Virus record (IMG/VR): IMGVR_UViG_3300017714_000003
Direction: 5' to 3' (one strand)
Length of the DNA: 64,000 nt
Source: an uncultured virus (IMG/VR IMGVR_UViG_3300017714_000003)
Taxonomy: Duplodnaviria; Heunggongvirae; Uroviricota; Caudoviricetes
The translations under genes were made by a program, and so were the position numbers. Below are positions 1-64,000 of the stretch, one piece after another. The notes under the pieces were generated by a model, which was not told the origin of the DNA, made no database searches, and worked only from the letters and a program-made list of their open reading frames with translations. Positions within the stretch are counted from its first letter, which is position 1, and the number at the start of each line of letters is the position of its first letter.

Positions 1-452
1 GCAAGACCTAATGCACCTATTCCTAGTACTTTAATAAAACTACCCATATCTACACCAGTCATTTCTAATATGCCGGCAAAAATAGCAGTTTGTTCAATAG
101 CAGAAAACGAACCGAATGCACCTGCTAATGCAGTTATATTTGTTAATGTTGGATTTAATCCAATACTTGTAAAATTGTTTATTATACCTGTACTGTTATC
201 TGCTCTTGCTATATAAGGATTAGAAAAATTGTTTCCAGCTAACTCACTGGCAATAGTTGATAATGCAGATTGTCTATTAAACTGTTCTTGCTTTGCTAAT
301 AAGGCCGCTTGTTGTCCTGGTGTTAACGATGTAGAAGATGTTGCACTATAATATTGTGCAGGTGTAGTGTTTATATTAGAGAATGTAAATTGACCTCCGC
401 CTCTATTTACAAATTCCTGATATAGTCTTTCGATTTCTGCTTCACTGGCCAT
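1..452 (-). CDS. hypothetical protein, probably virion/baseplate; runs off the left edge of the window
   Basis: ATG at 452 after a GGAG RBS; open frame MASEAEIERLYQEFVNRGGGQFTF... to the edge; follows the PAAR gene; not in the ORF track. Confidence 0.7.
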   Translation of the reverse strand, partial: MASEAEIERLYQEFVNRGGGQFTFSNINTTPAQYYSATSSTSLTPGQQAALLAKQEQFNRQSALSTIASELAGNNFSNPYIARADNSTGIINNFTSIGLNPTLTNITALAGAFGSFSAIEQTAIFAGILEMTGVDMGSFIKVLGIGALGL

Positions 453-461
453 CCTCAACTC

Positions 462-752
462 CTAACCATTTACGATAACATTGCCTGAGCCTGATGCTAC
501 CTTAATACCGCAACTAAACGCATCACCAATTCTGCCTAATGGTTTACCATTGACAATTACATTTGGTGATCCTGCAGATAGTGGAGTAACGTGAGGTACA
601 CATAAAATATAACCGTGTGGTGTATCTTTGTCCGTAACTCTAAATGCATTCAGTCCATTGATAATAACATTATCAGAACCCATATCACATTTACCTGGAC
701 TACAGGGTGAGTGTGCAGTTGTGCTATCTGTTGTTCTTGCGGCTCCCGGCAT
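462..752 (-). CDS. PAAR-repeat spike tip protein (T4 gp5.4-like)
   Basis: PGAAR, GSxNVIxNG repeats, GRIGD..SCG..VASGSGNV. Confidence 0.9.
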   Translation of the reverse strand: MPGAARTTDSTTAHSPCSPGKCDMGSDNVIINGLNAFRVTDKDTPHGYILCVPHVTPLSAGSPNVIVNGKPLGRIGDAFSCGIKVASGSGNVIVNG

Positions 753-1057
753 TACGTAATTAATCCTTTATCTGGCGTTACTAATCCACTTGTTGCAGAT
801 TGATAAGCCTTTGTTGTTTCTTTGTTTGTTTGTAAAACTGAAACTATCTTATCAGAATATAGAACTACTTCATTTTCACTATCACCTGTTACAGTAAATG
901 GCTGAAATGAAATTTGCTTTCCATATACCAGTGTTAATGGTTTTTTTAGAATAAAATATTCTCCACTTTCACTAACAAACTTCCCTAATAATTCTTGTCC
1001 ACCTACCATTACTAGTGTGACAATATCATCTTTATCGTATCTTTTTTGTTTTAACAT
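752..1057 (-). CDS. hypothetical protein (small beta-rich, possibly Sm-like)
   Basis: ORF with late promoter at 1069-1076; TAATG-coupled to PAAR. Confidence 0.6.
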   Translation of the reverse strand: MLKQKRYDKDDIVTLVMVGGQELLGKFVSESGEYFILKKPLTLVYGKQISFQPFTVTGDSENEVVLYSDKIVSVLQTNKETTKAYQSATSGLVTPDKGLIT

Positions 1058-1095
1058 TTGCTTTCTCGTATTTATCTAGTTAATTATGTATGTAT

Positions 1096-1536
1096 TTATT
1101 TCCGATCCTTAAGTGTCGAAATAATCTTCATTCTATCAAATTTTTCCATAATATGCAAGTCTTTTTTGTGTTCTTCATACTTACATACTTTCCCATCTGA
1201 CCTGTTTAACACATATCCATCTACATATGCAACCAAATACATATCACCATAGAACATGTCATGTATTAACCATAACTCAACATCTTTACTCGGATATGCA
1301 AAATCTAAAGTAAAGTAACATGCCAGACCATTACCACTGAGTGTATACCAACCTTCATTGATATATTCCCAAATATCTGGCCAAGTATACATATCATCAT
1401 AATTGAATCCATGGACTGCTGGATTCAATTTATTGAACCAATCCATAGTATCTTGTAGTTGCTTTTGTGTGAAGTTTTCTTGTAGTTTTAGTCTAATCTG
1501 TCGCCACTCATAAAGCAAAGTAGCTTTATCTTGCAT
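1096..1536 (-). CDS. hypothetical protein
   Basis: 146-aa ORF packed directly after the fibre-like gene. Confidence 0.65.
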   Translation of the reverse strand: MQDKATLLYEWRQIRLKLQENFTQKQLQDTMDWFNKLNPAVHGFNYDDMYTWPDIWEYINEGWYTLSGNGLACYFTLDFAYPSKDVELWLIHDMFYGDMYLVAYVDGYVLNRSDGKVCKYEEHKKDLHIMEKFDRMKIISTLKDRK

Positions 1537-1537
1537 A

Positions 1538-3400
1538 TTACATTGTCCATCTTTTAACCGTAAAACTTATATTTGTCTCAAAGTCGTAATCTTGTGTAAA
1601 TTTAAATATGACATCATCACCAACTATAGTAGCAGTGAAAGTTATGTTTGAAAATTCATCAGCTTCCGCAATATTGTCACCATCGTCTTGCCAAATTTCT
1701 GTGTTATCATCACTTAATTTTACTTGATTGATACCTTGAGGCACACCATTAATTGCTTTTATCTGTCCAACTCTTACATATGTATTAGTTGCATCTGCTT
1801 GTTTTAGCGAGTAATCAATAAAAAATGATGTACAATCGTTTTTAGGGTATTTTAAAAATGTACCTTGATTTGTAATTGCAGAACCTTGGTTTGTTTCTGC
1901 CGCTACTTGACTAGTAGCAGTGAAAGTATCACCTACTGCATATGTTACGCCAGTTGTTCCTGCTACTGTATTCCAATTTGCTTGGGCATCAGTATTTGTA
2001 CCAACAACTAATATCTTATATTCTAAACCAGTCTCTAACTTATCAGGACCGTGTTGTCTTTGCTTTAATTCTTTGTTGAATAAACTTGAACGTAGACCTG
2101 TTGAGGCATCTAAAGCCTCTAAATGTTGGTCTGCAAACATTTGATTAAATGAGTTTTCTGTTACTACTTCTACATTACGTCTTGCACCTGCATATCTGTT
2201 TACACGAAAATCAGAACCACCTGTGATATGTGGAGCAACTGTAACCAATGATGATAAATCTGTTACTACATCGGCAGTGTCAACTGTTTCATATATAAAT
2301 GCACCGTTATCAGAAAAATTAACTTTTAGTGTGTCAACTCTTGCGTTTTCATCTACGTCAACGTTTTCATTATATTCAATAGTAACTGTACCAATTGCTG
2401 GAGCAGTAGTAAATTTTATTTCTTCTACGACACCATTATAGTTTGCATGATTTTGGTCATAGATTTCATAATCTGCTGGAGTTGCCAATACATTTCCGCC
2501 ACTGTCTTTAACTACAACACTTGATGGTGCTGGGTCTGGATAAGTTAACAAATTAAATTGTGTTTCTGTTCCATCACCTGTTAGTGTACTTGTTGAACCA
2601 ATTTGTTCTTGTTGAACTTTACCATCTGCAATAGGTGTAGCAAAAGTAATAGTATACTTTTTATTAGTACTATCGTATACATATGTATAATCTGCATTTG
2701 CTCTAGTTAACTGATATTCTGCATCTACCCCATTATTAACATCTATAGTTTCAGGAATATAATAATCATCTGGTAATAAAGCTGGATCACTTATCTCTAC
2801 TGAACTAACAGGAGTGATTAGTGGATCACTTGCATCGTTGATATCTGCCGTAAGAGTTTTTGTTACATCAGCTACTCCTCTGAATCCGCCTGGTGTATAA
2901 AATTGACCAACTTCATCAAATCGTCCTGATTCACTTATTTTTACTGTAACCTCAGTAGTAGTGGCTGTAACAGTTGTAGAAAGAATTTCACCTGTTTCAT
3001 AAATTACATATTGAGCAGGATCTGTTAATTCTTTATTATATTTTTGATTTAAAGTATGACCGGGTGTAAATGTTGTTGATATCGTATCAAATGTAATTGT
3101 CTGTACAAAGAAATTCATTGCATCAAGTAATGCATCAACATCTGTTACTTGACGAATAACTAGGTCTTCATCAACTTTTAATCCAGGTTCTGGATTATCT
3201 GCACTGTCTAACCAAGATTGAATAACTGATTGTGCGTTTGCAAATGGATCAAAACGTACTTCGTTTATTGCTTTATCTATACCAATGTATAATTGATTAG
3301 TATCAGTAGCAAAACCCATTTCGCCAGTTTCAAGGGTATCGTTGCCAATTTCATTTCTGAATCCGCGTCTTAATAAGATTTTAACATTTGTTGTAGCCAT
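1538..3400 (-). CDS. virion structural/fibre protein with Mtd/hyaluronidase-like N-terminal motif
   Basis: KILLRRG...LETGEMGFATDTNQLYIG N-terminus; Thr/Asp-rich beta segments (GDGTETQF); late promoter 3425-3432 and AGGAG RBS. Confidence 0.7.
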   Translation of the reverse strand: MATTNVKILLRRGFRNEIGNDTLETGEMGFATDTNQLYIGIDKAINEVRFDPFANAQSVIQSWLDSADNPEPGLKVDEDLVIRQVTDVDALLDAMNFFVQTITFDTISTTFTPGHTLNQKYNKELTDPAQYVIYETGEILSTTVTATTTEVTVKISESGRFDEVGQFYTPGGFRGVADVTKTLTADINDASDPLITPVSSVEISDPALLPDDYYIPETIDVNNGVDAEYQLTRANADYTYVYDSTNKKYTITFATPIADGKVQQEQIGSTSTLTGDGTETQFNLLTYPDPAPSSVVVKDSGGNVLATPADYEIYDQNHANYNGVVEEIKFTTAPAIGTVTIEYNENVDVDENARVDTLKVNFSDNGAFIYETVDTADVVTDLSSLVTVAPHITGGSDFRVNRYAGARRNVEVVTENSFNQMFADQHLEALDASTGLRSSLFNKELKQRQHGPDKLETGLEYKILVVGTNTDAQANWNTVAGTTGVTYAVGDTFTATSQVAAETNQGSAITNQGTFLKYPKNDCTSFFIDYSLKQADATNTYVRVGQIKAINGVPQGINQVKLSDDNTEIWQDDGDNIAEADEFSNITFTATIVGDDVIFKFTQDYDFETNISFTVKRWTM

Positions 3401-3417
3401 CTAAAAACTCCTAGTTA

Positions 3418-4107
3418 CTACATGTATTTATCAAAATACTCTTGAACCTTGTTCGCCCATTGCAGTGAATACTTATTAAATTCAGGTTCTTCTACGACAA
3501 ATTCTTGATAATTGCCTTTATTGTCTGCTTCTTCGTCCCAACCAATCATCATAATTACAATAGTTTTAATATCTGTTCCATGTATTTCATTGTGTGCGGC
3601 CGAATATGCGGCACCTTGTAAAAAGTAATCATCAATCCATTCACGTTTCTTTGGTTTACGAGAAGTCTTAAAGTCGATGATTGCAGGTTTACCTTTCCAT
3701 ACACCAACACAATCTGTGGTGCCTGCATATAATCCGGGATAATACAGAGGAACTTCTGTACCCCAAACTTCATCTACATTTGAGAGTCCTTTTTCAATAA
3801 CAATGTTTGATAATTCTTTTGCCATTTGATGAATAAGATTAGATCCATTTGGTCTATCTTCTTCAAGTATAAATTTTTCGATATGTAAGTGAACTTGTGT
3901 GCCTATGCCTGTAGCAAGTTTCATAATGCGATTTGCTTCATCATCGCCTACTCTTTTACGCCATTCATGTAATGCTGTTTTGTCTTTAAGTGCATCTAGT
4001 ACTGTAGTTACACTTGGCAATGGTTTGCCTCCGGGTGTCTGATAATGGCGGGAACCATCAATATTGACACGCTCAAGCGATTGATATTTAAATTTTTCAT
4101 TTAGCAT
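3418..4107 (-). CDS. PD-(D/E)XK exonuclease (Cas4/RecB-like)
   Basis: LPSVTTVL, GTQVH, YAGTTD, IIDFKTS, YFLQGAAY motifs. Confidence 0.85.
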   Translation of the reverse strand: MLNEKFKYQSLERVNIDGSRHYQTPGGKPLPSVTTVLDALKDKTALHEWRKRVGDDEANRIMKLATGIGTQVHLHIEKFILEEDRPNGSNLIHQMAKELSNIVIEKGLSNVDEVWGTEVPLYYPGLYAGTTDCVGVWKGKPAIIDFKTSRKPKKREWIDDYFLQGAAYSAAHNEIHGTDIKTIVIMMIGWDEEADNKGNYQEFVVEEPEFNKYSLQWANKVQEYFDKYM

Positions 4108-4142
4108 ACTTATAGTATACTATAAAAACTTAAACAATGCAA
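4108..4142 (-). promoter_or_regulatory. sigma70-type promoter, leaderless geometry
   Basis: TTGCAT-17-TATACT-6 nt-ATG, no SD. Confidence 0.75.
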
Positions 4143-4149
4143 GAGAAAC

Positions 4150-4593
4150 TTATAGATTTTCGTTGATTTGTTTAATTAAATCTGCTTTAGTTTTTCTACG
4201 GTCTAGTGCTAAACCTAGATTTTCATCAGCCCACATATCAATTTCTTTTTTAGTCATTGAATTGAAATCTGGTCTTTGTCCAAGTGATACAGATTTAGAA
4301 GCCATTACTTCTTCTTTTTCTGCTCTTGCTTCAACAATAATCTCAGGTGTTTCGATAACTTCTTTCTCAGCTATTTCACGTTCTTCTCTAACTGAAACTG
4401 CTTTTTTCGTAGCTACTCTTTGCATGAATTCACGGTGTCTTTTAGCACTGGCGATTTCTTTACGAATTTCTTTTTGAGAATCGGTCATTTTTTCCATACC
4501 GTCTTTAGCATTATTTTCGATATCCTGAGCGACCTTATTTGCCATTTCTTTTTTAGAAATAATTTTATGTTCGCCTTTTACAATTAAGCCCAT
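4150..4593 (-). CDS. hypothetical protein with C-terminal Rho-N/HeH-like motif
   Basis: C-terminal DFNSMTKKEID..A...LGLALDRRKTKADLI. Confidence 0.6.
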   Translation of the reverse strand: MGLIVKGEHKIISKKEMANKVAQDIENNAKDGMEKMTDSQKEIRKEIASAKRHREFMQRVATKKAVSVREEREIAEKEVIETPEIIVEARAEKEEVMASKSVSLGQRPDFNSMTKKEIDMWADENLGLALDRRKTKADLIKQINENL

Positions 4594-4916
4594 TATTTTA
4601 TCCTCTTATTCGCTGTTTTGATAGCAAGTTTTTTAACTTTCTCACTATCCTTTTCACCATCAGTTTTGCCGGATGGGGCTCCAGCTAAATCAATAGTGTC
4701 AACTGTTACTTTGCTAACATACTTACTGTTAGCTAACATATCTACTAAACTTTCGGGAGTAACACTGTACCCCATTTGAGTCAATTCGTCAACCATCATA
4801 TCAGTACCAACAGTACCAATATCATTTGCTTTTAATCTCACTAGATACGCATTTACATCGTTACGCATCTGTGCATTATAATTAGCATCTTCGCTTAACA
4901 GACTCGAAATTTTCAT
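4593..4916 (-). CDS. hypothetical protein, candidate internal head protein
   Basis: N-terminal MKISSLLSE; late operon. Confidence 0.6.
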   Translation of the reverse strand: MKISSLLSEDANYNAQMRNDVNAYLVRLKANDIGTVGTDMMVDELTQMGYSVTPESLVDMLANSKYVSKVTVDTIDLAGAPSGKTDGEKDSEKVKKLAIKTANKRIK

Positions 4917-4918
4917 TC

Positions 4919-5755
4919 TTAGTCTCTTTTCGCACGGCCAAGAGGTTCATCAACTTCACCTGATGCTGACTCATCGCCACCTGCAATATCGGCTGTGATA
5001 TCATCTTCCATATCTGCCTGCATATCGCCACCAAGTTCTGTATCAGTTGGTGCCATATCGCTTGCCGGTGCTTCACCTGAAAGAACTAGAGCCGCACTGT
5101 TTACTGAATCTTTTGCTGAACGAGCCGAGTCTAGTAAACTAGCAATCGCTGAATCAACAGAAGATTTAAATGTCTCTGCTTGGTCTGGTCCATGTGTGTA
5201 AGCCATTTCATCAGATAGTGGTCCTATCTGGTCGTTTTGAATTTTGCCTAATTTTTCGATAACGTCTTGTAGTTCATCTACGATACCACGTGCCGCCATT
5301 GTAATTTCAGCCTCAGCCGCATCACCTTCTAGTAGTTTGTTCAACTGGTCTAAAAGACTTTCTTCTAAATTTTCATTAGAAACCTCGGCAGATTTTTTAT
5401 CTGTGTTTTCCATTTTTGGTTCCTTTGTTTTAGTGTTTTCTTCGGCCTTCTTGGCGTGAACTGCTTTACGTTGAGCATCACTGACATACTTGTGTTTTCC
5501 ACCTTCGTCTAGTGTTTGCTCTTTGTGTGCTTTTAACAATGATTTTACTGTTTCTAGCATCATCATAGTCTCTACATACTCACGATTTTGATAGTCTGAA
5601 CGCATTTCACGTTTCTTAGCTTCCAGCTTATCTTTAGCCTCGCTTAATGATTCTAAGTCACCTTCAACTGAATAATTGAAGTTAGACTTTAGATAGTCAT
5701 TTAATTTTGACGATACTATTATAGTATCTGTTTTAAAAAAGTTTGTACTTCTCAT
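4919..5755 (-). CDS. acidic coiled-coil protein, candidate prohead core/scaffold
   Basis: E/D/A-rich helical sequence with many L-x-E sites, basic C-terminal LGRAKRD; late promoter 5794-5801. Confidence 0.55.
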   Translation of the reverse strand: MRSTNFFKTDTIIVSSKLNDYLKSNFNYSVEGDLESLSEAKDKLEAKKREMRSDYQNREYVETMMMLETVKSLLKAHKEQTLDEGGKHKYVSDAQRKAVHAKKAEENTKTKEPKMENTDKKSAEVSNENLEESLLDQLNKLLEGDAAEAEITMAARGIVDELQDVIEKLGKIQNDQIGPLSDEMAYTHGPDQAETFKSSVDSAIASLLDSARSAKDSVNSAALVLSGEAPASDMAPTDTELGGDMQADMEDDITADIAGGDESASGEVDEPLGRAKRD

Positions 5756-5809
5756 GGTAATTGCCCCATTACATAATATGTGTTTATATTATGTATTTAT
5801 CTTTTTAAA

Positions 5810-6451
5810 TTAAATTAGTGGTTTTTGATTAGACACAGCCTCATATATCTCATTTACTTGCTTTTTTGCGTTCCAGGCTTCTGCTTTTGCTCTGCTAAAT
5901 CTAGCTTCTGCAATGTCCATCTTGCCTAAATCACCACGCTTTTTTGCTTGTTTATAAGTATTTTTATGCTGTAAAGCATCGAAATAGAATTTTTCGAATA
6001 CTGCATTTGTTGAAATAACCTTAGTTATCTCTTGTGAATTAATCTTTTTACCTTCATTTAAATGATGTACAATCACATATGCTGTCTCATATGCTCTTAA
6101 ATCTTCAAATAGAGTATCATTTGTTCTACTGTCTACAATATTAAATGATGTTTCAGGAGTTTTTTCTACAGAATATAAACCTACCTGTACTCCTTTTTCG
6201 GTTTTTTTCGACTCATTAATTGTTGTTGCAACTTTCTGTGCAACATTAGATGTAGCACTCTGGAAATTTCTCATAATATTTTCCATTGCTTTGATGTCCG
6301 CAGTTTTTACACCAGGACTTACATCCACTATCTCGTTCCCACCCTGAGATTGTTGTGCTTCTGTCTGTGCTTTTAATCCACTCTTATCGCCATTTAATGC
6401 TTTAAGAAGATTTGCCATTGCACCTACATCCGCTCTATTTGGTCCAGTCAT
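5810..6451 (-). CDS. hypothetical protein (late region)
   Basis: 213-aa ORF with GGAGG RBS. Confidence 0.7.
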   Translation of the reverse strand: MTGPNRADVGAMANLLKALNGDKSGLKAQTEAQQSQGGNEIVDVSPGVKTADIKAMENIMRNFQSATSNVAQKVATTINESKKTEKGVQVGLYSVEKTPETSFNIVDSRTNDTLFEDLRAYETAYVIVHHLNEGKKINSQEITKVISTNAVFEKFYFDALQHKNTYKQAKKRGDLGKMDIAEARFSRAKAEAWNAKKQVNEIYEAVSNQKPLI

Positions 6452-6462
6452 TTTGTCCTCCG

Positions 6463-6657
6463 TTATACAGTCCTATACCCTCTGAGTGAAGGTACAAGAA
6501 CACCTTTGTGTGATAGTCTTTCTGCAACTACCTGTTCTCTTTCAGATAATTGAGATTCATGTACGTATTGATTTTCTGAAAAGTACTTAAGAAATAAATC
6601 ACTTTCTTCCTCAGTAATCATTACATAAATTCCGCCTAAAACTTCTTGCAATCTCAT
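6463..6657 (-). CDS. hypothetical protein
   Basis: 64-aa ORF packed in the operon, MRLQEVL start. Confidence 0.6.
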   Translation of the reverse strand: MRLQEVLGGIYVMITEEESDLFLKYFSENQYVHESQLSEREQVVAERLSHKGVLVPSLRGYRTV

Positions 6658-6661
6658 AAAA

Positions 6662-7543
6662 CTATTTCCCTTGATTTAGTTTATTTAATAAATTTCTAAA
6701 CTGTGTTGCAGTTTTTGGATCTGCCGCTAATTGGTCAACTGATGCCGCTTGTTGGGCCATTGCTTTACGTTGAATTGGTGTAAGTGTTTTACCTTGTCCT
6801 GCTTTGTCTAATGCATCTGCCGCCTGTTGTGCAGTAGCACCACCTAAATTCTTTTTACCTAATCTCTGCATTGCTTGTGCTTTTTTAGTTTTATTTTGTG
6901 GAGACGTATCTTGTCCTTGTTGTTGAGCCGCCGCTGATTGTTGTGCTTGAGCACCTCTCATTTCGCCCGGAGACATTGTTCCACCTTGATTATATTCATT
7001 CACTGGATAATACTTATCTAATATTTTCCAGTACTCATCATAGTCGTAAACTCTATCATCAACTTCTACATCCATTGGATATGCATCAAAATGTTTTTTG
7101 TGGTCGTCAACATAATCTTTAATATCTGCCGCGATTTGTTTTTCGTCTTCGTTTACTTCTTCTGTTTCTTCATTCATAAATTTAACTGGTACTGAAATAG
7201 TTGCACCTGACTCAGGATCTAAAATAACCATACGTTCTTCACCTGGTGTGTCATTTTTAAAATCTTTATGAATTTTTTTGAATTCTTCTGGAGATATTAG
7301 GGATACTTTTCCATCATAATAATACTTTGATTCACCCATACCAAGACCTAAAATGTCTCTAGCAGTTTCCATTTGTGTATCTCTAACTGCTTTAATAAGT
7401 TCAATGTATTGTCTGAAATCTAAAGTCTTTAATCTTTCACGTACAACTTCTTCTTTCTCACCAACTAAATCTGCAATGTCGGCAATCTTATCATTTATAC
7501 TTTCTGTTCTCATAGACTCTTTGATTTTATTTTTTAAATCCAT
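6662..7543 (-). CDS. hypothetical protein, candidate internal head protein
   Basis: GAGG RBS; repeated INE/VNE-type motifs; Q/A-rich C-terminus. Confidence 0.6.
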   Translation of the reverse strand: MDLKNKIKESMRTESINDKIADIADLVGEKEEVVRERLKTLDFRQYIELIKAVRDTQMETARDILGLGMGESKYYYDGKVSLISPEEFKKIHKDFKNDTPGEERMVILDPESGATISVPVKFMNEETEEVNEDEKQIAADIKDYVDDHKKHFDAYPMDVEVDDRVYDYDEYWKILDKYYPVNEYNQGGTMSPGEMRGAQAQQSAAAQQQGQDTSPQNKTKKAQAMQRLGKKNLGGATAQQAADALDKAGQGKTLTPIQRKAMAQQAASVDQLAADPKTATQFRNLLNKLNQGK

Positions 7544-7555
7544 AATATCCTCTCT

Positions 7556-7834
7556 TTACCTTTTGTTCAACGTTTTTAAACGTCTACTTGCCGGGTTCAT
7601 TCTTCTTGTCATAGCTGATTTTCTTTTTAGTCTTGATCCCAGCTTTGCTTTAGTTCTTGCAAGAGTAAATCTCTTTTTAATATCAACTGGCTTAAAACAA
7701 GCAGTTGGGTTTGAAACAGTTTTACCCTTTAGTCTGCCAGATGAACATCTGTACTTACGTACAATCTGTCTGCCCTTTCTGGCATAAACTAGCTTGGCTT
7801 CTTCTACTGGCTGGAGTACTTCAAATACCTGCAT
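7556..7834 (-). CDS. small basic hypothetical protein
   Basis: acidic MQVFEVL..VEE leader, then K/R-rich body with two Cys. Confidence 0.65.
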   Translation of the reverse strand: MQVFEVLQPVEEAKLVYARKGRQIVRKYRCSSGRLKGKTVSNPTACFKPVDIKKRFTLARTKAKLGSRLKRKSAMTRRMNPASRRLKTLNKR

Positions 7835-8091
7835 TATAAACCTACCGATGTACCAAAAACAGTTGTCAATAAGGCTAATAACATAGTGGCAAATAATGTA
7901 GAACTTGCCCAGATAATAATTTTTTTAAGTTCTGAAAGACCTTCCTTAGTTTCAGAGGCATTCTTTTCGACTACACTTTCTAGTCTAGCAATGCTTGTAT
8001 CAAGGTTTTTAAATCGTTCATGAGCAACAGCCACATGAGTTTCTAAACTCTCTGTCTCTAACTGTGCTAATTTGCTATCAATTCCTGCCAT
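7834..8091 (-). CDS. coiled-coil protein with C-terminal transmembrane helix
   Basis: heptads then IIIWASSTLFATMLLALL; late promoter 8133-8140. Confidence 0.65.
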   Translation of the reverse strand: MAGIDSKLAQLETESLETHVAVAHERFKNLDTSIARLESVVEKNASETKEGLSELKKIIIWASSTLFATMLLALLTTVFGTSVGL

Positions 8092-8159
8092 AATAATAAC
8101 TCCAAACTAGGGAACTATAATCCCATTGTTTGTATTTATCATTTTAATTCAAAAATTTT

Positions 8160-8828
8160 TTATGCGAATTTAATGTAATCTTCTTTATTTGGCTTAGGTT
8201 CTCTTTCCCACATATTACCAACATGTGCAAAAGTATTATACCATTGATTTGTATGTAAATTAAGTGTTCTTTTTAGAGAAGAACCATGTCCTAGTCCTAG
8301 AGATACATAAACATCCTTTGCATCATCTACTCCTAGTTTATCTAGTATTACATTTGCATGTTCATATTCCCAATTAAAGCACTGACAATAGCCTGTATCT
8401 ATACCTTTTGCTTTAGCAGATAATATTATGTTAGCTGATGCTATACCAGTTTCCATAGCACTTGGTACAAATCTATTATAAAGTTGTGTCGAATAATCTA
8501 AATCAGGATATCCTGGTTGGTCTCCTGCTCTATTCCAATGTATTCCGTCTCTGCGTTTTAATATAATTAACCAAGGTGCTAAGACTTGAGTATTGTATTC
8601 TACCGGTGTCTTATATGGTTCTCTGATACAAAGTTCATTGAAATGATTTCTAAACTCTGTATCTGACCAATCGAATATTTGAATTTCGTATCTTACTAGA
8701 TTTTGTTTGGAAGCTGAACGTTTATGGACTTCATCCATAATAGATTCAACTGTATCTTTTGAAACTTCTTTTTCTAAATCCCAAGTAGTGGTTTGTACTC
8801 TGGATTCTATTAACTGATTCCAATCCAA
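8160..8828 (-). CDS. nitroreductase-family flavoprotein
   Basis: IESRVQT..W, SASKQN, ETGIASANIILSAKAKGIDTGYC motifs; GTG start after AGGAG. Confidence 0.75.
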   Translation of the reverse strand: MDWNQLIESRVQTTTWDLEKEVSKDTVESIMDEVHKRSASKQNLVRYEIQIFDWSDTEFRNHFNELCIREPYKTPVEYNTQVLAPWLIILKRRDGIHWNRAGDQPGYPDLDYSTQLYNRFVPSAMETGIASANIILSAKAKGIDTGYCQCFNWEYEHANVILDKLGVDDAKDVYVSLGLGHGSSLKRTLNLHTNQWYNTFAHVGNMWEREPKPNKEDYIKFA

Positions 8829-8843
8829 AGTGAACTCCTAGAA

Positions 8844-9236
8844 TTAAAGTATATCTGACATTACGTATTCGATATTCGAACCTTCTACTAACGTAACACC
8901 ATCGATAGTTACGTTTTCAAATAGTTCTTTAAGAACAGAAGTTGTATCTCCGTTTCTTTCAAATACTCTACCATGCTCTACTGCAAACTTAAATAAAAAT
9001 CCTGCGCCTGTTAACGACGGTGCTAGACCATTAAGTGTAACTGCGATTGGATTATTCATTATGATTGGCTGTGCAACCAATGAAATTAGGTTAACAACAT
9101 CATCAAGGTTTTGTTGTGTCTGGTCTGCTACACTACCTGTTGCAGTTATATCTAAACCACTAACATATAATGTATAAAAATTTATATTACCGCCTAAAGT
9201 TTCGCCTGCACTAGCGGCACCATGTATCTTTGCCAT
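8844..9236 (-). CDS. small virion protein, paralog of 9377-9640
   Basis: MAKIHG..SAG..L.GN.N.(Y/F)T N-terminus shared with neighbour; late promoter 9267-9274. Confidence 0.65.
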   Translation of the reverse strand: MAKIHGAASAGETLGGNINFYTLYVSGLDITATGSVADQTQQNLDDVVNLISLVAQPIIMNNPIAVTLNGLAPSLTGAGFLFKFAVEHGRVFERNGDTTSVLKELFENVTIDGVTLVEGSNIEYVMSDIL

Positions 9237-9297
9237 ATTGTTTTCTCCAATATTTAATTATATATGTATTTATCAAAGTGGTTGGTAAGTTAGAGGT

Positions 9298-9327
9298 AAA
9301 AAAAGACCCTCGTTAAAGGGTCTTTTT
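9298..9327. terminator. rho-independent terminator (bidirectional)
   Basis: A7-GACCCT-loop-AGGGTC-T5. Confidence 0.8.
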
Positions 9328-9376
9328 AAATACACGCAAAGTGTGGGTTGGACTGTTAAGTCCAGGGGGGTAAAAA

Positions 9377-9640
9377 TTAGTATGCGAAGTCGGCTACTGA
9401 GAAATCAGCACCTAGAGCCGCGTCTAAACCAGCGGCATCCCATGCGCCGTTGTTTTCTACTGCGATTCTTACATCGTTACCATCGATAGCACCAACTAGT
9501 ACTACTGTAGCACGTGTTCCTGCACCTTCGATTACTGCTTTCATGTCAGACGCCGCCATACCAGTCTTTGTCACTGTGAAGTGATTTAAGTTACCAGTAA
9601 GGAATTGACCTGCTGAATATGTTTCATGTACTTTTGCCAT
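9377..9640 (-). CDS. small virion protein, probably highly expressed; paralog of 8844-9236
   Basis: own late promoter 9701-9708, AGGAG RBS and terminator. Confidence 0.65.
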   Translation of the reverse strand: MAKVHETYSAGQFLTGNLNHFTVTKTGMAASDMKAVIEGAGTRATVVLVGAIDGNDVRIAVENNGAWDAAGLDAALGADFSVADFAY

Positions 9641-9731
9641 TTTAGTTCTCCTAAATAGATATTTCCTCGAGCATTATAAAATTGTATTGCTCTATGCTTT
9701 TATTTATCTTTTTTTGCAAAAAAGTGGGCGT

Positions 9732-10508
9732 TTACTTGCCACGAGACTGGAATTTTCCGCCTAAATTACGTCCAGTTTGATAAGAAGTCTTACCTAACTC
9801 TTTTCCTAGCTTACCTGCACCGTAAATTGCACCAATTGCCACACCTGCTTTAGTGATTGGGCTGTCCCAAATCTTCTTTTTAGTGTCTTTTTTGTCATTA
9901 ACTATGTAGTTTCCACGCTTTTGGAACTTAGCTAACGCTGGCATCAACTCACTACGCATTGCTTTTCTACGTAAATATTGCATCATTCTAGTAGTAACTA
10001 GGGCTCTTTGATTCTGACTTAAATTATCCCAGTCACCTATTAATCTTCTCATTGATTTAAGCATTCCATCTTGTATGTTTAAATCTCTTTGAAATCTTAG
10101 TAGCATTCTTTGTTCAAATCCTGATTCAGACTTGTTTGCCGCTATATGACTTAGATATCTTATAGCTTCTTGTCTTTTTAAATTAATACGACTTAATGCA
10201 ATCTTATCTCTTGGATCATCATCGTTGACTTCTTTGCCAATCAATCTATTAATCATTACATACAAGTCTGTACCACTTGTTCTGAAATAATCAAAGTTAC
10301 GATATGCTACTGTTCTACTTGCATAATCAGACGCCAATGGAGCAAACTCATAGTCTTTATTAAACATATTTAAAATCATCATGTAAGCAAATGATAACTC
10401 AGCCGCATCATCTACATTTGTTTTATTTTGATTTTGTTTTGTTCTAAACAATCTACTTTCTGTAAATGTGTTAACTAACTGTAATTTGCCTTTATATTGT
10501 TCCATCAT
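9732..10508 (-). CDS. hypothetical protein (late region)
   Basis: start reassigned to ATG 10508 (GAGG RBS, ATGA overlap); FTESRLFR near N-terminus. Confidence 0.65.
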   Translation of the reverse strand: MMEQYKGKLQLVNTFTESRLFRTKQNQNKTNVDDAAELSFAYMMILNMFNKDYEFAPLASDYASRTVAYRNFDYFRTSGTDLYVMINRLIGKEVNDDDPRDKIALSRINLKRQEAIRYLSHIAANKSESGFEQRMLLRFQRDLNIQDGMLKSMRRLIGDWDNLSQNQRALVTTRMMQYLRRKAMRSELMPALAKFQKRGNYIVNDKKDTKKKIWDSPITKAGVAIGAIYGAGKLGKELGKTSYQTGRNLGGKFQSRGK

Positions 10509-10702
10509 TTTGTCCTCGATTGCAATACTTGATTGCATCTATCACTTGCATAGGATGTAAACCATCTTGGTGCAAACGCATGTATCATACACGCATATGC
10601 GGCCTTTTCTAGTTGCCACGAAACCCACATTGCATGTTTAAAATGTTGCCAACGTGTTTCGCCTACTTCCTCTAGGTGCAATTTGCATTTCTTACTTAAC
10701 AT
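10505..10702 (-). CDS. DUF6356-like small protein
   Basis: HLEEVGET..QHFKHA...HAFAP..FT..AS pattern. Confidence 0.6.
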   Translation of the reverse strand: MLSKKCKLHLEEVGETRWQHFKHAMWVSWQLEKAAYACMIHAFAPRWFTSYASDRCNQVLQSRTK

Positions 10703-10706
10703 CTAA

Positions 10707-12056
10707 CTAATCCCTTGGTGCAAAGTTTGCCGCACTAAATTCTAATCTGTCAACAATCTTCATTGCTTTACCTACATGGTCAACAATAACAAATCCTTCT
10801 GGGTCTGTTACTTTAAATGAACCATCTGGTTGTTCAATGAAACTGTCTATTGCTTTTATGTTCTTCATCTTTTGTTGAAACATCATTTTAACTGCTTCAA
10901 CTTTTAGATAAGCACGATACATATCTGCAATCTGTTTCTCATATGTATTTATGATATTTGCTATATCATCTTTTGCTTGTAATCTAGCCTGACCTGCTTT
11001 TCCTTCAGGTCCTGTAGCTAAATTGCTAATTTCTTTATCTAATTTTGCTTGTAAACCTTCTAAAAATCCTTTAACAAAGACATCTGCATCTTGTTCTAAT
11101 GCTTGTCCTGTACGTATTGGTTTATTTGCATGTGCCTTAATAGCATCAACTAATTCTATCTGACCAATCTTTTGATTGATTGCTTTAAAAGTCTTTGCAT
11201 CAACTTTCAGTGTTGCTAATTCTTTAATTGCTAGTCTTATTCTTGCAACATTTTCTTTCTTTAAGTTTACTTGTCCTGATACATCTTTAATACGTGCATC
11301 TGTAAACCAAACATTTGGAGTAGATTTAAGATTACTTGCATCATAACCAAATGATGCTTTCATATCTGCTAAACTATCTCCTGAATAACTTGTATGAAAC
11401 ACAATACCAATCTCAGCCGCCATCATTTCTTTCGCTATCTGACTGTCTGTTGGTACAACATACGTAATTGTATTTGGTTTGAATGCTATATGGGCTTTGC
11501 CCTCTATGTTTGTTTGTTTTAAATCACCCTTAGTAAACAATAAGTCACCTTGTAAGACACCATCAATACCTAAGTCTTTCAAATGTTCTAATGAAGCATT
11601 AAGTTTATTACGTAGACCTTCTTTGCTCACTGGTTCGCCGTTCTTTACAGTATCACCGTGATTTTGTTCAATATCTTGTGAAGATTTATTAAGTTTTGGT
11701 GTTTTAGCAAACACGCCTTTTGTGCCTACAAAGAATTGTCCGTCTGCTGGATCTGTTCCACAAAATACTGCTGGTGATCCGTCCCACTTAGTAGTGATTG
11801 CATCACCGCCACCTTGTCCATCAAGTGTATTTAATAATTTAGTGAACGTATCTACAACACGTTTTATACCTTCTGATCCATTTATGAATACTAATTCTTC
11901 TGCATGGTCTAGGTGTGTATTCTTATCTTCTTCTTTTAATTCAGCATCTAATAGACCTTTTAATTTTTTATGAAAACCTACTTGTTTAAAACGAGGTTTA
12001 CGTAGTCCTCTAAATCTACGCTCTCTGCCTTTGCCTAATATATCTCTTACTTTCAT
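10707..12056 (-). CDS. DUF6267-like protein with ligase-type nucleotidyltransferase motifs
   Basis: NTHLDHAEE, TTKWDGSPA (KxDG), QGDLLF, EGFV, KIVDR. Confidence 0.65.
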   Translation of the reverse strand: MKVRDILGKGRERRFRGLRKPRFKQVGFHKKLKGLLDAELKEEDKNTHLDHAEELVFINGSEGIKRVVDTFTKLLNTLDGQGGGDAITTKWDGSPAVFCGTDPADGQFFVGTKGVFAKTPKLNKSSQDIEQNHGDTVKNGEPVSKEGLRNKLNASLEHLKDLGIDGVLQGDLLFTKGDLKQTNIEGKAHIAFKPNTITYVVPTDSQIAKEMMAAEIGIVFHTSYSGDSLADMKASFGYDASNLKSTPNVWFTDARIKDVSGQVNLKKENVARIRLAIKELATLKVDAKTFKAINQKIGQIELVDAIKAHANKPIRTGQALEQDADVFVKGFLEGLQAKLDKEISNLATGPEGKAGQARLQAKDDIANIINTYEKQIADMYRAYLKVEAVKMMFQQKMKNIKAIDSFIEQPDGSFKVTDPEGFVIVDHVGKAMKIVDRLEFSAANFAPRD

Positions 12057-12274
12057 TGTTTATCCCCAAAAGGTCTCTCGCCAGTTAAATGAGGCTTAGC
12101 AAACCATAACTTAAACCATTCATCTGTGCCTGGCTGTATATTATGCTTCTTTTGGAGTTTAGATTTCTCTGTACCAGTATAAGATATGTTCTCTTGTTGA
12201 GTTTCTTCTGGTAGATATGGTTTATATATACCTGATAGTACTTTTAATCTATTTAACTGTTGCTCTAAAGTCAT
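12053..12274 (-). CDS. hypothetical protein
   Basis: LNRLKVLSG motif; IQPGTDEWFKLWF. Confidence 0.65.
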   Translation of the reverse strand: MTLEQQLNRLKVLSGIYKPYLPEETQQENISYTGTEKSKLQKKHNIQPGTDEWFKLWFAKPHLTGERPFGDKQ

Positions 12275-12522
12275 TATGTTTTAGCCTTGACACTTTTTAT
12301 ACCACGTTTAAACTTTCTCGGATCTTGAGACCTAATACTATTAACTAATCTCTTAGTTAAGTCATTTGCAGTCTCATCATCAAACTCACGATTGATAAAT
12401 TCTATAAGATTTATCGCTCCCGTTATGATATGTTCGCCTTTTTGCTCTACTAAACGTTTATTATCTCTATCATATGAGATAGAATTTAGTTCTTCAAATA
12501 GACTTTTACGAGGTTTATCCAT
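12274..12522 (-). CDS. hypothetical protein
   Basis: GGAG RBS and late promoter 12544-12551. Confidence 0.7.
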   Translation of the reverse strand: MDKPRKSLFEELNSISYDRDNKRLVEQKGEHIITGAINLIEFINREFDDETANDLTKRLVNSIRSQDPRKFKRGIKSVKAKT

Positions 12523-12549
12523 GATATTTCTCCGTTCTAACTGTATTTA

Positions 12550-13953
12550 TCAGTTTTCATCAAAAGGAGTGCGTGTCTTGGTCTTTAACATTGCTCTCAG
12601 GTTCATTGCAACATCAGTCTTTTCTTCTTCGTTAGTTTCTGGTGCTTTTACTACGGTTTTTTGACGTAATGTATCGACTACATTCATCGTATTTGATGTA
12701 TTTTGAGCATCAGCTAACCCTTCTGTATCATCTGAAATCTTAAGACTATCTCTGTCAAATACTAGATTAATTTTGCTACCTACACCACTACTTGAACGTG
12801 TTTTCAATAACTGTAATTGATATTGACCACGTTCTCTCATTGCTTGACTTGTAAAGATACCAATAACATTATCCGCAGTTTGAATTTTAGAGATACCACC
12901 TGCGATATGTGAATGGTCAAATTCGATTTCTTCAACTGCACTTCTATTTAACTGTGATGCAGTTACCAAAACAGTTTCAGTTTCCATTGCAAAGTTACGA
13001 ATTTCTTCTGTTACATATTTGTCTTTAATAAACAAATCACTTGCTGACACTTTCTTTGTTGCTGGCATTAACAAATCTAAGTAATCTACACACATACAAT
13101 CTACACGTTTGCCAGTTTGTATCTGTAGTTCTTTAATGTAAGAACGCAAGTCATTAATTGAAGAACCAGAAGGAAGATACTTAACACGTAACATGCCAGA
13201 CTTCTTACCTTTAGTTTTAACTTGTAATTCTACATCATCTAATTCTTTAAAAATTCTTTTTGTACTTCTATCAGTAAGCATTGCATCCATACGCATACTT
13301 GATAGTTCTTCTGAAAGTTCAAGTGTAAAGTATACACAATTCATTCCTGCTTCTGCCCAATTCAAACTCATATTTTGCATGAACAAAGATTTACCTGCAC
13401 CTGATCCACCACAGAAAATAGAAATCTCACCACGATTGATACCACCATAAAGTTTATCATCTAATGATTTCCAACCAGTTGTGATTTGTCCGTTATTGTC
13501 TTTTAGTTTTTCAAGTCTTGCTCTAGGATCTGCAAAGTAATCTGTACCTAATGAACGTGCAAGTCCAGTTTGTACTGCTTCTTTAATTCTAAGTTCTACT
13601 TCTCCATACTTACCTGTTTCAAGCAAGTCTGCACTATCAATGATTGCTTTTTCGATTGCTTTGTGTCTACAAAAAGTTTCAAACTCATCGATAAACCAAT
13701 CTACGTGTTGATTGATGTTATCTAATTTTTCTATCTCTTGTCCTGTTTGTGCTTTGATAATTTCAGTAGTTGGAATCGTAGCATATTCTTCACTATGATT
13801 AACTAATACTTCGACTACTTTTCTGATATTTCTATCAAAATACTTAGGTTCGACTATCGCTCTGACTCTTGAATAAAGTTCAGGATCAGTTATCATAAAC
13901 TGAACAAACAATTTCTGCAAATCTAAACTATAATCTTTTACTTCTTCTGCCAT
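12550..13953 (-). CDS. replicative DnaB-like helicase (T4 gp41-like)
   Basis: GGSGAGKS Walker A, TLELSEE, VDYLDL, TASQLNR, KTRSS. Confidence 0.93.
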   Translation of the reverse strand: MAEEVKDYSLDLQKLFVQFMITDPELYSRVRAIVEPKYFDRNIRKVVEVLVNHSEEYATIPTTEIIKAQTGQEIEKLDNINQHVDWFIDEFETFCRHKAIEKAIIDSADLLETGKYGEVELRIKEAVQTGLARSLGTDYFADPRARLEKLKDNNGQITTGWKSLDDKLYGGINRGEISIFCGGSGAGKSLFMQNMSLNWAEAGMNCVYFTLELSEELSSMRMDAMLTDRSTKRIFKELDDVELQVKTKGKKSGMLRVKYLPSGSSINDLRSYIKELQIQTGKRVDCMCVDYLDLLMPATKKVSASDLFIKDKYVTEEIRNFAMETETVLVTASQLNRSAVEEIEFDHSHIAGGISKIQTADNVIGIFTSQAMRERGQYQLQLLKTRSSSGVGSKINLVFDRDSLKISDDTEGLADAQNTSNTMNVVDTLRQKTVVKAPETNEEEKTDVAMNLRAMLKTKTRTPFDEN

Positions 13954-13988
13954 ACTTCTATTCTACTCAATCCAACGTTGAATGTCAA
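13954..13988 (-). promoter_or_regulatory. sigma70-type promoter, leaderless geometry
   Basis: TTGACA-17-TAGAAT-6 nt-ATG, no SD. Confidence 0.8.
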
Positions 13989-13993
13989 CTTCT

Positions 13994-14509
13994 TTATTCG
14001 TGTTCGCCGCCCGGGTCTCCTTCTGGTAACTCTACTTTATGTGCGTTACCATCTTTATCTCTGTAGATAGTATAGTTTCTGCCACGTCCATATGACGTAT
14101 ACCCATTAGCAAAATTCATTAATTTTATAGGGTTACGTTTTGCAGTTTCAAATGTCGCTACTGTTACGGCAATGGCTCCTAGTAATACTACATGTGCCAT
14201 CATGCTAATTATACCTATCCATAAACTGCCTACAATAAACGAAAAAGTTATACACCACATCCATGCTAATATTTGCATAATCATATGTCGTGTACTAAAA
14301 TCTGGAATGTTACTTAGAGGATTTCTTTTATCATCCATTACACTATTCCAACAATCATATACCCATTCTTTCATAGAAAATACTCCTTCTAATGTTACTC
14401 TTATTGGATAATATGCATCTGCATTATCCTTGGCTTCTATCGCATCATATAAGTTTTTAAAAGTTTCTGTATATGTACGATTTTTAAAATATGCGGTAAC
14501 TTTATACAT
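13994..14509 (-). CDS. membrane protein (two TM helices); possible internal start at MKEWV
   Basis: hydrophobic ILAWMWCITFSFIVGSLWIGIISMMAHVVLLGAIAVTV; internal AAGGAG before MKEWV. Confidence 0.6.
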   Translation of the reverse strand: MYKVTAYFKNRTYTETFKNLYDAIEAKDNADAYYPIRVTLEGVFSMKEWVYDCWNSVMDDKRNPLSNIPDFSTRHMIMQILAWMWCITFSFIVGSLWIGIISMMAHVVLLGAIAVTVATFETAKRNPIKLMNFANGYTSYGRGRNYTIYRDKDGNAHKVELPEGDPGGEHE

Positions 14510-14930
14510 TTTTGTTTTCTCTTATTTCTTTTTTCTCTAAACTTAATTTTTCTTTTGCACTCATTAAGTATGCCGCGCCTGCCAATACTGCAATAGCACC
14601 TGCTTCTGCAACAAGCATCCAAGGATCTGCTTCTTTACTATGTAGAACAATTAATCTACAAAGTGCCGTCATAGCAATGATAATAGGTAGAGTAACAGGT
14701 ATTCTATTACTAATATAGAATGCTCCTACCATTCCTACAATCTCTGCATAGATAAAAAGTAAAAACAAGTCGCCTAGTTCTACTTGCATGTTCTTTAACA
14801 TGTGAAAAATATCTGAACCAGCCGCAAACATAGTTAGTAATCCAATTACTGCTAATAATAATTTTTCACTATAAAGTGTTGTCCAATGCAACCTACTATT
14901 AATCTTAGTAATATCTAATTTAATTTTCAT
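14502..14930 (-). CDS. psiE: phosphate-starvation-inducible PsiE family membrane protein
   Basis: [35 protein letters not shown]. Confidence 0.85.
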
Positions 14931-15871
14931 GAATGTATCTTAACCTTAAATAAACTACTTACACTTTCTTCATTATTAACTCGTCTGATTGCTTCTCCTA
15001 ATAATCCACAAACACTTACTGAACGTGTCTTTTTCCACGAAAGTTTATGATTGATACTATCAGTAATAACAAGTTCATCTAATTTACTTTTTTCAACTCT
15101 TTCACATGCTTTGTTACTTAGCACTCCATGAGTGATATATGCTCTAACACTTAATGCACCTGCATTTAAAATTGCCTCAGCCGCATTACAAAGAGTACCA
15201 CCACTATCAACAATATCATCTACAAGAATTGCATGTTTGCCTTTTACTTCACCAATCAAATTCATAACTTCTGCCTTGCCTGCTTCTGGTCTTCGTTTGT
15301 CAACGATTGCATAATTGGCATGATACATATCAGCAAACTTTCTTGCTCTTACTGTACCACCAGCATCTGGTGAAACAAATACAATTGGTTCTTCTGTTAC
15401 TTTAATAGTTCTTTGAATATCTTTTGCAAAGACTAACCTACTCGTTAAATCATCAACAGGAATATCAAAGAATCCTTGAATTTGACCAGCATGTAAGTCC
15501 ATTGTTAAAATTCTATCAGCACCTGCTTTTGTAAGCAGATTCGCAACTAACTTTGCAGTTATAGGAGTACGTGATGCACTCTTTCTATCTTGTCTTGCAT
15601 AACCAAAATAAGGAATTACCGCAGTGATACGACTAGCACTACTACGTTTTGCCGCATCAATCATAATCAATAATTCCATTAAGTTATCATTTACAGGAGT
15701 GCTTGTGCTTTGAATAATGAAAACGTCTTCACCTCTGATATTTTCATGAAACTCTACTGAGCATTCACCATCTGCAAATGTTTTTATTTCTGCTGGAACA
15801 ATATCTGTAAAACAATGTTCAGCTACCTTCTCAGCCAGTTCAACATTACTGTTGCCTGCGATAATCTTCAT
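14927..15871 (-). CDS. prs: ribose-phosphate pyrophosphokinase
   Basis: [45 protein letters not shown]. Confidence 0.96.
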
Positions 15872-15904
15872 AGAACCCACCTTTGTTACAAAATTATTAC
15901 TGTT

Positions 15905-15933
15905 AGAATAACAGATTTAGTTGAAAGAGTCAA
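15905..15933 (-). promoter_or_regulatory. sigma70-type promoter for prs/psiE
   Basis: TTGACT-17-TATTCT. Confidence 0.65.
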
Positions 15934-15943
15934 TAGAAAACTG

Positions 15944-16585
15944 TTAATAAGTTGTAATTAATTCGTCTGCGATACCATGCTTAACTGCTTCTTCTGGAGT
16001 AAGCCAATGGTCTGTCTTGGGTGCTAATAGATGTTTACGAATGTAAGTTTTTGTTTTACCTGTACACTTGATATAATGTTCTAATAACTTTTCGTTAGTC
16101 CAATCCATATGTTTTTTACTATCTAACATATCATGATATTGACCTTTTTGACCACCTGAGAATTCATGTGACATTACTGCGGTATTTTGTGTGACATAAC
16201 GATGACCTTTTACACCACTCATCATCAACATAACTCCACAACTTGCAATAGAACCCATTCCATATGTATATACTGGAATACGTGATTGTTTGATTGTATC
16301 AATTAGATGCATACAACTGTCTACCAAACCACCTGGTGAATTAATATATAAGTGAATAATATCTGGTGCTTTATCTTTTGGCATCAGATTGTATTCTAAA
16401 ATCATTCTTACAAGAGGCATACAGTTGTCTTGGTTGAACTCTTTGTCCATGAACAATACACCATTCTCTCTTAAGAACTCACCTGCCTGCTTTGGTGGTA
16501 CTGGCGGAGTTGGCATCGGAGGGGGTGGGGGTGGTGCCGGTTGTTCTTTGGGTTGTGGTATAATTGTACTCTTTACTTTTTTCAT
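15944..16585 (-). CDS. clpP: ClpP-like protease subunit with proline-rich N-terminus
   Basis: LYINSPGG, IASCG (Ser), MSHE (His), DHWLTPEEAVKHGIAD. Confidence 0.88.
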   Translation of the reverse strand: MKKVKSTIIPQPKEQPAPPPPPPMPTPPVPPKQAGEFLRENGVLFMDKEFNQDNCMPLVRMILEYNLMPKDKAPDIIHLYINSPGGLVDSCMHLIDTIKQSRIPVYTYGMGSIASCGVMLMMSGVKGHRYVTQNTAVMSHEFSGGQKGQYHDMLDSKKHMDWTNEKLLEHYIKCTGKTKTYIRKHLLAPKTDHWLTPEEAVKHGIADELITTY

Positions 16586-16588
16586 AGT

Positions 16589-17590
16589 TTATCCTATTCT
16601 CATTTTCACACTTATTTTAGTGTTGTTACTTATACGTGCATCTATAATACTTTGTAAGGTATATAGTTTACCATATCGTTGAATTGCATCTGCGGCATCT
16701 TTAATGTCGTCCTCCCACATAGGGAAAGATACACTCCAACCATTTTCTTGGGCTTGTTTGATTAACTTCTCTCCAGCTTTGTCTCTGTCGGGACAAACAA
16801 TAACCTCTCCTTTAAACTGATTTATATAATCAATTTGGTCTTGTGAAGCCTCGTTACTTGTAATCGCAATACAATCCAATGCAAGAGCATCGATTATACC
16901 TTCACATACGATTAAGTATTTATTATTAGATTTTACCTTGTCTACGTTATGTAAAAATTTTCTCGGTGCTTTCGTCATGTATTTAGACGAGGACTTTCCA
17001 GTTATATCTCTAGCAGTATATCCTACTATTCTATCTCCTTGATAAAATGGAAATATAATTCTATTTTTAAAAAACTTATCTGGAGACCAATAACAATCCT
17101 CTATATTATCATATACTCCTCTATCAATCAAATATTTAACTGCATAGATGGCTCCTTCTGGAGGATTATCTTTTGCTAGTAAAACTTCCAAATCTTCCGA
17201 ACCTTCAGGTAGTTCGACATCAGGAAAACTTGGAACACGTGTCACTTGTGTTTTAGATGTAAATAGGTATGGACCTTCAGACAACTCTTTCTGACGGATT
17301 GCTTCTAACTGTAAACGCTTAATCTCGCTTTCAGAAATATTCATATTTCGCATGAGTTTTAAAAATTTCTTGTTAAGTATTCTTCCGTGACGATGGCTTG
17401 CAGTGAACCCACAGTTAAAACAGTGGTATGATATGGAATCACCGTCGCTACGAACACCCCCACGCATTCTAGTATCCAAACGAGGCTCGCCTTCCTCGAT
17501 ACAACATGGGCAGTTGAAACTAGTCCAGCCACCACTAGATTGTCTGTTCTTTCCAGGGATATGTGTGAATATTACTTGTTGAAGGTCCAT
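16589..17590 (-). CDS. DNA primase (T4 gp61-like)
   Basis: FNCPCC...YHCFNCG zinc finger, GYTAR, TOPRIM CEGIIDA and PDRDKAG. Confidence 0.9.
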   Translation of the reverse strand: MDLQQVIFTHIPGKNRQSSGGWTSFNCPCCIEEGEPRLDTRMRGGVRSDGDSISYHCFNCGFTASHRHGRILNKKFLKLMRNMNISESEIKRLQLEAIRQKELSEGPYLFTSKTQVTRVPSFPDVELPEGSEDLEVLLAKDNPPEGAIYAVKYLIDRGVYDNIEDCYWSPDKFFKNRIIFPFYQGDRIVGYTARDITGKSSSKYMTKAPRKFLHNVDKVKSNNKYLIVCEGIIDALALDCIAITSNEASQDQIDYINQFKGEVIVCPDRDKAGEKLIKQAQENGWSVSFPMWEDDIKDAADAIQRYGKLYTLQSIIDARISNNTKISVKMRIG

Positions 17591-17625
17591 ACTAGTATAA
17601 TAGCAAACTAGGACCAGAAAGTCAA
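17591..17625 (-). promoter_or_regulatory. sigma70-type promoter, leaderless geometry
   Basis: TTGACT-17-TATTAT-6 nt-ATG, no SD. Confidence 0.8.
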
Positions 17626-17633
17626 GTGCTATA

Positions 17634-18431
17634 TTAGTTTCTTAGTAGAACTTTTTTAATAGAACCGTTAGTCGCAGTGTATCTAACTCTTATCCAATTT
17701 ACGTTTGCTTCAAGCACAAATGCTTGTACACCAGTCTCATTATTAACTGTGATATCTGGATTTGAGAATAGTTTTGGATTGATATTGAACCAATCTGAGT
17801 GTTGTGAACTTGGTTGTTCACTTAAATCGCCTTGTAAATTAACAGTTCCAGAGAAATTGTCAAAGTATAAAGCTACAGTATGAATTGATTTTGACTTAGA
17901 TGTTGATGAAGATCCATCGAAAGCAGTTGACATAAAGTAAGAGCCATCGTTAAAAAATGTTGAACTTTCCTGTGAATCTACAAACTCTGGATATACATCG
18001 TCTATGACTTCGATTACGCCTTTAGCATTATCGTATGTGTCAGTGTATATGATTTGTTCTACACCATTTTCTACAGTATACATAGCAAATTGATAAAAGC
18101 CCTGAGGTAGCATTATCGTATCTGTTGTAAATATAGTTAATTGTGCCATACCTTTGGTTGCGTTGGTGACAGTAAGGTATTTGAATAGTACGTTCTCTCT
18201 CGTTTCTCTATCGTACATTTTCCATATAATAGTTTTGTTAGTCAAGTCGATAGGTTTTCTATCGGTATCTCGTAAATTAAATCTAAGAGTATTATCAATA
18301 CCCTTATGAAGTTTGTGTTGTCCGTCATACATTGGCATATTCCTCAGGTAAGTTGTCATGTTACTTGTGTTGTCACCATCTGCACAAGTAATCTCAATAG
18401 TTTTTTCATATTGATACATGTTTAAATTCAT
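17634..18431 (-). CDS. probable virion beta-sandwich protein (BppU-like N-terminus)
   Basis: HKGIDNTLRFNLRDTDRKPIDLT pattern; start reassigned to ATG 18431 just after late promoter 18437-18444. Confidence 0.55.
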   Translation of the reverse strand: MNLNMYQYEKTIEITCADGDNTSNMTTYLRNMPMYDGQHKLHKGIDNTLRFNLRDTDRKPIDLTNKTIIWKMYDRETRENVLFKYLTVTNATKGMAQLTIFTTDTIMLPQGFYQFAMYTVENGVEQIIYTDTYDNAKGVIEVIDDVYPEFVDSQESSTFFNDGSYFMSTAFDGSSSTSKSKSIHTVALYFDNFSGTVNLQGDLSEQPSSQHSDWFNINPKLFSNPDITVNNETGVQAFVLEANVNWIRVRYTATNGSIKKVLLRN

Positions 18432-18481
18432 ATATGTATTTATCTCCCAGAGACCATTTTCTAGGTTAGCTAAATATAACG

Positions 18482-18871
18482 ATGGACAAAGAAAAACAAC
18501 AATGGATGCAAGAGAATTATCCGTTCTTCTCATATGTTAGATACGGAAATAAAAAAGAATTTACTGAGCATCTAGGTATAATTATAAATTCAGACCAAGT
18601 AATCACTTCGATGTACAACTTTGAGGCAATACCAACACCTGAATTAAGAAAGAAGTTCGTAGAATTAGGAGAACAATGGTGGTGGGAGTCTAATAGGCTT
18701 ATGCCGATTAATTTATTTTTAGGCTCACAGATTGGCAAGTATAAGAATTGGATATTGAATATGAATTCAAAAGATGTTGAGGTAACATGGGGACCAGAGA
18801 CTAGTCTATCAAATATTATACAGAAACGTATTAAGAGGCGTTCTGTTCAACTTGTTCGCAAAATAGATTAA
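18482..18871 (+). CDS. hypothetical protein
   Basis: YPFFSYV..GIIIN..WWWESNR..PIN; TAAATA 5 nt before ATG. Confidence 0.7.
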   Translation: MDKEKQQWMQENYPFFSYVRYGNKKEFTEHLGIIINSDQVITSMYNFEAIPTPELRKKFVELGEQWWWESNRLMPINLFLGSQIGKYKNWILNMNSKDVEVTWGPETSLSNIIQKRIKRRSVQLVRKID

Positions 18872-19421
18872 GCTGAACCACAATACTTACTGCATATGCA
18901 ATAGCATGTGCTTTTTTAAAATAGTAAGTACCATCTTCTGGCTTTTGCCAAACTAATTCAGAAATCTTAGACTTACTTTCATTAAGCAAGTGCCTTTTTG
19001 CAGGTCTAATGACCGCTAGAACTTCTGCCAGTTCCATTACACTTTGAGGTTTCATTACTTTCAAAACATCTATATGATTATGTACGTGTGCAAGATTTTT
19101 TACAATATCTTCGTGTTGTAATAAATCCCATAAAGGTTCTTTATCAATCAATGCATCAAGGTGTTTTTCATCACGGACACCTTCATATAAACTGTTATTA
19201 AGAAAATCTAGTTTAAAGTATCCACGTTCTTCTGCTTCTTTATATTCGATAGCAGATAAACCAGATATTGGATCATATGGAATAGGCTGTAGATATACAC
19301 CACTATTATGTTTTGTCCAGTTATCGCCTTTTTTGATACTGGCTGTTATGTGTCGAAAATGTGTAAGGACTGTGTCACGGTCAATTACATCAATATCAAT
19401 ATCTGTTTCTACTTTATTCAT
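18831..19421 (-). CDS. minimal DNA polymerase III alpha (family C) catalytic core
   Basis: TDIDID, KHNSG, GYFKLDFL, IRP, FKKAHAIAYA in DnaE order within 196 aa. Confidence 0.82.
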   Translation of the reverse strand: MNKVETDIDIDVIDRDTVLTHFRHITASIKKGDNWTKHNSGVYLQPIPYDPISGLSAIEYKEAEERGYFKLDFLNNSLYEGVRDEKHLDALIDKEPLWDLLQHEDIVKNLAHVHNHIDVLKVMKPQSVMELAEVLAVIRPAKRHLLNESKSKISELVWQKPEDGTYYFKKAHAIAYAVSIVVQLNLFCEQVEQNAS

Positions 19422-19456
19422 AATTTTAGTATACACTATTTCCAGACCATTGTAAA
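19422..19456 (-). promoter_or_regulatory. sigma70-type promoter, leaderless geometry
   Basis: TTTACA-17-TATACT-6 nt-ATG. Confidence 0.7.
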
Positions 19457-19768
19457 GTATGCGGCATCAGTTTCACTTTTAAAATACAGTTTCCCTTGAT
19501 AAGCAACATAATAATCTTCACAATGACTATTACACCAATCTACTAATTGAACTACATATCCAGCACCTGATACCAATAACTTTTCGTAATTAATATCATC
19601 ATGGGATAAGCAAGTCCATTTTAAAAACTCATAGTTTTCAAAGTCACTATGAAATTGTCTTAAATCTTTTGCTTTGCCTTGCAATGCTCTAAGCCTATCT
19701 AAACGACTTTTGACATTGGCATGTCGCATTAGTTCAGGCGTATTAATTAGTTCACCATTTTTAGCCAT
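19436..19768 (-). CDS. hypothetical protein
   Basis: GGAG RBS; promoter TTGACT-17-TATAAT at 19794-19822; C-terminal FKSETDAAYFTMVW. Confidence 0.7.
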   Translation of the reverse strand: MAKNGELINTPELMRHANVKSRLDRLRALQGKAKDLRQFHSDFENYEFLKWTCLSHDDINYEKLLVSGAGYVVQLVDWCNSHCEDYYVAYQGKLYFKSETDAAYFTMVWK

Positions 19769-19829
19769 AGGCTTTTCTCCAATATGTTGTGTAATTATAT
19801 ATTATTTTAGACTAATAGTCAATAGCTAA

Positions 19830-20114
19830 TTATTTGTCATGTATATGACAGTTGGTACCACCATATTTAATACAGACTGTTTTGAAATCTTTGTCTTGTG
19901 TCTTTTCTAAATGATGTGCTAATTCGTGTATAATAATACCTACGTGAATTATTTGATTATCATCATAATGAATATGACCTTCTCCACTAGTATAGTAATA
20001 GTACGCAGGTGTCCATTCATTTTCCATTTCCACAATTTTAGTGTTTGGACAATCATCTATTCCCATAATAACGCACAAAGCTAACTGAACGGCTTTGATA
20101 GTTTCAAATAACAT
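19830..20114 (-). CDS. small HExxH zinc-metallopeptidase-like protein
   Basis: IIIHELAHH; GAGGGAG RBS. Confidence 0.55.
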   Translation of the reverse strand: MLFETIKAVQLALCVIMGIDDCPNTKIVEMENEWTPAYYYYTSGEGHIHYDDNQIIHVGIIIHELAHHLEKTQDKDFKTVCIKYGGTNCHIHDK

Positions 20115-20137
20115 ATTTTCTCCCTCATAAAAAATAC

Positions 20138-20770
20138 TTACTTATAATCGTGATGGTCAGCATGGTTCCACCCCCACCATGCAAGGGGTTTTAGCAACTG
20201 TACATTTCTATGCACTCCGCCAATATGAGACAATGTATTTGTCAAACTGGCACTGTGAAAACTATACAGAACTCCTGGAGATAACGCAAAGAATAGCAAT
20301 CTTAAATCTATAAGAGCAATCACTAATACGATTGCAATATGCAAATAATACCAATGTTTGTGAACCCATTTTTGAAATTTACTTCTGGCAAAATCAGCAA
20401 GAAGTCTAGGATTGATATTTTGTGGTTCCCAATCTAAAAAGTATACACGTTTCCATCCTATATGATGTGGCGAGTGTGGATCTTTTTCTGTGTCTGTAAA
20501 TCTATGATGTTGTCTGTGTGAAGCACTGAATGATATTGGTGATCCTAATCCAGACGTTAATGACAGTAAAGTATAAAAATAACTTTTAAGATTGTCCTCG
20601 TATTTGCCATGAGCAAAATAATAATGAATAATATTATGTCCTACTACCCAAGCCCAAAACATTCCAAACAAAAATACTACGATAGCCCATGGCCATTGAA
20701 ACCCATACATCGCAATGCCTACTGCTAACGATACATGATGTAATAATATAAATATTTGGCTTTTGTTCAT
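20138..20770 (-). CDS. membrane fatty acid desaturase (acyl-CoA/delta-9-like)
   Basis: His boxes HYYFAH, HRQHHRFTDTEKDPHSP, NHADHH; TM helices. Confidence 0.85.
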   Translation of the reverse strand: MNKSQIFILLHHVSLAVGIAMYGFQWPWAIVVFLFGMFWAWVVGHNIIHYYFAHGKYEDNLKSYFYTLLSLTSGLGSPISFSASHRQHHRFTDTEKDPHSPHHIGWKRVYFLDWEPQNINPRLLADFARSKFQKWVHKHWYYLHIAIVLVIALIDLRLLFFALSPGVLYSFHSASLTNTLSHIGGVHRNVQLLKPLAWWGWNHADHHDYK

Positions 20771-21330
20771 ATCAGTTTTTCTCTTACTTCTTCAAATGGC
20801 ATATTTAAAATTCTTAATTTAAAAAGCATTCTATCTGTAGATGTTTGTTCTGGTACCATATGTTTCTTACTAACATTTATTAATGCATCTTTATAATAAA
20901 ATGTACCATCTTCTTCAAATACTATCGGAGTTTCTTCTCCTCTGAGTATAAAGTTTATAGCACAAGATGTACCAACATCAACATGCATCTTAACATTAGT
21001 GCCTACTTTTTGCGTAAAAAAGTTAGCCTCAATATCATTAGTGTCTAATCTCTCTTTAAATATAGAAAGTATTCTAGTAGTCTCTGGCATCTTAGTTAAC
21101 ATATCGGCATCAGCATTCATACTTGATTGCCAAGTATCTTGTCGCATCCACCAATCTTTATCTTCCTTGTTAAGATAATCAGAAAACTTTCTACCTTTTG
21201 CATCATAGCTACCTAACTGAACACGTTTTAATGTAACACGATTGATTGGTACAAACTGACAATGATTGCTTTCTTCTATTAGCTTATCTTTGTCAATATC
21301 AAAATCTATATTATGTATAGAATTATTCAC
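20767..21330 (-). CDS. 2OG-Fe(II) oxygenase/cupin-like protein
   Basis: MHVD..CAINF..LINVSKKHMV..DR pattern (HxD...H...R). Confidence 0.65.
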   Translation of the reverse strand: MNNSIHNIDFDIDKDKLIEESNHCQFVPINRVTLKRVQLGSYDAKGRKFSDYLNKEDKDWWMRQDTWQSSMNADADMLTKMPETTRILSIFKERLDTNDIEANFFTQKVGTNVKMHVDVGTSCAINFILRGEETPIVFEEDGTFYYKDALINVSKKHMVPEQTSTDRMLFKLRILNMPFEEVREKLI

Positions 21331-21931
21331 TAAAGTACTCCATCATTCGCTTACATGCATTATTATACGATACATCTTTTATTCTAAATTTAAGTAACAT
21401 TCTTTTCATATCTTGTTGTTTAGGTACACCGTGAAAGACGTTACAGATGTTAAGTAATGCGTTATCGTAGTTGTATTTATGTATAGATCCATCGTCTTCT
21501 CTGAACATAATTGGTGTATCTCCACCATCTATAATTAAGTTTATTGCACATTGAAACCCCATATCAATATGCATTGGAAAGTCTGAGTTTTGCTCTTGTA
21601 ATACAAAGAACGGTGTTATGTCTTTACTATCTAATATCTTAGCAAAATCATTAGTTAATCTTTTCATTTCTGGACAATCATCTTGATATTGATATTCATT
21701 GAATGCTCTTATTTTCAAAGTATCCATATTATCCCATTGCTCTTTATCTTTTAAATCATGATATGTAGGGAAAATATCTTCACCAGTTTCTCTGCCTGCA
21801 TTAACTTTTTCTAATAAATCGGTATTAACATTATGCAAAGAAGTATCATTACTTTCTTGCATCAACTTGTGTTCTTTTCTGAGTTGGTCCTTGTCAATTC
21901 GATAATCGAATTTGTATAAATGCTTTAACAT
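21323..21931 (-). CDS. 2OG-Fe(II) oxygenase/cupin-like protein, paralog of 20767-21330
   Basis: MHID..CAINL..LLNICNVFHGV..KR; start reassigned to ATG 21931. Confidence 0.65.
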   Translation of the reverse strand: MLKHLYKFDYRIDKDQLRKEHKLMQESNDTSLHNVNTDLLEKVNAGRETGEDIFPTYHDLKDKEQWDNMDTLKIRAFNEYQYQDDCPEMKRLTNDFAKILDSKDITPFFVLQEQNSDFPMHIDMGFQCAINLIIDGGDTPIMFREDDGSIHKYNYDNALLNICNVFHGVPKQQDMKRMLLKFRIKDVSYNNACKRMMEYFSE

Positions 21932-21949
21932 TGGCGCATTTCCCGGGAC

Positions 21950-21979
21950 GATAAATAGATGTACATAAACATATTTATT
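21950..21979. promoter_or_regulatory. overlapping divergent late promoters
   Basis: GATAAATA (+) 21950-21957 and AATAAATA (-) 21972-21979. Confidence 0.6.
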
Positions 21980-21994
21980 AAGGTACAAAACTAT

Positions 21995-22933
21995 ATGCTT
22001 CATAAACTCTTTAATTATGAGATTACAGAACCAGAAGAAAATACGTTTGTAGATATATGTGCAGATATCACGCATAAATGCAACATGACTTGTAAGAACT
22101 GTTATATACCTAGCAGAGAACCACCTGATATGGACTTAGATAGATTTAAGGATTTCATGGATAGGCTTGGTGGTCGAGCATTTGTACGTATTATCGGTGC
22201 AGAACCTACAATGTCTCCTAACTGTGCAAATTTTATTCGTGCAGTATATGAGCATGGACGTACCAATGGTAGAAAGCATAGTTGTACTTTAGTAACAAAT
22301 GGATTAAGATTATCACGTCCAAAATATTTAAATACTTTAATTGAAGCAGGATTACGTAGTGTAACTTTAAGTTTGAATGGAGTAGATAACGATGATTGGT
22401 ATGAACAAATCGATGAACTACGTTGTGCAACTAAAAAACTAAAAGCACTTCGTAATATCGTAGATAGAAAAATGAATTTGAATACTGGTACTATTATTAT
22501 TCCAGAGATTAATTATGAAGCACCAGCAAGATTAAAAGAACTTATAGAGAAAGAAAAGATAAACAACGTAATGATGAGAATTAAAAACGTTGGACAATTA
22601 GGTAGATATCAGAAAGACAAAGACGGTAACATTAAATTAGAAGGGCTAGTAAAACTATGTGCAGACCAATTTAATGTCTCTGAGGACTATATTTGGAGCT
22701 TTCACGGTGTACCTTACTACAATAAGTTTAGCGAAAAGAACACTATTTTATTCCCACTGAAGGAAGGAAATAAACTTCTAAATAGAGGAAGATGGGTAAA
22801 AATTACTAATTGGGATACTGACAATGAAGGTGGTATTCCAGACCCAGGTAGCAAAAGAAGAGGACGTATTACACAAGACTTCAAACTTGCACCATTTTAC
22901 GAACACACAAAAGAGAATGAAGGCGGCTATTAA
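21995..22933 (+). CDS. radical SAM enzyme (MoaA/PqqE-like core)
   Basis: CNMTCKNC, IIGAEPT, VTNG, LSLNG; start at 21995 after AAGGT. Confidence 0.88.
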   Translation: MLHKLFNYEITEPEENTFVDICADITHKCNMTCKNCYIPSREPPDMDLDRFKDFMDRLGGRAFVRIIGAEPTMSPNCANFIRAVYEHGRTNGRKHSCTLVTNGLRLSRPKYLNTLIEAGLRSVTLSLNGVDNDDWYEQIDELRCATKKLKALRNIVDRKMNLNTGTIIIPEINYEAPARLKELIEKEKINNVMMRIKNVGQLGRYQKDKDGNIKLEGLVKLCADQFNVSEDYIWSFHGVPYYNKFSEKNTILFPLKEGNKLLNRGRWVKITNWDTDNEGGIPDPGSKRRGRITQDFKLAPFYEHTKENEGGY

Positions 22934-22934
22934 A

Positions 22935-23171
22935 ATGAGCAGAACACTAAAGGCACTAAAAGAAATTACACTTGACAGGGCAGAGGTTGAACTAACTGAT
23001 GAGTTTATCGAATCAGGTCAACCATTTAAAGACATTGGCGTTGATTCGTTAGATAGTATTGAAATTCTAGTTACACTAGAAGACGAGTTAGATATCGAAT
23101 TAGACAACCAAAGACTAGACGAAATTAAAAACGTTAAAGATTTAGTGGAGTATCTAGCGGAGTATGATTAA
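22935..23171 (+). CDS. acyl carrier protein
   Basis: 78 aa, acidic, DIGVDSLDSIEILVTLEDELDI..IKNVKDLVEYL with the phosphopantetheine Ser. Confidence 0.9.
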   Translation: MSRTLKALKEITLDRAEVELTDEFIESGQPFKDIGVDSLDSIEILVTLEDELDIELDNQRLDEIKNVKDLVEYLAEYD

Positions 23172-24193
23172 TGAAAATTAAACTACTCGATTTAGATATA
23201 GACCTAAACGATGAACTTGATTTATACTTTTTACACGAAAAACTAGTATATGAAAAATATATAGAGTTACGTAATATAAAAAGTAGCGATATCTACACTA
23301 AGATTTATAAAAAAGATGTAGTAGATACTTACACCCAAAAAGCAAGAACAGGTAGTTGGGATATTCATTCCGACATGGTATATCAATATGATACTGATAA
23401 GTTTGAAAATGTCAGTGAAGATTATACTATGTGTTGGAAGAAAACTGACAAAGATTTTGATAAACTAATAATTCACTTTACAAGTTATGCAGGACATGAA
23501 GGTAGATTGACAAGTCCACTAACAAACGTAAGTGAGAAAATTGTAAACTTAGATACTGACTTGTTGATTGTAAATGAAGACCCATTACGATATCCTGAGT
23601 CTTTATATCCTAGTGCAATGGTATTAGGTGTAAGTAAAAAGAACGATACACAAGAAAAGATGTGTAATCAGATAAGAGAATATGTTAAGAAAAAATACAA
23701 GCACGTAATAATATACGCAGACTCTAAACATGCCGGTAGTGCATTAAGTGTCGCATATCATCTAAGTGATATAGTAACAAACGTATTAACTACAGCCGGT
23801 CAAGCAACATATTCTTGGGAACATTCTCCTTGGATTAAATCTTATTTCAAATGGTTTAATAGACCATCGCACCTTGAAGAACAAAAGCTAGATATGATTA
23901 ATGTTGCAATTATGCATATGGTAAAATGTTGGGGATTTAAAAAGTTAAATATTGATAATAAGATATTAGACCCATACAGATACTTAGATGCATATCCTAA
24001 TATCAAAGTAGACTATCTATATGGTAAGTATGATACTGAGTATGTTGGATTTGCTGATTATGTTAAGCAGTTTAAGTTTGATAATTTAAATGTACAAGAA
24101 ATAGACTATAAGATTTCAGATTTTCAAACACACAATATAAGACCTTACGTAGATAGAAAATTACTTTCTAACTACATTAACGATTTAACATAG
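23171..24193 (+). CDS. alpha/beta-hydrolase-like protein (possible acyltransferase/thioesterase)
   Basis: KLIIHFTSYAG, VIIYADSKHAGSAL (atypical elbow), YLYGKYD, C-terminal THN; TAATG-coupled to ACP. Confidence 0.5.
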   Translation: MKIKLLDLDIDLNDELDLYFLHEKLVYEKYIELRNIKSSDIYTKIYKKDVVDTYTQKARTGSWDIHSDMVYQYDTDKFENVSEDYTMCWKKTDKDFDKLIIHFTSYAGHEGRLTSPLTNVSEKIVNLDTDLLIVNEDPLRYPESLYPSAMVLGVSKKNDTQEKMCNQIREYVKKKYKHVIIYADSKHAGSALSVAYHLSDIVTNVLTTAGQATYSWEHSPWIKSYFKWFNRPSHLEEQKLDMINVAIMHMVKCWGFKKLNIDNKILDPYRYLDAYPNIKVDYLYGKYDTEYVGFADYVKQFKFDNLNVQEIDYKISDFQTHNIRPYVDRKLLSNYINDLT

Positions 24194-24966
24194 TCTTTCA
24201 TTTCTTTAATTATTTCTGGATTACTATATTCTGTCTTTTTTAAAAGACGTTGAGTATGCCAATTTAGTAACTCCATCTTTTCCATGTTATACATATCTTG
24301 GTAATAAAGAAAACGTTCTCTATCAACATCGCCAAACTGTACTATATCTTTTGGTGAAATATCATCTACATCATGTAGCATGAAACGTTTTTCATCGGGT
24401 ATTATTTTTAGAGCAAGTGCTTGTTTGTCTGCATGTAGTTTAAATAATTCTAAAAAATTTTCCATATTATTTTCTGTATGCATCTTACTTGTATAATACT
24501 CATTACATGCAACTTTGAATATAGATTCAAACTCTAAAGGCACTGCCAAAAACAGTGTGTTTGTTTTAGTAAAATCATTTACAAGTGTTCTATAATGTTC
24601 TTTGCTATCTGGTTGTCTGTTCTGTACAAGTCTTGGGTGTGTATTGAATAAGACTTTAGTTGGTTTCATTTCGTCAAAGTGAGGGCGAAAATCTTCTATC
24701 ATATGTGAAAGCATAAACTCATTATACTTTTCTACAAACTCATATCCACCACCTCTTAAACTTAGCGAATATCTATTTCTTTTTACTAAAGCATAATCAA
24801 CAGACCAATATCTCCATTGGTCTTTTAACTCATAATCATCATAAAACCCTTTTACTGAATATGATATAAGACCTGATATATAGTCTCCATATGTTCCAGC
24901 AAAGTATTCTAGCAAGTAAGTTTTTTGTGGTAATACGTCTATTTTTCCCACGGAAATGTTACCCAA
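24172..24966 (-). CDS. hypothetical protein (possible sulfotransferase/P-loop-like N-terminus)
   Basis: YFAGTYGDYI motif; converges on the hydrolase gene. Confidence 0.45.
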   Translation of the reverse strand: MGNISVGKIDVLPQKTYLLEYFAGTYGDYISGLISYSVKGFYDDYELKDQWRYWSVDYALVKRNRYSLSLRGGGYEFVEKYNEFMLSHMIEDFRPHFDEMKPTKVLFNTHPRLVQNRQPDSKEHYRTLVNDFTKTNTLFLAVPLEFESIFKVACNEYYTSKMHTENNMENFLELFKLHADKQALALKIIPDEKRFMLHDVDDISPKDIVQFGDVDRERFLYYQDMYNMEKMELLNWHTQRLLKKTEYSNPEIIKEMKDYVKSLM

Positions 24967-25442
24967 TTTTCGTCTTCTGAATATAATTCTTCATAGTAGT
25001 AATCAGTATCAACAATAGAATTTGGATCCATAATAAGTGAAGCAAACTTAACATTATTGTGCCAAACACTTTCCCAAGTTAATGTATCATTGGGTAAGCA
25101 ACCTTCTTTCCAATCATTCATAAGCCATGCAAGAGCATCACCGCCACGATTAATATCATCAATAACTAATATATTTTTTTGTTTATCTTTGTAACCAAAG
25201 GCATCTTCTGCCATCCAACAATTACTTTCTGTATTTTCTTCAAGTCCTTCTGTACCAAGTTGTATTGAAAGTGTATGCATTGGAATATTAGTCATATGAG
25301 ATAACATAACTGCTGGTATTAATCCACCTCTAGTTATACCAACAATATAATCCGGTCTCCATTCACTTTGATACATTTGCATTGCTATATGTTGAATAGC
25401 TTTATCTACTTTAATCCAATCATAATCAATGGTTTTCATCAT
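24939..25442 (-). CDS. type I phosphoribosyltransferase (xanthine-guanine PRT-like)
   Basis: IVGITRGGLIPAVMLSH, ILVIDDINRGG, WVTFPWE. Confidence 0.88.
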   Translation of the reverse strand: MMKTIDYDWIKVDKAIQHIAMQMYQSEWRPDYIVGITRGGLIPAVMLSHMTNIPMHTLSIQLGTEGLEENTESNCWMAEDAFGYKDKQKNILVIDDINRGGDALAWLMNDWKEGCLPNDTLTWESVWHNNVKFASLIMDPNSIVDTDYYYEELYSEDENWVTFPWEK

Positions 25443-25947
25443 CGTCCTCCGGTCCAGGAGAATTTAGAAATGCATCTGCAATTTTATATTGTTCATATAT
25501 ATCTGCAAGTACTTTATATTTTTCTAAAGTTTTTTCATCAGGCTTTTCTAAAACTTTTAATCTTTTTGAAATGCTATCTACTTGTTCAATTACTTCGCTC
25601 ATTTTTCTTTCTTCGCCATTGACTGTCACATGTAAATCTGGTTCTACATCTTCAAACTGATATCCACTTCCACCTAATGTCAAAGTAGAAGGCGATGTTG
25701 TATATGTGTAATCACCTGCCACAGACAATGTGTCATGCATAGTAGTTGTTATAGTAGTTGAGTTAGAAACATCTAAATCTAAACTATCACCCATATCTAA
25801 TGTTAAGTGGTTGTCTTCTTCTTTTTTCCAAGTTTGTATTTCGTTATATTCTTCTAATAATTCTTTTTCAGTTTCTCCAAACTTTCTTCTAGTCACAGTT
25901 TTTCCTCCATCTGGGCTTTCATAGATATATTTTTCTTTACTTGTCAT
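25426..25947 (-). CDS. hypothetical protein
   Basis: start reassigned to ATG 25947 (GAGG RBS); YIYESPDGGKTVTRR. Confidence 0.65.
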   Translation of the reverse strand: MTSKEKYIYESPDGGKTVTRRKFGETEKELLEEYNEIQTWKKEEDNHLTLDMGDSLDLDVSNSTTITTTMHDTLSVAGDYTYTTSPSTLTLGGSGYQFEDVEPDLHVTVNGEERKMSEVIEQVDSISKRLKVLEKPDEKTLEKYKVLADIYEQYKIADAFLNSPGPEDDDENH

Positions 25948-26140
25948 TTTTGTCCTCTTTAACTTTTTTAAGAGACCAACTTTTGTCAGGATTTTCAATC
26001 CATTCCAACTCATCATCGTCACTCCAACCTAGACTTCTAATAACGTCTTGTGGTAGAACAAAATAACATTCCTTTGTATCAGGATCTTCCTGTATTTCTA
26101 CTATCCTTGAAGTCGCTTTTGTTACCTTTTTAGTTGCCAT
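25937..26140 (-). CDS. AbrB/MazE/SpoVT-like DNA-binding protein
   Basis: FVLPQDVIRSLGWSDDDELEW; ATG 26140 after GGAG. Confidence 0.65.
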   Translation of the reverse strand: MATKKVTKATSRIVEIQEDPDTKECYFVLPQDVIRSLGWSDDDELEWIENPDKSWSLKKVKEDKNDK

Positions 26141-26141
26141 A

Positions 26142-26315
26142 TTATCTCCGTAAAAATCTTTTAGCCGCATCGATAGGATTTCTTAATCCTTCGTATGTGT
26201 TGTCAATGAACTCTATATGTTTACTTAGCTTTGCATTTAGTTCATCTAAACTTTTTTGTAATTTATCTACCTTTTTTTCTACTTGTTCAATTCTTTTTGT
26301 AATGTCTTCACTCAT
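26142..26315 (-). CDS. 57-aa coiled-coil protein (not in ORF track)
   Basis: MSEDITKRIEQVEKKVDKLQKSLDELNAKL...; fills the gap between neighbours exactly. Confidence 0.7.
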   Translation of the reverse strand: MSEDITKRIEQVEKKVDKLQKSLDELNAKLSKHIEFIDNTYEGLRNPIDAAKRFLRR

Positions 26316-26316
26316 T

Positions 26317-26988
26317 TTAAATACCTGCTTTCTCTAGAATCTCTTTTACAAAAATAACATCGTCTTTTCTGACCTCAAACTTTCTTGTCCAGAAAGTAGG
26401 CTCAAGATATTCATTAATCAAATTTAACTCATGGTCATTGAAACTATTTAAAAGTTCAGTACCAGACATAGAATTAAAAATAATCCAAGGGCTAATGCGT
26501 CCGGATTTGATCCAGTGTATAGCACGTGGCTTACTAATCTCCCTAAAGAATACATTAAACGGTCTATCATTTTCCATTCCCCATTGTTGCATCAATAAGA
26601 TGCCTCTTTCAACTGCACGTTCGGCTGTCTCTTTTTTATTTAGTTCTCTGATATAAGTTTCATAAACAGTATCAGAACACCATTTATCCAGCTTTACGCC
26701 GCTTGTTATAACAAAATCTATAAACTTTTCTGGGTCTATAGCATTTACTTCTATAATATATTTACCAAACTTTGTAAATGCAGTATAATAATTGCTTTTA
26801 GAAAAGTCTTCGTATGTTCTTTGTTTTGTGCCTCTTTGAGATATTTCATAAAAACGATTATATGCAAGAAATCCTAATCTTACATATTTTGAATCTTTGT
26901 TTGTAAATCTTCTTTTCTGTTCGCACATATGGGCAATAAGAGTCTTTTCTCTCTTAAAACTTTTTCCACAAAATTTACATTCAAACAT
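26317..26988 (-). CDS. hypothetical protein with N-terminal zinc finger
   Basis: MFECKFCGKSFKREKTLIAHMC; start placed after the tRNA. Confidence 0.75.
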   Translation of the reverse strand: MFECKFCGKSFKREKTLIAHMCEQKRRFTNKDSKYVRLGFLAYNRFYEISQRGTKQRTYEDFSKSNYYTAFTKFGKYIIEVNAIDPEKFIDFVITSGVKLDKWCSDTVYETYIRELNKKETAERAVERGILLMQQWGMENDRPFNVFFREISKPRAIHWIKSGRISPWIIFNSMSGTELLNSFNDHELNLINEYLEPTFWTRKFEVRKDDVIFVKEILEKAGI

Positions 26989-27001
26989 AGACTTCTCTTT
27001 C

Positions 27002-27078
27002 TGGCGGACCCGAGAGGATTCGAACCTCTGACCTCCTGTTTCGTAGACAGGCGTTCTATCCAGCTGAACTACGGGTCC
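27002..27078 (-). tRNA. tRNA-Arg (anticodon ACG), CCA encoded
   Basis: GGACCCG/CGGGTCC acceptor stem, D-arm AGTTCAGCTGGATAGAAC, anticodon arm CCTGT-CTACGAA-ACAGG, GGTTCGAATCC, 3' GCCA. Confidence 0.95.
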
Positions 27079-27092
27079 GTTTATCTCAACCA

Positions 27093-27323
27093 CTAAACAT
27101 CTTTAACGCCTACGTATTTTCCATTTTCTACACCTACATAGGTAGATGAAGAAAACATATTAACACCTGTCTTAACTTCATTTAAAAGTTCTTCTACTCT
27201 ATCCTCTAATACGCCGATAGTAGTATGTATGTGACCAGTGTCATGTGGTTGAATTCTTAATTTTTGTACCTCGATTTCACTTACGAGTATTTTAATTGTT
27301 GTTACTAGTTCGTCATTTGTCAT
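27093..27323 (-). CDS. hypothetical protein
   Basis: QPHDTGHIHTTIGVLEDRV; ATGA-coupled. Confidence 0.65.
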   Translation of the reverse strand: MTNDELVTTIKILVSEIEVQKLRIQPHDTGHIHTTIGVLEDRVEELLNEVKTGVNMFSSSTYVGVENGKYVGVKDV

Positions 27324-27802
27324 TTCTTTTTCCTTTTTTTCGTTTTACCAAAAATTTCATCAAACTCTTTATCAGTCATTCCAGTATCTCTTGCCATTTG
27401 TTTTATATCATCATCAGAATTCAACTGTCTAAACAATTCAATTTCATCACCTTTCATGTGAGGATATGTTTGTGATATAAACTGAGATATTGTATCTGTC
27501 TTGATACGTGAGTTTGGCGGTTTTATATACTCATGGAATTGATTTTTTCCTGTAGATGTTAAGCAAAATAACTTCCACATCAAGTCTTCATGCTTATATA
27601 AATCTTTATAATACTTGTTTACAAATTCGTTTGTATTCAACAGAACTTCATCTTTATCTTTACCTTTGGCACTACTTGCATATCTGAGAAATAACCAACT
27701 TGAAAATTGTTTCTTTTTCTCATCATCAAGATTCGAATACCAATTAAAATCACGGCGATCCATTGCACCGAGAATTTCTTTTAATGGTATTTTTTCTGCC
27801 AT
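27320..27802 (-). CDS. probable clamp loader small subunit (T4 gp62-like)
   Basis: size, FSSWLFLRYAS, NEFVN, basic C-terminus; replication context. Confidence 0.5.
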   Translation of the reverse strand: MAEKIPLKEILGAMDRRDFNWYSNLDDEKKKQFSSWLFLRYASSAKGKDKDEVLLNTNEFVNKYYKDLYKHEDLMWKLFCLTSTGKNQFHEYIKPPNSRIKTDTISQFISQTYPHMKGDEIELFRQLNSDDDIKQMARDTGMTDKEFDEIFGKTKKRKKK

Positions 27803-27812
27803 TGTTTACTCC

Positions 27813-28316
27813 TTAAAAAAAGTCATAACTGTTTAATACGTCTGGTATTCTATTCAAGTCTTTTACAAAATATGCACACTTTGGTTTTGGTCCATGCTCT
27901 AATGGTATAACTAATATATGACCATATTTGAGTTTTGGAAAAAACCATTTTACATCTGCAAATACATTGTTTACTTTTATGTCTTCCCATCCCATTGTAA
28001 AGCCTGCGAGAGGATTTGTCAAGATAGTTTGAAAAGGTCTTTCATTAATACTTGTTAATGGAATAAATTCTAGTTGTCCCATATCTGGATCCCCAATAAG
28101 AATATTCCAATCGATTGGCATTTCTATTGTCCAAGGACCTATACTTAAGTTAATACTAGGTGCGTTAAATGTTTCAATGAATACTAACGGTATAAAAAAG
28201 AAATCTGGTTCATTCTTATCCGTTACATCCATTACACAATATCTTATGTCTTCAATCTCGTTTTCTGGAAGAGAATTCATTTCATAACATATGTTTTCTG
28301 GTGTTAAAATTTTCAT
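27813..28316 (-). CDS. hypothetical protein
   Basis: DFFFIPLVFIETFNAP, KWFFPKLK; TAATG-coupled to uvsW. Confidence 0.7.
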   Translation of the reverse strand: MKILTPENICYEMNSLPENEIEDIRYCVMDVTDKNEPDFFFIPLVFIETFNAPSINLSIGPWTIEMPIDWNILIGDPDMGQLEFIPLTSINERPFQTILTNPLAGFTMGWEDIKVNNVFADVKWFFPKLKYGHILVIPLEHGPKPKCAYFVKDLNRIPDVLNSYDFF

Positions 28317-29761
28317 TAGTAATTTACCTTATCTATTGTAAAAGGATACTGAGCATCCTTATAATATTTTTTACGTTCTGTTAAATGGCGTCTACTAAAT
28401 TTACATCTGCTAGTTACATCCCAAACATTAACAAAATCTTTATCTTTTGCAATACGTACACCTCGTCCTATTGATTGTATTACTCTTACAAAACTTTTGC
28501 CTGGCTCAAGCAAAACCAGATTAAATATTCTTGGAATATTAATTCCCACTGCGGCGACACCGTAAGTCGCAATAGTTATTGAGTTAGTTGCTTGATTTAT
28601 TTCATCGTATGCATCTTTTCTATCAACTACTTTCATTGATCCCTGAACGAATTCAGAACCGTCTAATAGTTCCTGTAACATATTTCCGTTACTAATTCTA
28701 CCAGTTAGAACCAATGTGTTACCTGATTTAGCTATATCTCTAATCATATTTGACACATACTGCATACGTTTTTTATCTTCTAATAAAAACTTTAGTTCAC
28801 TCTGATAATCCCCATATTCTGCCGTTTCTGCCGTCTGTACAATATTGACATGACATTTAGCAAGTACTCCTTGGTCTTGTAATTCTTTAGCCGCAAGTTT
28901 ATGAATAACTTCTCCTAAAGAACTTCTTAATGAAGCTGATTCCCAATCACTCTTTGGTATCGTTCCCGTTAGTCCCCAACGAATTGGCATATTAGCAAAA
29001 ACACCTGTAAGTAAATCTTTCAATACATCTGCCTTTGCCTGATGAACCTCATCAACCATAACACAGATTACGTCTTCAATAAAATCTTGTATATTAGCCT
29101 CTCCGGCTTTACTTCTTTTTAATAATGAATTCAAACTTTGCCAAGTACAGATTGTATGTGTTTTACCGATATCTTTTTTATCACCAAAATATACACCTAC
29201 ATCTAATCCACAGTTTTCATAATCTTCAAATGTCTGCCTAACTAAATCTTTATTTGGCACAATAACTATACTACGTCCATATTGTTCTACTAGACTAGAT
29301 AAAGTAGCAGTTATTATCGTCTTTCCTGCGCCTGTGGCGACCTCTTGTAAGCATTGAGGGTGTTCTATGAACTTATTGACTATATCTACCTGATAGTCTC
29401 TTAAACGTATGTTTTGGCCCTCTTGTATGTGTCCAGCTGGCCATACTGCATCACCCCAATAATCTTCCTTAACTTGAGTAAACTCTAGGTTGTGTAACTG
29501 GCGGTCATCATCAATCTTTACTTCATATCCTTCTTCCATAATTACAGGCAAGATATCATCAAGTAAATTTAAAAATGTACGACCACCAACATCACAGAAT
29601 CTAACTGTACCATCCCAACGACCAAGTTTATAAGCTGGCATATGATAAGCATGTGGTAAAAAGAATTTGAGTTTATTAGAACACTTTCTACGTGTACCAG
29701 GATCCAAACCTTCCAACTTAATGTTTACTTCGTCCTTAATTTTGATGATACATTCTTTCAT
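28316..29761 (-). CDS. uvsW: UvsW-like SF2 DNA helicase
   Basis: WDG, LRDYQ, ATGAGKT, VDEVH, GLTGT, QSIGRGVR. Confidence 0.92.
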   Translation of the reverse strand: MKECIIKIKDEVNIKLEGLDPGTRRKCSNKLKFFLPHAYHMPAYKLGRWDGTVRFCDVGGRTFLNLLDDILPVIMEEGYEVKIDDDRQLHNLEFTQVKEDYWGDAVWPAGHIQEGQNIRLRDYQVDIVNKFIEHPQCLQEVATGAGKTIITATLSSLVEQYGRSIVIVPNKDLVRQTFEDYENCGLDVGVYFGDKKDIGKTHTICTWQSLNSLLKRSKAGEANIQDFIEDVICVMVDEVHQAKADVLKDLLTGVFANMPIRWGLTGTIPKSDWESASLRSSLGEVIHKLAAKELQDQGVLAKCHVNIVQTAETAEYGDYQSELKFLLEDKKRMQYVSNMIRDIAKSGNTLVLTGRISNGNMLQELLDGSEFVQGSMKVVDRKDAYDEINQATNSITIATYGVAAVGINIPRIFNLVLLEPGKSFVRVIQSIGRGVRIAKDKDFVNVWDVTSRCKFSRRHLTERKKYYKDAQYPFTIDKVNY

Positions 29762-29764
29762 TTA

Positions 29765-30106
29765 TTAATCCATATAATCTGAATACATATAGTTTAGATA
29801 TGCATGACCGTCTTCCGTTAATCTGTCAGGAGTCCAAGCAGGGTTAAACGTTACTTCTACTTGACAATCTATTACATCCTCTACTGTTAACGCCGCTCCT
29901 TTTACATCATTTACTATCATGTCCGCGGCAGGACAAAAAGCACTGGTTAGAGACATTAATATATTACAATACTTTTTAGTATCAGGCATTTCTCCAACGT
30001 TTACTTCGTAAATTAATCCAAGATTATAAACATCACAATCCATTTCAGGGTCGTGAACGCCTTTAAGATTCTCTATAATCTTTTGTTTTGTTTCTTCTAT
30101 ATTCAT
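29765..30106 (-). CDS. DUF59/SufT-like Fe-S cluster assembly factor
   Basis: VHDPE..DVYNLGLIY, MSLTSAFCPAA, FNPAWT; promoter TTGCAT-17-TATAAT at 30116-30144. Confidence 0.85.
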   Translation of the reverse strand: MNIEETKQKIIENLKGVHDPEMDCDVYNLGLIYEVNVGEMPDTKKYCNILMSLTSAFCPAADMIVNDVKGAALTVEDVIDCQVEVTFNPAWTPDRLTEDGHAYLNYMYSDYMD

Positions 30107-30154
30107 GATGTTTAAATTATAGCATGTTTCGAAAGAAAATGCAATAGTAGATAT

Positions 30155-30198
30155 AAAAAAAGACGGTATTAGGCGAGTGAGAGAAACCTAATACCGTC
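30155..30198 (-). terminator. rho-independent terminator
   Basis: 12-bp stem GACGGTATTAGG/CCTAATACCGTC followed by a T-run on the minus strand. Confidence 0.8.
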
Positions 30199-30231
30199 CC
30201 GGTTTTAACTAAGATGGCTCTTAGTTAACTG

Positions 30232-31239
30232 TTAAGCCGCTGACCTCTTCATACAAGTTGACTCGGCTAAACTCTTCCATCTATCTCCTGACTTAGACAT
30301 ATTTCTAAGGTCTGCAATTTTCTGAGCCATTCTCAAAGAAACTTCTCTCAGTTTCTTTTGATTCTCAACCATGAAATCGATAATCTCAACTTCTTGATCC
30401 TTAGTAAGACCTTTAGTATCAAATAAACCACCGTCTCTAGCAATCTGTTTGATTCTCAAAATCTTATCTCTTGCAGTGTCCATAGTCAAATCAAGATAGT
30501 GACACCTTGAAAGAATTGCTTCCAAGTGGTCTTTGATTTTGTTACCTTTAACTTTATCAAATTTCAAGTTAGTGATAAAGATAACTGAACCTTTGAATTC
30601 GAAAGTATCAGGAACACCTTCCCTTCTTAAGAAATGCGAGTCAGAGTTCCAAGAAATCTTCCTCTTCTTACCACTATCAAGAGCGGCCTTAAGAATGTTT
30701 AGTGCATCCTCATTAAAAAGAATACTATCACAATCGTCTAGTACTACGATACTCTTTGGATCAGAGTATTTGTAAAGTGTAGAGTAAAGACCAATCGCAG
30801 ACATTGTACCTTTTACAAAAGTATGTCTAAGAGGCTTATCAGCCATCATATCAAAGATTGAATCTTTCTCAAGTACTTGCTCAACACCATATGTTTTACC
30901 AACACCTGGAGGGCCTGAAACTACCATACCTCTAACAACACCATCGATTGTTGCCTCGGTCATTTCATCAAGAATTGCAAACCTTTCTGCAATCCTATTC
31001 ATTGCATCATCATCAGACTCGTTGATTGATTCAACAGTACCTTCAGAAACTTTTACATTTTCTGGGTTAACTTTAACTCTAATTTTAGAACTTTTAAACT
31101 TAGTGTCCTCAGCATTAACAGTAATAAACCAACTACCGTCTTTAGCTTGTTTAAGTTCCTGCACTACGGGAAACGCACCTTCTACAGATTGATTTCTGTA
31201 TGTGCCTTTTTCAATTTGTGCTACTATGTTCTCACTCAT
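30232..31239 (-). CDS. AAA+ ATPase
   Basis: SGPPGVGKT, VLDDCD, FITN, SRC; start at 31239 after AAGGAG. Confidence 0.85.
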   Translation of the reverse strand: MSENIVAQIEKGTYRNQSVEGAFPVVQELKQAKDGSWFITVNAEDTKFKSSKIRVKVNPENVKVSEGTVESINESDDDAMNRIAERFAILDEMTEATIDGVVRGMVVSGPPGVGKTYGVEQVLEKDSIFDMMADKPLRHTFVKGTMSAIGLYSTLYKYSDPKSIVVLDDCDSILFNEDALNILKAALDSGKKRKISWNSDSHFLRREGVPDTFEFKGSVIFITNLKFDKVKGNKIKDHLEAILSRCHYLDLTMDTARDKILRIKQIARDGGLFDTKGLTKDQEVEIIDFMVENQKKLREVSLRMAQKIADLRNMSKSGDRWKSLAESTCMKRSAA

Positions 31240-31267
31240 ATGTTCACTCCTTTGTGTGTTAATTTTC

Positions 31268-31311
31268 ATTATGTATATACTATAACACGATTCGCTATAT
31301 TGTCAAGTTTT
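31268..31311 (-). promoter_or_regulatory. early promoter repeat, copy 1 (GANTC in spacer)
   Basis: TTGACA-atatagcGAATCgtgt-TATAGT; 39/44 identical to 32784-32827. Confidence 0.8.
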
Positions 31312-31942
31312 GGACAACATTATTATTTGTTGATTTTTGTGCGGTTTTTCTACCTGCGGTTTGTCCATCACCAGATTTCCAAGTTTTATAGTTATGACAA
31401 CAAGCACATAAAGTCTGAAAATTAGACCCATCTAATGGTTCATTATATGGATGGCCGTCTATATGGTCAACTTGTAACATTGGTTGTGGGAAGCCATAAT
31501 CTACTAACCACTTTGTTCCCTTAGGAAGGGGCGGGTCGTAATGTATATAAGTTGTACAATTAAACCCAATAGGACTTCTATCTGATAACATTCCTTTACC
31601 ATTTATATTATCACATGCAGGTTTTCTCCACGTTAAATGAAATGGGACTCCTCCGTGTTTTTCGCAGTATTGAGAAAACTTTAAATTACCATGATGGTCT
31701 GTTCCTAATAGTGTTACTTTTTTCCTACAGTTTTTTATACAACAAGTAGGATATTGACTTTTAGATAAATTAGCTGATAAATTTTGAAAATTCTTTCTAC
31801 GTATCGTATGACACTTACCACAATATTTACGCCAGACTGGCTTAGCCGCTGATGCAGTATTGTGTGCCAAATTATCACAACCCTCTGTTAAACAAAACGG
31901 GCGTGGAACCGAATACGTATCTCCTTTACATGCAGGCATCAT
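31295..31942 (-). CDS. HNH endonuclease with Cys-rich repeats
   Basis: LQVDHIDG..N..SNFQTLCACCHNYKT; several CxxC/CxxH. Confidence 0.75.
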   Translation of the reverse strand: MMPACKGDTYSVPRPFCLTEGCDNLAHNTASAAKPVWRKYCGKCHTIRRKNFQNLSANLSKSQYPTCCIKNCRKKVTLLGTDHHGNLKFSQYCEKHGGVPFHLTWRKPACDNINGKGMLSDRSPIGFNCTTYIHYDPPLPKGTKWLVDYGFPQPMLQVDHIDGHPYNEPLDGSNFQTLCACCHNYKTWKSGDGQTAGRKTAQKSTNNNVVQNLTI

Positions 31943-32196
31943 AATCTCCGTTCTATTTCTTCCAATTGTTTAAGATGCTTGTTGTGATTATCACGTATCA
32001 CTACGTAATCTTTCCAACTTGCATAATTATGACTATCAGGTCCATGCATATTGTTACGCATACTTGCACTGGAACTTGCTAGTCCCTCACCGAAAGGCCA
32101 CCATTCTAAAATCTCTTTAGTGTCTTCCTTGTATACCAAATATACCGGAATATTTTTAGAGACAGCCTCTTCTAAAGTTTGGTTCTTCAAATTCAT
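31939..32196 (-). CDS. hypothetical protein
   Basis: 85-aa ORF, ATGA-coupled at its start and overlapping the HNH start. Confidence 0.6.
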   Translation of the reverse strand: MNLKNQTLEEAVSKNIPVYLVYKEDTKEILEWWPFGEGLASSSASMRNNMHGPDSHNYASWKDYVVIRDNHNKHLKQLEEIERRL

Positions 32197-32333
32197 TTCT
32201 TCTTTTCCACTTCTTGTTCGATAACATATGTTACTTTATCGATTTTACCACTAGCAAAATATGATAGAGCATCTTTCCAGTCGGAACAATATGCTACAAC
32301 TTCACCAGTCTCTTTCACCTTTACTATGTACAT
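32193..32333 (-). CDS. 46-aa hypothetical protein (not in ORF track)
   Basis: MYIVKVKETGEVVAYCSDWKDALSYF...; ATGA overlap with next gene. Confidence 0.6.
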   Translation of the reverse strand: MYIVKVKETGEVVAYCSDWKDALSYFASGKIDKVTYVIEQEVEKKK

Positions 32334-32338
32334 TGAAA

Positions 32339-32761
32339 TTATGCCGCCTTTTGAATATAAGGTTTGTCCCATTTACCAACATTGATGCTTACATAAAATG
32401 CAGTATCAAAGTAGTCAATCATGGCATCTGAGTTATCGTAGTATGCTCTACCGCCTTCAGCTTTAGCAGGAGCAGTATGACAAATTTCTTTTATATCGTC
32501 AAACAACGATGCAAACTTGCCATAAAAATGTGTGTGATAATGATTGATTTGAGAGTATCCATCAAACTTATGAACCCGACCTGAATACTTATCAGTGTGA
32601 TCCATGTCTCCATCATTATAGAAGTCCATTACACCTTCCATAATTGCAACACGAATACCTGTATAATGGTCACGTGTTACTGAGAATTTAATATTCTTAC
32701 CGAACTTTTCTTTTAATGCTTTTCTTACTTCTTTAACTTCGTTAGTTGATATATAAGCCAT
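32339..32761 (-). CDS. early hypothetical protein (LPD29-like)
   Basis: VRKALKEKF..IKFSV, DNSDAMIDYFDTAFY; GAGAGGG RBS. Confidence 0.65.
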   Translation of the reverse strand: MAYISTNEVKEVRKALKEKFGKNIKFSVTRDHYTGIRVAIMEGVMDFYNDGDMDHTDKYSGRVHKFDGYSQINHYHTHFYGKFASLFDDIKEICHTAPAKAEGGRAYYDNSDAMIDYFDTAFYVSINVGKWDKPYIQKAA

Positions 32762-32783
32762 AATGTTTAGTCCCTCTCTTTTG

Positions 32784-32827
32784 ATTATGTATATATAATA
32801 ACACGAATCACTATAATGTCAAGTTTT
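32784..32827 (-). promoter_or_regulatory. early promoter repeat, copy 2 (GANTC in spacer)
   Basis: TTGACA-ttatagtGATTCgtgt-TATTAT. Confidence 0.8.
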
Positions 32828-32836
32828 TCGCCATTT

Positions 32837-33028
32837 TTAGTCTTTATTTTTCGGTATTTTCGCCCATCTATCGATTTTTGTGCCTTTTCTGTTAGTATAT
32901 TCTACTCTTAAATGAGTAAGGCCATCGGGCGCCTTAATTGATTTGAATAGTTTTTTAAGTCCTAAACCTTCTTTTTCTTCTGTAAATTCTTTATCATCAG
33001 TGAATTTCACTTTGATTTTTCTCGTCAT
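32837..33028 (-). CDS. small basic hypothetical protein
   Basis: 63-aa ORF in the early cluster. Confidence 0.55.
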   Translation of the reverse strand: MTRKIKVKFTDDKEFTEEKEGLGLKKLFKSIKAPDGLTHLRVEYTNRKGTKIDRWAKIPKNKD

Positions 33029-33143
33029 AAATCATCTTTGGTTGATTGTTTTGCCCTGGCCAGATGCATTCACACTCATCAAGTGATTGACCACAAATGT
33101 GACAATCGGGCCAATCTGGTGCTTCTTCATCAGGCCAGGGCAT
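32997..33143 (-). CDS. 48-aa Cys-rich microprotein (not in ORF track)
   Basis: MPWPDEEAPDWPDCHICGQSLDECECIWPG...; no clear SD. Confidence 0.45.
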   Translation of the reverse strand: MPWPDEEAPDWPDCHICGQSLDECECIWPGQNNQPKMIYDEKNQSEIH

Positions 33144-33154
33144 TATGTTATGTT

Positions 33155-33472
33155 TTACCCAAACACTTTTTCGTCTGCTAGGGCTCTGTAACCAGCGGCT
33201 ACAACCCTTCTTAGTGGAGCGCCGAGTCTGTACACAGTTTTACCGTGTTTGCTTTTGTTAGCATATACGGCGTAACCTTTCATTCTCAAAGCACTGATAG
33301 TTGCTCTCGGATTAGCAACACCATATCTATTTTTGATAGTTGCTTCCGTCAATGCCTCTCCGTCTTTTAGTGCATTGATTATTCTGTCTTGTTTTGATGT
33401 TTTCATCGTTTCTCCTTTTTCTAATTTAGAAAAAGATTTTTTTGTACTTGTACCGTTTAACCAATTAAACAT
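33155..33472 (-). CDS. winged helix-turn-helix protein
   Basis: IINALKDGEALT..IKNRYGVANPRATISALRMKGY..YRLG; promoter TTGACA-17-TATTCT at 33497-33525. Confidence 0.7.
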   Translation of the reverse strand: MFNWLNGTSTKKSFSKLEKGETMKTSKQDRIINALKDGEALTEATIKNRYGVANPRATISALRMKGYAVYANKSKHGKTVYRLGAPLRRVVAAGYRALADEKVFG

Positions 33473-33567
33473 AAGTACCTCCTTTTCTTAGGATATAGAA
33501 TATCATAAGTTGCATAGTATGTCAAGGAAAAAATATATATTAAAAAGCCGCAAAAATATTGGACTTT

Positions 33568-34206
33568 TTAAGCAGTGGCGTCAGGTAAAGTTACGTTTCT
33601 TCTTTTATTTAACGCAAAAAAGACATGATTTTCTTTTTCATCACCAGAAGATAGTTCATATGAGTCGTATTGTACTACTTCAAAACCTGCACGAATCATA
33701 AACAATCTATAATTATCCGGATGCAATGTAGCATAATATTTGTGTTGATTCGCTGAATGTGGTACTTCTATGTAAGCCCAACCATTGATTTTCATCATTC
33801 TATTGAGTTCTAACATAGTATAAAAAGGCATGTGAGAAAACTGTAATGATTGTCGCATCCATACAATATGAAAATAGTTGTTCATTACTTGATTAAAGTT
33901 ATAATCCATAAGATGCACTTTTAAGTCTTTTGCTTTACATTTATCCCATTCTTCTTTTTCAATAGTAATTCCCTGAACGTTGGTATATCCCAACTCGGAA
34001 AATTTTTCCATAGCATAGCCTTCGTTACAGCCAATATCAAGTATATTGATATCTTTCTTATCTGGATATGAAGCCTGTACAAATGGTGGTAATTGTCTAT
34101 CTATTAGTTTTCTATCTAGTTCAGTTTCTGGTAATCTTGCTACTTCATTAGACATAGCAAATTTGAAATTATTAAGTCTAATCCATTCTTCTGTGAATTC
34201 AGTCAT
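33568..34206 (-). CDS. class I SAM-dependent methyltransferase
   Basis: ILDIGCNEG, ELNRMMKINGWAYIEVP. Confidence 0.8.
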   Translation of the reverse strand: MTEFTEEWIRLNNFKFAMSNEVARLPETELDRKLIDRQLPPFVQASYPDKKDINILDIGCNEGYAMEKFSELGYTNVQGITIEKEEWDKCKAKDLKVHLMDYNFNQVMNNYFHIVWMRQSLQFSHMPFYTMLELNRMMKINGWAYIEVPHSANQHKYYATLHPDNYRLFMIRAGFEVVQYDSYELSSGDEKENHVFFALNKRRNVTLPDATA

Positions 34207-34461
34207 TTAGTCCTCTTTGTTAATAAACATTTCCACTACAGGGTGATTGTTTATAAATCTCATTGTCACTTCATAACTCTGACAGTTATCGTTTTCAACA
34301 TTATGATTGCCGATATCCATCATTATCTTTTGTAGTTTTAAGATAACGTTTTGTTCTACAACCTTTGGTATTAAGCAATAATGAGCATCAGTTTTCGGTG
34401 TTATCGCTACATGGTCTTCTACATCGTATACAATATCACCTATTGCATTTGTGTCAATCAT
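34207..34461 (-). CDS. hypothetical protein
   Basis: ATGA-coupled to nrdB. Confidence 0.6.
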   Translation of the reverse strand: MIDTNAIGDIVYDVEDHVAITPKTDAHYCLIPKVVEQNVILKLQKIMMDIGNHNVENDNCQSYEVTMRFINNHPVVEMFINKED

Positions 34462-35588
34462 AGAGTCATTCCGCCAAATGTCTCTTTATCAACGTCTTGT
34501 TTTACACCACCAATAACATAAGATGAAATCTCTGTCTCTTGAGGTGCAACTTGTACATCAGCACCAGCAATCCATTTTTGTGTCCACGGTAATGGGTTAG
34601 CTTGTGATGTTTTGTATGGGCATTTTAGTCCAACTGCGGTCATACGTTTACAACAAATCCACTCAATATAATCTTCAAGTAGTTTTGCGTTTAGACCAAT
34701 CATCGAACCATCTTTAAATAGATACTCAGCCCATTGTTTTTCTTGTTCTACTGCATCTACAAACATCTTAATACATTCTTCTTCTGTTTCTTTTGCAATC
34801 TTTATGTAATCTGGATCGTCTTTTGGTAGAAGTTTTAGTAGAGTTTGTGTACTTGCTAAGTGTAAGTTTTCGTCACGTGCAATAAGTTTAATAATCTTTG
34901 CATTGCCTTCCATTCTTTTTAGTTCAGCAAACGCCCAACTACAAGCAAATGAAACATAGAAACGAACACCTTCTAAAATGTTTACACTCATAAGAGTTTT
35001 GTATAGAGATTTTTTAATTTCGTATTTACTGATTGCTACTTTTTTACCATTTACTGTATGAGTGCCTTCACCTAGTAAATTATAGTAACCTGTCATTTCA
35101 ATTAATTCATCATAGTTTTTAGAAATATCATCTGCACAATCCATAATCTCATTGATGTCCATCATTTCATCAAAGATTTTTGATGGGTCAGAATACACAT
35201 TTCTAATAATATGTGTGTAAGAACGTGAGTGAATTGTTTCTGAAAATGTCCAAGTTTGAATCCATGCTTCTAGTTCTGGAATAGATACAATCGGACAGAA
35301 TGCCTCGACTGGTGCACGACCTTGTACAGAATCTAAAAGAATTTGTCTCTTTAGATTACTTGTAAAAATATGTTGTTCGTGGGCTGTTAAATTTTTAAAG
35401 TCATTCGCATCCTTAAGAACGTCCACTTCTTCTGGTCTCCAAAAGAAACCTAACTGTTTGTCTGTTAACTTATCAAACTGTTTATACTTTAGCATATCAT
35501 AACGTTGAATTGCTACCCCACCCGATGGGTCTAAAAATGCTAAGGCTTTCGTATGGTCTGCCCTATTGTCGGAATTGAATACTGACAT
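34458..35588 (-). CDS. nrdB: ribonucleotide reductase class Ia beta subunit
   Basis: FFWRPEEVD, ETIHSRSY, EGVRFYVSF, RDENLH, VAPQETEISSY. Confidence 0.96.
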   Translation of the reverse strand: MSVFNSDNRADHTKALAFLDPSGGVAIQRYDMLKYKQFDKLTDKQLGFFWRPEEVDVLKDANDFKNLTAHEQHIFTSNLKRQILLDSVQGRAPVEAFCPIVSIPELEAWIQTWTFSETIHSRSYTHIIRNVYSDPSKIFDEMMDINEIMDCADDISKNYDELIEMTGYYNLLGEGTHTVNGKKVAISKYEIKKSLYKTLMSVNILEGVRFYVSFACSWAFAELKRMEGNAKIIKLIARDENLHLASTQTLLKLLPKDDPDYIKIAKETEEECIKMFVDAVEQEKQWAEYLFKDGSMIGLNAKLLEDYIEWICCKRMTAVGLKCPYKTSQANPLPWTQKWIAGADVQVAPQETEISSYVIGGVKQDVDKETFGGMTL

Positions 35589-35629
35589 TTTATTTCTCTC
35601 TTTCTTATCTTTCTTATTCTGTTTCTTTG

Positions 35630-36202
35630 TCATTTGATTCTAACATAATCAATTAAATCTTCGTTTATTAATTCTCTTTGATAAGATGCAGTTACACAAT
35701 TATCTATTGTATTTACCCTTTTTGTAATAAAATCTAAAGCCGATGGTTCGTCTATATTTGACATTTTGTCTGTTATTTCTAAAATAAAGTGATTGTTTAC
35801 TTCATCACATATTCTATTTAAAACGTACTCAAATAATCCATTACTACTTAAGGTTGTAGATGTATCTTTACCACTAATCCAACTAGATATATGAATAAGC
35901 ATTGCATTTTTATTCATACGTTCAATTAGTTTATCTAAAAATTCATCATAGTCTTTGTGTTCCCTATCTCCTTTAATTTTAAGGTCAACGTATCTAAAGT
36001 CTTCCTTACTATCCATAAACATATTACATATGTTCTGGTCGTGTTTATGTTGTCTACATGTTTTAGACCACACAAAATTAGGTATTGCAGGATTATAATC
36101 TGGTCTGACACAGACCCATCCCACTTTTTCCTCGTCACTCTTAAAAAATGAATAATATTCTGCGATAGTTCCCTTAGCTAATACAGAGTTTATATCTCTC
36201 AT
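35630..36202 (-). CDS. hypothetical protein inserted between nrdA and nrdB
   Basis: ATG 36202 overlaps the nrdA stop (TAATG); no recognisable motif. Confidence 0.6.
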   Translation of the reverse strand: MRDINSVLAKGTIAEYYSFFKSDEEKVGWVCVRPDYNPAIPNFVWSKTCRQHKHDQNICNMFMDSKEDFRYVDLKIKGDREHKDYDEFLDKLIERMNKNAMLIHISSWISGKDTSTTLSSNGLFEYVLNRICDEVNNHFILEITDKMSNIDEPSALDFITKRVNTIDNCVTASYQRELINEDLIDYVRIK

Positions 36203-38514
36203 TAGATAGCACAACTATCACAATATTCTTCATATTCTAAATCACTATCAAATTCATCCCTTGATTTTAATTCTTCTGGAATGTCTTTGCTCACATCGAT
36301 TTCACCTTGTCCATCGAATGTGTTAAAATAGTAAAGTTGCTTTCCACCATATTTGTAAAACATAATAAGATGTTGCAACATAATACTCATAGGAATCTTT
36401 TCATCTTCAAAGAATATTGGATTATAGCTTGTATTGACAGATATACCTTGGTCGATATATTTCTGTAATACTGCCATAATTTTTAGATATCCTTCAGGAG
36501 ATTCTTGTTCCCATAGTAACTCATATTTATTCTTTAACTTGTGAATACCGGGTACAACTTGCTTTAAAACGCCATGTTTTGATTGCTTGATACTGACCAT
36601 ACTTCTTGGTGGTTCACTACCATTAGTTGAATTCGATATTTGTGCAGATGTCTCTGCTGGCATAAGAGCCATTAATGTAGAATTACGAATACCATGTTCT
36701 TTTAAATCTTTTCTTAGTGAAGTCCAATCTTGGGTATATTTTCTTTTAACTAATTCATCAACCTCAGGTTTATATGTATCTATTGGTAAAAGTCCGTTAC
36801 CATACTTTGTCTCGTTAGATAATGGACATGCACCTTTTTCTTGTGCTAAGATATTTGATGATTTAATAAGATAATATGACCAAGCCTCTGCCCATTCATC
36901 TATTAGTTTTAAATCTGGATTTGAATAGTTTGTATCATTCTTAGCTAACCAATATGCAAAGTTAATAATACCAACACCAAGAGGTCTTCTATTGTTAGTT
37001 GAAATTTCAGCCGCAAGTACAGGATATCTCTGATAATCTAATAGAGCATCTAATCCACGTACTGCTAATTCACAAGGCTTAGCAAATTCTTCTGGTGTTC
37101 TAATAGTACCCCAATTAATAGCACTAAGAGTACAAAGAGCAATCTCACCTTCTTCATCATGCATATGTTTCAAAGGTTTAGTAGGTAAATTAATTTCACA
37201 ACATAAGTTAGATTGTTTGATTGGTGCTTTCTCTGTTACAAATGAACTATGGTCATTTGCATGGTCAACGTTCATCAAATAGATACGACCTGTATTCTTT
37301 CTTTCATTCATAAATGAAGAAAATAACTCAGTTGCAGGAATAGATTTTTTACGTAATCTTGTATTACGTTCTGCTTTTTCGTATAGTTCTCTAAACTTAT
37401 CTTGGTCATTGAAGAATGCTTCGTATAAACCAGGAACATCACTAGGTGAAAATAATGAAACGTTTCCACCTGTCATTAGACGTTCATACATTAGTTTATT
37501 AAATTGCACACCATAATCCATATGACGTACTCTGTTATCGTCTGTGCCTTTGTTATTTTTTAAAACAAGTAAGTCTTCTACTTCGTAATGCCAAATAGGA
37601 TAATACAAAGTAGCCGCTCCACCACGTACACCACCTTGTGAACATGATTTTACACTTGCTTGAAATAGTTTATAAAAAGGAATAACACCTGTATGACTTG
37701 CATCACCATTACGTATCGGTGAATTGATAGCACGTATGCTACCTGCACCAATACCAATTCCTGCTTTTTGAGAAACATACTTAACTACTGAACTTGAGGT
37801 AGCATTTATAGAATCAAGTGAGTCGTCTGTCTCAATCAAAACACAGGATGAAAACTGTCTTTGTGGTGTTCTTACGCCAGCCATGACAGGTGTAGGTAGA
37901 GATATATCAAAACTACTAATAGCATCATAGTACTCTTTGACATATTTCAATCTTGTTTCCTTAGGATAATTACCAAATAATGAAGCGGCAATTAAAACAT
38001 ATGCAACTTGTGGCGTTTCAAAATGCTTACCAGTTACACGATTTTGTACTAAATATTTTCCACGAAATTGTTCCATACCAACATATGCAATATTAAAATC
38101 TCTATCATGTTTGATAAAACTATTAATTTCATCCCATTCTTTTTTTGAGTAATCCCTAAGTAATGCCGGATCATAAAAACCATTTTTAGTATTAAGTTTG
38201 ATAATATCTCTAATATGCCATGGGTCGAAACTGTTATATACCATTTTTCTCAAATGATAATTCACTAGATTGCCTGCAACCCATTGATAATTTGGTGTTT
38301 CTTCTGAAATTAAGTCTGCGGCCGCTTTAATTAAAGTCTCTTGTACTTCTTCACTTTTTATGCCATCATAAAATTGAATATGTGATTTTAATTCTACTTC
38401 ACTTGCACTAACCGCCGCAATGTCTTCACATGCAAACATCACAACTTTGTGCATTTTTTCCAGGTCTAGCGGCTCTGGAGTGCCGTCTCTTTTAATTACT
38501 TGTATTTCGCTCAT
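36202..38514 (-). CDS. nrdA: ribonucleotide reductase class Ia alpha subunit with ATP cone
   Basis: VIKRDG, PTPVMAG, FSSCV, SNLCCEI, KQLYY, C-terminal CDSC. Confidence 0.97.
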   Translation of the reverse strand: MSEIQVIKRDGTPEPLDLEKMHKVVMFACEDIAAVSASEVELKSHIQFYDGIKSEEVQETLIKAAADLISEETPNYQWVAGNLVNYHLRKMVYNSFDPWHIRDIIKLNTKNGFYDPALLRDYSKKEWDEINSFIKHDRDFNIAYVGMEQFRGKYLVQNRVTGKHFETPQVAYVLIAASLFGNYPKETRLKYVKEYYDAISSFDISLPTPVMAGVRTPQRQFSSCVLIETDDSLDSINATSSSVVKYVSQKAGIGIGAGSIRAINSPIRNGDASHTGVIPFYKLFQASVKSCSQGGVRGGAATLYYPIWHYEVEDLLVLKNNKGTDDNRVRHMDYGVQFNKLMYERLMTGGNVSLFSPSDVPGLYEAFFNDQDKFRELYEKAERNTRLRKKSIPATELFSSFMNERKNTGRIYLMNVDHANDHSSFVTEKAPIKQSNLCCEINLPTKPLKHMHDEEGEIALCTLSAINWGTIRTPEEFAKPCELAVRGLDALLDYQRYPVLAAEISTNNRRPLGVGIINFAYWLAKNDTNYSNPDLKLIDEWAEAWSYYLIKSSNILAQEKGACPLSNETKYGNGLLPIDTYKPEVDELVKRKYTQDWTSLRKDLKEHGIRNSTLMALMPAETSAQISNSTNGSEPPRSMVSIKQSKHGVLKQVVPGIHKLKNKYELLWEQESPEGYLKIMAVLQKYIDQGISVNTSYNPIFFEDEKIPMSIMLQHLIMFYKYGGKQLYYFNTFDGQGEIDVSKDIPEELKSRDEFDSDLEYEEYCDSCAI

Positions 38515-38560
38515 ATCTGTCTCTCTTGCTGGTAATGTATTTACACATTCCCACTGTTCA

Positions 38561-39031
38561 TTAATGTCTGTTGTTTATTTCTGCATCTTCCATTCCTGCT
38601 ACTCGTAATTTGATAATATTAGTTAGTTGAAAGTGTTTAATTTCAAAACCTTTAGTTATCCCCAAATATTGATTGCGTGTATATGCAACTTGATTGATTA
38701 ATTCGCTTATTGCTACAACCTCAGTTTCACCATCTGCATACTTTTCTGCATCACGTGAACTAAGTGCTTTATTGTAGTTTTCTAAGTATTTTCTTAGATA
38801 CTCACTACGTTTCTTTCTAAGTTGTATATTTAAGTGTTCTAGGATAGCCTCTAGTTCTTGTAACTGTGCAAAACGCAATTCTACATATGACGGCAAATGT
38901 GTAGCATTCTTTTCTACATTACCATATATTTTAACTTCTTTTCTTGCTTCTGCGACTTCATTGGTAAAATAGTCAACGGCTTCTGGAATTTTACTCCAAT
39001 CCTTAACTACCTTATTATACCAATTTTCCAT
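38561..39031 (-). CDS. uvsY: UvsY-like recombination mediator
   Basis: helical, KYLENYNKALSSRDAEKYADGE, IKHFQLTNIIKLRVAG; near uvsX. Confidence 0.7.
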   Translation of the reverse strand: MENWYNKVVKDWSKIPEAVDYFTNEVAEARKEVKIYGNVEKNATHLPSYVELRFAQLQELEAILEHLNIQLRKKRSEYLRKYLENYNKALSSRDAEKYADGETEVVAISELINQVAYTRNQYLGITKGFEIKHFQLTNIIKLRVAGMEDAEINNRH

Positions 39032-39255
39032 TACCAATCTTCCTCTTCGTCTTCCCATTCATCAAAATACCTGTCTACCGCCGTCTCAAGTATTTTGTCA
39101 CCATCTGCAAATTCATCTATCTCATGTTGTTCGATACCACTATCATCACATACTTTAATAAATGTTTCTGCCGCTTCTAATTTGTCTTTCGCCGGAATAA
39201 AGCCTTTAACTTTGTCCCATAACTCAAATACTGTTTCTAATTCAACTGCCGCCAT
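39031..39255 (-). CDS. small acidic hypothetical protein
   Basis: 74 aa, D/E-rich tail. Confidence 0.65.
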   Translation of the reverse strand: MAAVELETVFELWDKVKGFIPAKDKLEAAETFIKVCDDSGIEQHEIDEFADGDKILETAVDRYFDEWEDEEEDW

Positions 39256-39260
39256 TAGAC

Positions 39261-39707
39261 CTAAGCCTCAAAGATGGCTGAATTAGCACCATGTTCCGCA
39301 CATTCGGCTTTCACACAGTAACAACGATTGTCTGACATATCTCTGACAAGTTTATCAGCGAAACGCCATGCGTGTTCTGAGAATTTTTCGACCCCCACAC
39401 CATCTAGTTGTACAATACTTGCGAGACCTTGTTTCTCTAACAATAGTAAATCATTCTTCTTAGGATCATTTACATCAATTACAACTTTGTGGTCAAACGT
39501 ATCTTCAAGCCATGCTTTCAGAGGTTTAAGTCCACCGAAATCAACTACCCAATTACGTTCATCTAATTCATCACAACCAAATGTGAATTTAAAAGATAAA
39601 CTATATCCGTGTAGCAATTTACAATGTGAGTGTGCGTTAGGCTGTCTAAACACTGCACTTAGTCCAATGTTATGCCCATAGCACTTGGTCGAAAAATATT
39701 TAGCCAT
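39261..39707 (-). CDS. queD: 6-carboxytetrahydropterin synthase (QueD/PTPS family)
   Basis: SHCKLLHGYS, WVVDFGGLK, FDH, EHGANSA. Confidence 0.88.
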   Translation of the reverse strand: MAKYFSTKCYGHNIGLSAVFRQPNAHSHCKLLHGYSLSFKFTFGCDELDERNWVVDFGGLKPLKAWLEDTFDHKVVIDVNDPKKNDLLLLEKQGLASIVQLDGVGVEKFSEHAWRFADKLVRDMSDNRCYCVKAECAEHGANSAIFEA

Positions 39708-40798
39708 TATGCTTCCTCATTTACTTCTAAGTTATTATCTTCTGGAACTTCAAGTTCATGTGATTCATCATCAAAATTCCTATCATTCCATTCATTCATT
39801 ACTACTTCAAGTTTTTCATTTGTCCAATTCTTTCTGAATTCTGACATAATCTCACCTGACTTAGTTGTGTAAGCCAACTTATTGCCTGACTTAACTAAGA
39901 TTCCTTTTGCTTCAAAGAAATCTACTAAACCACTATAAGGACTCATTCCTGTTTCATAAGGAATTTCTACCTGTACACCTTCAAATGGTTTTGCATATCT
40001 TGTTTTCATCACTTTACATGCCGCTCTAATGCCATGTACTTGTGATGTTTTGTTACCATCTGCATCTACTTTTAGTTTTAGTTTCTTCATTGCTACAACA
40101 ATACTTGAAGCATAAATGAAACCTTGACCACCTGAAATCTTATCATCAGGGTCAAACATATCTTGTGATGCATATGTATGATTTGTTGCTACTAGACCAA
40201 CATTATAATCACCAAACATATTAACTGAGTTACGTACTAATGATGCAAGTGCTTTAGGTTTACGACCCATGTCACCTTTCATATCACCTTTTTGAAACTG
40301 GTCAACATCTGTTGGTGTTAACATCATTCCTAAACTATCAATAACAAATAACACTTTAGGACGTTCTTCTTCGTCTTTATCGGCATATTCTGCCTTATAA
40401 TCTTTCATAAAGTCATTAATAATTTTAGCAACATCGTCAATCATTGCTACGTTTAGTTTTAATAATTTATCTTCACTTGTGTCTACTTGCAATGCATGTA
40501 GCCATTTCTCATCTAGTGCATTTTCACTATCGATAAGAACTACAAAGATACCTTGGTCTTGTGCGTTTTTAACAACATTACCTGCGGCGATATATGATTT
40601 ACCTGCACCACTTTCACCTGCTAGTACTGTTACTTTTCCTAATGGAATACCTTTATAAAAGTCTCCACTGATTAACTTGTTTAGACAGTAGTTACCTGTT
40701 GAAATCCAAGTATCAGGATCACGAAAACCAGCACTTACGCCTGGTACCGCTTTTGTAATACTTTTTCTGAATTTACTTACGTCAAATGCTCTTGCCAT
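39707..40798 (-). CDS. uvsX: RecA-like recombinase UvsX
   Basis: AGESGAGKS, IDSENA, VIDSLG, ATNHTY, ISGGQG, KTRYAKP. Confidence 0.93.
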   Translation of the reverse strand: MARAFDVSKFRKSITKAVPGVSAGFRDPDTWISTGNYCLNKLISGDFYKGIPLGKVTVLAGESGAGKSYIAAGNVVKNAQDQGIFVVLIDSENALDEKWLHALQVDTSEDKLLKLNVAMIDDVAKIINDFMKDYKAEYADKDEEERPKVLFVIDSLGMMLTPTDVDQFQKGDMKGDMGRKPKALASLVRNSVNMFGDYNVGLVATNHTYASQDMFDPDDKISGGQGFIYASSIVVAMKKLKLKVDADGNKTSQVHGIRAACKVMKTRYAKPFEGVQVEIPYETGMSPYSGLVDFFEAKGILVKSGNKLAYTTKSGEIMSEFRKNWTNEKLEVVMNEWNDRNFDDESHELEVPEDNNLEVNEEA

Positions 40799-40820
40799 AT
40801 TCTTCTCCGTTTGATATTAT

Positions 40821-40842
40821 GAGGGAGACCTAAGCCTCCCTC
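40821..40842 (-). other. strong intergenic hairpin without U-tract (mRNA stability/processing)
   Basis: GAGGGAGGC-TTAG-GTCTCCCTC between gp32 and uvsX. Confidence 0.55.
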
Positions 40843-40854
40843 GTTTGTTAACAA

Positions 40855-41871
40855 TTAGTCAGCCTTACGACTTCTAATCATTTTCAGGATATCAGCGGCG
40901 TCAGTTCCCTGACCACCACTTGCTGGTGCACTCGCCTCTGCCATTGCTGGTTGAGGAGTTGCTACTGCCTTTGGAGCAGGAGCCGGTGTTTCAGCTGGAG
41001 TTGAATTTTGTGCTACCGGAGCCTTTGCTTCTTCAACTGCTGGTGCAGTTGTTTGTGCATTAGCTGGCTTAGAATTACCAACATCCAATCCATATGGTTT
41101 ATAGAAAGAACCCCATTTTTCTGGGTCATAAAGATGCCCATCAACTGATGCTTCAAACATTTCCATAATGATACGTTGCTCTTCCTCATTAGGACGCTTT
41201 GGCATGAAATCATTTAAGTCATAAAGACCATGAGTTTCAATCGCCTGACGTTCTTCCTCATTTAGAGAACGTTCTTTACGTGCCCAATTTGAAGTTGAGT
41301 AGTCTGCATACTGACCTTTTTGAGTTTTAGTAAGACGGAAGTCTGTACCTGCATCATAGTCAGTTGGAAGATTTTCCATATCTGGATCCATAAGAGCCGA
41401 TTTCAATAGTTTGAAAATCTGTGGCCCAATTACGAATCTACGAATTGGATTCTCTGGAGTTTCTTCATTCATCGGATCCGTTACTACAAATCCTTGAAAG
41501 ATGTATGAACGTTTCTTCCAATACTTACGTCCAATGTCTTCCATTGCTGGATCTTTGAACCAAGGACGAATTTCTGCGTGTACTGGACAAGTATCACCCC
41601 ACATTTCGATACATGGAACTTGAACTGTTACTGGTTTTGACACGTCACCCCCTTTGACACCTGGAAAAGGCATCTTGATGATTTGTCGCTCACGCCAGAA
41701 AAAAGTATTTGAGTTATCTGAGTCTGGAAGAAAACGAATTACTGATGTTGAATCAGTGTCCATGTTCCAGAAAGGATAGATGGCGTCTGTGCCTCTATTT
41801 GCGTTGGCATTGTCTGCCGATTTTGAATCTTGTGCAAGAAGTTTTGCACGGATTTCTGCTAGTGTAGCCAT
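40855..41871 (-). CDS. single-stranded DNA-binding protein (T4 gp32-like)
   Basis: VIRFLPD, CPV, YWKKRSY, DFRLTK, YSTSNW, C-terminal DILKMIRSRK. Confidence 0.9.
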   Translation of the reverse strand: MATLAEIRAKLLAQDSKSADNANANRGTDAIYPFWNMDTDSTSVIRFLPDSDNSNTFFWRERQIIKMPFPGVKGGDVSKPVTVQVPCIEMWGDTCPVHAEIRPWFKDPAMEDIGRKYWKKRSYIFQGFVVTDPMNEETPENPIRRFVIGPQIFKLLKSALMDPDMENLPTDYDAGTDFRLTKTQKGQYADYSTSNWARKERSLNEEERQAIETHGLYDLNDFMPKRPNEEEQRIIMEMFEASVDGHLYDPEKWGSFYKPYGLDVGNSKPANAQTTAPAVEEAKAPVAQNSTPAETPAPAPKAVATPQPAMAEASAPASGGQGTDAADILKMIRSRKAD

Positions 41872-41983
41872 ATTGTATTCTCCTATATTAGCCTGTATTA
41901 GTTTTTGTTTGTATTAGCCTAAATGTAAACAGTTTACTTTTAAACATGCTTACAATTATACTTATCTTTGGAGTCAAAGTCAA
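41872..41983 (-). promoter_or_regulatory. gp32 promoter and leader with CTAATA repeats
   Basis: TTGACT-17-TATAAT (41955-41983), palindrome GTAAAC-A-GTTTAC, three CTAATA repeats before AGGAG. Confidence 0.7.
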
Positions 41984-42017
41984 GCGTTAAATACGTATTT
42001 TTTGTAATTTTTTCCAC

Positions 42018-42045
42018 AAAAAAAAGGGACCCACTAAGGATCCCT
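42018..42045 (-). terminator. rho-independent terminator
   Basis: AGGGATCC-loop-GG-TCCCT stem followed by a T-run on the minus strand. Confidence 0.7.
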
Positions 42046-42068
42046 GATTTTATTGGTTTTTTGGTACG

Positions 42069-43514
42069 TTATGCTGGTATTTCGAACTTAGCGAATGCTT
42101 CTGAAAGCATTGAATCGAATTGTTCATTCACAGGTTTACCCACAGTTTCTACTGCTTCGTTACTCTGTGCCGCTAATTTTCTTAAGTATCCAGTCATTTG
42201 AATCTTTTCTTTTGTAAGACCTTGACCTGAACGAATCGCATTTGCCATATCCATTAAGAACATTGACAATTCAGCCGCTCTATCGTGACCTTTATTTTTA
42301 CGTTTGTTATCATCTGTAGTATCAACATCGACTCTATCTGCTAAATCATCGATTGATAAAGCTAACATAAGTTTCTTCTGTTCCTCAGCTTCTTGTGGAC
42401 TACGAGGTTCAGCATATTGTTTTTTGATTTTATCAAAGTTGTATTCAGCATTAGGGTCTTTAGGAAAAGTAATTTTATTTTTCTTTTGACCTGTTTTCTT
42501 GTCTTTTGCTACAATGATTTCTCTAACACGTGAGATTTGGTCTGCACGATTATCTTCCATTTCTTCTTCGTTTACACGATGTATAAGCGGAAGAACATCC
42601 CTTAAAGATTCTTCAAAAGTTGTTTTTGTAAATTTAGAAACATATTTGTTTACTGTATCTTCTGTGATTTCAGCATTTTCTTTTGCTTCTGTTGTTGCTA
42701 ATTTTTCAACAAAGTTTGTATATCCTTTTGCACCTTGTACACGTTTGATAGATTCTTTGATTGATTCCATTCTACGTTTTACATTTAGTACAACTGAACG
42801 ATTGTTTTCGTTGATTAGTGATTGCTTGTTAACAACATTCATAAACTCTTTTAGTTTTGCTAAGTTTGTTGAAAGTTCCACAATCGCTTCGCCCACCATG
42901 TCGCTAGGTACACCACCATGTGATACATGTCTCGCCATTGCTCTTGCGCCGTTCAAATGTTTATATGGATATTTGAAACGTTCACCTTCAGCATTTTCAA
43001 CAAAGATTGCTGAAATATTACGAGAACGTGATCCACGTGATTCCTCGTTTACTGGAGCACGGTGTTTGACGATTAGTCTTACATTTTCTAGTGTTTGGCG
43101 ACTGGTACGTGATGAGCCTTCTAAAGGCGATAAGCCTTCTTTCATTACGTCACTCATAGTCTGCTCCTTATCATTTTCTAATTTATAAGCATAGTTTTTA
43201 GGTTCAATATGTTTACCAAATGAACGCATGTCAAAATCTAACATGTACTCACGTGATAACTGTCTTAAACTATTCATTAATTTTTCTGCTTTTGGTTTAT
43301 CAATATCAACGCCTTCACCAAAATGAAGTTTAACTTCATTAGTTCCCTCATCAATAGACACCATCATGTTTGGTTCGTCAATGTAAAAAAATCTTGCTTC
43401 CTCTGGATTAGCAACACTTTTACCATTATCAGAATTAAACATTTTCAAAGGAATACCATTCCCTTGAATAATTCTCATTATTTTTTCTGCGATAGTTGAA
43501 TAATTTACAGCCAT
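42069..43514 (-). CDS. late hypothetical protein (probable virion/internal)
   Basis: late promoter 43536-43543; RSRNISAIFVENAEGERFKYP, GARAMARHV. Confidence 0.7.
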   Translation of the reverse strand: MAVNYSTIAEKIMRIIQGNGIPLKMFNSDNGKSVANPEEARFFYIDEPNMMVSIDEGTNEVKLHFGEGVDIDKPKAEKLMNSLRQLSREYMLDFDMRSFGKHIEPKNYAYKLENDKEQTMSDVMKEGLSPLEGSSRTSRQTLENVRLIVKHRAPVNEESRGSRSRNISAIFVENAEGERFKYPYKHLNGARAMARHVSHGGVPSDMVGEAIVELSTNLAKLKEFMNVVNKQSLINENNRSVVLNVKRRMESIKESIKRVQGAKGYTNFVEKLATTEAKENAEITEDTVNKYVSKFTKTTFEESLRDVLPLIHRVNEEEMEDNRADQISRVREIIVAKDKKTGQKKNKITFPKDPNAEYNFDKIKKQYAEPRSPQEAEEQKKLMLALSIDDLADRVDVDTTDDNKRKNKGHDRAAELSMFLMDMANAIRSGQGLTKEKIQMTGYLRKLAAQSNEAVETVGKPVNEQFDSMLSEAFAKFEIPA

Positions 43515-43541
43515 ATTATTGATTCCTTATAGATGTATTTA

Positions 43542-45101
43542 TCAAAATAGTACAGGAAGAGGGTCATTAAAATCGTCTTCACTATCAAGTGATTCTCCTA
43601 ATGTCTCCATAAATTCTTCATCGAATCGTGATATTACTTGAATTTGTCTGATACAAAGCAATGTAGCACTTACTAAATCGTCTGTTTCGCCTGATTTTGC
43701 TTCGAAACTTTTACCTTTTGCAATAAATGTCTTAAATTCTCTAATTAAATTCTTACTGAGTGGTACCATTTTATCACTCTCAATCCAAGATTTTAATTTC
43801 ATACATGCAGTTATCTTTGTTTTATAAGATGTAGTAAATCCTTTTCTTATCGCTTTTTGAATACCTTTTTTCTTTGGTTCATGTAAGAATTCACCTGGAA
43901 ATTTATCTTCGTCCATTTCATCAATAACAATAAGAGCGGCTTCTCCAAGTGAGTTATTCTCTACAGACCAATATATCTCTGGTCTTCGATTTCCTAATTC
44001 ATTCATTTCATCATTTAAGATAGTTAGGATATCATGCATTGTTTTTACTTGACCTCTTACATCTGTACGATTACTTTGCCATTCTGCTACTTGTACTAAT
44101 TCTGGCAAAGACCAAACTTCGATTGCTGAATAATCTCCTCCAGTACCCATAGCAGGATCAAGACCAACAACGTAAGTAGAATTTTTATTAATTTTTTCAT
44201 ACCATCTTACTTGCCCAGTTTTCATAAGAGGCTCTTTGCCTTCTAAATGAGAAAGTTTGATACTATCTACAAGTGTTTCATCAAACGCAATAAATTGACA
44301 TTCATGTTCACGCAAAAATCTTTCTTCACCAACACGTGTTCTTTCTTCTTTAGACCAGATTTCATCCCTATCAGGATGTTCGTCCCAAATAGCTTTAAAT
44401 GGTTTAAAGCCATTGATACCTGTCTCTTTTTCATTACCGTGTTCATCTATATTTTTATTAGCACCACTCCATATGAGAGCAAATTGGTCATCATCTAAGT
44501 TTGGTGTTGAAGTAATAATTGCTTTACCACCTGTTGCTAGAGTAGGAGATATTGAAGTCCAAAACTCTTTTGCAATATTAGGTCTAACGAATGCAAACTC
44601 ATCACAGTATAGTAAAGAAATTGAAAGACCACGACCTGTGTTTTCTGTAGTTGCTTGTGCTATGATACGTGAACCATTATCGAATTCTAAACTACCTTTA
44701 TTATAACTTGTAACACCTGCTCTAATGTGGTCAGGGCATAATTCATACGCATGTCTAATTCTATGCATAATTTCTTGAGCACCTGAATACTTGTGAGCCG
44801 CAATTAGAATAGTTTGGTCTGGCATAAACATAGCATACCATAATAGATAACCTGCCGCAGTAGTAGATTTACCCATCTGTCTACCTAGCATAGAAATAGA
44901 AAATCTATAGTTATGATAAGAATTCAGTAATCCTTTTTGAAATTTATAAGCATCATATGTCATACTACCTTTAGTAGGGTGTTGTATTTTAAAATAATTG
45001 TTTAAAAAATAAAAAGGATCATTTGCACACTTACTAAATTCTAATAGTTGTGCATTACTGAACTTTGTTTTTTGATATGCTTTTTTAGTTAAATCTGCCA
45101 T
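43542..45101 (-). CDS. terL: terminase large subunit (T4 gp17-like)
   Basis: RQMGKST, LLYCDEFAF, ITSTPN, GLDPAMG, VENN, TDDLV. Confidence 0.96.
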   Translation of the reverse strand: MADLTKKAYQKTKFSNAQLLEFSKCANDPFYFLNNYFKIQHPTKGSMTYDAYKFQKGLLNSYHNYRFSISMLGRQMGKSTTAAGYLLWYAMFMPDQTILIAAHKYSGAQEIMHRIRHAYELCPDHIRAGVTSYNKGSLEFDNGSRIIAQATTENTGRGLSISLLYCDEFAFVRPNIAKEFWTSISPTLATGGKAIITSTPNLDDDQFALIWSGANKNIDEHGNEKETGINGFKPFKAIWDEHPDRDEIWSKEERTRVGEERFLREHECQFIAFDETLVDSIKLSHLEGKEPLMKTGQVRWYEKINKNSTYVVGLDPAMGTGGDYSAIEVWSLPELVQVAEWQSNRTDVRGQVKTMHDILTILNDEMNELGNRRPEIYWSVENNSLGEAALIVIDEMDEDKFPGEFLHEPKKKGIQKAIRKGFTTSYKTKITACMKLKSWIESDKMVPLSKNLIREFKTFIAKGKSFEAKSGETDDLVSATLLCIRQIQVISRFDEEFMETLGESLDSEDDFNDPLPVLF

Positions 45102-45875
45102 TTACTTTTTTATTCCGACTTTTCCGTCTTCTTTAATTTCTGCATCTGCTAGTCTTGTAACTCTATCACGCCAACCTACTTCTCCGATTGCACCTGTGAG
45201 TGTAACTCTTATATTATCACCAGCATCTGGATCAACACGTGTAATACCGTGTACTGAATTCTTTTGTATTAATACTAATCTATTTGGTTTAGGACTTACA
45301 AATGTACCCACACCTTTATCTATTAATGATTGAAACTTTTCTTTTTGTTGAAACATTTCCATTGGACTTCGTAATTCTTTATAACTATCATAATGTTTTG
45401 TTCCTTCCATTAATTCTATCCACTGAGAGTATTCTGGTACACTTCCCATAGGAACAATTAATAATGTAGAGTCCCAATTTATTTGCCAATCTTTATGAAC
45501 ATAATACGTATATGTTGTAAAACCTAAATCACTATGCCATGGGTTTTTTGAGTTTACAGGATATGCATGACAACGCATTGCATAATCTTCAAACTTTCCA
45601 CCTTCAACATAGTCACCGATATGCTCATACTCATTTAAAAACTTATTAAAATGTTCAAACCAAACATCACAATTATCACCATAAGGATATTTACCTTGCC
45701 AACGCTTTTGATTTTTATAATTTGCACCATCTGTATAATGCCAAAACTTATCGTCTCCTTGAGTTTGTTCCCACTCATCGACTTGTACTTGATTTAAAAT
45801 TTTATCTTGTGCTTCTTCTGGTAAGAAGTCATCAATTACTAAACACTCAGGTGTTCTCATTACAACATTATACAT
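45102..45875 (-). CDS. 2OG-Fe(II) oxygenase (prolyl-hydroxylase-like)
   Basis: VIDDFLP, WHSD, PKPNRLV, HGITRV, RVTL. Confidence 0.75.
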   Translation of the reverse strand: MYNVVMRTPECLVIDDFLPEEAQDKILNQVQVDEWEQTQGDDKFWHYTDGANYKNQKRWQGKYPYGDNCDVWFEHFNKFLNEYEHIGDYVEGGKFEDYAMRCHAYPVNSKNPWHSDLGFTTYTYYVHKDWQINWDSTLLIVPMGSVPEYSQWIELMEGTKHYDSYKELRSPMEMFQQKEKFQSLIDKGVGTFVSPKPNRLVLIQKNSVHGITRVDPDAGDNIRVTLTGAIGEVGWRDRVTRLADAEIKEDGKVGIKK

Positions 45876-46902
45876 AGCTTTCTCTTTCTCCATTTCTGCT
45901 TAAGTCAAGTGTTACGCAATGTAATCCACTGTCCCAGAAATATTTATGTCTAAAATCAAACGGTATCATTTCTACACCATATTTCTTTAACTCAGTTTCA
46001 ATTCTTTTATCATGACCATTTGTAATTACTGTGTTTTCGTCAATACTTACTACATTTAAATCAAATACTGTTTCGTCTACATATCCAATCCAATGTGATA
46101 GCCAATTTTCTACTTTATCTTTATAGAAGTGTTGTATTCTCATTTCATGAAACCACTCAGGTAAATCCCATGGTGTTAAAATAATCTTATCCCAATGTTT
46201 TAATTCTTCGGGAATATATTCTTCTTTCCATGTCATTAGTAATCCTGGTTTAATAATTGCTAACATACCATCGACATGTCCACACTCAGGTACTTCTATC
46301 CATTTAGTTTCACAACCTATATTTCTTTTTACCCAATCTAATCCTGTTCTTGTGCCTCTTGCTCCAAAGTCTCTGCCTTCAGAATCATTATAAGGTCTTG
46401 AATGAATTAATGTATCTCCGCATTTTATAATATTTGCGGCATGATACATTATCTGAGGTTCCATTGTCTCATAATGTTGATACTGAGATTGTAATAAAGG
46501 TCTAGGCATTGCAATATAGTTTCTTCCTTCTTTATGTTTTTCTAACATTATATCTAAGAAGTAATCACTTTCAGTATATCTATTACAGTCACCACCTATA
46601 GTATTGATAATAGTATCTCCATAAACTATATGATGGTCACGAGGACATATAGCAGGATATGGAAAATCTGATTTCCATTGTCTTGTACTTTCAGATTTCA
46701 AAGGTAGAGGATTTGGTCTGTGAACTTTAACACCTGCTGATTTAAATATATCTGATAATTTTTGAAAATCTTGCTCTGTTTCTTCTAGTATCTTTGACAT
46801 ACTATCAACAAATTGTGTATCATCGAATTGTTCTAAAGACTTTGTATCATAAGTGGAACCAACAATAATCTCTGTTAGTTTATCCCATTCTGTCCATATC
46901 AT
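45868..46902 (-). CDS. amidinotransferase-family (pentein) enzyme
   Basis: EWDKLTEIIVG, CPRD, AANI, GHVDG, GLHCVTLD; late promoter 46934-46941. Confidence 0.85.
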   Translation of the reverse strand: MIWTEWDKLTEIIVGSTYDTKSLEQFDDTQFVDSMSKILEETEQDFQKLSDIFKSAGVKVHRPNPLPLKSESTRQWKSDFPYPAICPRDHHIVYGDTIINTIGGDCNRYTESDYFLDIMLEKHKEGRNYIAMPRPLLQSQYQHYETMEPQIMYHAANIIKCGDTLIHSRPYNDSEGRDFGARGTRTGLDWVKRNIGCETKWIEVPECGHVDGMLAIIKPGLLMTWKEEYIPEELKHWDKIILTPWDLPEWFHEMRIQHFYKDKVENWLSHWIGYVDETVFDLNVVSIDENTVITNGHDKRIETELKKYGVEMIPFDFRHKYFWDSGLHCVTLDLSRNGERESYV

Positions 46903-46944
46903 GTATTATCCTAATTAACTTCTAATATAATACTATTTATGCAT

Positions 46945-46971
46945 AAAAAAAGGGAGCCTAAACTCCCTTTT
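46945..46971. terminator. rho-independent terminator
   Basis: A-run-GGGAG-loop-CTCCC-T-run. Confidence 0.8.
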
Positions 46972-46994
46972 AATTTTAGATAAGTTGAAAATTA

Positions 46995-48278
46995 TTAATA
47001 TACTTGTGTTGTGCCGTTATATTCGAACTGGTCAGAGTAACCATTTGTACTTCTTCTATGATGAGAAAACTCATATTTATAGCCATCAGTATCATATAAA
47101 GTAAGCCATGTAGTATTTTCATAATTATTAATTACTTGTCCTTCAAACAATTGGTCAAGTACTGTTGCTCTTGCACCGAATTGAGAACCGTCATAATCAA
47201 TGTTCCATCTTGTATAACTTGTCTGAGAATCTTTTGTAAATCCTGATATACGATATCCAGTTGGTGCATGAATAGTCGTGTATGCAGTATCATTTAATCC
47301 CCAAATATGATATGCACTGTTAGTTGTCAAATTAAACACATTAGACGGTATTGTATCACTTAATTCTATTATTCTACCTGATGGGGCATGTGCAAATTTA
47401 ACGATTGTTACGTCTGTAGTCATACCATTTGCAGTCCAATCAGGGTGGTCACTAGACATGTCAACATGGTCATTTACGTAAGAATTTATACTAGTATTAT
47501 AACTAGCACCTGTAATACGTAGATAATGAGTACGTGCTTGTGCTGGTGTTGACGTTGATGTGTCGTTAATTGTAATGTATGCAGTCTCGGCTACCGTTGT
47601 GGCTGGGAAAGCTAGACCGTTTAAATCTGTGTTATGAACCTTGCCTTTAATTCTTTCTATACCGGTACCATCATCCATGTCATCTGCATTAATTGTTATT
47701 TGAAAAGTAGCAGTATTATTATTAACTGTTATTATTTGTGTTCCAATTGGATAGCCAGGAGCGGAACCGTCTTGTGTTCCATCGGTGACACCGCCACCAG
47801 AGATATCAGTGTTGAAGTCAAAACTACTACCTGTAGTATGTTGCCCAGTAATTGAGGTCAAGAATTGAGTACCATCTGCTACAAGTGTTGTAGTAAATGT
47901 AAATGTTATTGTTGTGCCTTCGTTTACACTTGTTCCTGCATTATGTGTTAATGCATAAGTAGGTGTTGAAGGAGTGACAACGTTTGTGTTTTCTGGATTT
48001 GTTTTCCATGCGGCTGTTACAGCCGTATCTGTTATTAGTCCATGGTCTTGTGTGTCAACCACTGCTAAATCGTTTACTGTAGATAAGTTAACATAACCAC
48101 GTGTACCTGATGTTGCTCCTAAAGAACCTCTGTGTAGAGCACCTCTTGTTGGTAAGTCATCTGCCGAATCTGTTATTACTCCGAAGTCTTCTAGTTCCGC
48201 TAACCAGATAGAACGTCTTACTCTTACTTTTGGGCCAGCACCTGAGTTCTGCCAAGTTATACCACGATATTTTGCCAT
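46995..48278 (-). CDS. virion fibre/decoration protein; shared N-terminal module plus Ig/Calx-beta-like domain
   Basis: first 101 aa about 90% identical to next gene; SVNEGTTITFTFTT...ITINDTS. Confidence 0.65.
   Translation of the reverse strand: MAKYRGITWQNSGAGPKVRVRRSIWLAELEDFGVITDSADDLPTRGALHRGSLGATSGTRGYVNLSTVNDLAVVDTQDHGLITDTAVTAAWKTNPENTNVVTPSTPTYALTHNAGTSVNEGTTITFTFTTTLVADGTQFLTSITGQHTTGSSFDFNTDISGGGVTDGTQDGSAPGYPIGTQIITVNNNTATFQITINADDMDDGTGIERIKGKVHNTDLNGLAFPATTVAETAYITINDTSTSTPAQARTHYLRITGASYNTSINSYVNDHVDMSSDHPDWTANGMTTDVTIVKFAHAPSGRIIELSDTIPSNVFNLTTNSAYHIWGLNDTAYTTIHAPTGYRISGFTKDSQTSYTRWNIDYDGSQFGARATVLDQLFEGQVINNYENTTWLTLYDTDGYKYEFSHHRRSTNGYSDQFEYNGTTQVY
47976..48278 (-). repeat. 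about 300-bp coding repeat, copy 1
   Basis: near-identical to 49254-49559. Confidence 0.85.
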
Positions 48279-48290
48279 CTATATATCTCC

Positions 48291-49559
48291 TTATGAATCT
48301 TTAACTGCTCCAGATACAAATACAAATTTGCCTTTTGGTCCTGGAGTATTTGTACTATTTGCTCTACCACCTAAATAATAGTTTGTTCCAGTTACTGCAC
48401 CATAGTTTACACCTATTTCACTGCCATCCCAATCATTTACGGGTGTCACATAAGTTGATGTATACCCATTATCGCTTCTAGGTAAACTTGTGCTACCTGA
48501 ACCATTTGGATAACCACCGTAAGCCTCAATATATGCAGGCGGGGCTGAACCCGACATTGAACCTTGTTGAATAATATTTGTTGTACCATCAGTTGAATAG
48601 TACGTCTGAAAACTAGTTGAAGCAGTAATTGTTGAAGTCGTTGTTCCATTACTACTTGATGTTCCTGCTCCTGATGAAGTTATAGCAAGAATACTATTTG
48701 TTGCAACACCGTCTATAGTTGTACCTGTTGAAACGCTTGGATCATAAATCATTATCTGACCTGCACCACCAGTACCGCCTGTATAACTATTTGCGTAAGA
48801 CAGAGAACCTCCATTATTTGGATCACCCCAAACACCTCTTTGGGCATTTTGTCCTGGTCTTACAAATAATGCACCATTTGCCGGAACTTCAATATCCCAG
48901 GCGTGTATTACTTGTTGACCTGACTCTTGGTTTGTTGCATTGTTTCTGCTAATACCCATTGCTTGATATGAGTAAACTCTATAAGTTGTAGATGAAGATG
49001 TTGAAGGATTATTGATTCTACGCCAACCAATAATAGGTGTATCACCTGAACCACCAGTTGCCGATGTAACTACTTCATATCCACTATCACCTGGTTCTTG
49101 ATTACCTGATGAAGTGGTAGTTTGCATAGTCTTAGCAAGTCTGTAAACGCCCATAGTATTACTTCTGTTTACTGGATTTGCACTGTCTCCGAAATTCCAA
49201 CTTGTAAAGTTAGAAGAAGATTGAATTGCAAAATCTGCCTGTGTTGCTGGGACAACCACGTTTGTATTTTCTGAATTTGTTTTCCAGATAGCGGCTGATA
49301 TAGCTGTATCTGTTATTAGTCCTTGGTCTTGTGTATCGACCACTGCTAAATCATTTACTGTTGAAAGGTTTACATAACCACGTGTACCTGATGTAGAACC
49401 ATTAGAACCTCTGTGTAGAGCACCTCTTGTTGGTAAGTCATCTGCGGAGTCTGTAATTGCTCCGAAGTCTCCTAATTCTGCCAGCCAGATAGAACGTCTT
49501 ACTCTTACTTTTGGTCCTGCTCCGGCATTTTGCCAGGTTAAACCACGATATTTTGCCAT
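48291..49559 (-). CDS. virion fibre/decoration protein; shared N-terminal module plus G/S/T-rich C-terminus
   Basis: same N-terminus; late promoter 49603-49610, GGGAG RBS. Confidence 0.65.
   Translation of the reverse strand: MAKYRGLTWQNAGAGPKVRVRRSIWLAELGDFGAITDSADDLPTRGALHRGSNGSTSGTRGYVNLSTVNDLAVVDTQDQGLITDTAISAAIWKTNSENTNVVVPATQADFAIQSSSNFTSWNFGDSANPVNRSNTMGVYRLAKTMQTTTSSGNQEPGDSGYEVVTSATGGSGDTPIIGWRRINNPSTSSSTTYRVYSYQAMGISRNNATNQESGQQVIHAWDIEVPANGALFVRPGQNAQRGVWGDPNNGGSLSYANSYTGGTGGAGQIMIYDPSVSTGTTIDGVATNSILAITSSGAGTSSSNGTTTSTITASTSFQTYYSTDGTTNIIQQGSMSGSAPPAYIEAYGGYPNGSGSTSLPRSDNGYTSTYVTPVNDWDGSEIGVNYGAVTGTNYYLGGRANSTNTPGPKGKFVFVSGAVKDS
49254..49559 (-). repeat. about 300-bp coding repeat, copy 2
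   Basis: near-identical to 47976-48278. Confidence 0.85.
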
Positions 49560-49610
49560 CTTAGTCTCCCTTAGAATAACTCTTTTTAATCTCTGTTAAT
49601 CATATTTATC

Positions 49611-49640
49611 AAAAAAGCAGTCTAAATAAAGACTGCTTTT
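49611..49640. terminator. rho-independent terminator
   Basis: A6-GCAGTCT-loop-AGACTGC-T4. Confidence 0.8.
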
Positions 49641-49657
49641 AAATTTTAATGAATTTT

Positions 49658-50023
49658 TTATTCTTGGTGGTCTTCGTGGCCATCCATGTCGCCACCGTCA
49701 TGCCACAAATCTTGCTCTGTTAACATTTCGCCATTTGCTCCTGCCCATGGTGAATGCATTGAGTTATCCCAATCAGTTGAATGAGTGTCATAGTCTACAT
49801 TTTCTGCAGGTACATAAGCCCATGTCATTTCTGCTTGGTTTTCCTGATGTGATTGATGTTCCATTAGTTCGTGCATTAGGTCACGTGCATTTTTTCTTTT
49901 ATCAAGTTCGATGCCACATGCTCTACCTTCTGCTTCCATCATGTCTTTGACATGTTTTTCCATTTCAGAAGCCTGACGTTGCAGGTCTTCCATCATCTGG
50001 ATCATAGTTTCTGAATGATACAT
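49658..50023 (-). CDS. Met/His-rich acidic small protein
   Basis: about 13 Met and 10 His in 121 aa; GAGGAG RBS; CTAAATA promoter 50071-50077. Confidence 0.65.
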   Translation of the reverse strand: MYHSETMIQMMEDLQRQASEMEKHVKDMMEAEGRACGIELDKRKNARDLMHELMEHQSHQENQAEMTWAYVPAENVDYDTHSTDWDNSMHSPWAGANGEMLTEQDLWHDGGDMDGHEDHQE

Positions 50024-50097
50024 TAGTGTGTCTCCTCTTCACACTTGATAGAATTATCAAGTTGTAACTGTATTTAGAGGATTCTTTAAATTATTGA

Positions 50098-50898
50098 TTA
50101 TTTGTTAGAATTATGAGCCGCCGCCATAGAGCCGACTGCTTTAGCACCATGCTTGATAGCTTTTCCTGCCAACTTTGCCGCACCGCCGACAGCCTTACCA
50201 ACAGCTATTGCCGCCAATGGAAGTACTTCATCTACTTTTTCGTTGCCTGCAAGTTTTCTTAGTCTAGCTAATTCTGTGCTTTCTTCTTTTACTTTATGAT
50301 GAGACTTGCCACATTCTTCACATGGGTCTTTTCCACAATCACAATCACATTTTGCTTCATTGATTGATTCGTCAGCTTTTTCTTTTTTATCTTTAGCCGC
50401 TTTTTTCATTGTTTCTTTTTTATTGCCGTCTTTATCGATATCTGCAAAATCTGGTTTTGCTTTTTCTTCTACTTTGTCATCTTTGTCATCTTTGTCATCT
50501 TTTTTACCTTTTTTCTTATCTAGGTATGCTTGAAGACCTGGATTAACTTTACCTTCGTCAACTGTTTCAAATTCATTCATTAAAGATTCAAAAATTTCAT
50601 TTTCATCTAGTGAATATTCTAACGGGTTATCGCCTCTTGAAGGTTGTAACTTTTTAGGTTGTTTTGAAATGCTTTCTGGAGATTTCTTTGAGTAATCGTC
50701 TAAATCTAACTTGTCATTAGCCGGTGTAGCCTGATATTCGTTTTCTTCAACACTTTCCATACCACATTGTGGTTCTGATTGCATACCTGCAAGTTGCATC
50801 ATACGTAGAACTTCTTCTGGATGTTCTGTGCTTGTGTTCGATGTAGTAACTGACTTTCCGTTATCATCAGTAACAGTTAAATTATAATGTTTGCTCAT
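50098..50898 (-). CDS. charged low-complexity protein, candidate internal head protein
   Basis: two LRxxxLAG-type motifs, PDFADIDKDG, many V/I-x-E sites. Confidence 0.6.
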   Translation of the reverse strand: MSKHYNLTVTDDNGKSVTTSNTSTEHPEEVLRMMQLAGMQSEPQCGMESVEENEYQATPANDKLDLDDYSKKSPESISKQPKKLQPSRGDNPLEYSLDENEIFESLMNEFETVDEGKVNPGLQAYLDKKKGKKDDKDDKDDKVEEKAKPDFADIDKDGNKKETMKKAAKDKKEKADESINEAKCDCDCGKDPCEECGKSHHKVKEESTELARLRKLAGNEKVDEVLPLAAIAVGKAVGGAAKLAGKAIKHGAKAVGSMAAAHNSNK

Positions 50899-51461
50899 TT
50901 TTTATCTCCTGAGATAACAGATGGACTAGATTTTTCTTCTGTATCCATTTGTTCTGGTGCTTGGTCTCGTACTTCTTTCGGACTTAGTTCATTTTCTACT
51001 GTGTCAGTTTCTTTTGGTGTTAATGACTTTAGAAAATCACTTATGAAAGTACGACCATAGTTTGCACCATCGTCTGATTTTGATTCTTCTTCGGAAGTAA
51101 GTTTTGCTTCTTTGTTTTCTTCTGCTTCTTCCTCTGTTGGTTCCCATCCTTCTGGATGTACTGCAACGTGTGTTAAATGCATACCTAACAAATCAGAAAG
51201 TTGTTGACGTAAGATATCGGCTGATACAGGATAACCTGTAACAACATCAATCTTCGATACTTCTGAATTTTCTACCTCTTTAAAGAACATTGGGTTTTTT
51301 GATACTGGTGTAGTAGATGTTTTTGACATCGTTCTAAGGTCATATTTGCCTAAAAACTTTTCAATTCTATCTTCTGCATTAGTATCTAATTCACAGCAAA
51401 AACGCATTGTGAATTTATGTTCTTTTTCTGATTCTGTTAAAAACTCTTTAAATTGTTTCAT
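50895..51461 (-). CDS. candidate internal head protein with capsid-targeting-like N-terminus
   Basis: MKQFKEFLTE resembles the T4 IPIII CTS MKTYQEFIAE; late promoter 51485-51492. Confidence 0.6.
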   Translation of the reverse strand: MKQFKEFLTESEKEHKFTMRFCCELDTNAEDRIEKFLGKYDLRTMSKTSTTPVSKNPMFFKEVENSEVSKIDVVTGYPVSADILRQQLSDLLGMHLTHVAVHPEGWEPTEEEAEENKEAKLTSEEESKSDDGANYGRTFISDFLKSLTPKETDTVENELSPKEVRDQAPEQMDTEEKSSPSVISGDKK

Positions 51462-51483
51462 GTTGCTCTCCAACGTACTACTC

Positions 51484-52047
51484 TTATTTATCATTTTTGT
51501 TATTTTTTTCTGGTTTTTTACCAGTTACTTCATCTGCAACCTTTTGTGCATTAGCAATTCGCTTCAATAATTCGTTTCTATCAAGGTTTAGAGAGCCTTC
51601 TGACTCTAATTCGTTGTCATCTTTGCTAGTATCCCTATCTTTTTGATGGTCTAGCTTCGCTTTTTGCAACTGTAGATTAATCATTTTGAGTTTTCTGTCT
51701 ACTTTACTGTCTTTGGCTTCTTTAGCTGTCTTTAATAGCTGATTTGCTGTCTCTAATATCTTTGCACCTGCATGTACTTCTACATTCATACCTAATTGCA
51801 GTAAATCTTCAAATGTTTGCATGGCTTTTCCATGAATATCGTCCATTTCTCTGTCATGTTCATTTAAATCTGATACCATAGGAAGTGATGCATCGATTTT
51901 CTCTGCATTTTTCATTTCAGTATTGATGATTTTGGTAATTTCGTTAGATTCTTCTATAGAAGGTGTGTCACGTTCAACTTCATTCTCATATGTCTTGTCT
52001 TCTTCCGCGCCTGTAATGTTAAACGTTTCTTCTAATTTTTTAGTCAT
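51484..52047 (-). CDS. helical late protein, possible terminase small subunit
   Basis: size, helical, LDRNELLK near C-terminus; next to gp4-like gene; late promoter 52079-52086. Confidence 0.4.
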   Translation of the reverse strand: MTKKLEETFNITGAEEDKTYENEVERDTPSIEESNEITKIINTEMKNAEKIDASLPMVSDLNEHDREMDDIHGKAMQTFEDLLQLGMNVEVHAGAKILETANQLLKTAKEAKDSKVDRKLKMINLQLQKAKLDHQKDRDTSKDDNELESEGSLNLDRNELLKRIANAQKVADEVTGKKPEKNNKNDK

Positions 52048-52097
52048 CTGTTATTCCTATTATATCAGTAGTTAATAGTATTTATCATTGCTAAAAA

Positions 52098-52559
52098 TTA
52101 TTTCTTTTTTCTTTTGACAGGTTTAGGCTTTTTTGTGTTTTGATATATGTCACCTTCGTTTAATACACGAAAACGCATGCCTCTTTTCTTAGCCCAAGAG
52201 GTTGCCGCATCCCATTTAGCAAAATTCTGTACAACAGCCGCTTTGTCTGTTCTTCTTCTTGCTAATTCTGGGTTAGATTGTGTTGAAGGTTTGATTTCAA
52301 CCAACTCTGCATTCTTATTGCCCTTTTTATCCATATAAACAATGATAAAGTCAGGAACGTATCCAGTAACTTTGCCATTTAAAGGGTTTTGATATGTTAT
52401 CTTACAAGGTTCACTTGCCCAAGCTACAACACTTGGATTATCATCACAGAAATTCATGAAAGTGTGTTCCCAACTACTTCTAAAAGTAGGCTCACCCCTC
52501 CCAGAGTACTTCTGTGGGTTTTTTATTGTATATTTTCCTTGATGATATTTCTGTCTCAT
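52098..52559 (-). CDS. head completion nuclease (T4 gp4-like, TnsA-type)
   Basis: NPQKY.G, FRSSWE, WASE, YVPDF, VEIKP, N.AKW.AA. Confidence 0.9.
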   Translation of the reverse strand: MRQKYHQGKYTIKNPQKYSGRGEPTFRSSWEHTFMNFCDDNPSVVAWASEPCKITYQNPLNGKVTGYVPDFIIVYMDKKGNKNAELVEIKPSTQSNPELARRRTDKAAVVQNFAKWDAATSWAKKRGMRFRVLNEGDIYQNTKKPKPVKRKKK

Positions 52560-52825
52560 TTAATAATTGCTCTTTGGACCATAGCGTTAGGTTTAGATGG
52601 TTTTATTGTACCAGTCTGATAACCAAATCTCAAAGAACTATTAATTACAAATGCGCCTAAATCATTTAAGTCAAAGTTAGGTTTAATTTCATCGACTAGT
52701 TGGTATGGATTTAGTCCGTAACTTCTTGCTACGTTTGTTATTTCTCTAGCAAACGTATCTGCTTTGGCTTCTGTGAAGCCTTTCTTTCGGAATTTTGCCT
52801 TTAATACATCTATGTCGAATGCCAT
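52556..52825 (-). CDS. hypothetical protein
   Basis: 89-aa ORF in the tail/head operon. Confidence 0.65.
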   Translation of the reverse strand: MAFDIDVLKAKFRKKGFTEAKADTFAREITNVARSYGLNPYQLVDEIKPNFDLNDLGAFVINSSLRFGYQTGTIKPSKPNAMVQRAIIK

Positions 52826-52826
52826 C

Positions 52827-54437
52827 TTATAAACCCCTCGTTAAATTCTTTAACACATTAATAGAAGATTGTGCGTTGTTAAGTGAAGTAGCATTTGCCG
52901 ATGTTCCATTTGAAGGGACAGTAACAGTCTGATTTGCTTGTCCACCACTTCTTGTATTTGAATTATTAATACCGTCTCTAACTAAATCTCCTAAGATACC
53001 GAACTTACTTTGTTTCGTTTTACTTAAATTCTGTATAGAACCGATACCCGAATTTCCTAAAAGGCCTTGAGCCGCTGAATCTCTTATGTTACCCCAATTA
53101 ATACTTCTTCCATTGAAGAAAGCATTTACTAATTCGTTTTTAATCGCTCCTCCTAAGTTACTTCCACCGTATCTTCCTGTACCGCCGTCATATGTGTTAC
53201 CTAAGTTGGCAAAATCTGCTATTTGAGGATATTTTGTTTCTGGAACAAAAGGATCAGTAAATCTTTCATTTGTTGGAAGAGCCTCTACAAACTGATGTCT
53301 TGATTTTGCTTCTTCAAATTCTGCTTGTGCAATTTCATTCTGTGCATCTAACACATTTGAAAATTGAGCAGGGTCAATGTCTTGGCCATTGAATTCATTC
53401 ATAGGTAAACCAGAAAATTTTACTGCATTATTAAGTTTTGTTAACTCATCAAGTTTTTGTTGATTGATAAGTGCTTGTGTTTCCGCAGTTTGGTTAGCAA
53501 GTGAAGACCTATCAGTATTCTTTGACCAGAAAGGAAGTTCTTGTTCTTCGTTTACTGCACTAAGAACATCACTTGGATCTTTCTTAAATTGTGCTAATAG
53601 GTCATTAAGTCTATTATTCCATTCATTCGTCCCTGCTTCTGTGTCACGAACACTTGATTGACTAACTAAAGACTCCAGTATATACGGTTGACCATCTGTC
53701 ATCCATTTAGGGAATGCTATCTCATCTGTAACTGTTTCGAATGTGACATTTTCTGGTTGCAGATTAAAGTCAATCATCTTTAATTGTGCATCGGCATAAT
53801 CACTCGGTGAGAAATTAATAGATGTAACTAAAGGGTTAACTAGTGTAATTTTTTGAATTTTTCCTGTGCCTACTTGGTCATGTACAGTACCAGTAAAGTC
53901 AGTTGGACTTGGTGCACCGTCTAAGTTACCAAAGAAGTGAAATATTACAACTTTTTCAAAATTTTGATGAAATGATTTTCCAGATGTTGGGAACCTTCTA
54001 CCTTGATTTATATCAGCAATACTTTTTTCTATATTTGCTGTATCGGTTGGTATATCACTGTTATTAAAAAATCTTTTATAGATATCTTTCATGAAGTTAA
54101 AAGTATCACCATTAATAGTATCATACATACTAATCGATACTTCACCAAAATCTACACGTGTAGGAATATATGTTCGTTTACCATATCTATCGATTGGTAC
54201 AGTGGAAGTGGCAATAGATACCCCACCTACTGCTTTAACGAATCTGTTATTTGGAAGTGATTGGCCTAAGGCGCCTGATTCAACTGTGTGGAATTCCACA
54301 TACCACATATCTCCAAATTTTGGAGCTGTAGTAATGGGTCCGACGCCGTCGAACCCAAATCTTTTTCTGGCATTACTGCTATCCTGAACTACAATATTGC
54401 CTTGCTTATTGTTGCCGCCTTGTTTCTGTGTAGCCAT
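52827..54437 (-). CDS. tail-tube-related baseplate protein (gp48/gp54-like) with extension
   Basis: tube-like pattern YGKRTYIPTRVDFGEVSISMYD, LVNPLVTSINFS..DY; follows gp19. Confidence 0.6.
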   Translation of the reverse strand: MATQKQGGNNKQGNIVVQDSSNARKRFGFDGVGPITTAPKFGDMWYVEFHTVESGALGQSLPNNRFVKAVGGVSIATSTVPIDRYGKRTYIPTRVDFGEVSISMYDTINGDTFNFMKDIYKRFFNNSDIPTDTANIEKSIADINQGRRFPTSGKSFHQNFEKVVIFHFFGNLDGAPSPTDFTGTVHDQVGTGKIQKITLVNPLVTSINFSPSDYADAQLKMIDFNLQPENVTFETVTDEIAFPKWMTDGQPYILESLVSQSSVRDTEAGTNEWNNRLNDLLAQFKKDPSDVLSAVNEEQELPFWSKNTDRSSLANQTAETQALINQQKLDELTKLNNAVKFSGLPMNEFNGQDIDPAQFSNVLDAQNEIAQAEFEEAKSRHQFVEALPTNERFTDPFVPETKYPQIADFANLGNTYDGGTGRYGGSNLGGAIKNELVNAFFNGRSINWGNIRDSAAQGLLGNSGIGSIQNLSKTKQSKFGILGDLVRDGINNSNTRSGGQANQTVTVPSNGTSANATSLNNAQSSINVLKNLTRGL

Positions 54438-54453
54438 AATAGCCTACCTCAGA

Positions 54454-55053
54454 TTAACCAAGAATACTTGAATTATTAACGAATGTTGTGTCAGGCATAA
54501 TTTCAGTATCAGTGAATACTGCGTTATCGTACTGTAGTGTTAGTGCGATTGTCACAGGATCTGAAACTGAGTAATCTGACTGAGAATAATCTGCATTCTG
54601 AACAAAACAACCTTCTAGTTGCCATTGTTCGTTTGGATTGCCTGAGTTACCGTCAAGTATTTCAATTAATGTAGAAAACTTGTAGTTAGTACCTGCCGCC
54701 GGACCAGCTTGATTTCTGTGGTTCAACTGTGATTGTACTTGTCTACCTACTAGTTTAGTTAAATTGTTTGCAATATCATCACGTAGAGTAATTGTGATAG
54801 GTTCCCAAGTGTGTTTACCCATCATATACATACGAGAGTTATATGAATCTACAGGAATTGATTCGTGTGTAATCTTTGGACGAGTTACGTTCATAACTTG
54901 TCTTGTGAATTCGGTAGTGTTTGTAGCCACTCCACCGAAACCTGCTACTTGAACACGGAAACGATAGTTTAATTTAGGCTGTAGAATACCTGAGCCAGTT
55001 ACGCCATCGCCGCTGTCTGTAGGTACACCAAAAGTATTTAATGTTCTTGCCAT
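54454..55053 (-). CDS. tail tube protein (T4 gp19-like)
   Basis: QPKLNYRFRV, GKHTWEPITITLRDD, WQLEGCF, LTLQYDNA; late promoter 55099-55106. Confidence 0.88.
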   Translation of the reverse strand: MARTLNTFGVPTDSGDGVTGSGILQPKLNYRFRVQVAGFGGVATNTTEFTRQVMNVTRPKITHESIPVDSYNSRMYMMGKHTWEPITITLRDDIANNLTKLVGRQVQSQLNHRNQAGPAAGTNYKFSTLIEILDGNSGNPNEQWQLEGCFVQNADYSQSDYSVSDPVTIALTLQYDNAVFTDTEIMPDTTFVNNSSILG

Positions 55054-55137
55054 GTTTTTGTCTCCTAAAAAGTTTCGAAACTTTACTTTATATAAGAGTA
55101 TTTATCTTTTATGAATATAATTAAAGTTGTAGTTAAT

Positions 55138-55163
55138 AAAAACCCGACATTACTGCCGGGTTT
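55138..55163 (-). terminator. rho-independent terminator after tail sheath
   Basis: AAACCCGGCAG-TAA-TGTCGGGTTTTT on the minus strand. Confidence 0.7.
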
Positions 55164-55190
55164 CTAAGATTTTTATTGGTTTTTCTCAGC

Positions 55191-57869
55191 TTACGCTAGA
55201 GATTCGCCTGTATTTCTGATACGTAGTGGGATGTAGATAAACTCTACTGCTTTCACTGGTTGAATTGCAACGTCTACCCATAACTCGTTTCTATCGATAC
55301 GAGCCGGAGTATTGTTTGATTCGTCACAAACAACTAAGAAGTCGAATAGACCTCTGTTAGTTACTAGTTCACCACAGAAACGTTCTACTGCATCACGCAT
55401 GTTATCACGTGTGATTTTGTCATTCTGTTCGAATAAGAAACCACGAGATAATTGATCCAAATTGAAACGCATATAGTTTACAAGTCTCGCAACATTAATA
55501 CGGTCAAGTGCTGATGCAAATGCCTGTGCTGTTTTTTGACCATAAACTACTAGACCTTGATTTGGAAGGTCTGCGATTGGATTAACACGTGAAGTGTAAA
55601 GTGCATCACGTTGTCCGTTACTTAAACGAACTTGTGCAAATTCACTTTCATCTGTTACGTAACCTACTTTACTTGCATTCGTTACAACACCACGTGTCAA
55701 GCCCGCTGGAGCGAACCATGGGAATGATACTTGGTCTGAGAATGCGATAGTACGTAGTGCGATTGCTGATGATGGAATAACAACATCATTACCTGATAAG
55801 TCTGTTGAAAGACCATGTGGGTAATAAACGCCTGCATATGATTCTGCTGGAACGTTATCAGTTGCCCAATTTTTCATAGATGTAGAATCTGATTTCAAGT
55901 CCATTGGTGTATCACCAATAACGAAAGCAACTTCTTTCTTATCTTTGTTTAGAGCAATCATTTCGTCCATTAGTTCTGGATAACCAGGAGCCGCAATCAA
56001 GTTAAAGTAAACTGATTCTGAACGAATACCATCATTACCTGCGATTGACGCCTGCATAGCTTCCACAACCATATTACGTTGTGCTTCTTTACCGAATTTG
56101 CCTGAGCCATCTAAGTTAGAACCTGATGCCCATTCCCACTTACCGTTAACATATTTTTTAACATTGTAAGTAGAGTAATCCATGTTCACTAATAACATAC
56201 CGTCTGGATGCAATTCAGCATTTGCTGTTTTGGCATGTGCAGTACGTGAATTAATGTTTCCGTTTGCATCGTATGGTGCTTCCTCTGAGAAATGAGAGAA
56301 AACGATACCATTGCTAGATGATTGGTCAGCATTATCTAGTTTAACCCATTTGCCACCGTCCCAACGATAGACATGTGGATAAGGCATAGCATCACTATCT
56401 ACCCAAATGTCGCCAGTGAATAGATTAGTTGTACCATCTTTACGTTTTGTTGGCATACCTGAACGTAATTGTAATTCATTGCCCATTAAACCGTCTGTGT
56501 CCTCAGACCAAGCATGTTGTTGCCATTGCTGAACACCACTTACGTAAGCATTTCTAAGTACTTCAATTTTTAAATCTGCATCAAACCATAGAGTACCTTC
56601 TGCTACTGCACCTTTTGGTGTAGATGAAGATGCTTCATATGATAAGTCTGCCCAAACACTATCAATGTTTGTTGATTGAGCAAGTCCCATTGCATTGAAA
56701 CCAGAAGAAAATACGATGTTTAGTTCTAATCCGTCTGATTTAGTCCATCTGACTTTATCAGCACCGATTTTTTCAACTGAAACGTTAGCCGCATTTAAAT
56801 TTGTGTTCATTTGCATTTGTACTACAAGAGCATCTAATGTTACCGCAGTAACATTGAACTGTGTACCTTCAACTGTGAAGTCCGCAGTGATACTTGTAGT
56901 ATCAGGGATTTGACCTGTTGTGATTGTTGTAGCTACTTTACCAGTATGTCTACGTAACTCAACGAAACCTAATGCTGAGTTATAACGTGCATAGATATCA
57001 CCTTCATCAATTAATGATGTTCCTGCGATATCATCTGTAGAATATAGTGGTGCTTGAACTGATGTCCATAAGCCTGTAGTAGAATTATAAACAGCCGCTG
57101 ATAAATCTAAACCACCGCCTTGTTTTGTAAGTCTAACATAAATTTCGCCACCCGCTAAAGCATTGTTATCTGATTTAGTTGTTGGTGCAAAAGCAGACCA
57201 CTGAAAATCTGATGAACCAGTGTCACCAGTGATGACCCAGTTAACACCTACTTTTTCCCAGTAAGTAATTTTTGTTGTTGATGTTACAACGGCGATGTCT
57301 CCTGCAGAACCGAATGTGTTTTTCGGTGATGCAAAACCATCAGCATTGATAGCCTCAACATTACCTGTTCCTGGTGCATCTGTTAACACTTTAGGTGTAA
57401 CTGCTTTCCAGTCTGTACCATCATGTTTAAAGATACCAAAATCAGATGTTGACGTATCGTGCCAATATGTTCCGTTTGTAATTGCGCCAGCTGGTTCGTT
57501 TGAAGTCGCTTCTAATTGTGACATGTCCACGTTAGCACGTACAACATAGGCGTTGTTTGAAACTCCTAAGTATTGATACGCGGCTAGTAGGCCATATTCA
57601 CTTGTCTCTGCTCCTTGCACAACCGATCCGCCAACTTCATAGAACACAGGTTCGCCGAAAGTTTCAACTAATTCTCGTTGTGAAGAAACAAGATATGCAA
57701 CACCGGCGTTAGCCTCAAGTGTTCCAGATGCGATTGCTGAACCAGATGCGTCTGTTTTGTTTGTTGCCGTAGCAACGACTAGTAGTGGAAGTGTACCTTG
57801 TGTAGCGGCCGCATATTGCGACTCATCACTAACAACAACTGACACGCCCGGTGATACTAATGTAGGCAT
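55191..57869 (-). CDS. tail sheath protein (T4 gp18-like) with large insertion
   Basis: LVSPGV, FPWFAPAGLTRG, VNPI, GQKT, LDRINVARL, CDESNNT, QPVKAVEFI; late promoter 57928-57935. Confidence 0.95.
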   Translation of the reverse strand: MPTLVSPGVSVVVSDESQYAAATQGTLPLLVVATATNKTDASGSAIASGTLEANAGVAYLVSSQRELVETFGEPVFYEVGGSVVQGAETSEYGLLAAYQYLGVSNNAYVVRANVDMSQLEATSNEPAGAITNGTYWHDTSTSDFGIFKHDGTDWKAVTPKVLTDAPGTGNVEAINADGFASPKNTFGSAGDIAVVTSTTKITYWEKVGVNWVITGDTGSSDFQWSAFAPTTKSDNNALAGGEIYVRLTKQGGGLDLSAAVYNSTTGLWTSVQAPLYSTDDIAGTSLIDEGDIYARYNSALGFVELRRHTGKVATTITTGQIPDTTSITADFTVEGTQFNVTAVTLDALVVQMQMNTNLNAANVSVEKIGADKVRWTKSDGLELNIVFSSGFNAMGLAQSTNIDSVWADLSYEASSSTPKGAVAEGTLWFDADLKIEVLRNAYVSGVQQWQQHAWSEDTDGLMGNELQLRSGMPTKRKDGTTNLFTGDIWVDSDAMPYPHVYRWDGGKWVKLDNADQSSSNGIVFSHFSEEAPYDANGNINSRTAHAKTANAELHPDGMLLVNMDYSTYNVKKYVNGKWEWASGSNLDGSGKFGKEAQRNMVVEAMQASIAGNDGIRSESVYFNLIAAPGYPELMDEMIALNKDKKEVAFVIGDTPMDLKSDSTSMKNWATDNVPAESYAGVYYPHGLSTDLSGNDVVIPSSAIALRTIAFSDQVSFPWFAPAGLTRGVVTNASKVGYVTDESEFAQVRLSNGQRDALYTSRVNPIADLPNQGLVVYGQKTAQAFASALDRINVARLVNYMRFNLDQLSRGFLFEQNDKITRDNMRDAVERFCGELVTNRGLFDFLVVCDESNNTPARIDRNELWVDVAIQPVKAVEFIYIPLRIRNTGESLA

Positions 57870-57969
57870 TCTGTTTCTCCTTAATTATATAAATTGCATT
57901 GTAGCAAAATTCTTTTATTGCTACTACTATTTATCGAAAAACACAAAAAAGTGGCTGTTTTTGAATTAA

Positions 57970-58596
57970 CTACGTAGACAATACATCTGTAACTTGGCTA
58001 TATAGATGCTCCAAGTCTTTAGAATTGTCGAATTCTATGTCAAAGTCCCATCCAGCCCAACTATACTCGCTTTTATGTACGTCTGGATATCGTTTCATGG
58101 GATCAAGCATATTCTCTGATTTAGTCTTATTTGATGTACAAGCATTCTGCCACCATTCAGGCTTTTCTTTTCGCCATACTACAGTAGTCTTGCCACCTAA
58201 TCGTTTAATAACATCTAATTCATTGTAAAATCTGCAATCAGAAATGACTACATTTTTGTCTGTTAATTCGACTTGTCTTTCACAAGCCTCTACCCAGATA
58301 TCTGGGTGAAAATGTGTTCTGAACACATCTGTACCTACATGTTGTAAGGCCCATCTTGGTGTGAAGTTAGGAATACCTAATCTTTTTGCCCACCATTCAT
58401 CTACTTGTTCTCTGAATACTCTACTCTCTGATGTATTACCTTCTAAAAGAATTCTGTCCCATCCAAATATATTTGCACATGCATCTTTTAGAACTCCTGC
58501 AAAACTTATTCGTTGAAAGCCGTTTTCAATTAAGTGACCTGCGACCGTGTCTTTTCCATGACCTATTAGCCCACAGATACCTATAATTTTTTTCAT
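57970..58596 (-). CDS. deoxynucleoside monophosphate kinase (T4 gp1-like)
   Basis: GLIGHGKDT, TPRWALQHVGTD, ISDCRFYNE, HKSE. Confidence 0.9.
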   Translation of the reverse strand: MKKIIGICGLIGHGKDTVAGHLIENGFQRISFAGVLKDACANIFGWDRILLEGNTSESRVFREQVDEWWAKRLGIPNFTPRWALQHVGTDVFRTHFHPDIWVEACERQVELTDKNVVISDCRFYNELDVIKRLGGKTTVVWRKEKPEWWQNACTSNKTKSENMLDPMKRYPDVHKSEYSWAGWDFDIEFDNSKDLEHLYSQVTDVLST

Positions 58597-58916
58597 ATAA
58601 TCCTCAAAAGAATGTTATACAGTATTATCGTTACAGATAAACCGGCTATAACACTACACCAAAATCCTATCTTTGTAACTAGTAACCCAAATATAACAAA
58701 AAATACGAGACTTGTCAAGACAAAATACGTAGTTTCGAAACTAAATTTTGCAAAAGTATCTGCATCAATGCCTGAATACCACATAAAAATCATTGCAAGA
58801 AAGGCAGTAAAAGGTATACCCAATAAAAATGCCGCCATTGTAGCACTTCTTTGAGCCACCATACTAACTGATGCTATTACTATTCCTGATATTAATGCTT
58901 TTAAAAAGAATTCCAT
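58593..58916 (-). CDS. small 4-TM membrane protein (DUF3147/GlpM-like)
   Basis: KALISGIVIASVS..AAFLLGIPFT. Confidence 0.6.
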   Translation of the reverse strand: MEFFLKALISGIVIASVSMVAQRSATMAAFLLGIPFTAFLAMIFMWYSGIDADTFAKFSFETTYFVLTSLVFFVIFGLLVTKIGFWCSVIAGLSVTIILYNILLRII

Positions 58917-60025
58917 ATTTCTCTTGTTCCTAATTTTTCTATCAATGTATTTACCTTAATATCATTTTCTTTTTCTTTGTCTATAATTTGGTCAAGGGTA
59001 TATGAATACTTTGTTGGTTGATTTATAAATTCTAATAAAAATTGTAATTCTTCTTGTCCCTCAAATGCATGTTTGAGTACATTAGATAGTTTAATCTTTA
59101 AACTACTTTCTAAGTTCTTTAATGACATATGCTCTGGATAGTCTAATATATCAAAATAAGGCATCTTCCCAAAGTGACCGTATGAAAACTCTACTATATC
59201 CTTTAATAGGTGTATGTTAAAGACGTTTATCACAGTATGCATACCTAACGTCATATTATCTGATTTATGCTCTGTAAAGTGATTTATGGCGCTTTGAATA
59301 GTATCCCATTTGTGTGGGGGTCTTAGTATCTCATTTGCTTCGCCTATAGCATCGATACTAAATGTAACTTCTACTTCTTTTAGTTTAGACCATGCATCAA
59401 ATATTTCTTGTTTTGGTATTATTGTACCGTTAGTATTGTAGAACAATTTTACATTACTTGGATCATCTGATTTGCTTATAATTTGTTTTAAAAAGTTTGC
59501 ATGTTTTTTATCTATTAACGGTTCTCCACCAACAAACTTAACGAAATCTAATTTAGATAAATCAGTGTCGTAATATTCTAAGTCAAATGAATCAACTGAA
59601 ACATCAACTGACATTCCAGGATTTTTTATAAGTTTCCATTTACTACTAAATGTATCATTACACATTCTACATGATAAATTACAATGTGTGGATAAAGCAG
59701 TTTCAATATATCTTATCTTTGGTTGTTGCCCTATAAATTTATCGTATTGTTTATACTGTTGTCTGAATGATTCAATACCATTATCTTCTGCATTCCAACA
59801 CTTGTCACACATTGAAAGTTTTTTACCTTTCAACATTTCACTTCTTATATCGTCAAAGAATTTAGAATTGAATGCGTTATTCAATCCATCAGATAATTTT
59901 GGGGCTTCGTTTAAATTTGGGATATTATTTTCTTCTACGAAACAACAAGGCAGAACGGTACCGTCTACTTTAAGTCTAGCATGAGACCATAATAATGAAC
60001 AAGCAGTGTTAGATGAATTATCCAA
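58901..60025 (-). CDS. radical SAM enzyme with N-terminal SPASM/twitch-like domain
   Basis: C..LW...DG.VLPCC, CDKC, CNLSCRMC, GGEP, NTNG. Confidence 0.85.
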   Translation of the reverse strand: MDNSSNTACSLLWSHARLKVDGTVLPCCFVEENNIPNLNEAPKLSDGLNNAFNSKFFDDIRSEMLKGKKLSMCDKCWNAEDNGIESFRQQYKQYDKFIGQQPKIRYIETALSTHCNLSCRMCNDTFSSKWKLIKNPGMSVDVSVDSFDLEYYDTDLSKLDFVKFVGGEPLIDKKHANFLKQIISKSDDPSNVKLFYNTNGTIIPKQEIFDAWSKLKEVEVTFSIDAIGEANEILRPPHKWDTIQSAINHFTEHKSDNMTLGMHTVINVFNIHLLKDIVEFSYGHFGKMPYFDILDYPEHMSLKNLESSLKIKLSNVLKHAFEGQEELQFLLEFINQPTKYSYTLDQIIDKEKENDIKVNTLIEKLGTREIWNSF

Positions 60026-60767
60026 TTACAAACCCAAGTGGAGCAGAACCATCAACATAAGTTTGTAGTTCACTTTCCAACTTGTCAATTAAAACATCTG
60101 CTTCGTTTTTCATTTCTGCACCATTCAATGTTACTCCGCCTTGAGCACCAGGTAATGATGAGAATTTACTTCTTGCTTCACCTAACATCTTTTTACAATA
60201 TGCTAAAGTATAATCTCTCATCCATGATTTAAGATACGGATCTTCAAGTAATTGTTCTTCTGGTCTTTCTAAGTGAACATGAATTAGAACCATTTCATCG
60301 GCTCTCATTCTTCGTAGTAGTTTTAATTTTTTTGTACTTGGATTCCAAATGAATTGGATATCTGTAGCGGCTACTCTGTTTAATGCTTCACGATATTGTG
60401 CAAATGCATCAAAAGTTGCGATACCACCAATGTGATTGTTTAAGAAAAAGTATGAGTTAGCATATGCTAATTCAAATGGATCCATATCAACGCCTCCAGA
60501 GATACCATGTCCAAATGAACGATGCCAAACTTGTTTGACTTCTGTAATCTCTGCTGGTAGAGTGTATTCGTCTACATCTTTTTTTAGTTCTATTGAATAG
60601 AAATCTTCTTCTACTGCGTTTTCAGACCTTTGTCTTATCTTTGATAAAGCAACATCTACTGCTAAATCATAGTGGTCTGGATCAAGTTCAATATCGACCA
60701 TACCATCACCTAGTAATAGTCTTACTTCCTTGATTACATTATTTCTAATTTTTGTATTTTTAGCCAT
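60018..60767 (-). CDS. neck protein (T4 gp13-like)
   Basis: LLLG..VDIEL, WMRDYTLAYCK..LGEARSKF..LPG..GGVTLNG; late promoter 60792-60799. Confidence 0.85.
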   Translation of the reverse strand: MAKNTKIRNNVIKEVRLLLGDGMVDIELDPDHYDLAVDVALSKIRQRSENAVEEDFYSIELKKDVDEYTLPAEITEVKQVWHRSFGHGISGGVDMDPFELAYANSYFFLNNHIGGIATFDAFAQYREALNRVAATDIQFIWNPSTKKLKLLRRMRADEMVLIHVHLERPEEQLLEDPYLKSWMRDYTLAYCKKMLGEARSKFSSLPGAQGGVTLNGAEMKNEADVLIDKLESELQTYVDGSAPLGFVIG

Positions 60768-60814
60768 TGATATTACTCCAACTATATACAGTATTTATCA
60801 TTTAGTGGAGATAT

Positions 60815-60846
60815 AAAAAAAGCCCACTCAAGAATGGGCTCTTTTT
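60815..60846. terminator. rho-independent terminator
   Basis: A-run-GCCCA-loop-TGGGCT-CTTTTT. Confidence 0.75.
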
Positions 60847-60863
60847 GTTGAAATTTTTAGTTA

Positions 60864-61352
60864 TTATGCTATAGTGTAACCACGGTCTGTAGGGATATTA
60901 ACTAATATCTCATTTTGACTAGCGGTTGCATATGTGTGATTGAACCCATCATCATCTTTGACTGGTTCGCCTGCACCCGAAACTCCTGATTCAGCAATTT
61001 CGTAAGGTACATCTGTTTTAACTTCATATGTATATGTTACACCATGTGTATCATTTAACCACTGTCTAAATGGAGCAGTGTACGCCGAATAGTTCGCCCA
61101 ATGTCTTGCATTGATAAATGTGATACCATATGCACATTTATTAGCATCTGATGAATGCCAACCATATGGTTTTGCAGTTTCGTATATGAAATCTTTTAAT
61201 GCTCTCGCATATTTGGTGTTAGTTTCCTCAATATAAGCATCTAAAAGATTTTGGATCATCTTTGTGCCAGGAACTTCTGCGCCACCCTGAGCCGTAATTA
61301 CGGCATCGGGAATGTTAACTTCCGCAAAATAATGTCTTTTTTTGTCTGCCAT
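60864..61352 (-). CDS. monocistronic late hypothetical protein
   Basis: own late promoter 61413-61420, GGAG RBS and terminator. Confidence 0.7.
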   Translation of the reverse strand: MADKKRHYFAEVNIPDAVITAQGGAEVPGTKMIQNLLDAYIEETNTKYARALKDFIYETAKPYGWHSSDANKCAYGITFINARHWANYSAYTAPFRQWLNDTHGVTYTYEVKTDVPYEIAESGVSGAGEPVKDDDGFNHTYATASQNEILVNIPTDRGYTIA

Positions 61353-61418
61353 TCTATCTCTCCCGGGATATAAATTAATAGTTAATTTAGTATACTCGTC
61401 AGTATCTACATCTATTTA

Positions 61419-62696
61419 TCAAAATACCTTAAGGAGCAGTGTATGTTCATTAATTCTACCATTCATTTTAGTAGGTACACTTTTTACTGATTCAAACTGT
61501 TTATTGAGAGACCTTTTTGTAATATCTTTGAACATCTTTAATTGCTCTTGAGGCTTACGTAGTGTCTTCTGTACACTAGTTTCTTCGTTGTAACGTATCA
61601 TTGTAGTGCCTTTTACTGTTAGACCACTTCCTTCACGTTTTTGGTTCATTGGATCCACATTACTTGTATGATATATACCGACTTTTCGTGACTTTGTATT
61701 ATATATAAGCAATATGTTACTTCCAACAATCTCAACTGGATTTATACTAACTGTACCTGTTTCTGTATGTTCTCTCATAAACTTCATTTTAGATACTAAT
61801 TTCTCTGCACTAACTACTTTACGTTTACGTGGTTTTCGGTCAAATTTTGCATTAGCAATAATCATATCACATGCTTGTACAATGCTTTTGTACATTTCAT
61901 GCATTGCTTTGATTTCAGACTTATCTAAATGATTGTACCCTTCTATCAACTGATTATGATAATCTAACTCTTTCTCGTCCATACCTTTTGTTGAAGGTGG
62001 GTTAACAAGTTCATCATATTCAGCAAAGTTACCAGTATATAACTCTCTAATAACTTTGGCATGATTTGCCTTTGCTTCTTTTCTACGTAAAAGATTCAGA
62101 GGTTTAAAGTCTTTTAACGACTTTACATCCATATCAAAATCATCGATAAACTTTTCAATATCGTCTGTCATAGTCAATGCTTTTAGACGTAGAAGTTCTT
62201 GTATACTAGGTCTATAAACATTCTTCTTTTTAGCTTCTTCTTTTTCTACTTCTAATTTCTTTTCTTTGATTACTTTGCCAGCCTCTATTGTTTCTGTTAT
62301 ACGTTTCTTAATAAAGTCAGTAATAGGAGTTATATGTCCGCTAGTACCAGCAAGAGTTTGCCAATAATCATCTTCTACTTGAACAAAGTCTGGCATACCA
62401 TCTAGTAACAATTTGCAACATATCGCACAAGTAATGCTTATCATATGTTCTGGTGGGAGTTTAGCTAATTTAATATCTTCATTTGTATAATCATTCTTAG
62501 CCATCCAAGTGAACACAAATGCATATAAATCTTTGGCTTGATAGTTTTCATAATAAAAAGAACGAGCGCCTTCTTTTTTACGATGGAATTCTTGTCCTGA
62601 TAATTTTTCCCATCCTTCCCATTTAGGTGATTCAAGTTTTGCTCCGCGTTTGGATGGGGCTCTCTTTAGTGATTTTCTTTTTTTCGCCAATGCCAT
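61419..62696 (-). CDS. hypothetical protein
   Basis: 425 aa, GGAG RBS; YNTKSRK, VKGTT, KTLRKP, NGRIN. Confidence 0.7.
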   Translation of the reverse strand: MALAKKRKSLKRAPSKRGAKLESPKWEGWEKLSGQEFHRKKEGARSFYYENYQAKDLYAFVFTWMAKNDYTNEDIKLAKLPPEHMISITCAICCKLLLDGMPDFVQVEDDYWQTLAGTSGHITPITDFIKKRITETIEAGKVIKEKKLEVEKEEAKKKNVYRPSIQELLRLKALTMTDDIEKFIDDFDMDVKSLKDFKPLNLLRRKEAKANHAKVIRELYTGNFAEYDELVNPPSTKGMDEKELDYHNQLIEGYNHLDKSEIKAMHEMYKSIVQACDMIIANAKFDRKPRKRKVVSAEKLVSKMKFMREHTETGTVSINPVEIVGSNILLIYNTKSRKVGIYHTSNVDPMNQKREGSGLTVKGTTMIRYNEETSVQKTLRKPQEQLKMFKDITKRSLNKQFESVKSVPTKMNGRINEHTLLLKVF

Positions 62697-62767
62697 TTAA
62701 ATCTCGCTCCGTAATGTTTCGAATCAATTTATTATAGTTTCTATTTAACTACAAATAGCTATTTTTG

Positions 62768-63466
62768 TCAAGTTTTAAGGTTATCTGTGTTATTATCTAA
62801 CAAAAGAGCATCTTCAAGTACATGTTCACGTAATGCATTTATAAGTAAGGCACTCCTATATAAATTAGATTTGTTAGGCATTGTGCTATGTAATGTTCGA
62901 CCGTCATACATTAATACATCACCTGCTTTTGCTAAAAATTGATGACCTTCATTGACTAATCTATCATTATAGTGTTGTTGATTATCTTCGATATCTTTAT
63001 AATATAAATTTTCTAAGTGCGAACCTGGAAGATATGCAGTGCCGCCATTCTCTAAAGTAAAAGCATTAAGAGGTATAATTATTTGTACACCTAGTGTCTC
63101 ATCTACCTTAGCATATTTTTCGAATCGATAAGGGGTATCTATATGTGCATAGATTTTACTTGATTGAGGTGCAGTAGTAATACAATCAACTGCATGAATT
63201 CCCCATTGAATAGACCCAAATAATACATCAATATATTTTTTCAGTCCTAAAACTACTGGTAACCACATTTCTTTAGGTGGTGCTGTTGTCCACCAAACAT
63301 CATATGTTCGTTTTCCATCATGTTTATCGTAGTAAATCCCATCTGACCCGTTGCCTCTATGAGCATTATTAGGGTTCATTGCCCACATTCTGAATTGTTC
63401 TATCGCTATTCCTGGTAAATAATCACGTACAATAGTATATCCATTACTATTTGGAAGTTGTTCCAT
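62768..63466 (-). CDS. phytanoyl-CoA dioxygenase (PhyH)-family 2OG-Fe(II) oxygenase
   Basis: NGYTIVRD, AHIDTP, ENGGTAYLPGSH, AGDVLMYDGRTLHS..N.S..R. Confidence 0.85.
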   Translation of the reverse strand: MEQLPNSNGYTIVRDYLPGIAIEQFRMWAMNPNNAHRGNGSDGIYYDKHDGKRTYDVWWTTAPPKEMWLPVVLGLKKYIDVLFGSIQWGIHAVDCITTAPQSSKIYAHIDTPYRFEKYAKVDETLGVQIIIPLNAFTLENGGTAYLPGSHLENLYYKDIEDNQQHYNDRLVNEGHQFLAKAGDVLMYDGRTLHSTMPNKSNLYRSALLINALREHVLEDALLLDNNTDNLKT

Positions 63467-63490
63467 TCACTTCTCCTTCAAGATACCTTC

Positions 63491-63519
63491 ATTATATGAT
63501 AAATACAGTTAGAAGTCAA
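63491..63519. promoter_or_regulatory. nested divergent promoters: sigma70 (-) containing a late promoter (+)
   Basis: TTGACT-17-TATAAT on the minus strand; GATAAATA at 63498-63505 on the plus strand. Confidence 0.75.
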
Positions 63520-63529
63520 GGAAAAAAAT

Positions 63530-64000
63530 ATGCCAAGATTAAGTTTATGGAACCCTCGTAAGGGAAATGATTACAAATTCATCGATAAGATGGTGAAGGC
63601 GCACTTCGAACATGGAGGCACTTCGCTACTTGTTCACAAATATTTAGGTTCACAAGATACAACTGATCCTAACTATGATCCTACCAAACCAGCAATACAA
63701 GATTTGTTGTTCATGGAGAATCGTGACAGAAAGTATGATGATAACATATATGACTTACGTGGTGTGTATACAGTTTCAGACCAAGATATGGACCTATCTC
63801 AGTTTGGAATGTTTTTGGGCAATGACCAAATTATATTCACAATGTCTATAAACGATATGGTAGAAAAAATGGGAAGAAAATTAATGACAGGAGATGTCAT
63901 TGAACTTCCTCATATGAGAGAAGATTTGTTACTTGACGAGGACGCTCCAGCAGTCAATCAATATTGGGTAGTGCAAGATGCATCAAAGGCCGCAGAAGGC
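63530..64000 (+). CDS. probable neck/head-closure protein (gp14-like), partial
   Basis: MPRLSLWNPRKGNDYKFID, IQDLLFMENRDRKYD, LSQFGMFL, GDVIELPH; runs off the right edge. Confidence 0.7.
   Translation, partial: MPRLSLWNPRKGNDYKFIDKMVKAHFEHGGTSLLVHKYLGSQDTTDPNYDPTKPAIQDLLFMENRDRKYDDNIYDLRGVYTVSDQDMDLSQFGMFLGNDQIIFTMSINDMVEKMGRKLMTGDVIELPHMREDLLLDEDAPAVNQYWVVQDASKAAEG

Follow-up and report, generated by a model that had tools for sequence, protein, structure and literature searches.

In the published accounts of alkyne and polyyne biosynthesis, within the portions cited here, membrane desaturases act on chains bound to an acyl carrier protein (ACP), in pathways that employ a ligase and a thioesterase alongside the dedicated ACP (PMC9828172; 10.1101/291195); they are a precedent for desaturation that depends on an ACP. 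For radical chemistry on lipids, the sections of the GDGT-MAS report on which we draw describe lipid tails seated in hydrophobic pockets of this tetraether synthase and auxiliary clusters that are required for its chemistry (PMC9433317). The locus under study is an accessory gene island in a marine jumbo myovirus of roughly 342 kb, and it combines a lipid-type radical SAM enzyme (rSAM), an ACP, a membrane desaturase, two cupin oxygenases and an esterase-like transferase, p340. The island probably makes an unusual fatty-acyl group and passes it on, a previously undescribed chemistry; we found no published description of such a module in print. The window, by which we mean the whole 64,000-nucleotide stretch of DNA that was analysed, belongs to a viral record of 160,851 bp that is only 44% complete; at this locus the window matches a complete genome (G001) with 99.95% identity across 16,936 bp. 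Every open reading frame named in an earlier, sequence-only reading was found in place and its family assignments held on testing, as did the reported strand bias (81 of 86 ORFs on the minus strand in a greedy ORF pick). Replication genes surround the island, a phosphoribosyltransferase adjoins it, and its genes are tightly coupled within operons.

The module is anchored by the 312-residue rSAM (21995-22933, plus strand; Pfam PF04055, 60.1 bits), which has a single CxxxCxxC cluster motif (CNMTCKNC) with C29, C33 and C36 invariant; the only further invariant cysteine is C144, and the SPASM or twitch cysteine set is absent. No NCBIfam model reaches its cut-off (best TrsS, 66.7 against 490; MoaA, 54.2; Tes, 36.9 against 450), and we place the enzyme in a GDGT-MAS/MoaA-like family without a name. 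Its nearest solved relative, by profile and by structure, is the tetraether synthase GDGT-MAS: in a PDB profile search the E-value was 4.6e-19 for 7tol and 4.5e-16 for MoaA, and when an AF2 model (pLDDT 81) was compared by structure (VIA), 7tol aligned across 295 residues with Z 21.4, whereas MoaA reached 16.5 and viperin and SuiB no more than 14.1. MoaA, viperin and BlsE, which have nucleotide or sugar substrates, also match significantly, as do pVip models (E 3.5e-10). GDGT-MAS possesses auxiliary-cluster cysteines, whereas the phage enzyme is without them.

One nucleotide separates the rSAM stop from the start of the ACP gene (22935-23171, plus strand), and the 78-residue product bears out the canonical DSL-motif carrier recognised from the sequence: it scores 43.2 bits as PP-binding (cut-off 20.8), with Ser38 in the DSLD of GVDSLDS, matches PHROG 5934 'acyl carrier protein' at 1.3e-11 and reaches 45.4 against TIGR00517, under the cut-off of 70.45; D37 and S38 are invariant across nine phage ACPs. 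The lack of supply genes noted earlier extends to the window's own record, in which no PPTase or AMP-ligase was found, but supply is not left to the host: G001 encodes an AcpS (TIGR00516, 85.7 bits against a cut-off of 59.8), a 454-residue enzyme resembling long-chain-fatty-acid ligases (fatty-acyl-AMP/CoA-ligase-like) and a FabF-like synthase (KS). The same genome holds three ACPs, two beyond the island's own, together with a second, paralogous desaturase (E 1e-32) and a flavin halogenase. About 160 kb of G001 separates the island from the ligase-KS cluster, and we infer that the two are connected.

The leftward arm, on the minus strand, contains the two paralogous HxD...H genes of the earlier description: oxyA (21323-21931; 202 aa, family A1), whose start is most likely 21931 (MLKHLY...) rather than 22075, and oxyB (20767-21330; 187 aa), which overlaps it by 8 nt. 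Their products are 32% identical, and H122, D124 and H168 of the conserved metal motif are invariant, as is R178 in the oxyA family, a small one of 37 proteins. No Pfam match was found for oxyA, and that of oxyB to Asp_Arg_Hydrox is not significant (E 0.027; 14.7 bits, cut-off 22.6); hhalign of A1 against Asp_Arg_Hydrox-type cupins (A2) gave 46% probability and E 2e-4 over a span that includes the metal motif, and an A2 HMM matches the A1 member of locus L014 at E 2.8e-4. We regard oxyA as a putative oxygenase of the Fe(II)/2-oxoglutarate type. The gene desat210 (20138-20770), which shares 4 nt with oxyB, encodes a protein of only 210 aa from the membrane di-iron desaturase family, in which the three His boxes first noticed (H45xxxH, H85xxHH, H203xxHH) are present along with hydrophobic segments; it scores 27.8 bits against Pfam FA_desaturase, just below the cut-off of 29.7, and E 2.7e-8 against the DesA family. 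Among its 43 homologues, several of which JGI names stearoyl-CoA desaturase, those of L031 and Bdellovibrionales clear Pfam at 58-71 bits. The microprotein HExxH94 (19830-20114), with its HELAH motif, is co-transcribed by position and matches the PHROG 87 metalloprotease at E 0.0066 only; it was earlier counted as part of the module and probably lies outside it, being found in just 2 of 34 rSAM loci, both of them copies of one phage.

The rightward arm ends with p340 (23171-24193, plus strand), whose ATG overlaps the ACP stop and whose small family comprises 31 clusters in a set of 1.84 billion representatives; the protein has no Pfam, PHROG or NCBIfam match. Structure prediction turned the initial call of an alpha/beta-hydrolase into a confident fold assignment (AF2 pLDDT 93.2; Z about 16) with a conserved Ser/Cys-Asp-His set: the family's nucleophile motif is GDS(K/R), with Cys in place of Ser in three distant members, D288, D312 and H321 are nearly invariant, and Ser185 falls at the junction of strand 178-184 and helix 185-197. 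The model points to an esterase or acyltransferase with putative catalytic residues Ser185, Asp288 or Asp312, and His321. Its VIA matches are esterase D/SFGH (Z 16.3), the Asp2/Gap complex (16.1), Ag85 (15.7) and CsaC (15.2), of which CsaC has the highest sequence identity, 12%; CsaC, Asp2 and Ag85 are associated with acyl transfer to glycans. Convergent to p340 is p264 (24172-24966, minus strand), a backbone gene in the PRT167 operon with no family match and only a weak sulfotransferase lead from Atlas. The two form a backbone pair: p264 accompanies p340 throughout the lineage, and in L040-45 and L048 the pair stands without the island and with its own ATAAATA. Because p340 and p264 stand alone in these island-less relatives, p340 is not obligatorily tied to this rSAM.

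The genes of the island are linked rather than neighbours by chance, and they constitute a recurrent acyl-type functional module. Co-occurrence in relatives had been proposed as a check on the sequence-only reading, and the same families do recur in divergent phages and partly in bacteria. Among 34 rSAM-anchored viral loci, a cupin is present in 27, a member of the p340 family in 13 and a desaturase in 12; the ACP comes directly 3' of rSAM in 14 loci from several lineages, either overlapping it or separated from it by 1 nt. A single operon in L027 runs from an AcpS-type PPTase through rSAM and ACP to a 358-residue remote p340 homologue with a Cys nucleophile; the order in L012 is rSAM, ACP and two p340 paralogues, and that in L031 is cupin, rSAM, TauD, ACP and desaturase, the last two overlapping. 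The modules of relatives adjoin glycan-tailoring genes (a carbamoyltransferase, DUF6071 and a weak GT2 signal). The adjacent ACP has been lost from the close relatives L006-L011, which still carry rSAM and p340; L009-L011 have also lost both cupins. A bacterial survey of 73 loci, 54 with a called rSAM ORF, revealed co-directional cupin-desaturase-rSAM(-cupin) operons in Bdellovibrionales and a (GNAT-)cupin-rSAM arrangement in Alphaproteobacteria, with a cupin in 23 and a desaturase in 13 of the 54. An ACP, p340 or A1-type cupin was found within 8 kb of rSAM in 0 of the 73, and the core trio of rSAM, cupin and desaturase can therefore function in the absence of a carrier dedicated to it.

We propose carrier-protein-templated tailoring of a fatty acyl chain, followed by transfer or release of the product by the hydrolase, a scheme to which we assign about an even chance. 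The phage AcpS would convert the ACP to its holo form at Ser38, and the acyl chain loaded onto it would be supplied either by the phage's own fatty-acyl ligase with its FabF-like synthase or by host fatty-acid synthesis. The rSAM would then take hydrogen from an unactivated chain carbon; its reaction is probably simpler than tail-to-tail coupling because it is without auxiliary clusters, and it may be a radical addition or rearrangement where the desaturase has prepared the position. The membrane desaturase and the two Fe(II)/2-oxoglutarate-type cupins would introduce unsaturation and hydroxyls, and p340 (Ser185-Asp-His321) would accept the finished acyl group from the ACP and either acylate an acceptor hydroxyl or free the acid.

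Host membrane lipids might instead be remodelled directly, with rSAM, desaturase and cupins acting on chains esterified in phospholipid, lipid A or aminolipid and ACP-p340 a separate function merely sharing the operon. LpxO/OlsC-type hydroxylases, acyl-lipid desaturases and Tes/Mss all act on already-esterified acyl chains, the bacterial cupin-desaturase-rSAM operons have no ACP, L006-11 keep the remainder of the module without one, and one Bdellovibrionales cupin weakly matches LpxO (E 1e-4). Whole lipids are likewise the substrates of GDGT-MAS and Mss in the portions of the reports cited (PMC9433317; PMC13459092), and desaturases are an established membrane AMG of cyanophages in the part of the literature used here (PMC5776448). 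We nevertheless consider direct remodelling unlikely, given the ACP directly after rSAM in 14 of the 34 viral loci across several lineages, the L027 operon joining PPTase, rSAM, ACP and hydrolase, the L031 ACP that overlaps a desaturase, and the AcpS, ligase and KS encoded by the phage itself. Quite unlikely, in our judgement, is that p340 is a thioesterase freeing a modified fatty acid as a polyyne-like diffusible signal or toxin: its top structural matches do include plain thioesterases/esterases, esterase D/S-formylglutathione hydrolase among them (Z 16.3), and a thioesterase ends polyyne cassettes in the cited excerpt (PMC9828172), but the acyltransferases CsaC, Asp2/Gap and Ag85 score equally well to within 1 Z unit, CsaC leads in identity, relatives have the glycan-tailoring neighbours described above, and MBOAT and GDSL-like O-acyltransfer genes adjoin a distant bacterial rSAM subfamily.

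Two further explanations depart from acyl tailoring altogether. The co-recurrence of the families on other backbones (L014, L021, L022, L027, L029, L031), in other contexts such as the carbamoyltransferase locus of L012 and L017, and in bacteria with overlapping reading frames already disfavours the idea that the locus is a hypervariable slot collecting unrelated auxiliary genes; L040-45 and L048 have nothing between g110 and p340, the content of this slot varies among L003-L011, and HExxH94 is as rare as noted, yet we hold the lack of any joint pathway to be very improbable. Equally improbable is modification of a nucleotide, DNA base or virion peptide by a MoaA/viperin-like rSAM with Asp/Asn-hydroxylase-like cupins. 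The rSAM does match MoaA (E 4.5e-16, Z 16.5), viperin (Z 14) and pVip, the island lies amid replication genes beside a phosphoribosyltransferase, an IMPDH/GMP-reductase-family gene overlaps the rSAM stop in L014, and A2 cupins weakly match Cpz10 (E 0.04), a hydroxylase of a nucleoside antibiotic in the section of the report cited (PMC9814697). These MoaA/viperin-type matches, however, cover the generic rSAM core only and are weaker than that to GDGT-MAS; the rSAM is without SPASM or twitch cysteines, no precursor peptide was seen, and an integral-membrane desaturase, ACP, AcpS and alpha/beta-hydrolase misfit nucleotide or RiPP chemistry.

The 63-bp divergent control region (21932-21994) holds ATAAATA for both arms: GATAAATA at 21950-21957 on the plus strand, 37 nt upstream of the rSAM ATG, and AATAAATAT at 21972-21978 on the minus strand, about 40 nt upstream of the oxyA ATG. 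The late-type motif earlier assigned to both arms stands as a 7-mer at each, but the 8-mer GATAAATA fits the rightward arm only, the leftward 7-mer match AATAAATAT is weak, and ATAAATA itself is not enriched (28 observed against 37.5 expected). GATAAATA is enriched (18 observed against 6.75 +/- 2.8 expected; 0 of 100 shuffles reach 18), and T4's TATAAATA occurs twice against 10 expected. Portions of both arms are also matched, at 0-1 mismatches, by short contigs from RNA libraries (4 runs in 3 studies), which is weak evidence given the missing strand information and possible DNA carry-over. GATAAATA stands before tail tube, sheath, adaptor and virion-protein genes and before none of the helicase, primase, RNR, UvsX or SSB genes; judged from these positions, the rSAM-ACP-hydrolase operon plausibly has a late-type promoter and is probably expressed together with the late, structural genes. 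Both control-region motifs are kept in seven relatives, and ATAAATA also lies upstream of the module in L012, L014, L017, L021, L022, L027, L029, L009 and L041.

The window belongs to a 160,851-bp marine virus record estimated to be 44% complete, and at the locus studied here it matches a 342,607-bp IMG/VR contig with direct terminal repeats, rated 100% complete (G001), at 99.95% identity over 16,936 bp (8 mismatches, no gaps); we take G001 to be the complete genome of the same phage. Its nearest cultured relative by terminase is the Pseudomonas jumbo phage PA5oct (56% identity), and neither the 6.1-kb island DNA, nor the alpha/beta-hydrolase p340, nor the radical SAM enzyme (rSAM) had a match in the GenBank phage collection. 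Replication genes (primase, helicases, RNR, UvsX, SSB) are intermixed in the window with structural ones (sheath, tube, adaptors, terminase), and a greedy ORF pick puts 81 of 86 ORFs on the minus strand, in agreement with the strand bias claimed by the sequence-only reading, whose named genes were likewise all found. The leftward arm of the island comprises two genes for putative Fe(II)/2OG oxygenases of the HxD...H cupin type, oxyA (21323-21931, minus strand) and oxyB (20767-21330, minus, overlapping oxyA by 8 nt), the desaturase gene desat210 (20138-20770, minus, overlapping oxyB by 4 nt; 210 aa) and HExxH94 (19830-20114, minus). The rightward arm comprises rSAM (21995-22933, plus strand; 312 aa), the ACP gene (22935-23171, plus) after a 1-nt gap, and p340 (23171-24193, plus), whose start overlaps the ACP stop. 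Homologues of oxyA begin MLKHLY or MLEHLY; an alternative start at 22075 is less likely in view of these homologue starts and because the longer ORF would overrun the rSAM gene.

Using rSAM as the anchor, we gathered 34 viral loci from IMG/VR, some of them the same phage from different samples, and counted partners with HMMs built from the window's proteins. A cupin was present in 27 of the 34, of the island's type (A1) in 11, of the Asp_Arg_Hydrox type (A2) in 19 and of both in 3; the ACP was present in 14, a p340-family protein in 13, a desaturase in 12 and p264, the convergent neighbour of p340, in 11, so that the co-occurrence in relatives expected from the sequence-only reading was borne out. 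The seven loci lacking a cupin are L009-11, L027 and, cut at contig ends, L030, L032 and L033. HExxH94, which the same reading counted in the leftward operon, is indeed there in the window, but it was found in only 2 of the 34 loci and is missing from L003-5; further natural deletions among close relatives, which mark the parts that can be spared, affect the ACP (L006-8) or the ACP together with both cupins (L009-11). At L012/13 a cupin diverges from an rSAM-ACP-p340-p340' run that adjoins a carbamoyltransferase gene and a DUF6071 gene, and L017-19 present the same locus without p340. L027 encodes an AcpS-type PPTase, rSAM, ACP and a 358-aa protein related to p340 (hhalign 87%, E 3.7e-6) with Cys at the nucleophile position, L029 encodes rSAM, ACP, a cupin and a 343-aa protein more weakly related to p340 (40%, E 3e-4), and L031 runs cupin-rSAM-TauD-ACP-desaturase-class II aldolase-desaturase. 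L014 combines rSAM, an IMPDH/GMP-reductase-family gene, an A1 cupin and, within the rSAM operon, a 235-aa AMP-binding protein; the IMPDH-family gene there overlaps the rSAM stop, and 5' of rSAM (3224-7243) lie genes for a class IV aminotransferase, a SAM methyltransferase and a 503-aa B12-binding radical SAM protein.

In L040-45 and L048 the entire island is missing; there p340, preceded at 33 nt by an ATAAATA of its own, comes right after g110, the gene that flanks the island slot in relatives. Since these island-less relatives keep p340 and p264, both are backbone genes of the lineage and the island is an insertion beside them. We looked for rSAM in three island-less records (L041, L042, L045) and for p340 in L017, L014, L029, L031 and L021 and found neither, but these records are 2-32% complete and so say nothing about missing partners.

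A bacterial scan of one genome per species yielded 73 rSAM loci at 31-44% identity. Within the closer subfamily, Bdellovibrionales carry cupin-desaturase-rSAM, often with further cupins after it, and Roseibium, Labrenzia and other Alphaproteobacteria carry GNAT-cupin-rSAM or cupin-rSAM; of the 54 loci with a called rSAM ORF, 23 have a cupin cluster, 13 have desaturases and 11 have GNAT. In the distant subfamily, which spans Caulobacterales, Sphingomonadales, Acidobacteriota and others, 16 loci place rSAM with an iron enzyme of the Haem_oxygenase_2 type, often together with MBOAT, GDSL-like and MFS-transporter genes. No ACP, p340 or A1 cupin occurs within 8 kb of rSAM at any of the 73 loci. Comparison of bacterial with phage loci thus gives a conserved core of rSAM and oxygen-dependent iron enzymes, with the ACP, PPTase and hydrolase as phage additions. 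Locus L090 (6107-13320) and 15 similar ones hold a run of GMC oxidoreductase, rSAM, Haem_oxygenase_2-type enzyme, MBOAT, GDSL-like protein and MFS transporter that looks like a system making and exporting, or O-linking, an acyl group. The GNAT-cupin-rSAM genes of Labrenzia and Roseibium adjoin an Imm11 immunity-family gene and a ParB_N protein (L075 8061-8753; L066 4257-6140), neighbours that hint at a mobile or conflict-related context.

The rSAM protein passes Pfam PF04055 (60.1 bits, cut-off 29.5), and among 16 aligned sequences C29, C33 and C36 of its CxxxCxxC motif are invariant; because C144 is the sole invariant cysteine beyond that motif, the enzyme has no SPASM, twitch or other auxiliary cluster. 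A near-length search collects 401 family members at E <= 0.001, of about 300 aa and from marine metagenomes, annotated as "MoaA" at most, and neither phage nor bacterial members reach the cut-off of any NCBIfam model. The best solved relative in a profile search of the PDB is the tetraether lipid synthase GDGT-MAS (Tes), at E 4.6e-19 versus 4.5e-16 for MoaA. The rSAM model (pLDDT 81) aligns to it with Z 21.4 and rmsd 3.5 over 295 residues (model 2-312 on chain 70-481), across both the RS core and the C-terminal-domain region; MoaA is next best (Z 16.5), followed by viperin or SuiB (Z ~14), so that Tes is the closest solved fold and the likeness extends past the generic RS core. Tes and Mss are described as radical SAM enzymes acting on unactivated carbons of lipid tails (PMC9433317; PMC13459092 section 2.2), and the former source has GDGT-MAS holding lipid tails in hydrophobic pockets, carrying four metallocofactors, namely three [Fe4S4] clusters plus a rubredoxin iron, and capturing or storing the substrate radical via its auxiliary cluster(s) (PMC9433317). 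Whereas Tes/GDGT-MAS is about 500 aa long, the phage enzyme is shorter and lacks both the rubredoxin domain and the cysteines that would ligate two auxiliary [Fe4S4] clusters, and its ACP, cupin and desaturase partners have no known equivalent for Tes or Mss; it also fails the NCBIfam Tes cut-off (36.9 bits versus 450, with bacterial relatives at 63-76 bits). Lacking the metal ligands of GDGT-MAS, it is not a Tes, and it may work on a lipid tail by simpler chemistry. A defence assignment by PADLOC was rejected, its matches being to pVip only, generic and confined to the rSAM core. Another radical SAM gene lies in the window at 58901-60025 (minus strand; 374 aa, PHROG 14086), between dNMP kinase and head-tail adaptor genes.

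The island ACP passes PF00550 PP-binding (43.2 bits, cut-off 20.8), has its Ser38, within DSLD, invariant across nine phage ACPs, and falls below the housekeeping AcpP model TIGR00517 (45.4 bits versus 70.45); judged by its sequence, it is a divergent carrier of the dedicated type. In the desaturase desat210 the His boxes are H45xxxH, H85xxHH and H203xxHH, and hydrophobic segments span roughly residues 6-48 and 140-170. Its PF00487 score is 27.8 bits, the gathering cut-off being 29.7, and its homologues have precomputed PF00487 assignments, those of L031 and Bdellovibrionales at 58-71 bits. The known cyanophage desaturases are stand-alone, full-length enzymes of the acyl-lipid type in cyanomyoviruses, whereas desat210 is a 210-aa form within a multi-enzyme operon that includes rSAM, cupins and ACP. 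FA_desaturase-family genes in marine phages have a precedent in these cyanophage lipid desaturases, according to one study (PMC5776448).

The paralogues oxyA and oxyB (32% identity) form a separate small family of 37 proteins, and the A1 metal triad H122, D124 and H168 is invariant, with R178, in nine sequences. Their kinship with cupins of the Asp/Asn-hydroxylase type is only remote: oxyB scores 14.7 bits against Pfam Asp_Arg_Hydrox (cut-off 22.6), oxyA has no match to that model, hhalign of A1 with such cupins over the metal motif gives 46% probability (E 2e-4), the A2 HMM matches one A1 member at E 2.8e-4, and in the PDB the A1 profile had nothing beyond chance-level matches. The A2 cupins adjacent to rSAM pass Asp_Arg_Hydrox or come near it (28.6-43.5 bits), with weak matches to LpxO and Cpz10. 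LpxO and OlsC hydroxylate the acyl chains of lipids; oxyA and oxyB have the HxD...H triad and its spacing in common with these Asp/Asn beta-hydroxylase-family cupins and with Cpz10, but they fall short of LpxO in length and show no apparent membrane anchor.

The sequence-only reading had noted the absence of any synthase, acyl ligase or PPTase and looked to the host or elsewhere in the genome for supply; none is found in the 160,851-bp record, itself a 44% fragment, but G001 does encode an AcpS (TIGR00516, 85.7 bits versus a 59.8 cut-off), a ligase and a ketosynthase (KS), as well as three ACPs, one of them that of the island. A co-directional run of six genes at 82-88.5 kb of G001 (L139, G001:76000-95000, ORFs 6104-12551) encodes, in order, a long-chain-fatty-acid-ligase-like protein (454 aa), a flavin halogenase (558 aa; Trp_halogenase, 296 bits), two unknowns, a desaturase (258 aa) paralogous to desat210 (E 1e-32) and a FabF-like ketosynthase (382 aa); some 160 kb separates the island from the ligase and this second desaturase. 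The run resembles Jam-type sets of ligase, desaturase and halogenase. The second ACP is divergent from an A2 cupin at L057 (G001:105000-124000, 481-10218), where further genes encode an rSAM/SPASM protein (431 aa), a 925-aa protein whose GT2 signal is weak, a carbamoyltransferase and DUF6071; this cupin is 33% identical to that of L017, and in L012 and L017 the island-type rSAM occupies the equivalent locus. The third ACP gene directly follows nitroreductase-family and IscA-type Fe-S assembly genes (L058, G001:25000-44000, 8029-9364; L140 9199-9579), and a NifU-like scaffold gene lies about 13 kb from it; the phage seems to bring its own parts for Fe-S cluster assembly, which would serve its several radical SAM enzymes.

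No Pfam, PHROG or NCBIfam model matches p340, whose family is small (31 clusters among 1.84 billion representatives). Its fold, predicted with a pLDDT of 93.2 from an alignment of 21 members, resembles many esterases (Foldseek E ~1e-6), and its VIA Z is 14.4-16.3 to 50 alpha/beta-hydrolase entries among the matches listed, with 16.3 for esterase D (3i6y; rmsd 3.4, 225 aligned), 16.1 for the Asp2-containing Gap complex (6oyc), 15.7 for antigen 85A and 15.2 for the capsule O-acetyltransferase CsaC, esterase D to CsaC lying within 1 Z unit. The putative nucleophile, Ser185 in GDS(K/R)H, sits between the strand 178-184 and the helix 185-197 and is Cys in the three most distant members, and D288, D312 and H321 are at least 90% conserved. 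The predicted fold with its nucleophile elbow and conserved Ser/Cys, Asp and His shows the description of p340 as hydrolase-like to have been right, and the model makes it an alpha/beta-hydrolase fold that would suit a hydrolase or a transferase alike. CsaC, Asp2/Gap, antigen 85 and esterase D share with p340 the fold (Z 15-16, ~220 residues) and the nucleophile-acid-His order, but identity is at most 12% and p340 has an extra 70-residue helical N-terminus. A complex prediction for p340 and ACP (score 0.07, mark 0.32) is counted neither for nor against. Atlas offers, as leads only, Asp2 and Peptidase_S9 for p340 and a sulfotransferase for p264; PDB sequence searches returned nothing usable for p264 or for the 925-aa protein of locus A.

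Late-type ATAAATA motifs had been proposed at the start of both arms. ATAAATA itself is unenriched in the window (28 found, 37.5 expected), and the exact T4 late promoter TATAAATA was rejected as the phage's motif, being depleted (2 found, 10 expected). The 8-mer GATAAATA is enriched, with 18 found against 6.75 +/- 2.8 expected and none of 100 shuffles reaching 18; all 18 sites (such as 55099, 57928, 60792, 43536, 5794 and 63498) are sense-oriented, 12-61 nt 5' of ORF starts. The genes that follow are mainly structural, among them tail tube, sheath, head-tail adaptor and several virion-protein genes, and none of the window's annotated helicase, primase, RNR, UvsX, SSB and terminase genes is preceded by it; on this pattern, GATAAATA is probably the phage's late promoter. 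The proposal is plausible for the rSAM operon, where GATAAATA lies 37 nt before the ATG, but weaker for the leftward arm, where there is only AATAAATAT, which the 8-mer does not match. Seven relatives retain both elements, and ATAAATA lies 12-54 nt 5' of the module's first gene in 9 of 12 upstream regions examined from other phages. Because GATAAATA precedes structural genes and also rSAM, late expression is a reasonable expectation for the rightward arm and a weaker one for the leftward; the motifs given in the PA5oct paper are sigma70-like (TATAATA/TTGAC), not ATAAATA, and so lend no support to late timing. RNA-library contigs from four runs in three studies match parts of desat210, oxyB, oxyA, the rSAM/ACP junction, p340 and p264 with 0-1 mismatches, carrying neither strand nor level information and possibly reflecting DNA carry-over; several island bins are uncovered (23619-24420 in all four runs, for example), holes that carry no conclusion.

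As the parts list of ACP, AcpS, ligase, ketosynthase, desaturases and alpha/beta-hydrolase matches thiotemplated logic, we read the island as tailoring a fatty acyl chain bound to ACP, after which p340 would transfer or release the acyl group; by analogy with known pathways, we give this reading roughly even chances. Two sources present alkyne and polyyne pathways as thiotemplated fatty-acid tailoring (PMC9828172; 10.1101/291195). Where a Jam or polyyne cassette is defined by ligase, ACP, desaturase(s) and thioesterase being encoded together, the phage has ACP, desaturase and hydrolase in the island and the ligase elsewhere in G001 with the second desaturase and KS. Compared by gene content, each of these parts of the JamA/B/C, cay and pgn cassettes is also in the phage genome, but those cassettes have no radical SAM enzyme and no cupin oxygenase; the lipid-type rSAM and the two cupin oxygenases would be additions to an alkyne/polyyne-type scheme. 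Proposed ladderane clusters of anammox bacteria, by description, likewise have a dedicated ACP, a desaturase-type enzyme and uncharacterised radical SAM enzymes, although their rSAM is B12-dependent and their desaturase phytoene-dehydrogenase-like; the remodelling of an ACP-bound fatty chain proposed for them, in the section of the review that treats them, is itself unproven (PMC13459092 section 5).

The main rival to ACP-bound tailoring is direct remodelling of membrane lipids without a carrier; the ACP-free bacterial operons speak for it, the carrier, AcpS and ligase of the phage fit tailoring on ACP, and we consider it unlikely. With tailoring on ACP as the preferred reading, transfer by p340 onto a glycan hydroxyl is suggested because p340 ties with CsaC, Asp2 and Ag85, because relatives have carbamoyltransferase, DUF6071 and GT2-like neighbours, and because the distant bacterial subfamily has MBOAT and GDSL partners. 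The most extended proposal, which we regard as rather improbable in its entirety, is that this marine jumbo phage of ~342 kb has genes, distributed over several loci, for its own nearly complete thiotemplated route to a fatty-acid natural product: AcpS with three ACPs, a fatty-acyl ligase and a FabF-like synthase, a pair of membrane desaturases, a flavin halogenase, a minimal rSAM resembling Tes, the cupin oxygenases, and an alpha/beta-hydrolase acting as transferase. The product, made late in infection, would be a new lipid, namely an acyl group altered by radical SAM chemistry that is also unsaturated, hydroxylated and perhaps halogenated, and the phage would place it on a host-envelope or virion glycan. 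In Bdellovibrionota and Alphaproteobacteria, the rSAM-cupin-desaturase core shared with the phage would carry out a lipid modification.

To our knowledge, the auxiliary lipid genes of phages have so far been single desaturases. Our literature search, which covered papers apart from their supplements, found none describing an rSAM-ACP-cupin-desaturase-p340 module, nor any report of a phage operon in which a radical SAM enzyme is joined by a carrier protein and a PPTase of the phage itself. A review from 2026 on radical SAM enzymes that modify lipids covers Tes, Mss, Gms, Grs, Gmm, Cds, HpnH/J/P/R, Jaw5 and ladderane candidates, and its outline and sections 2.2 and 5 contain nothing like the island's rSAM family (PMC13459092); the ACP modules of freshwater jumbophages receive only a passing mention, in one paper of 2026. 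What would be new here is carrier-protein acyl tailoring, itself known, built around an uncharacterised radical SAM family. That family, unnamed yet sizeable, occurs in marine phages as well as in Bdellovibrionales and Alphaproteobacteria; it is accompanied by oxygenase partners, and the solved enzyme nearest to it is a maker of archaeal tetraether lipids. Once worked out, its reaction would add new radical lipid chemistry and would also show what a giant phage gains from a lipid made late in infection; the core operon in cultured Roseibium and Labrenzia alba offers a tractable handle on it.

Outside the island, we observed a nucleotide-salvage set consisting of a phosphoribosyltransferase and a ribose-phosphate pyrophosphokinase (window 24939-25442 and 14927-15880, both minus strand) and an IMPDH/GMP-reductase-family gene (G001; L056 12364-13536). 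The 201-aa ORF at 18831-19436 (minus) matches a 197-aa PHROG family annotated as DNA polymerase (E 4.7e-72) and may represent one part of a polymerase that is split. A tRNA-Arg(ACG) at 27002-27078 (minus) lies within the 5' end of ORF 26317-27093, so that the protein's true start must be further downstream, and RNA-library contigs pile up on this tRNA.
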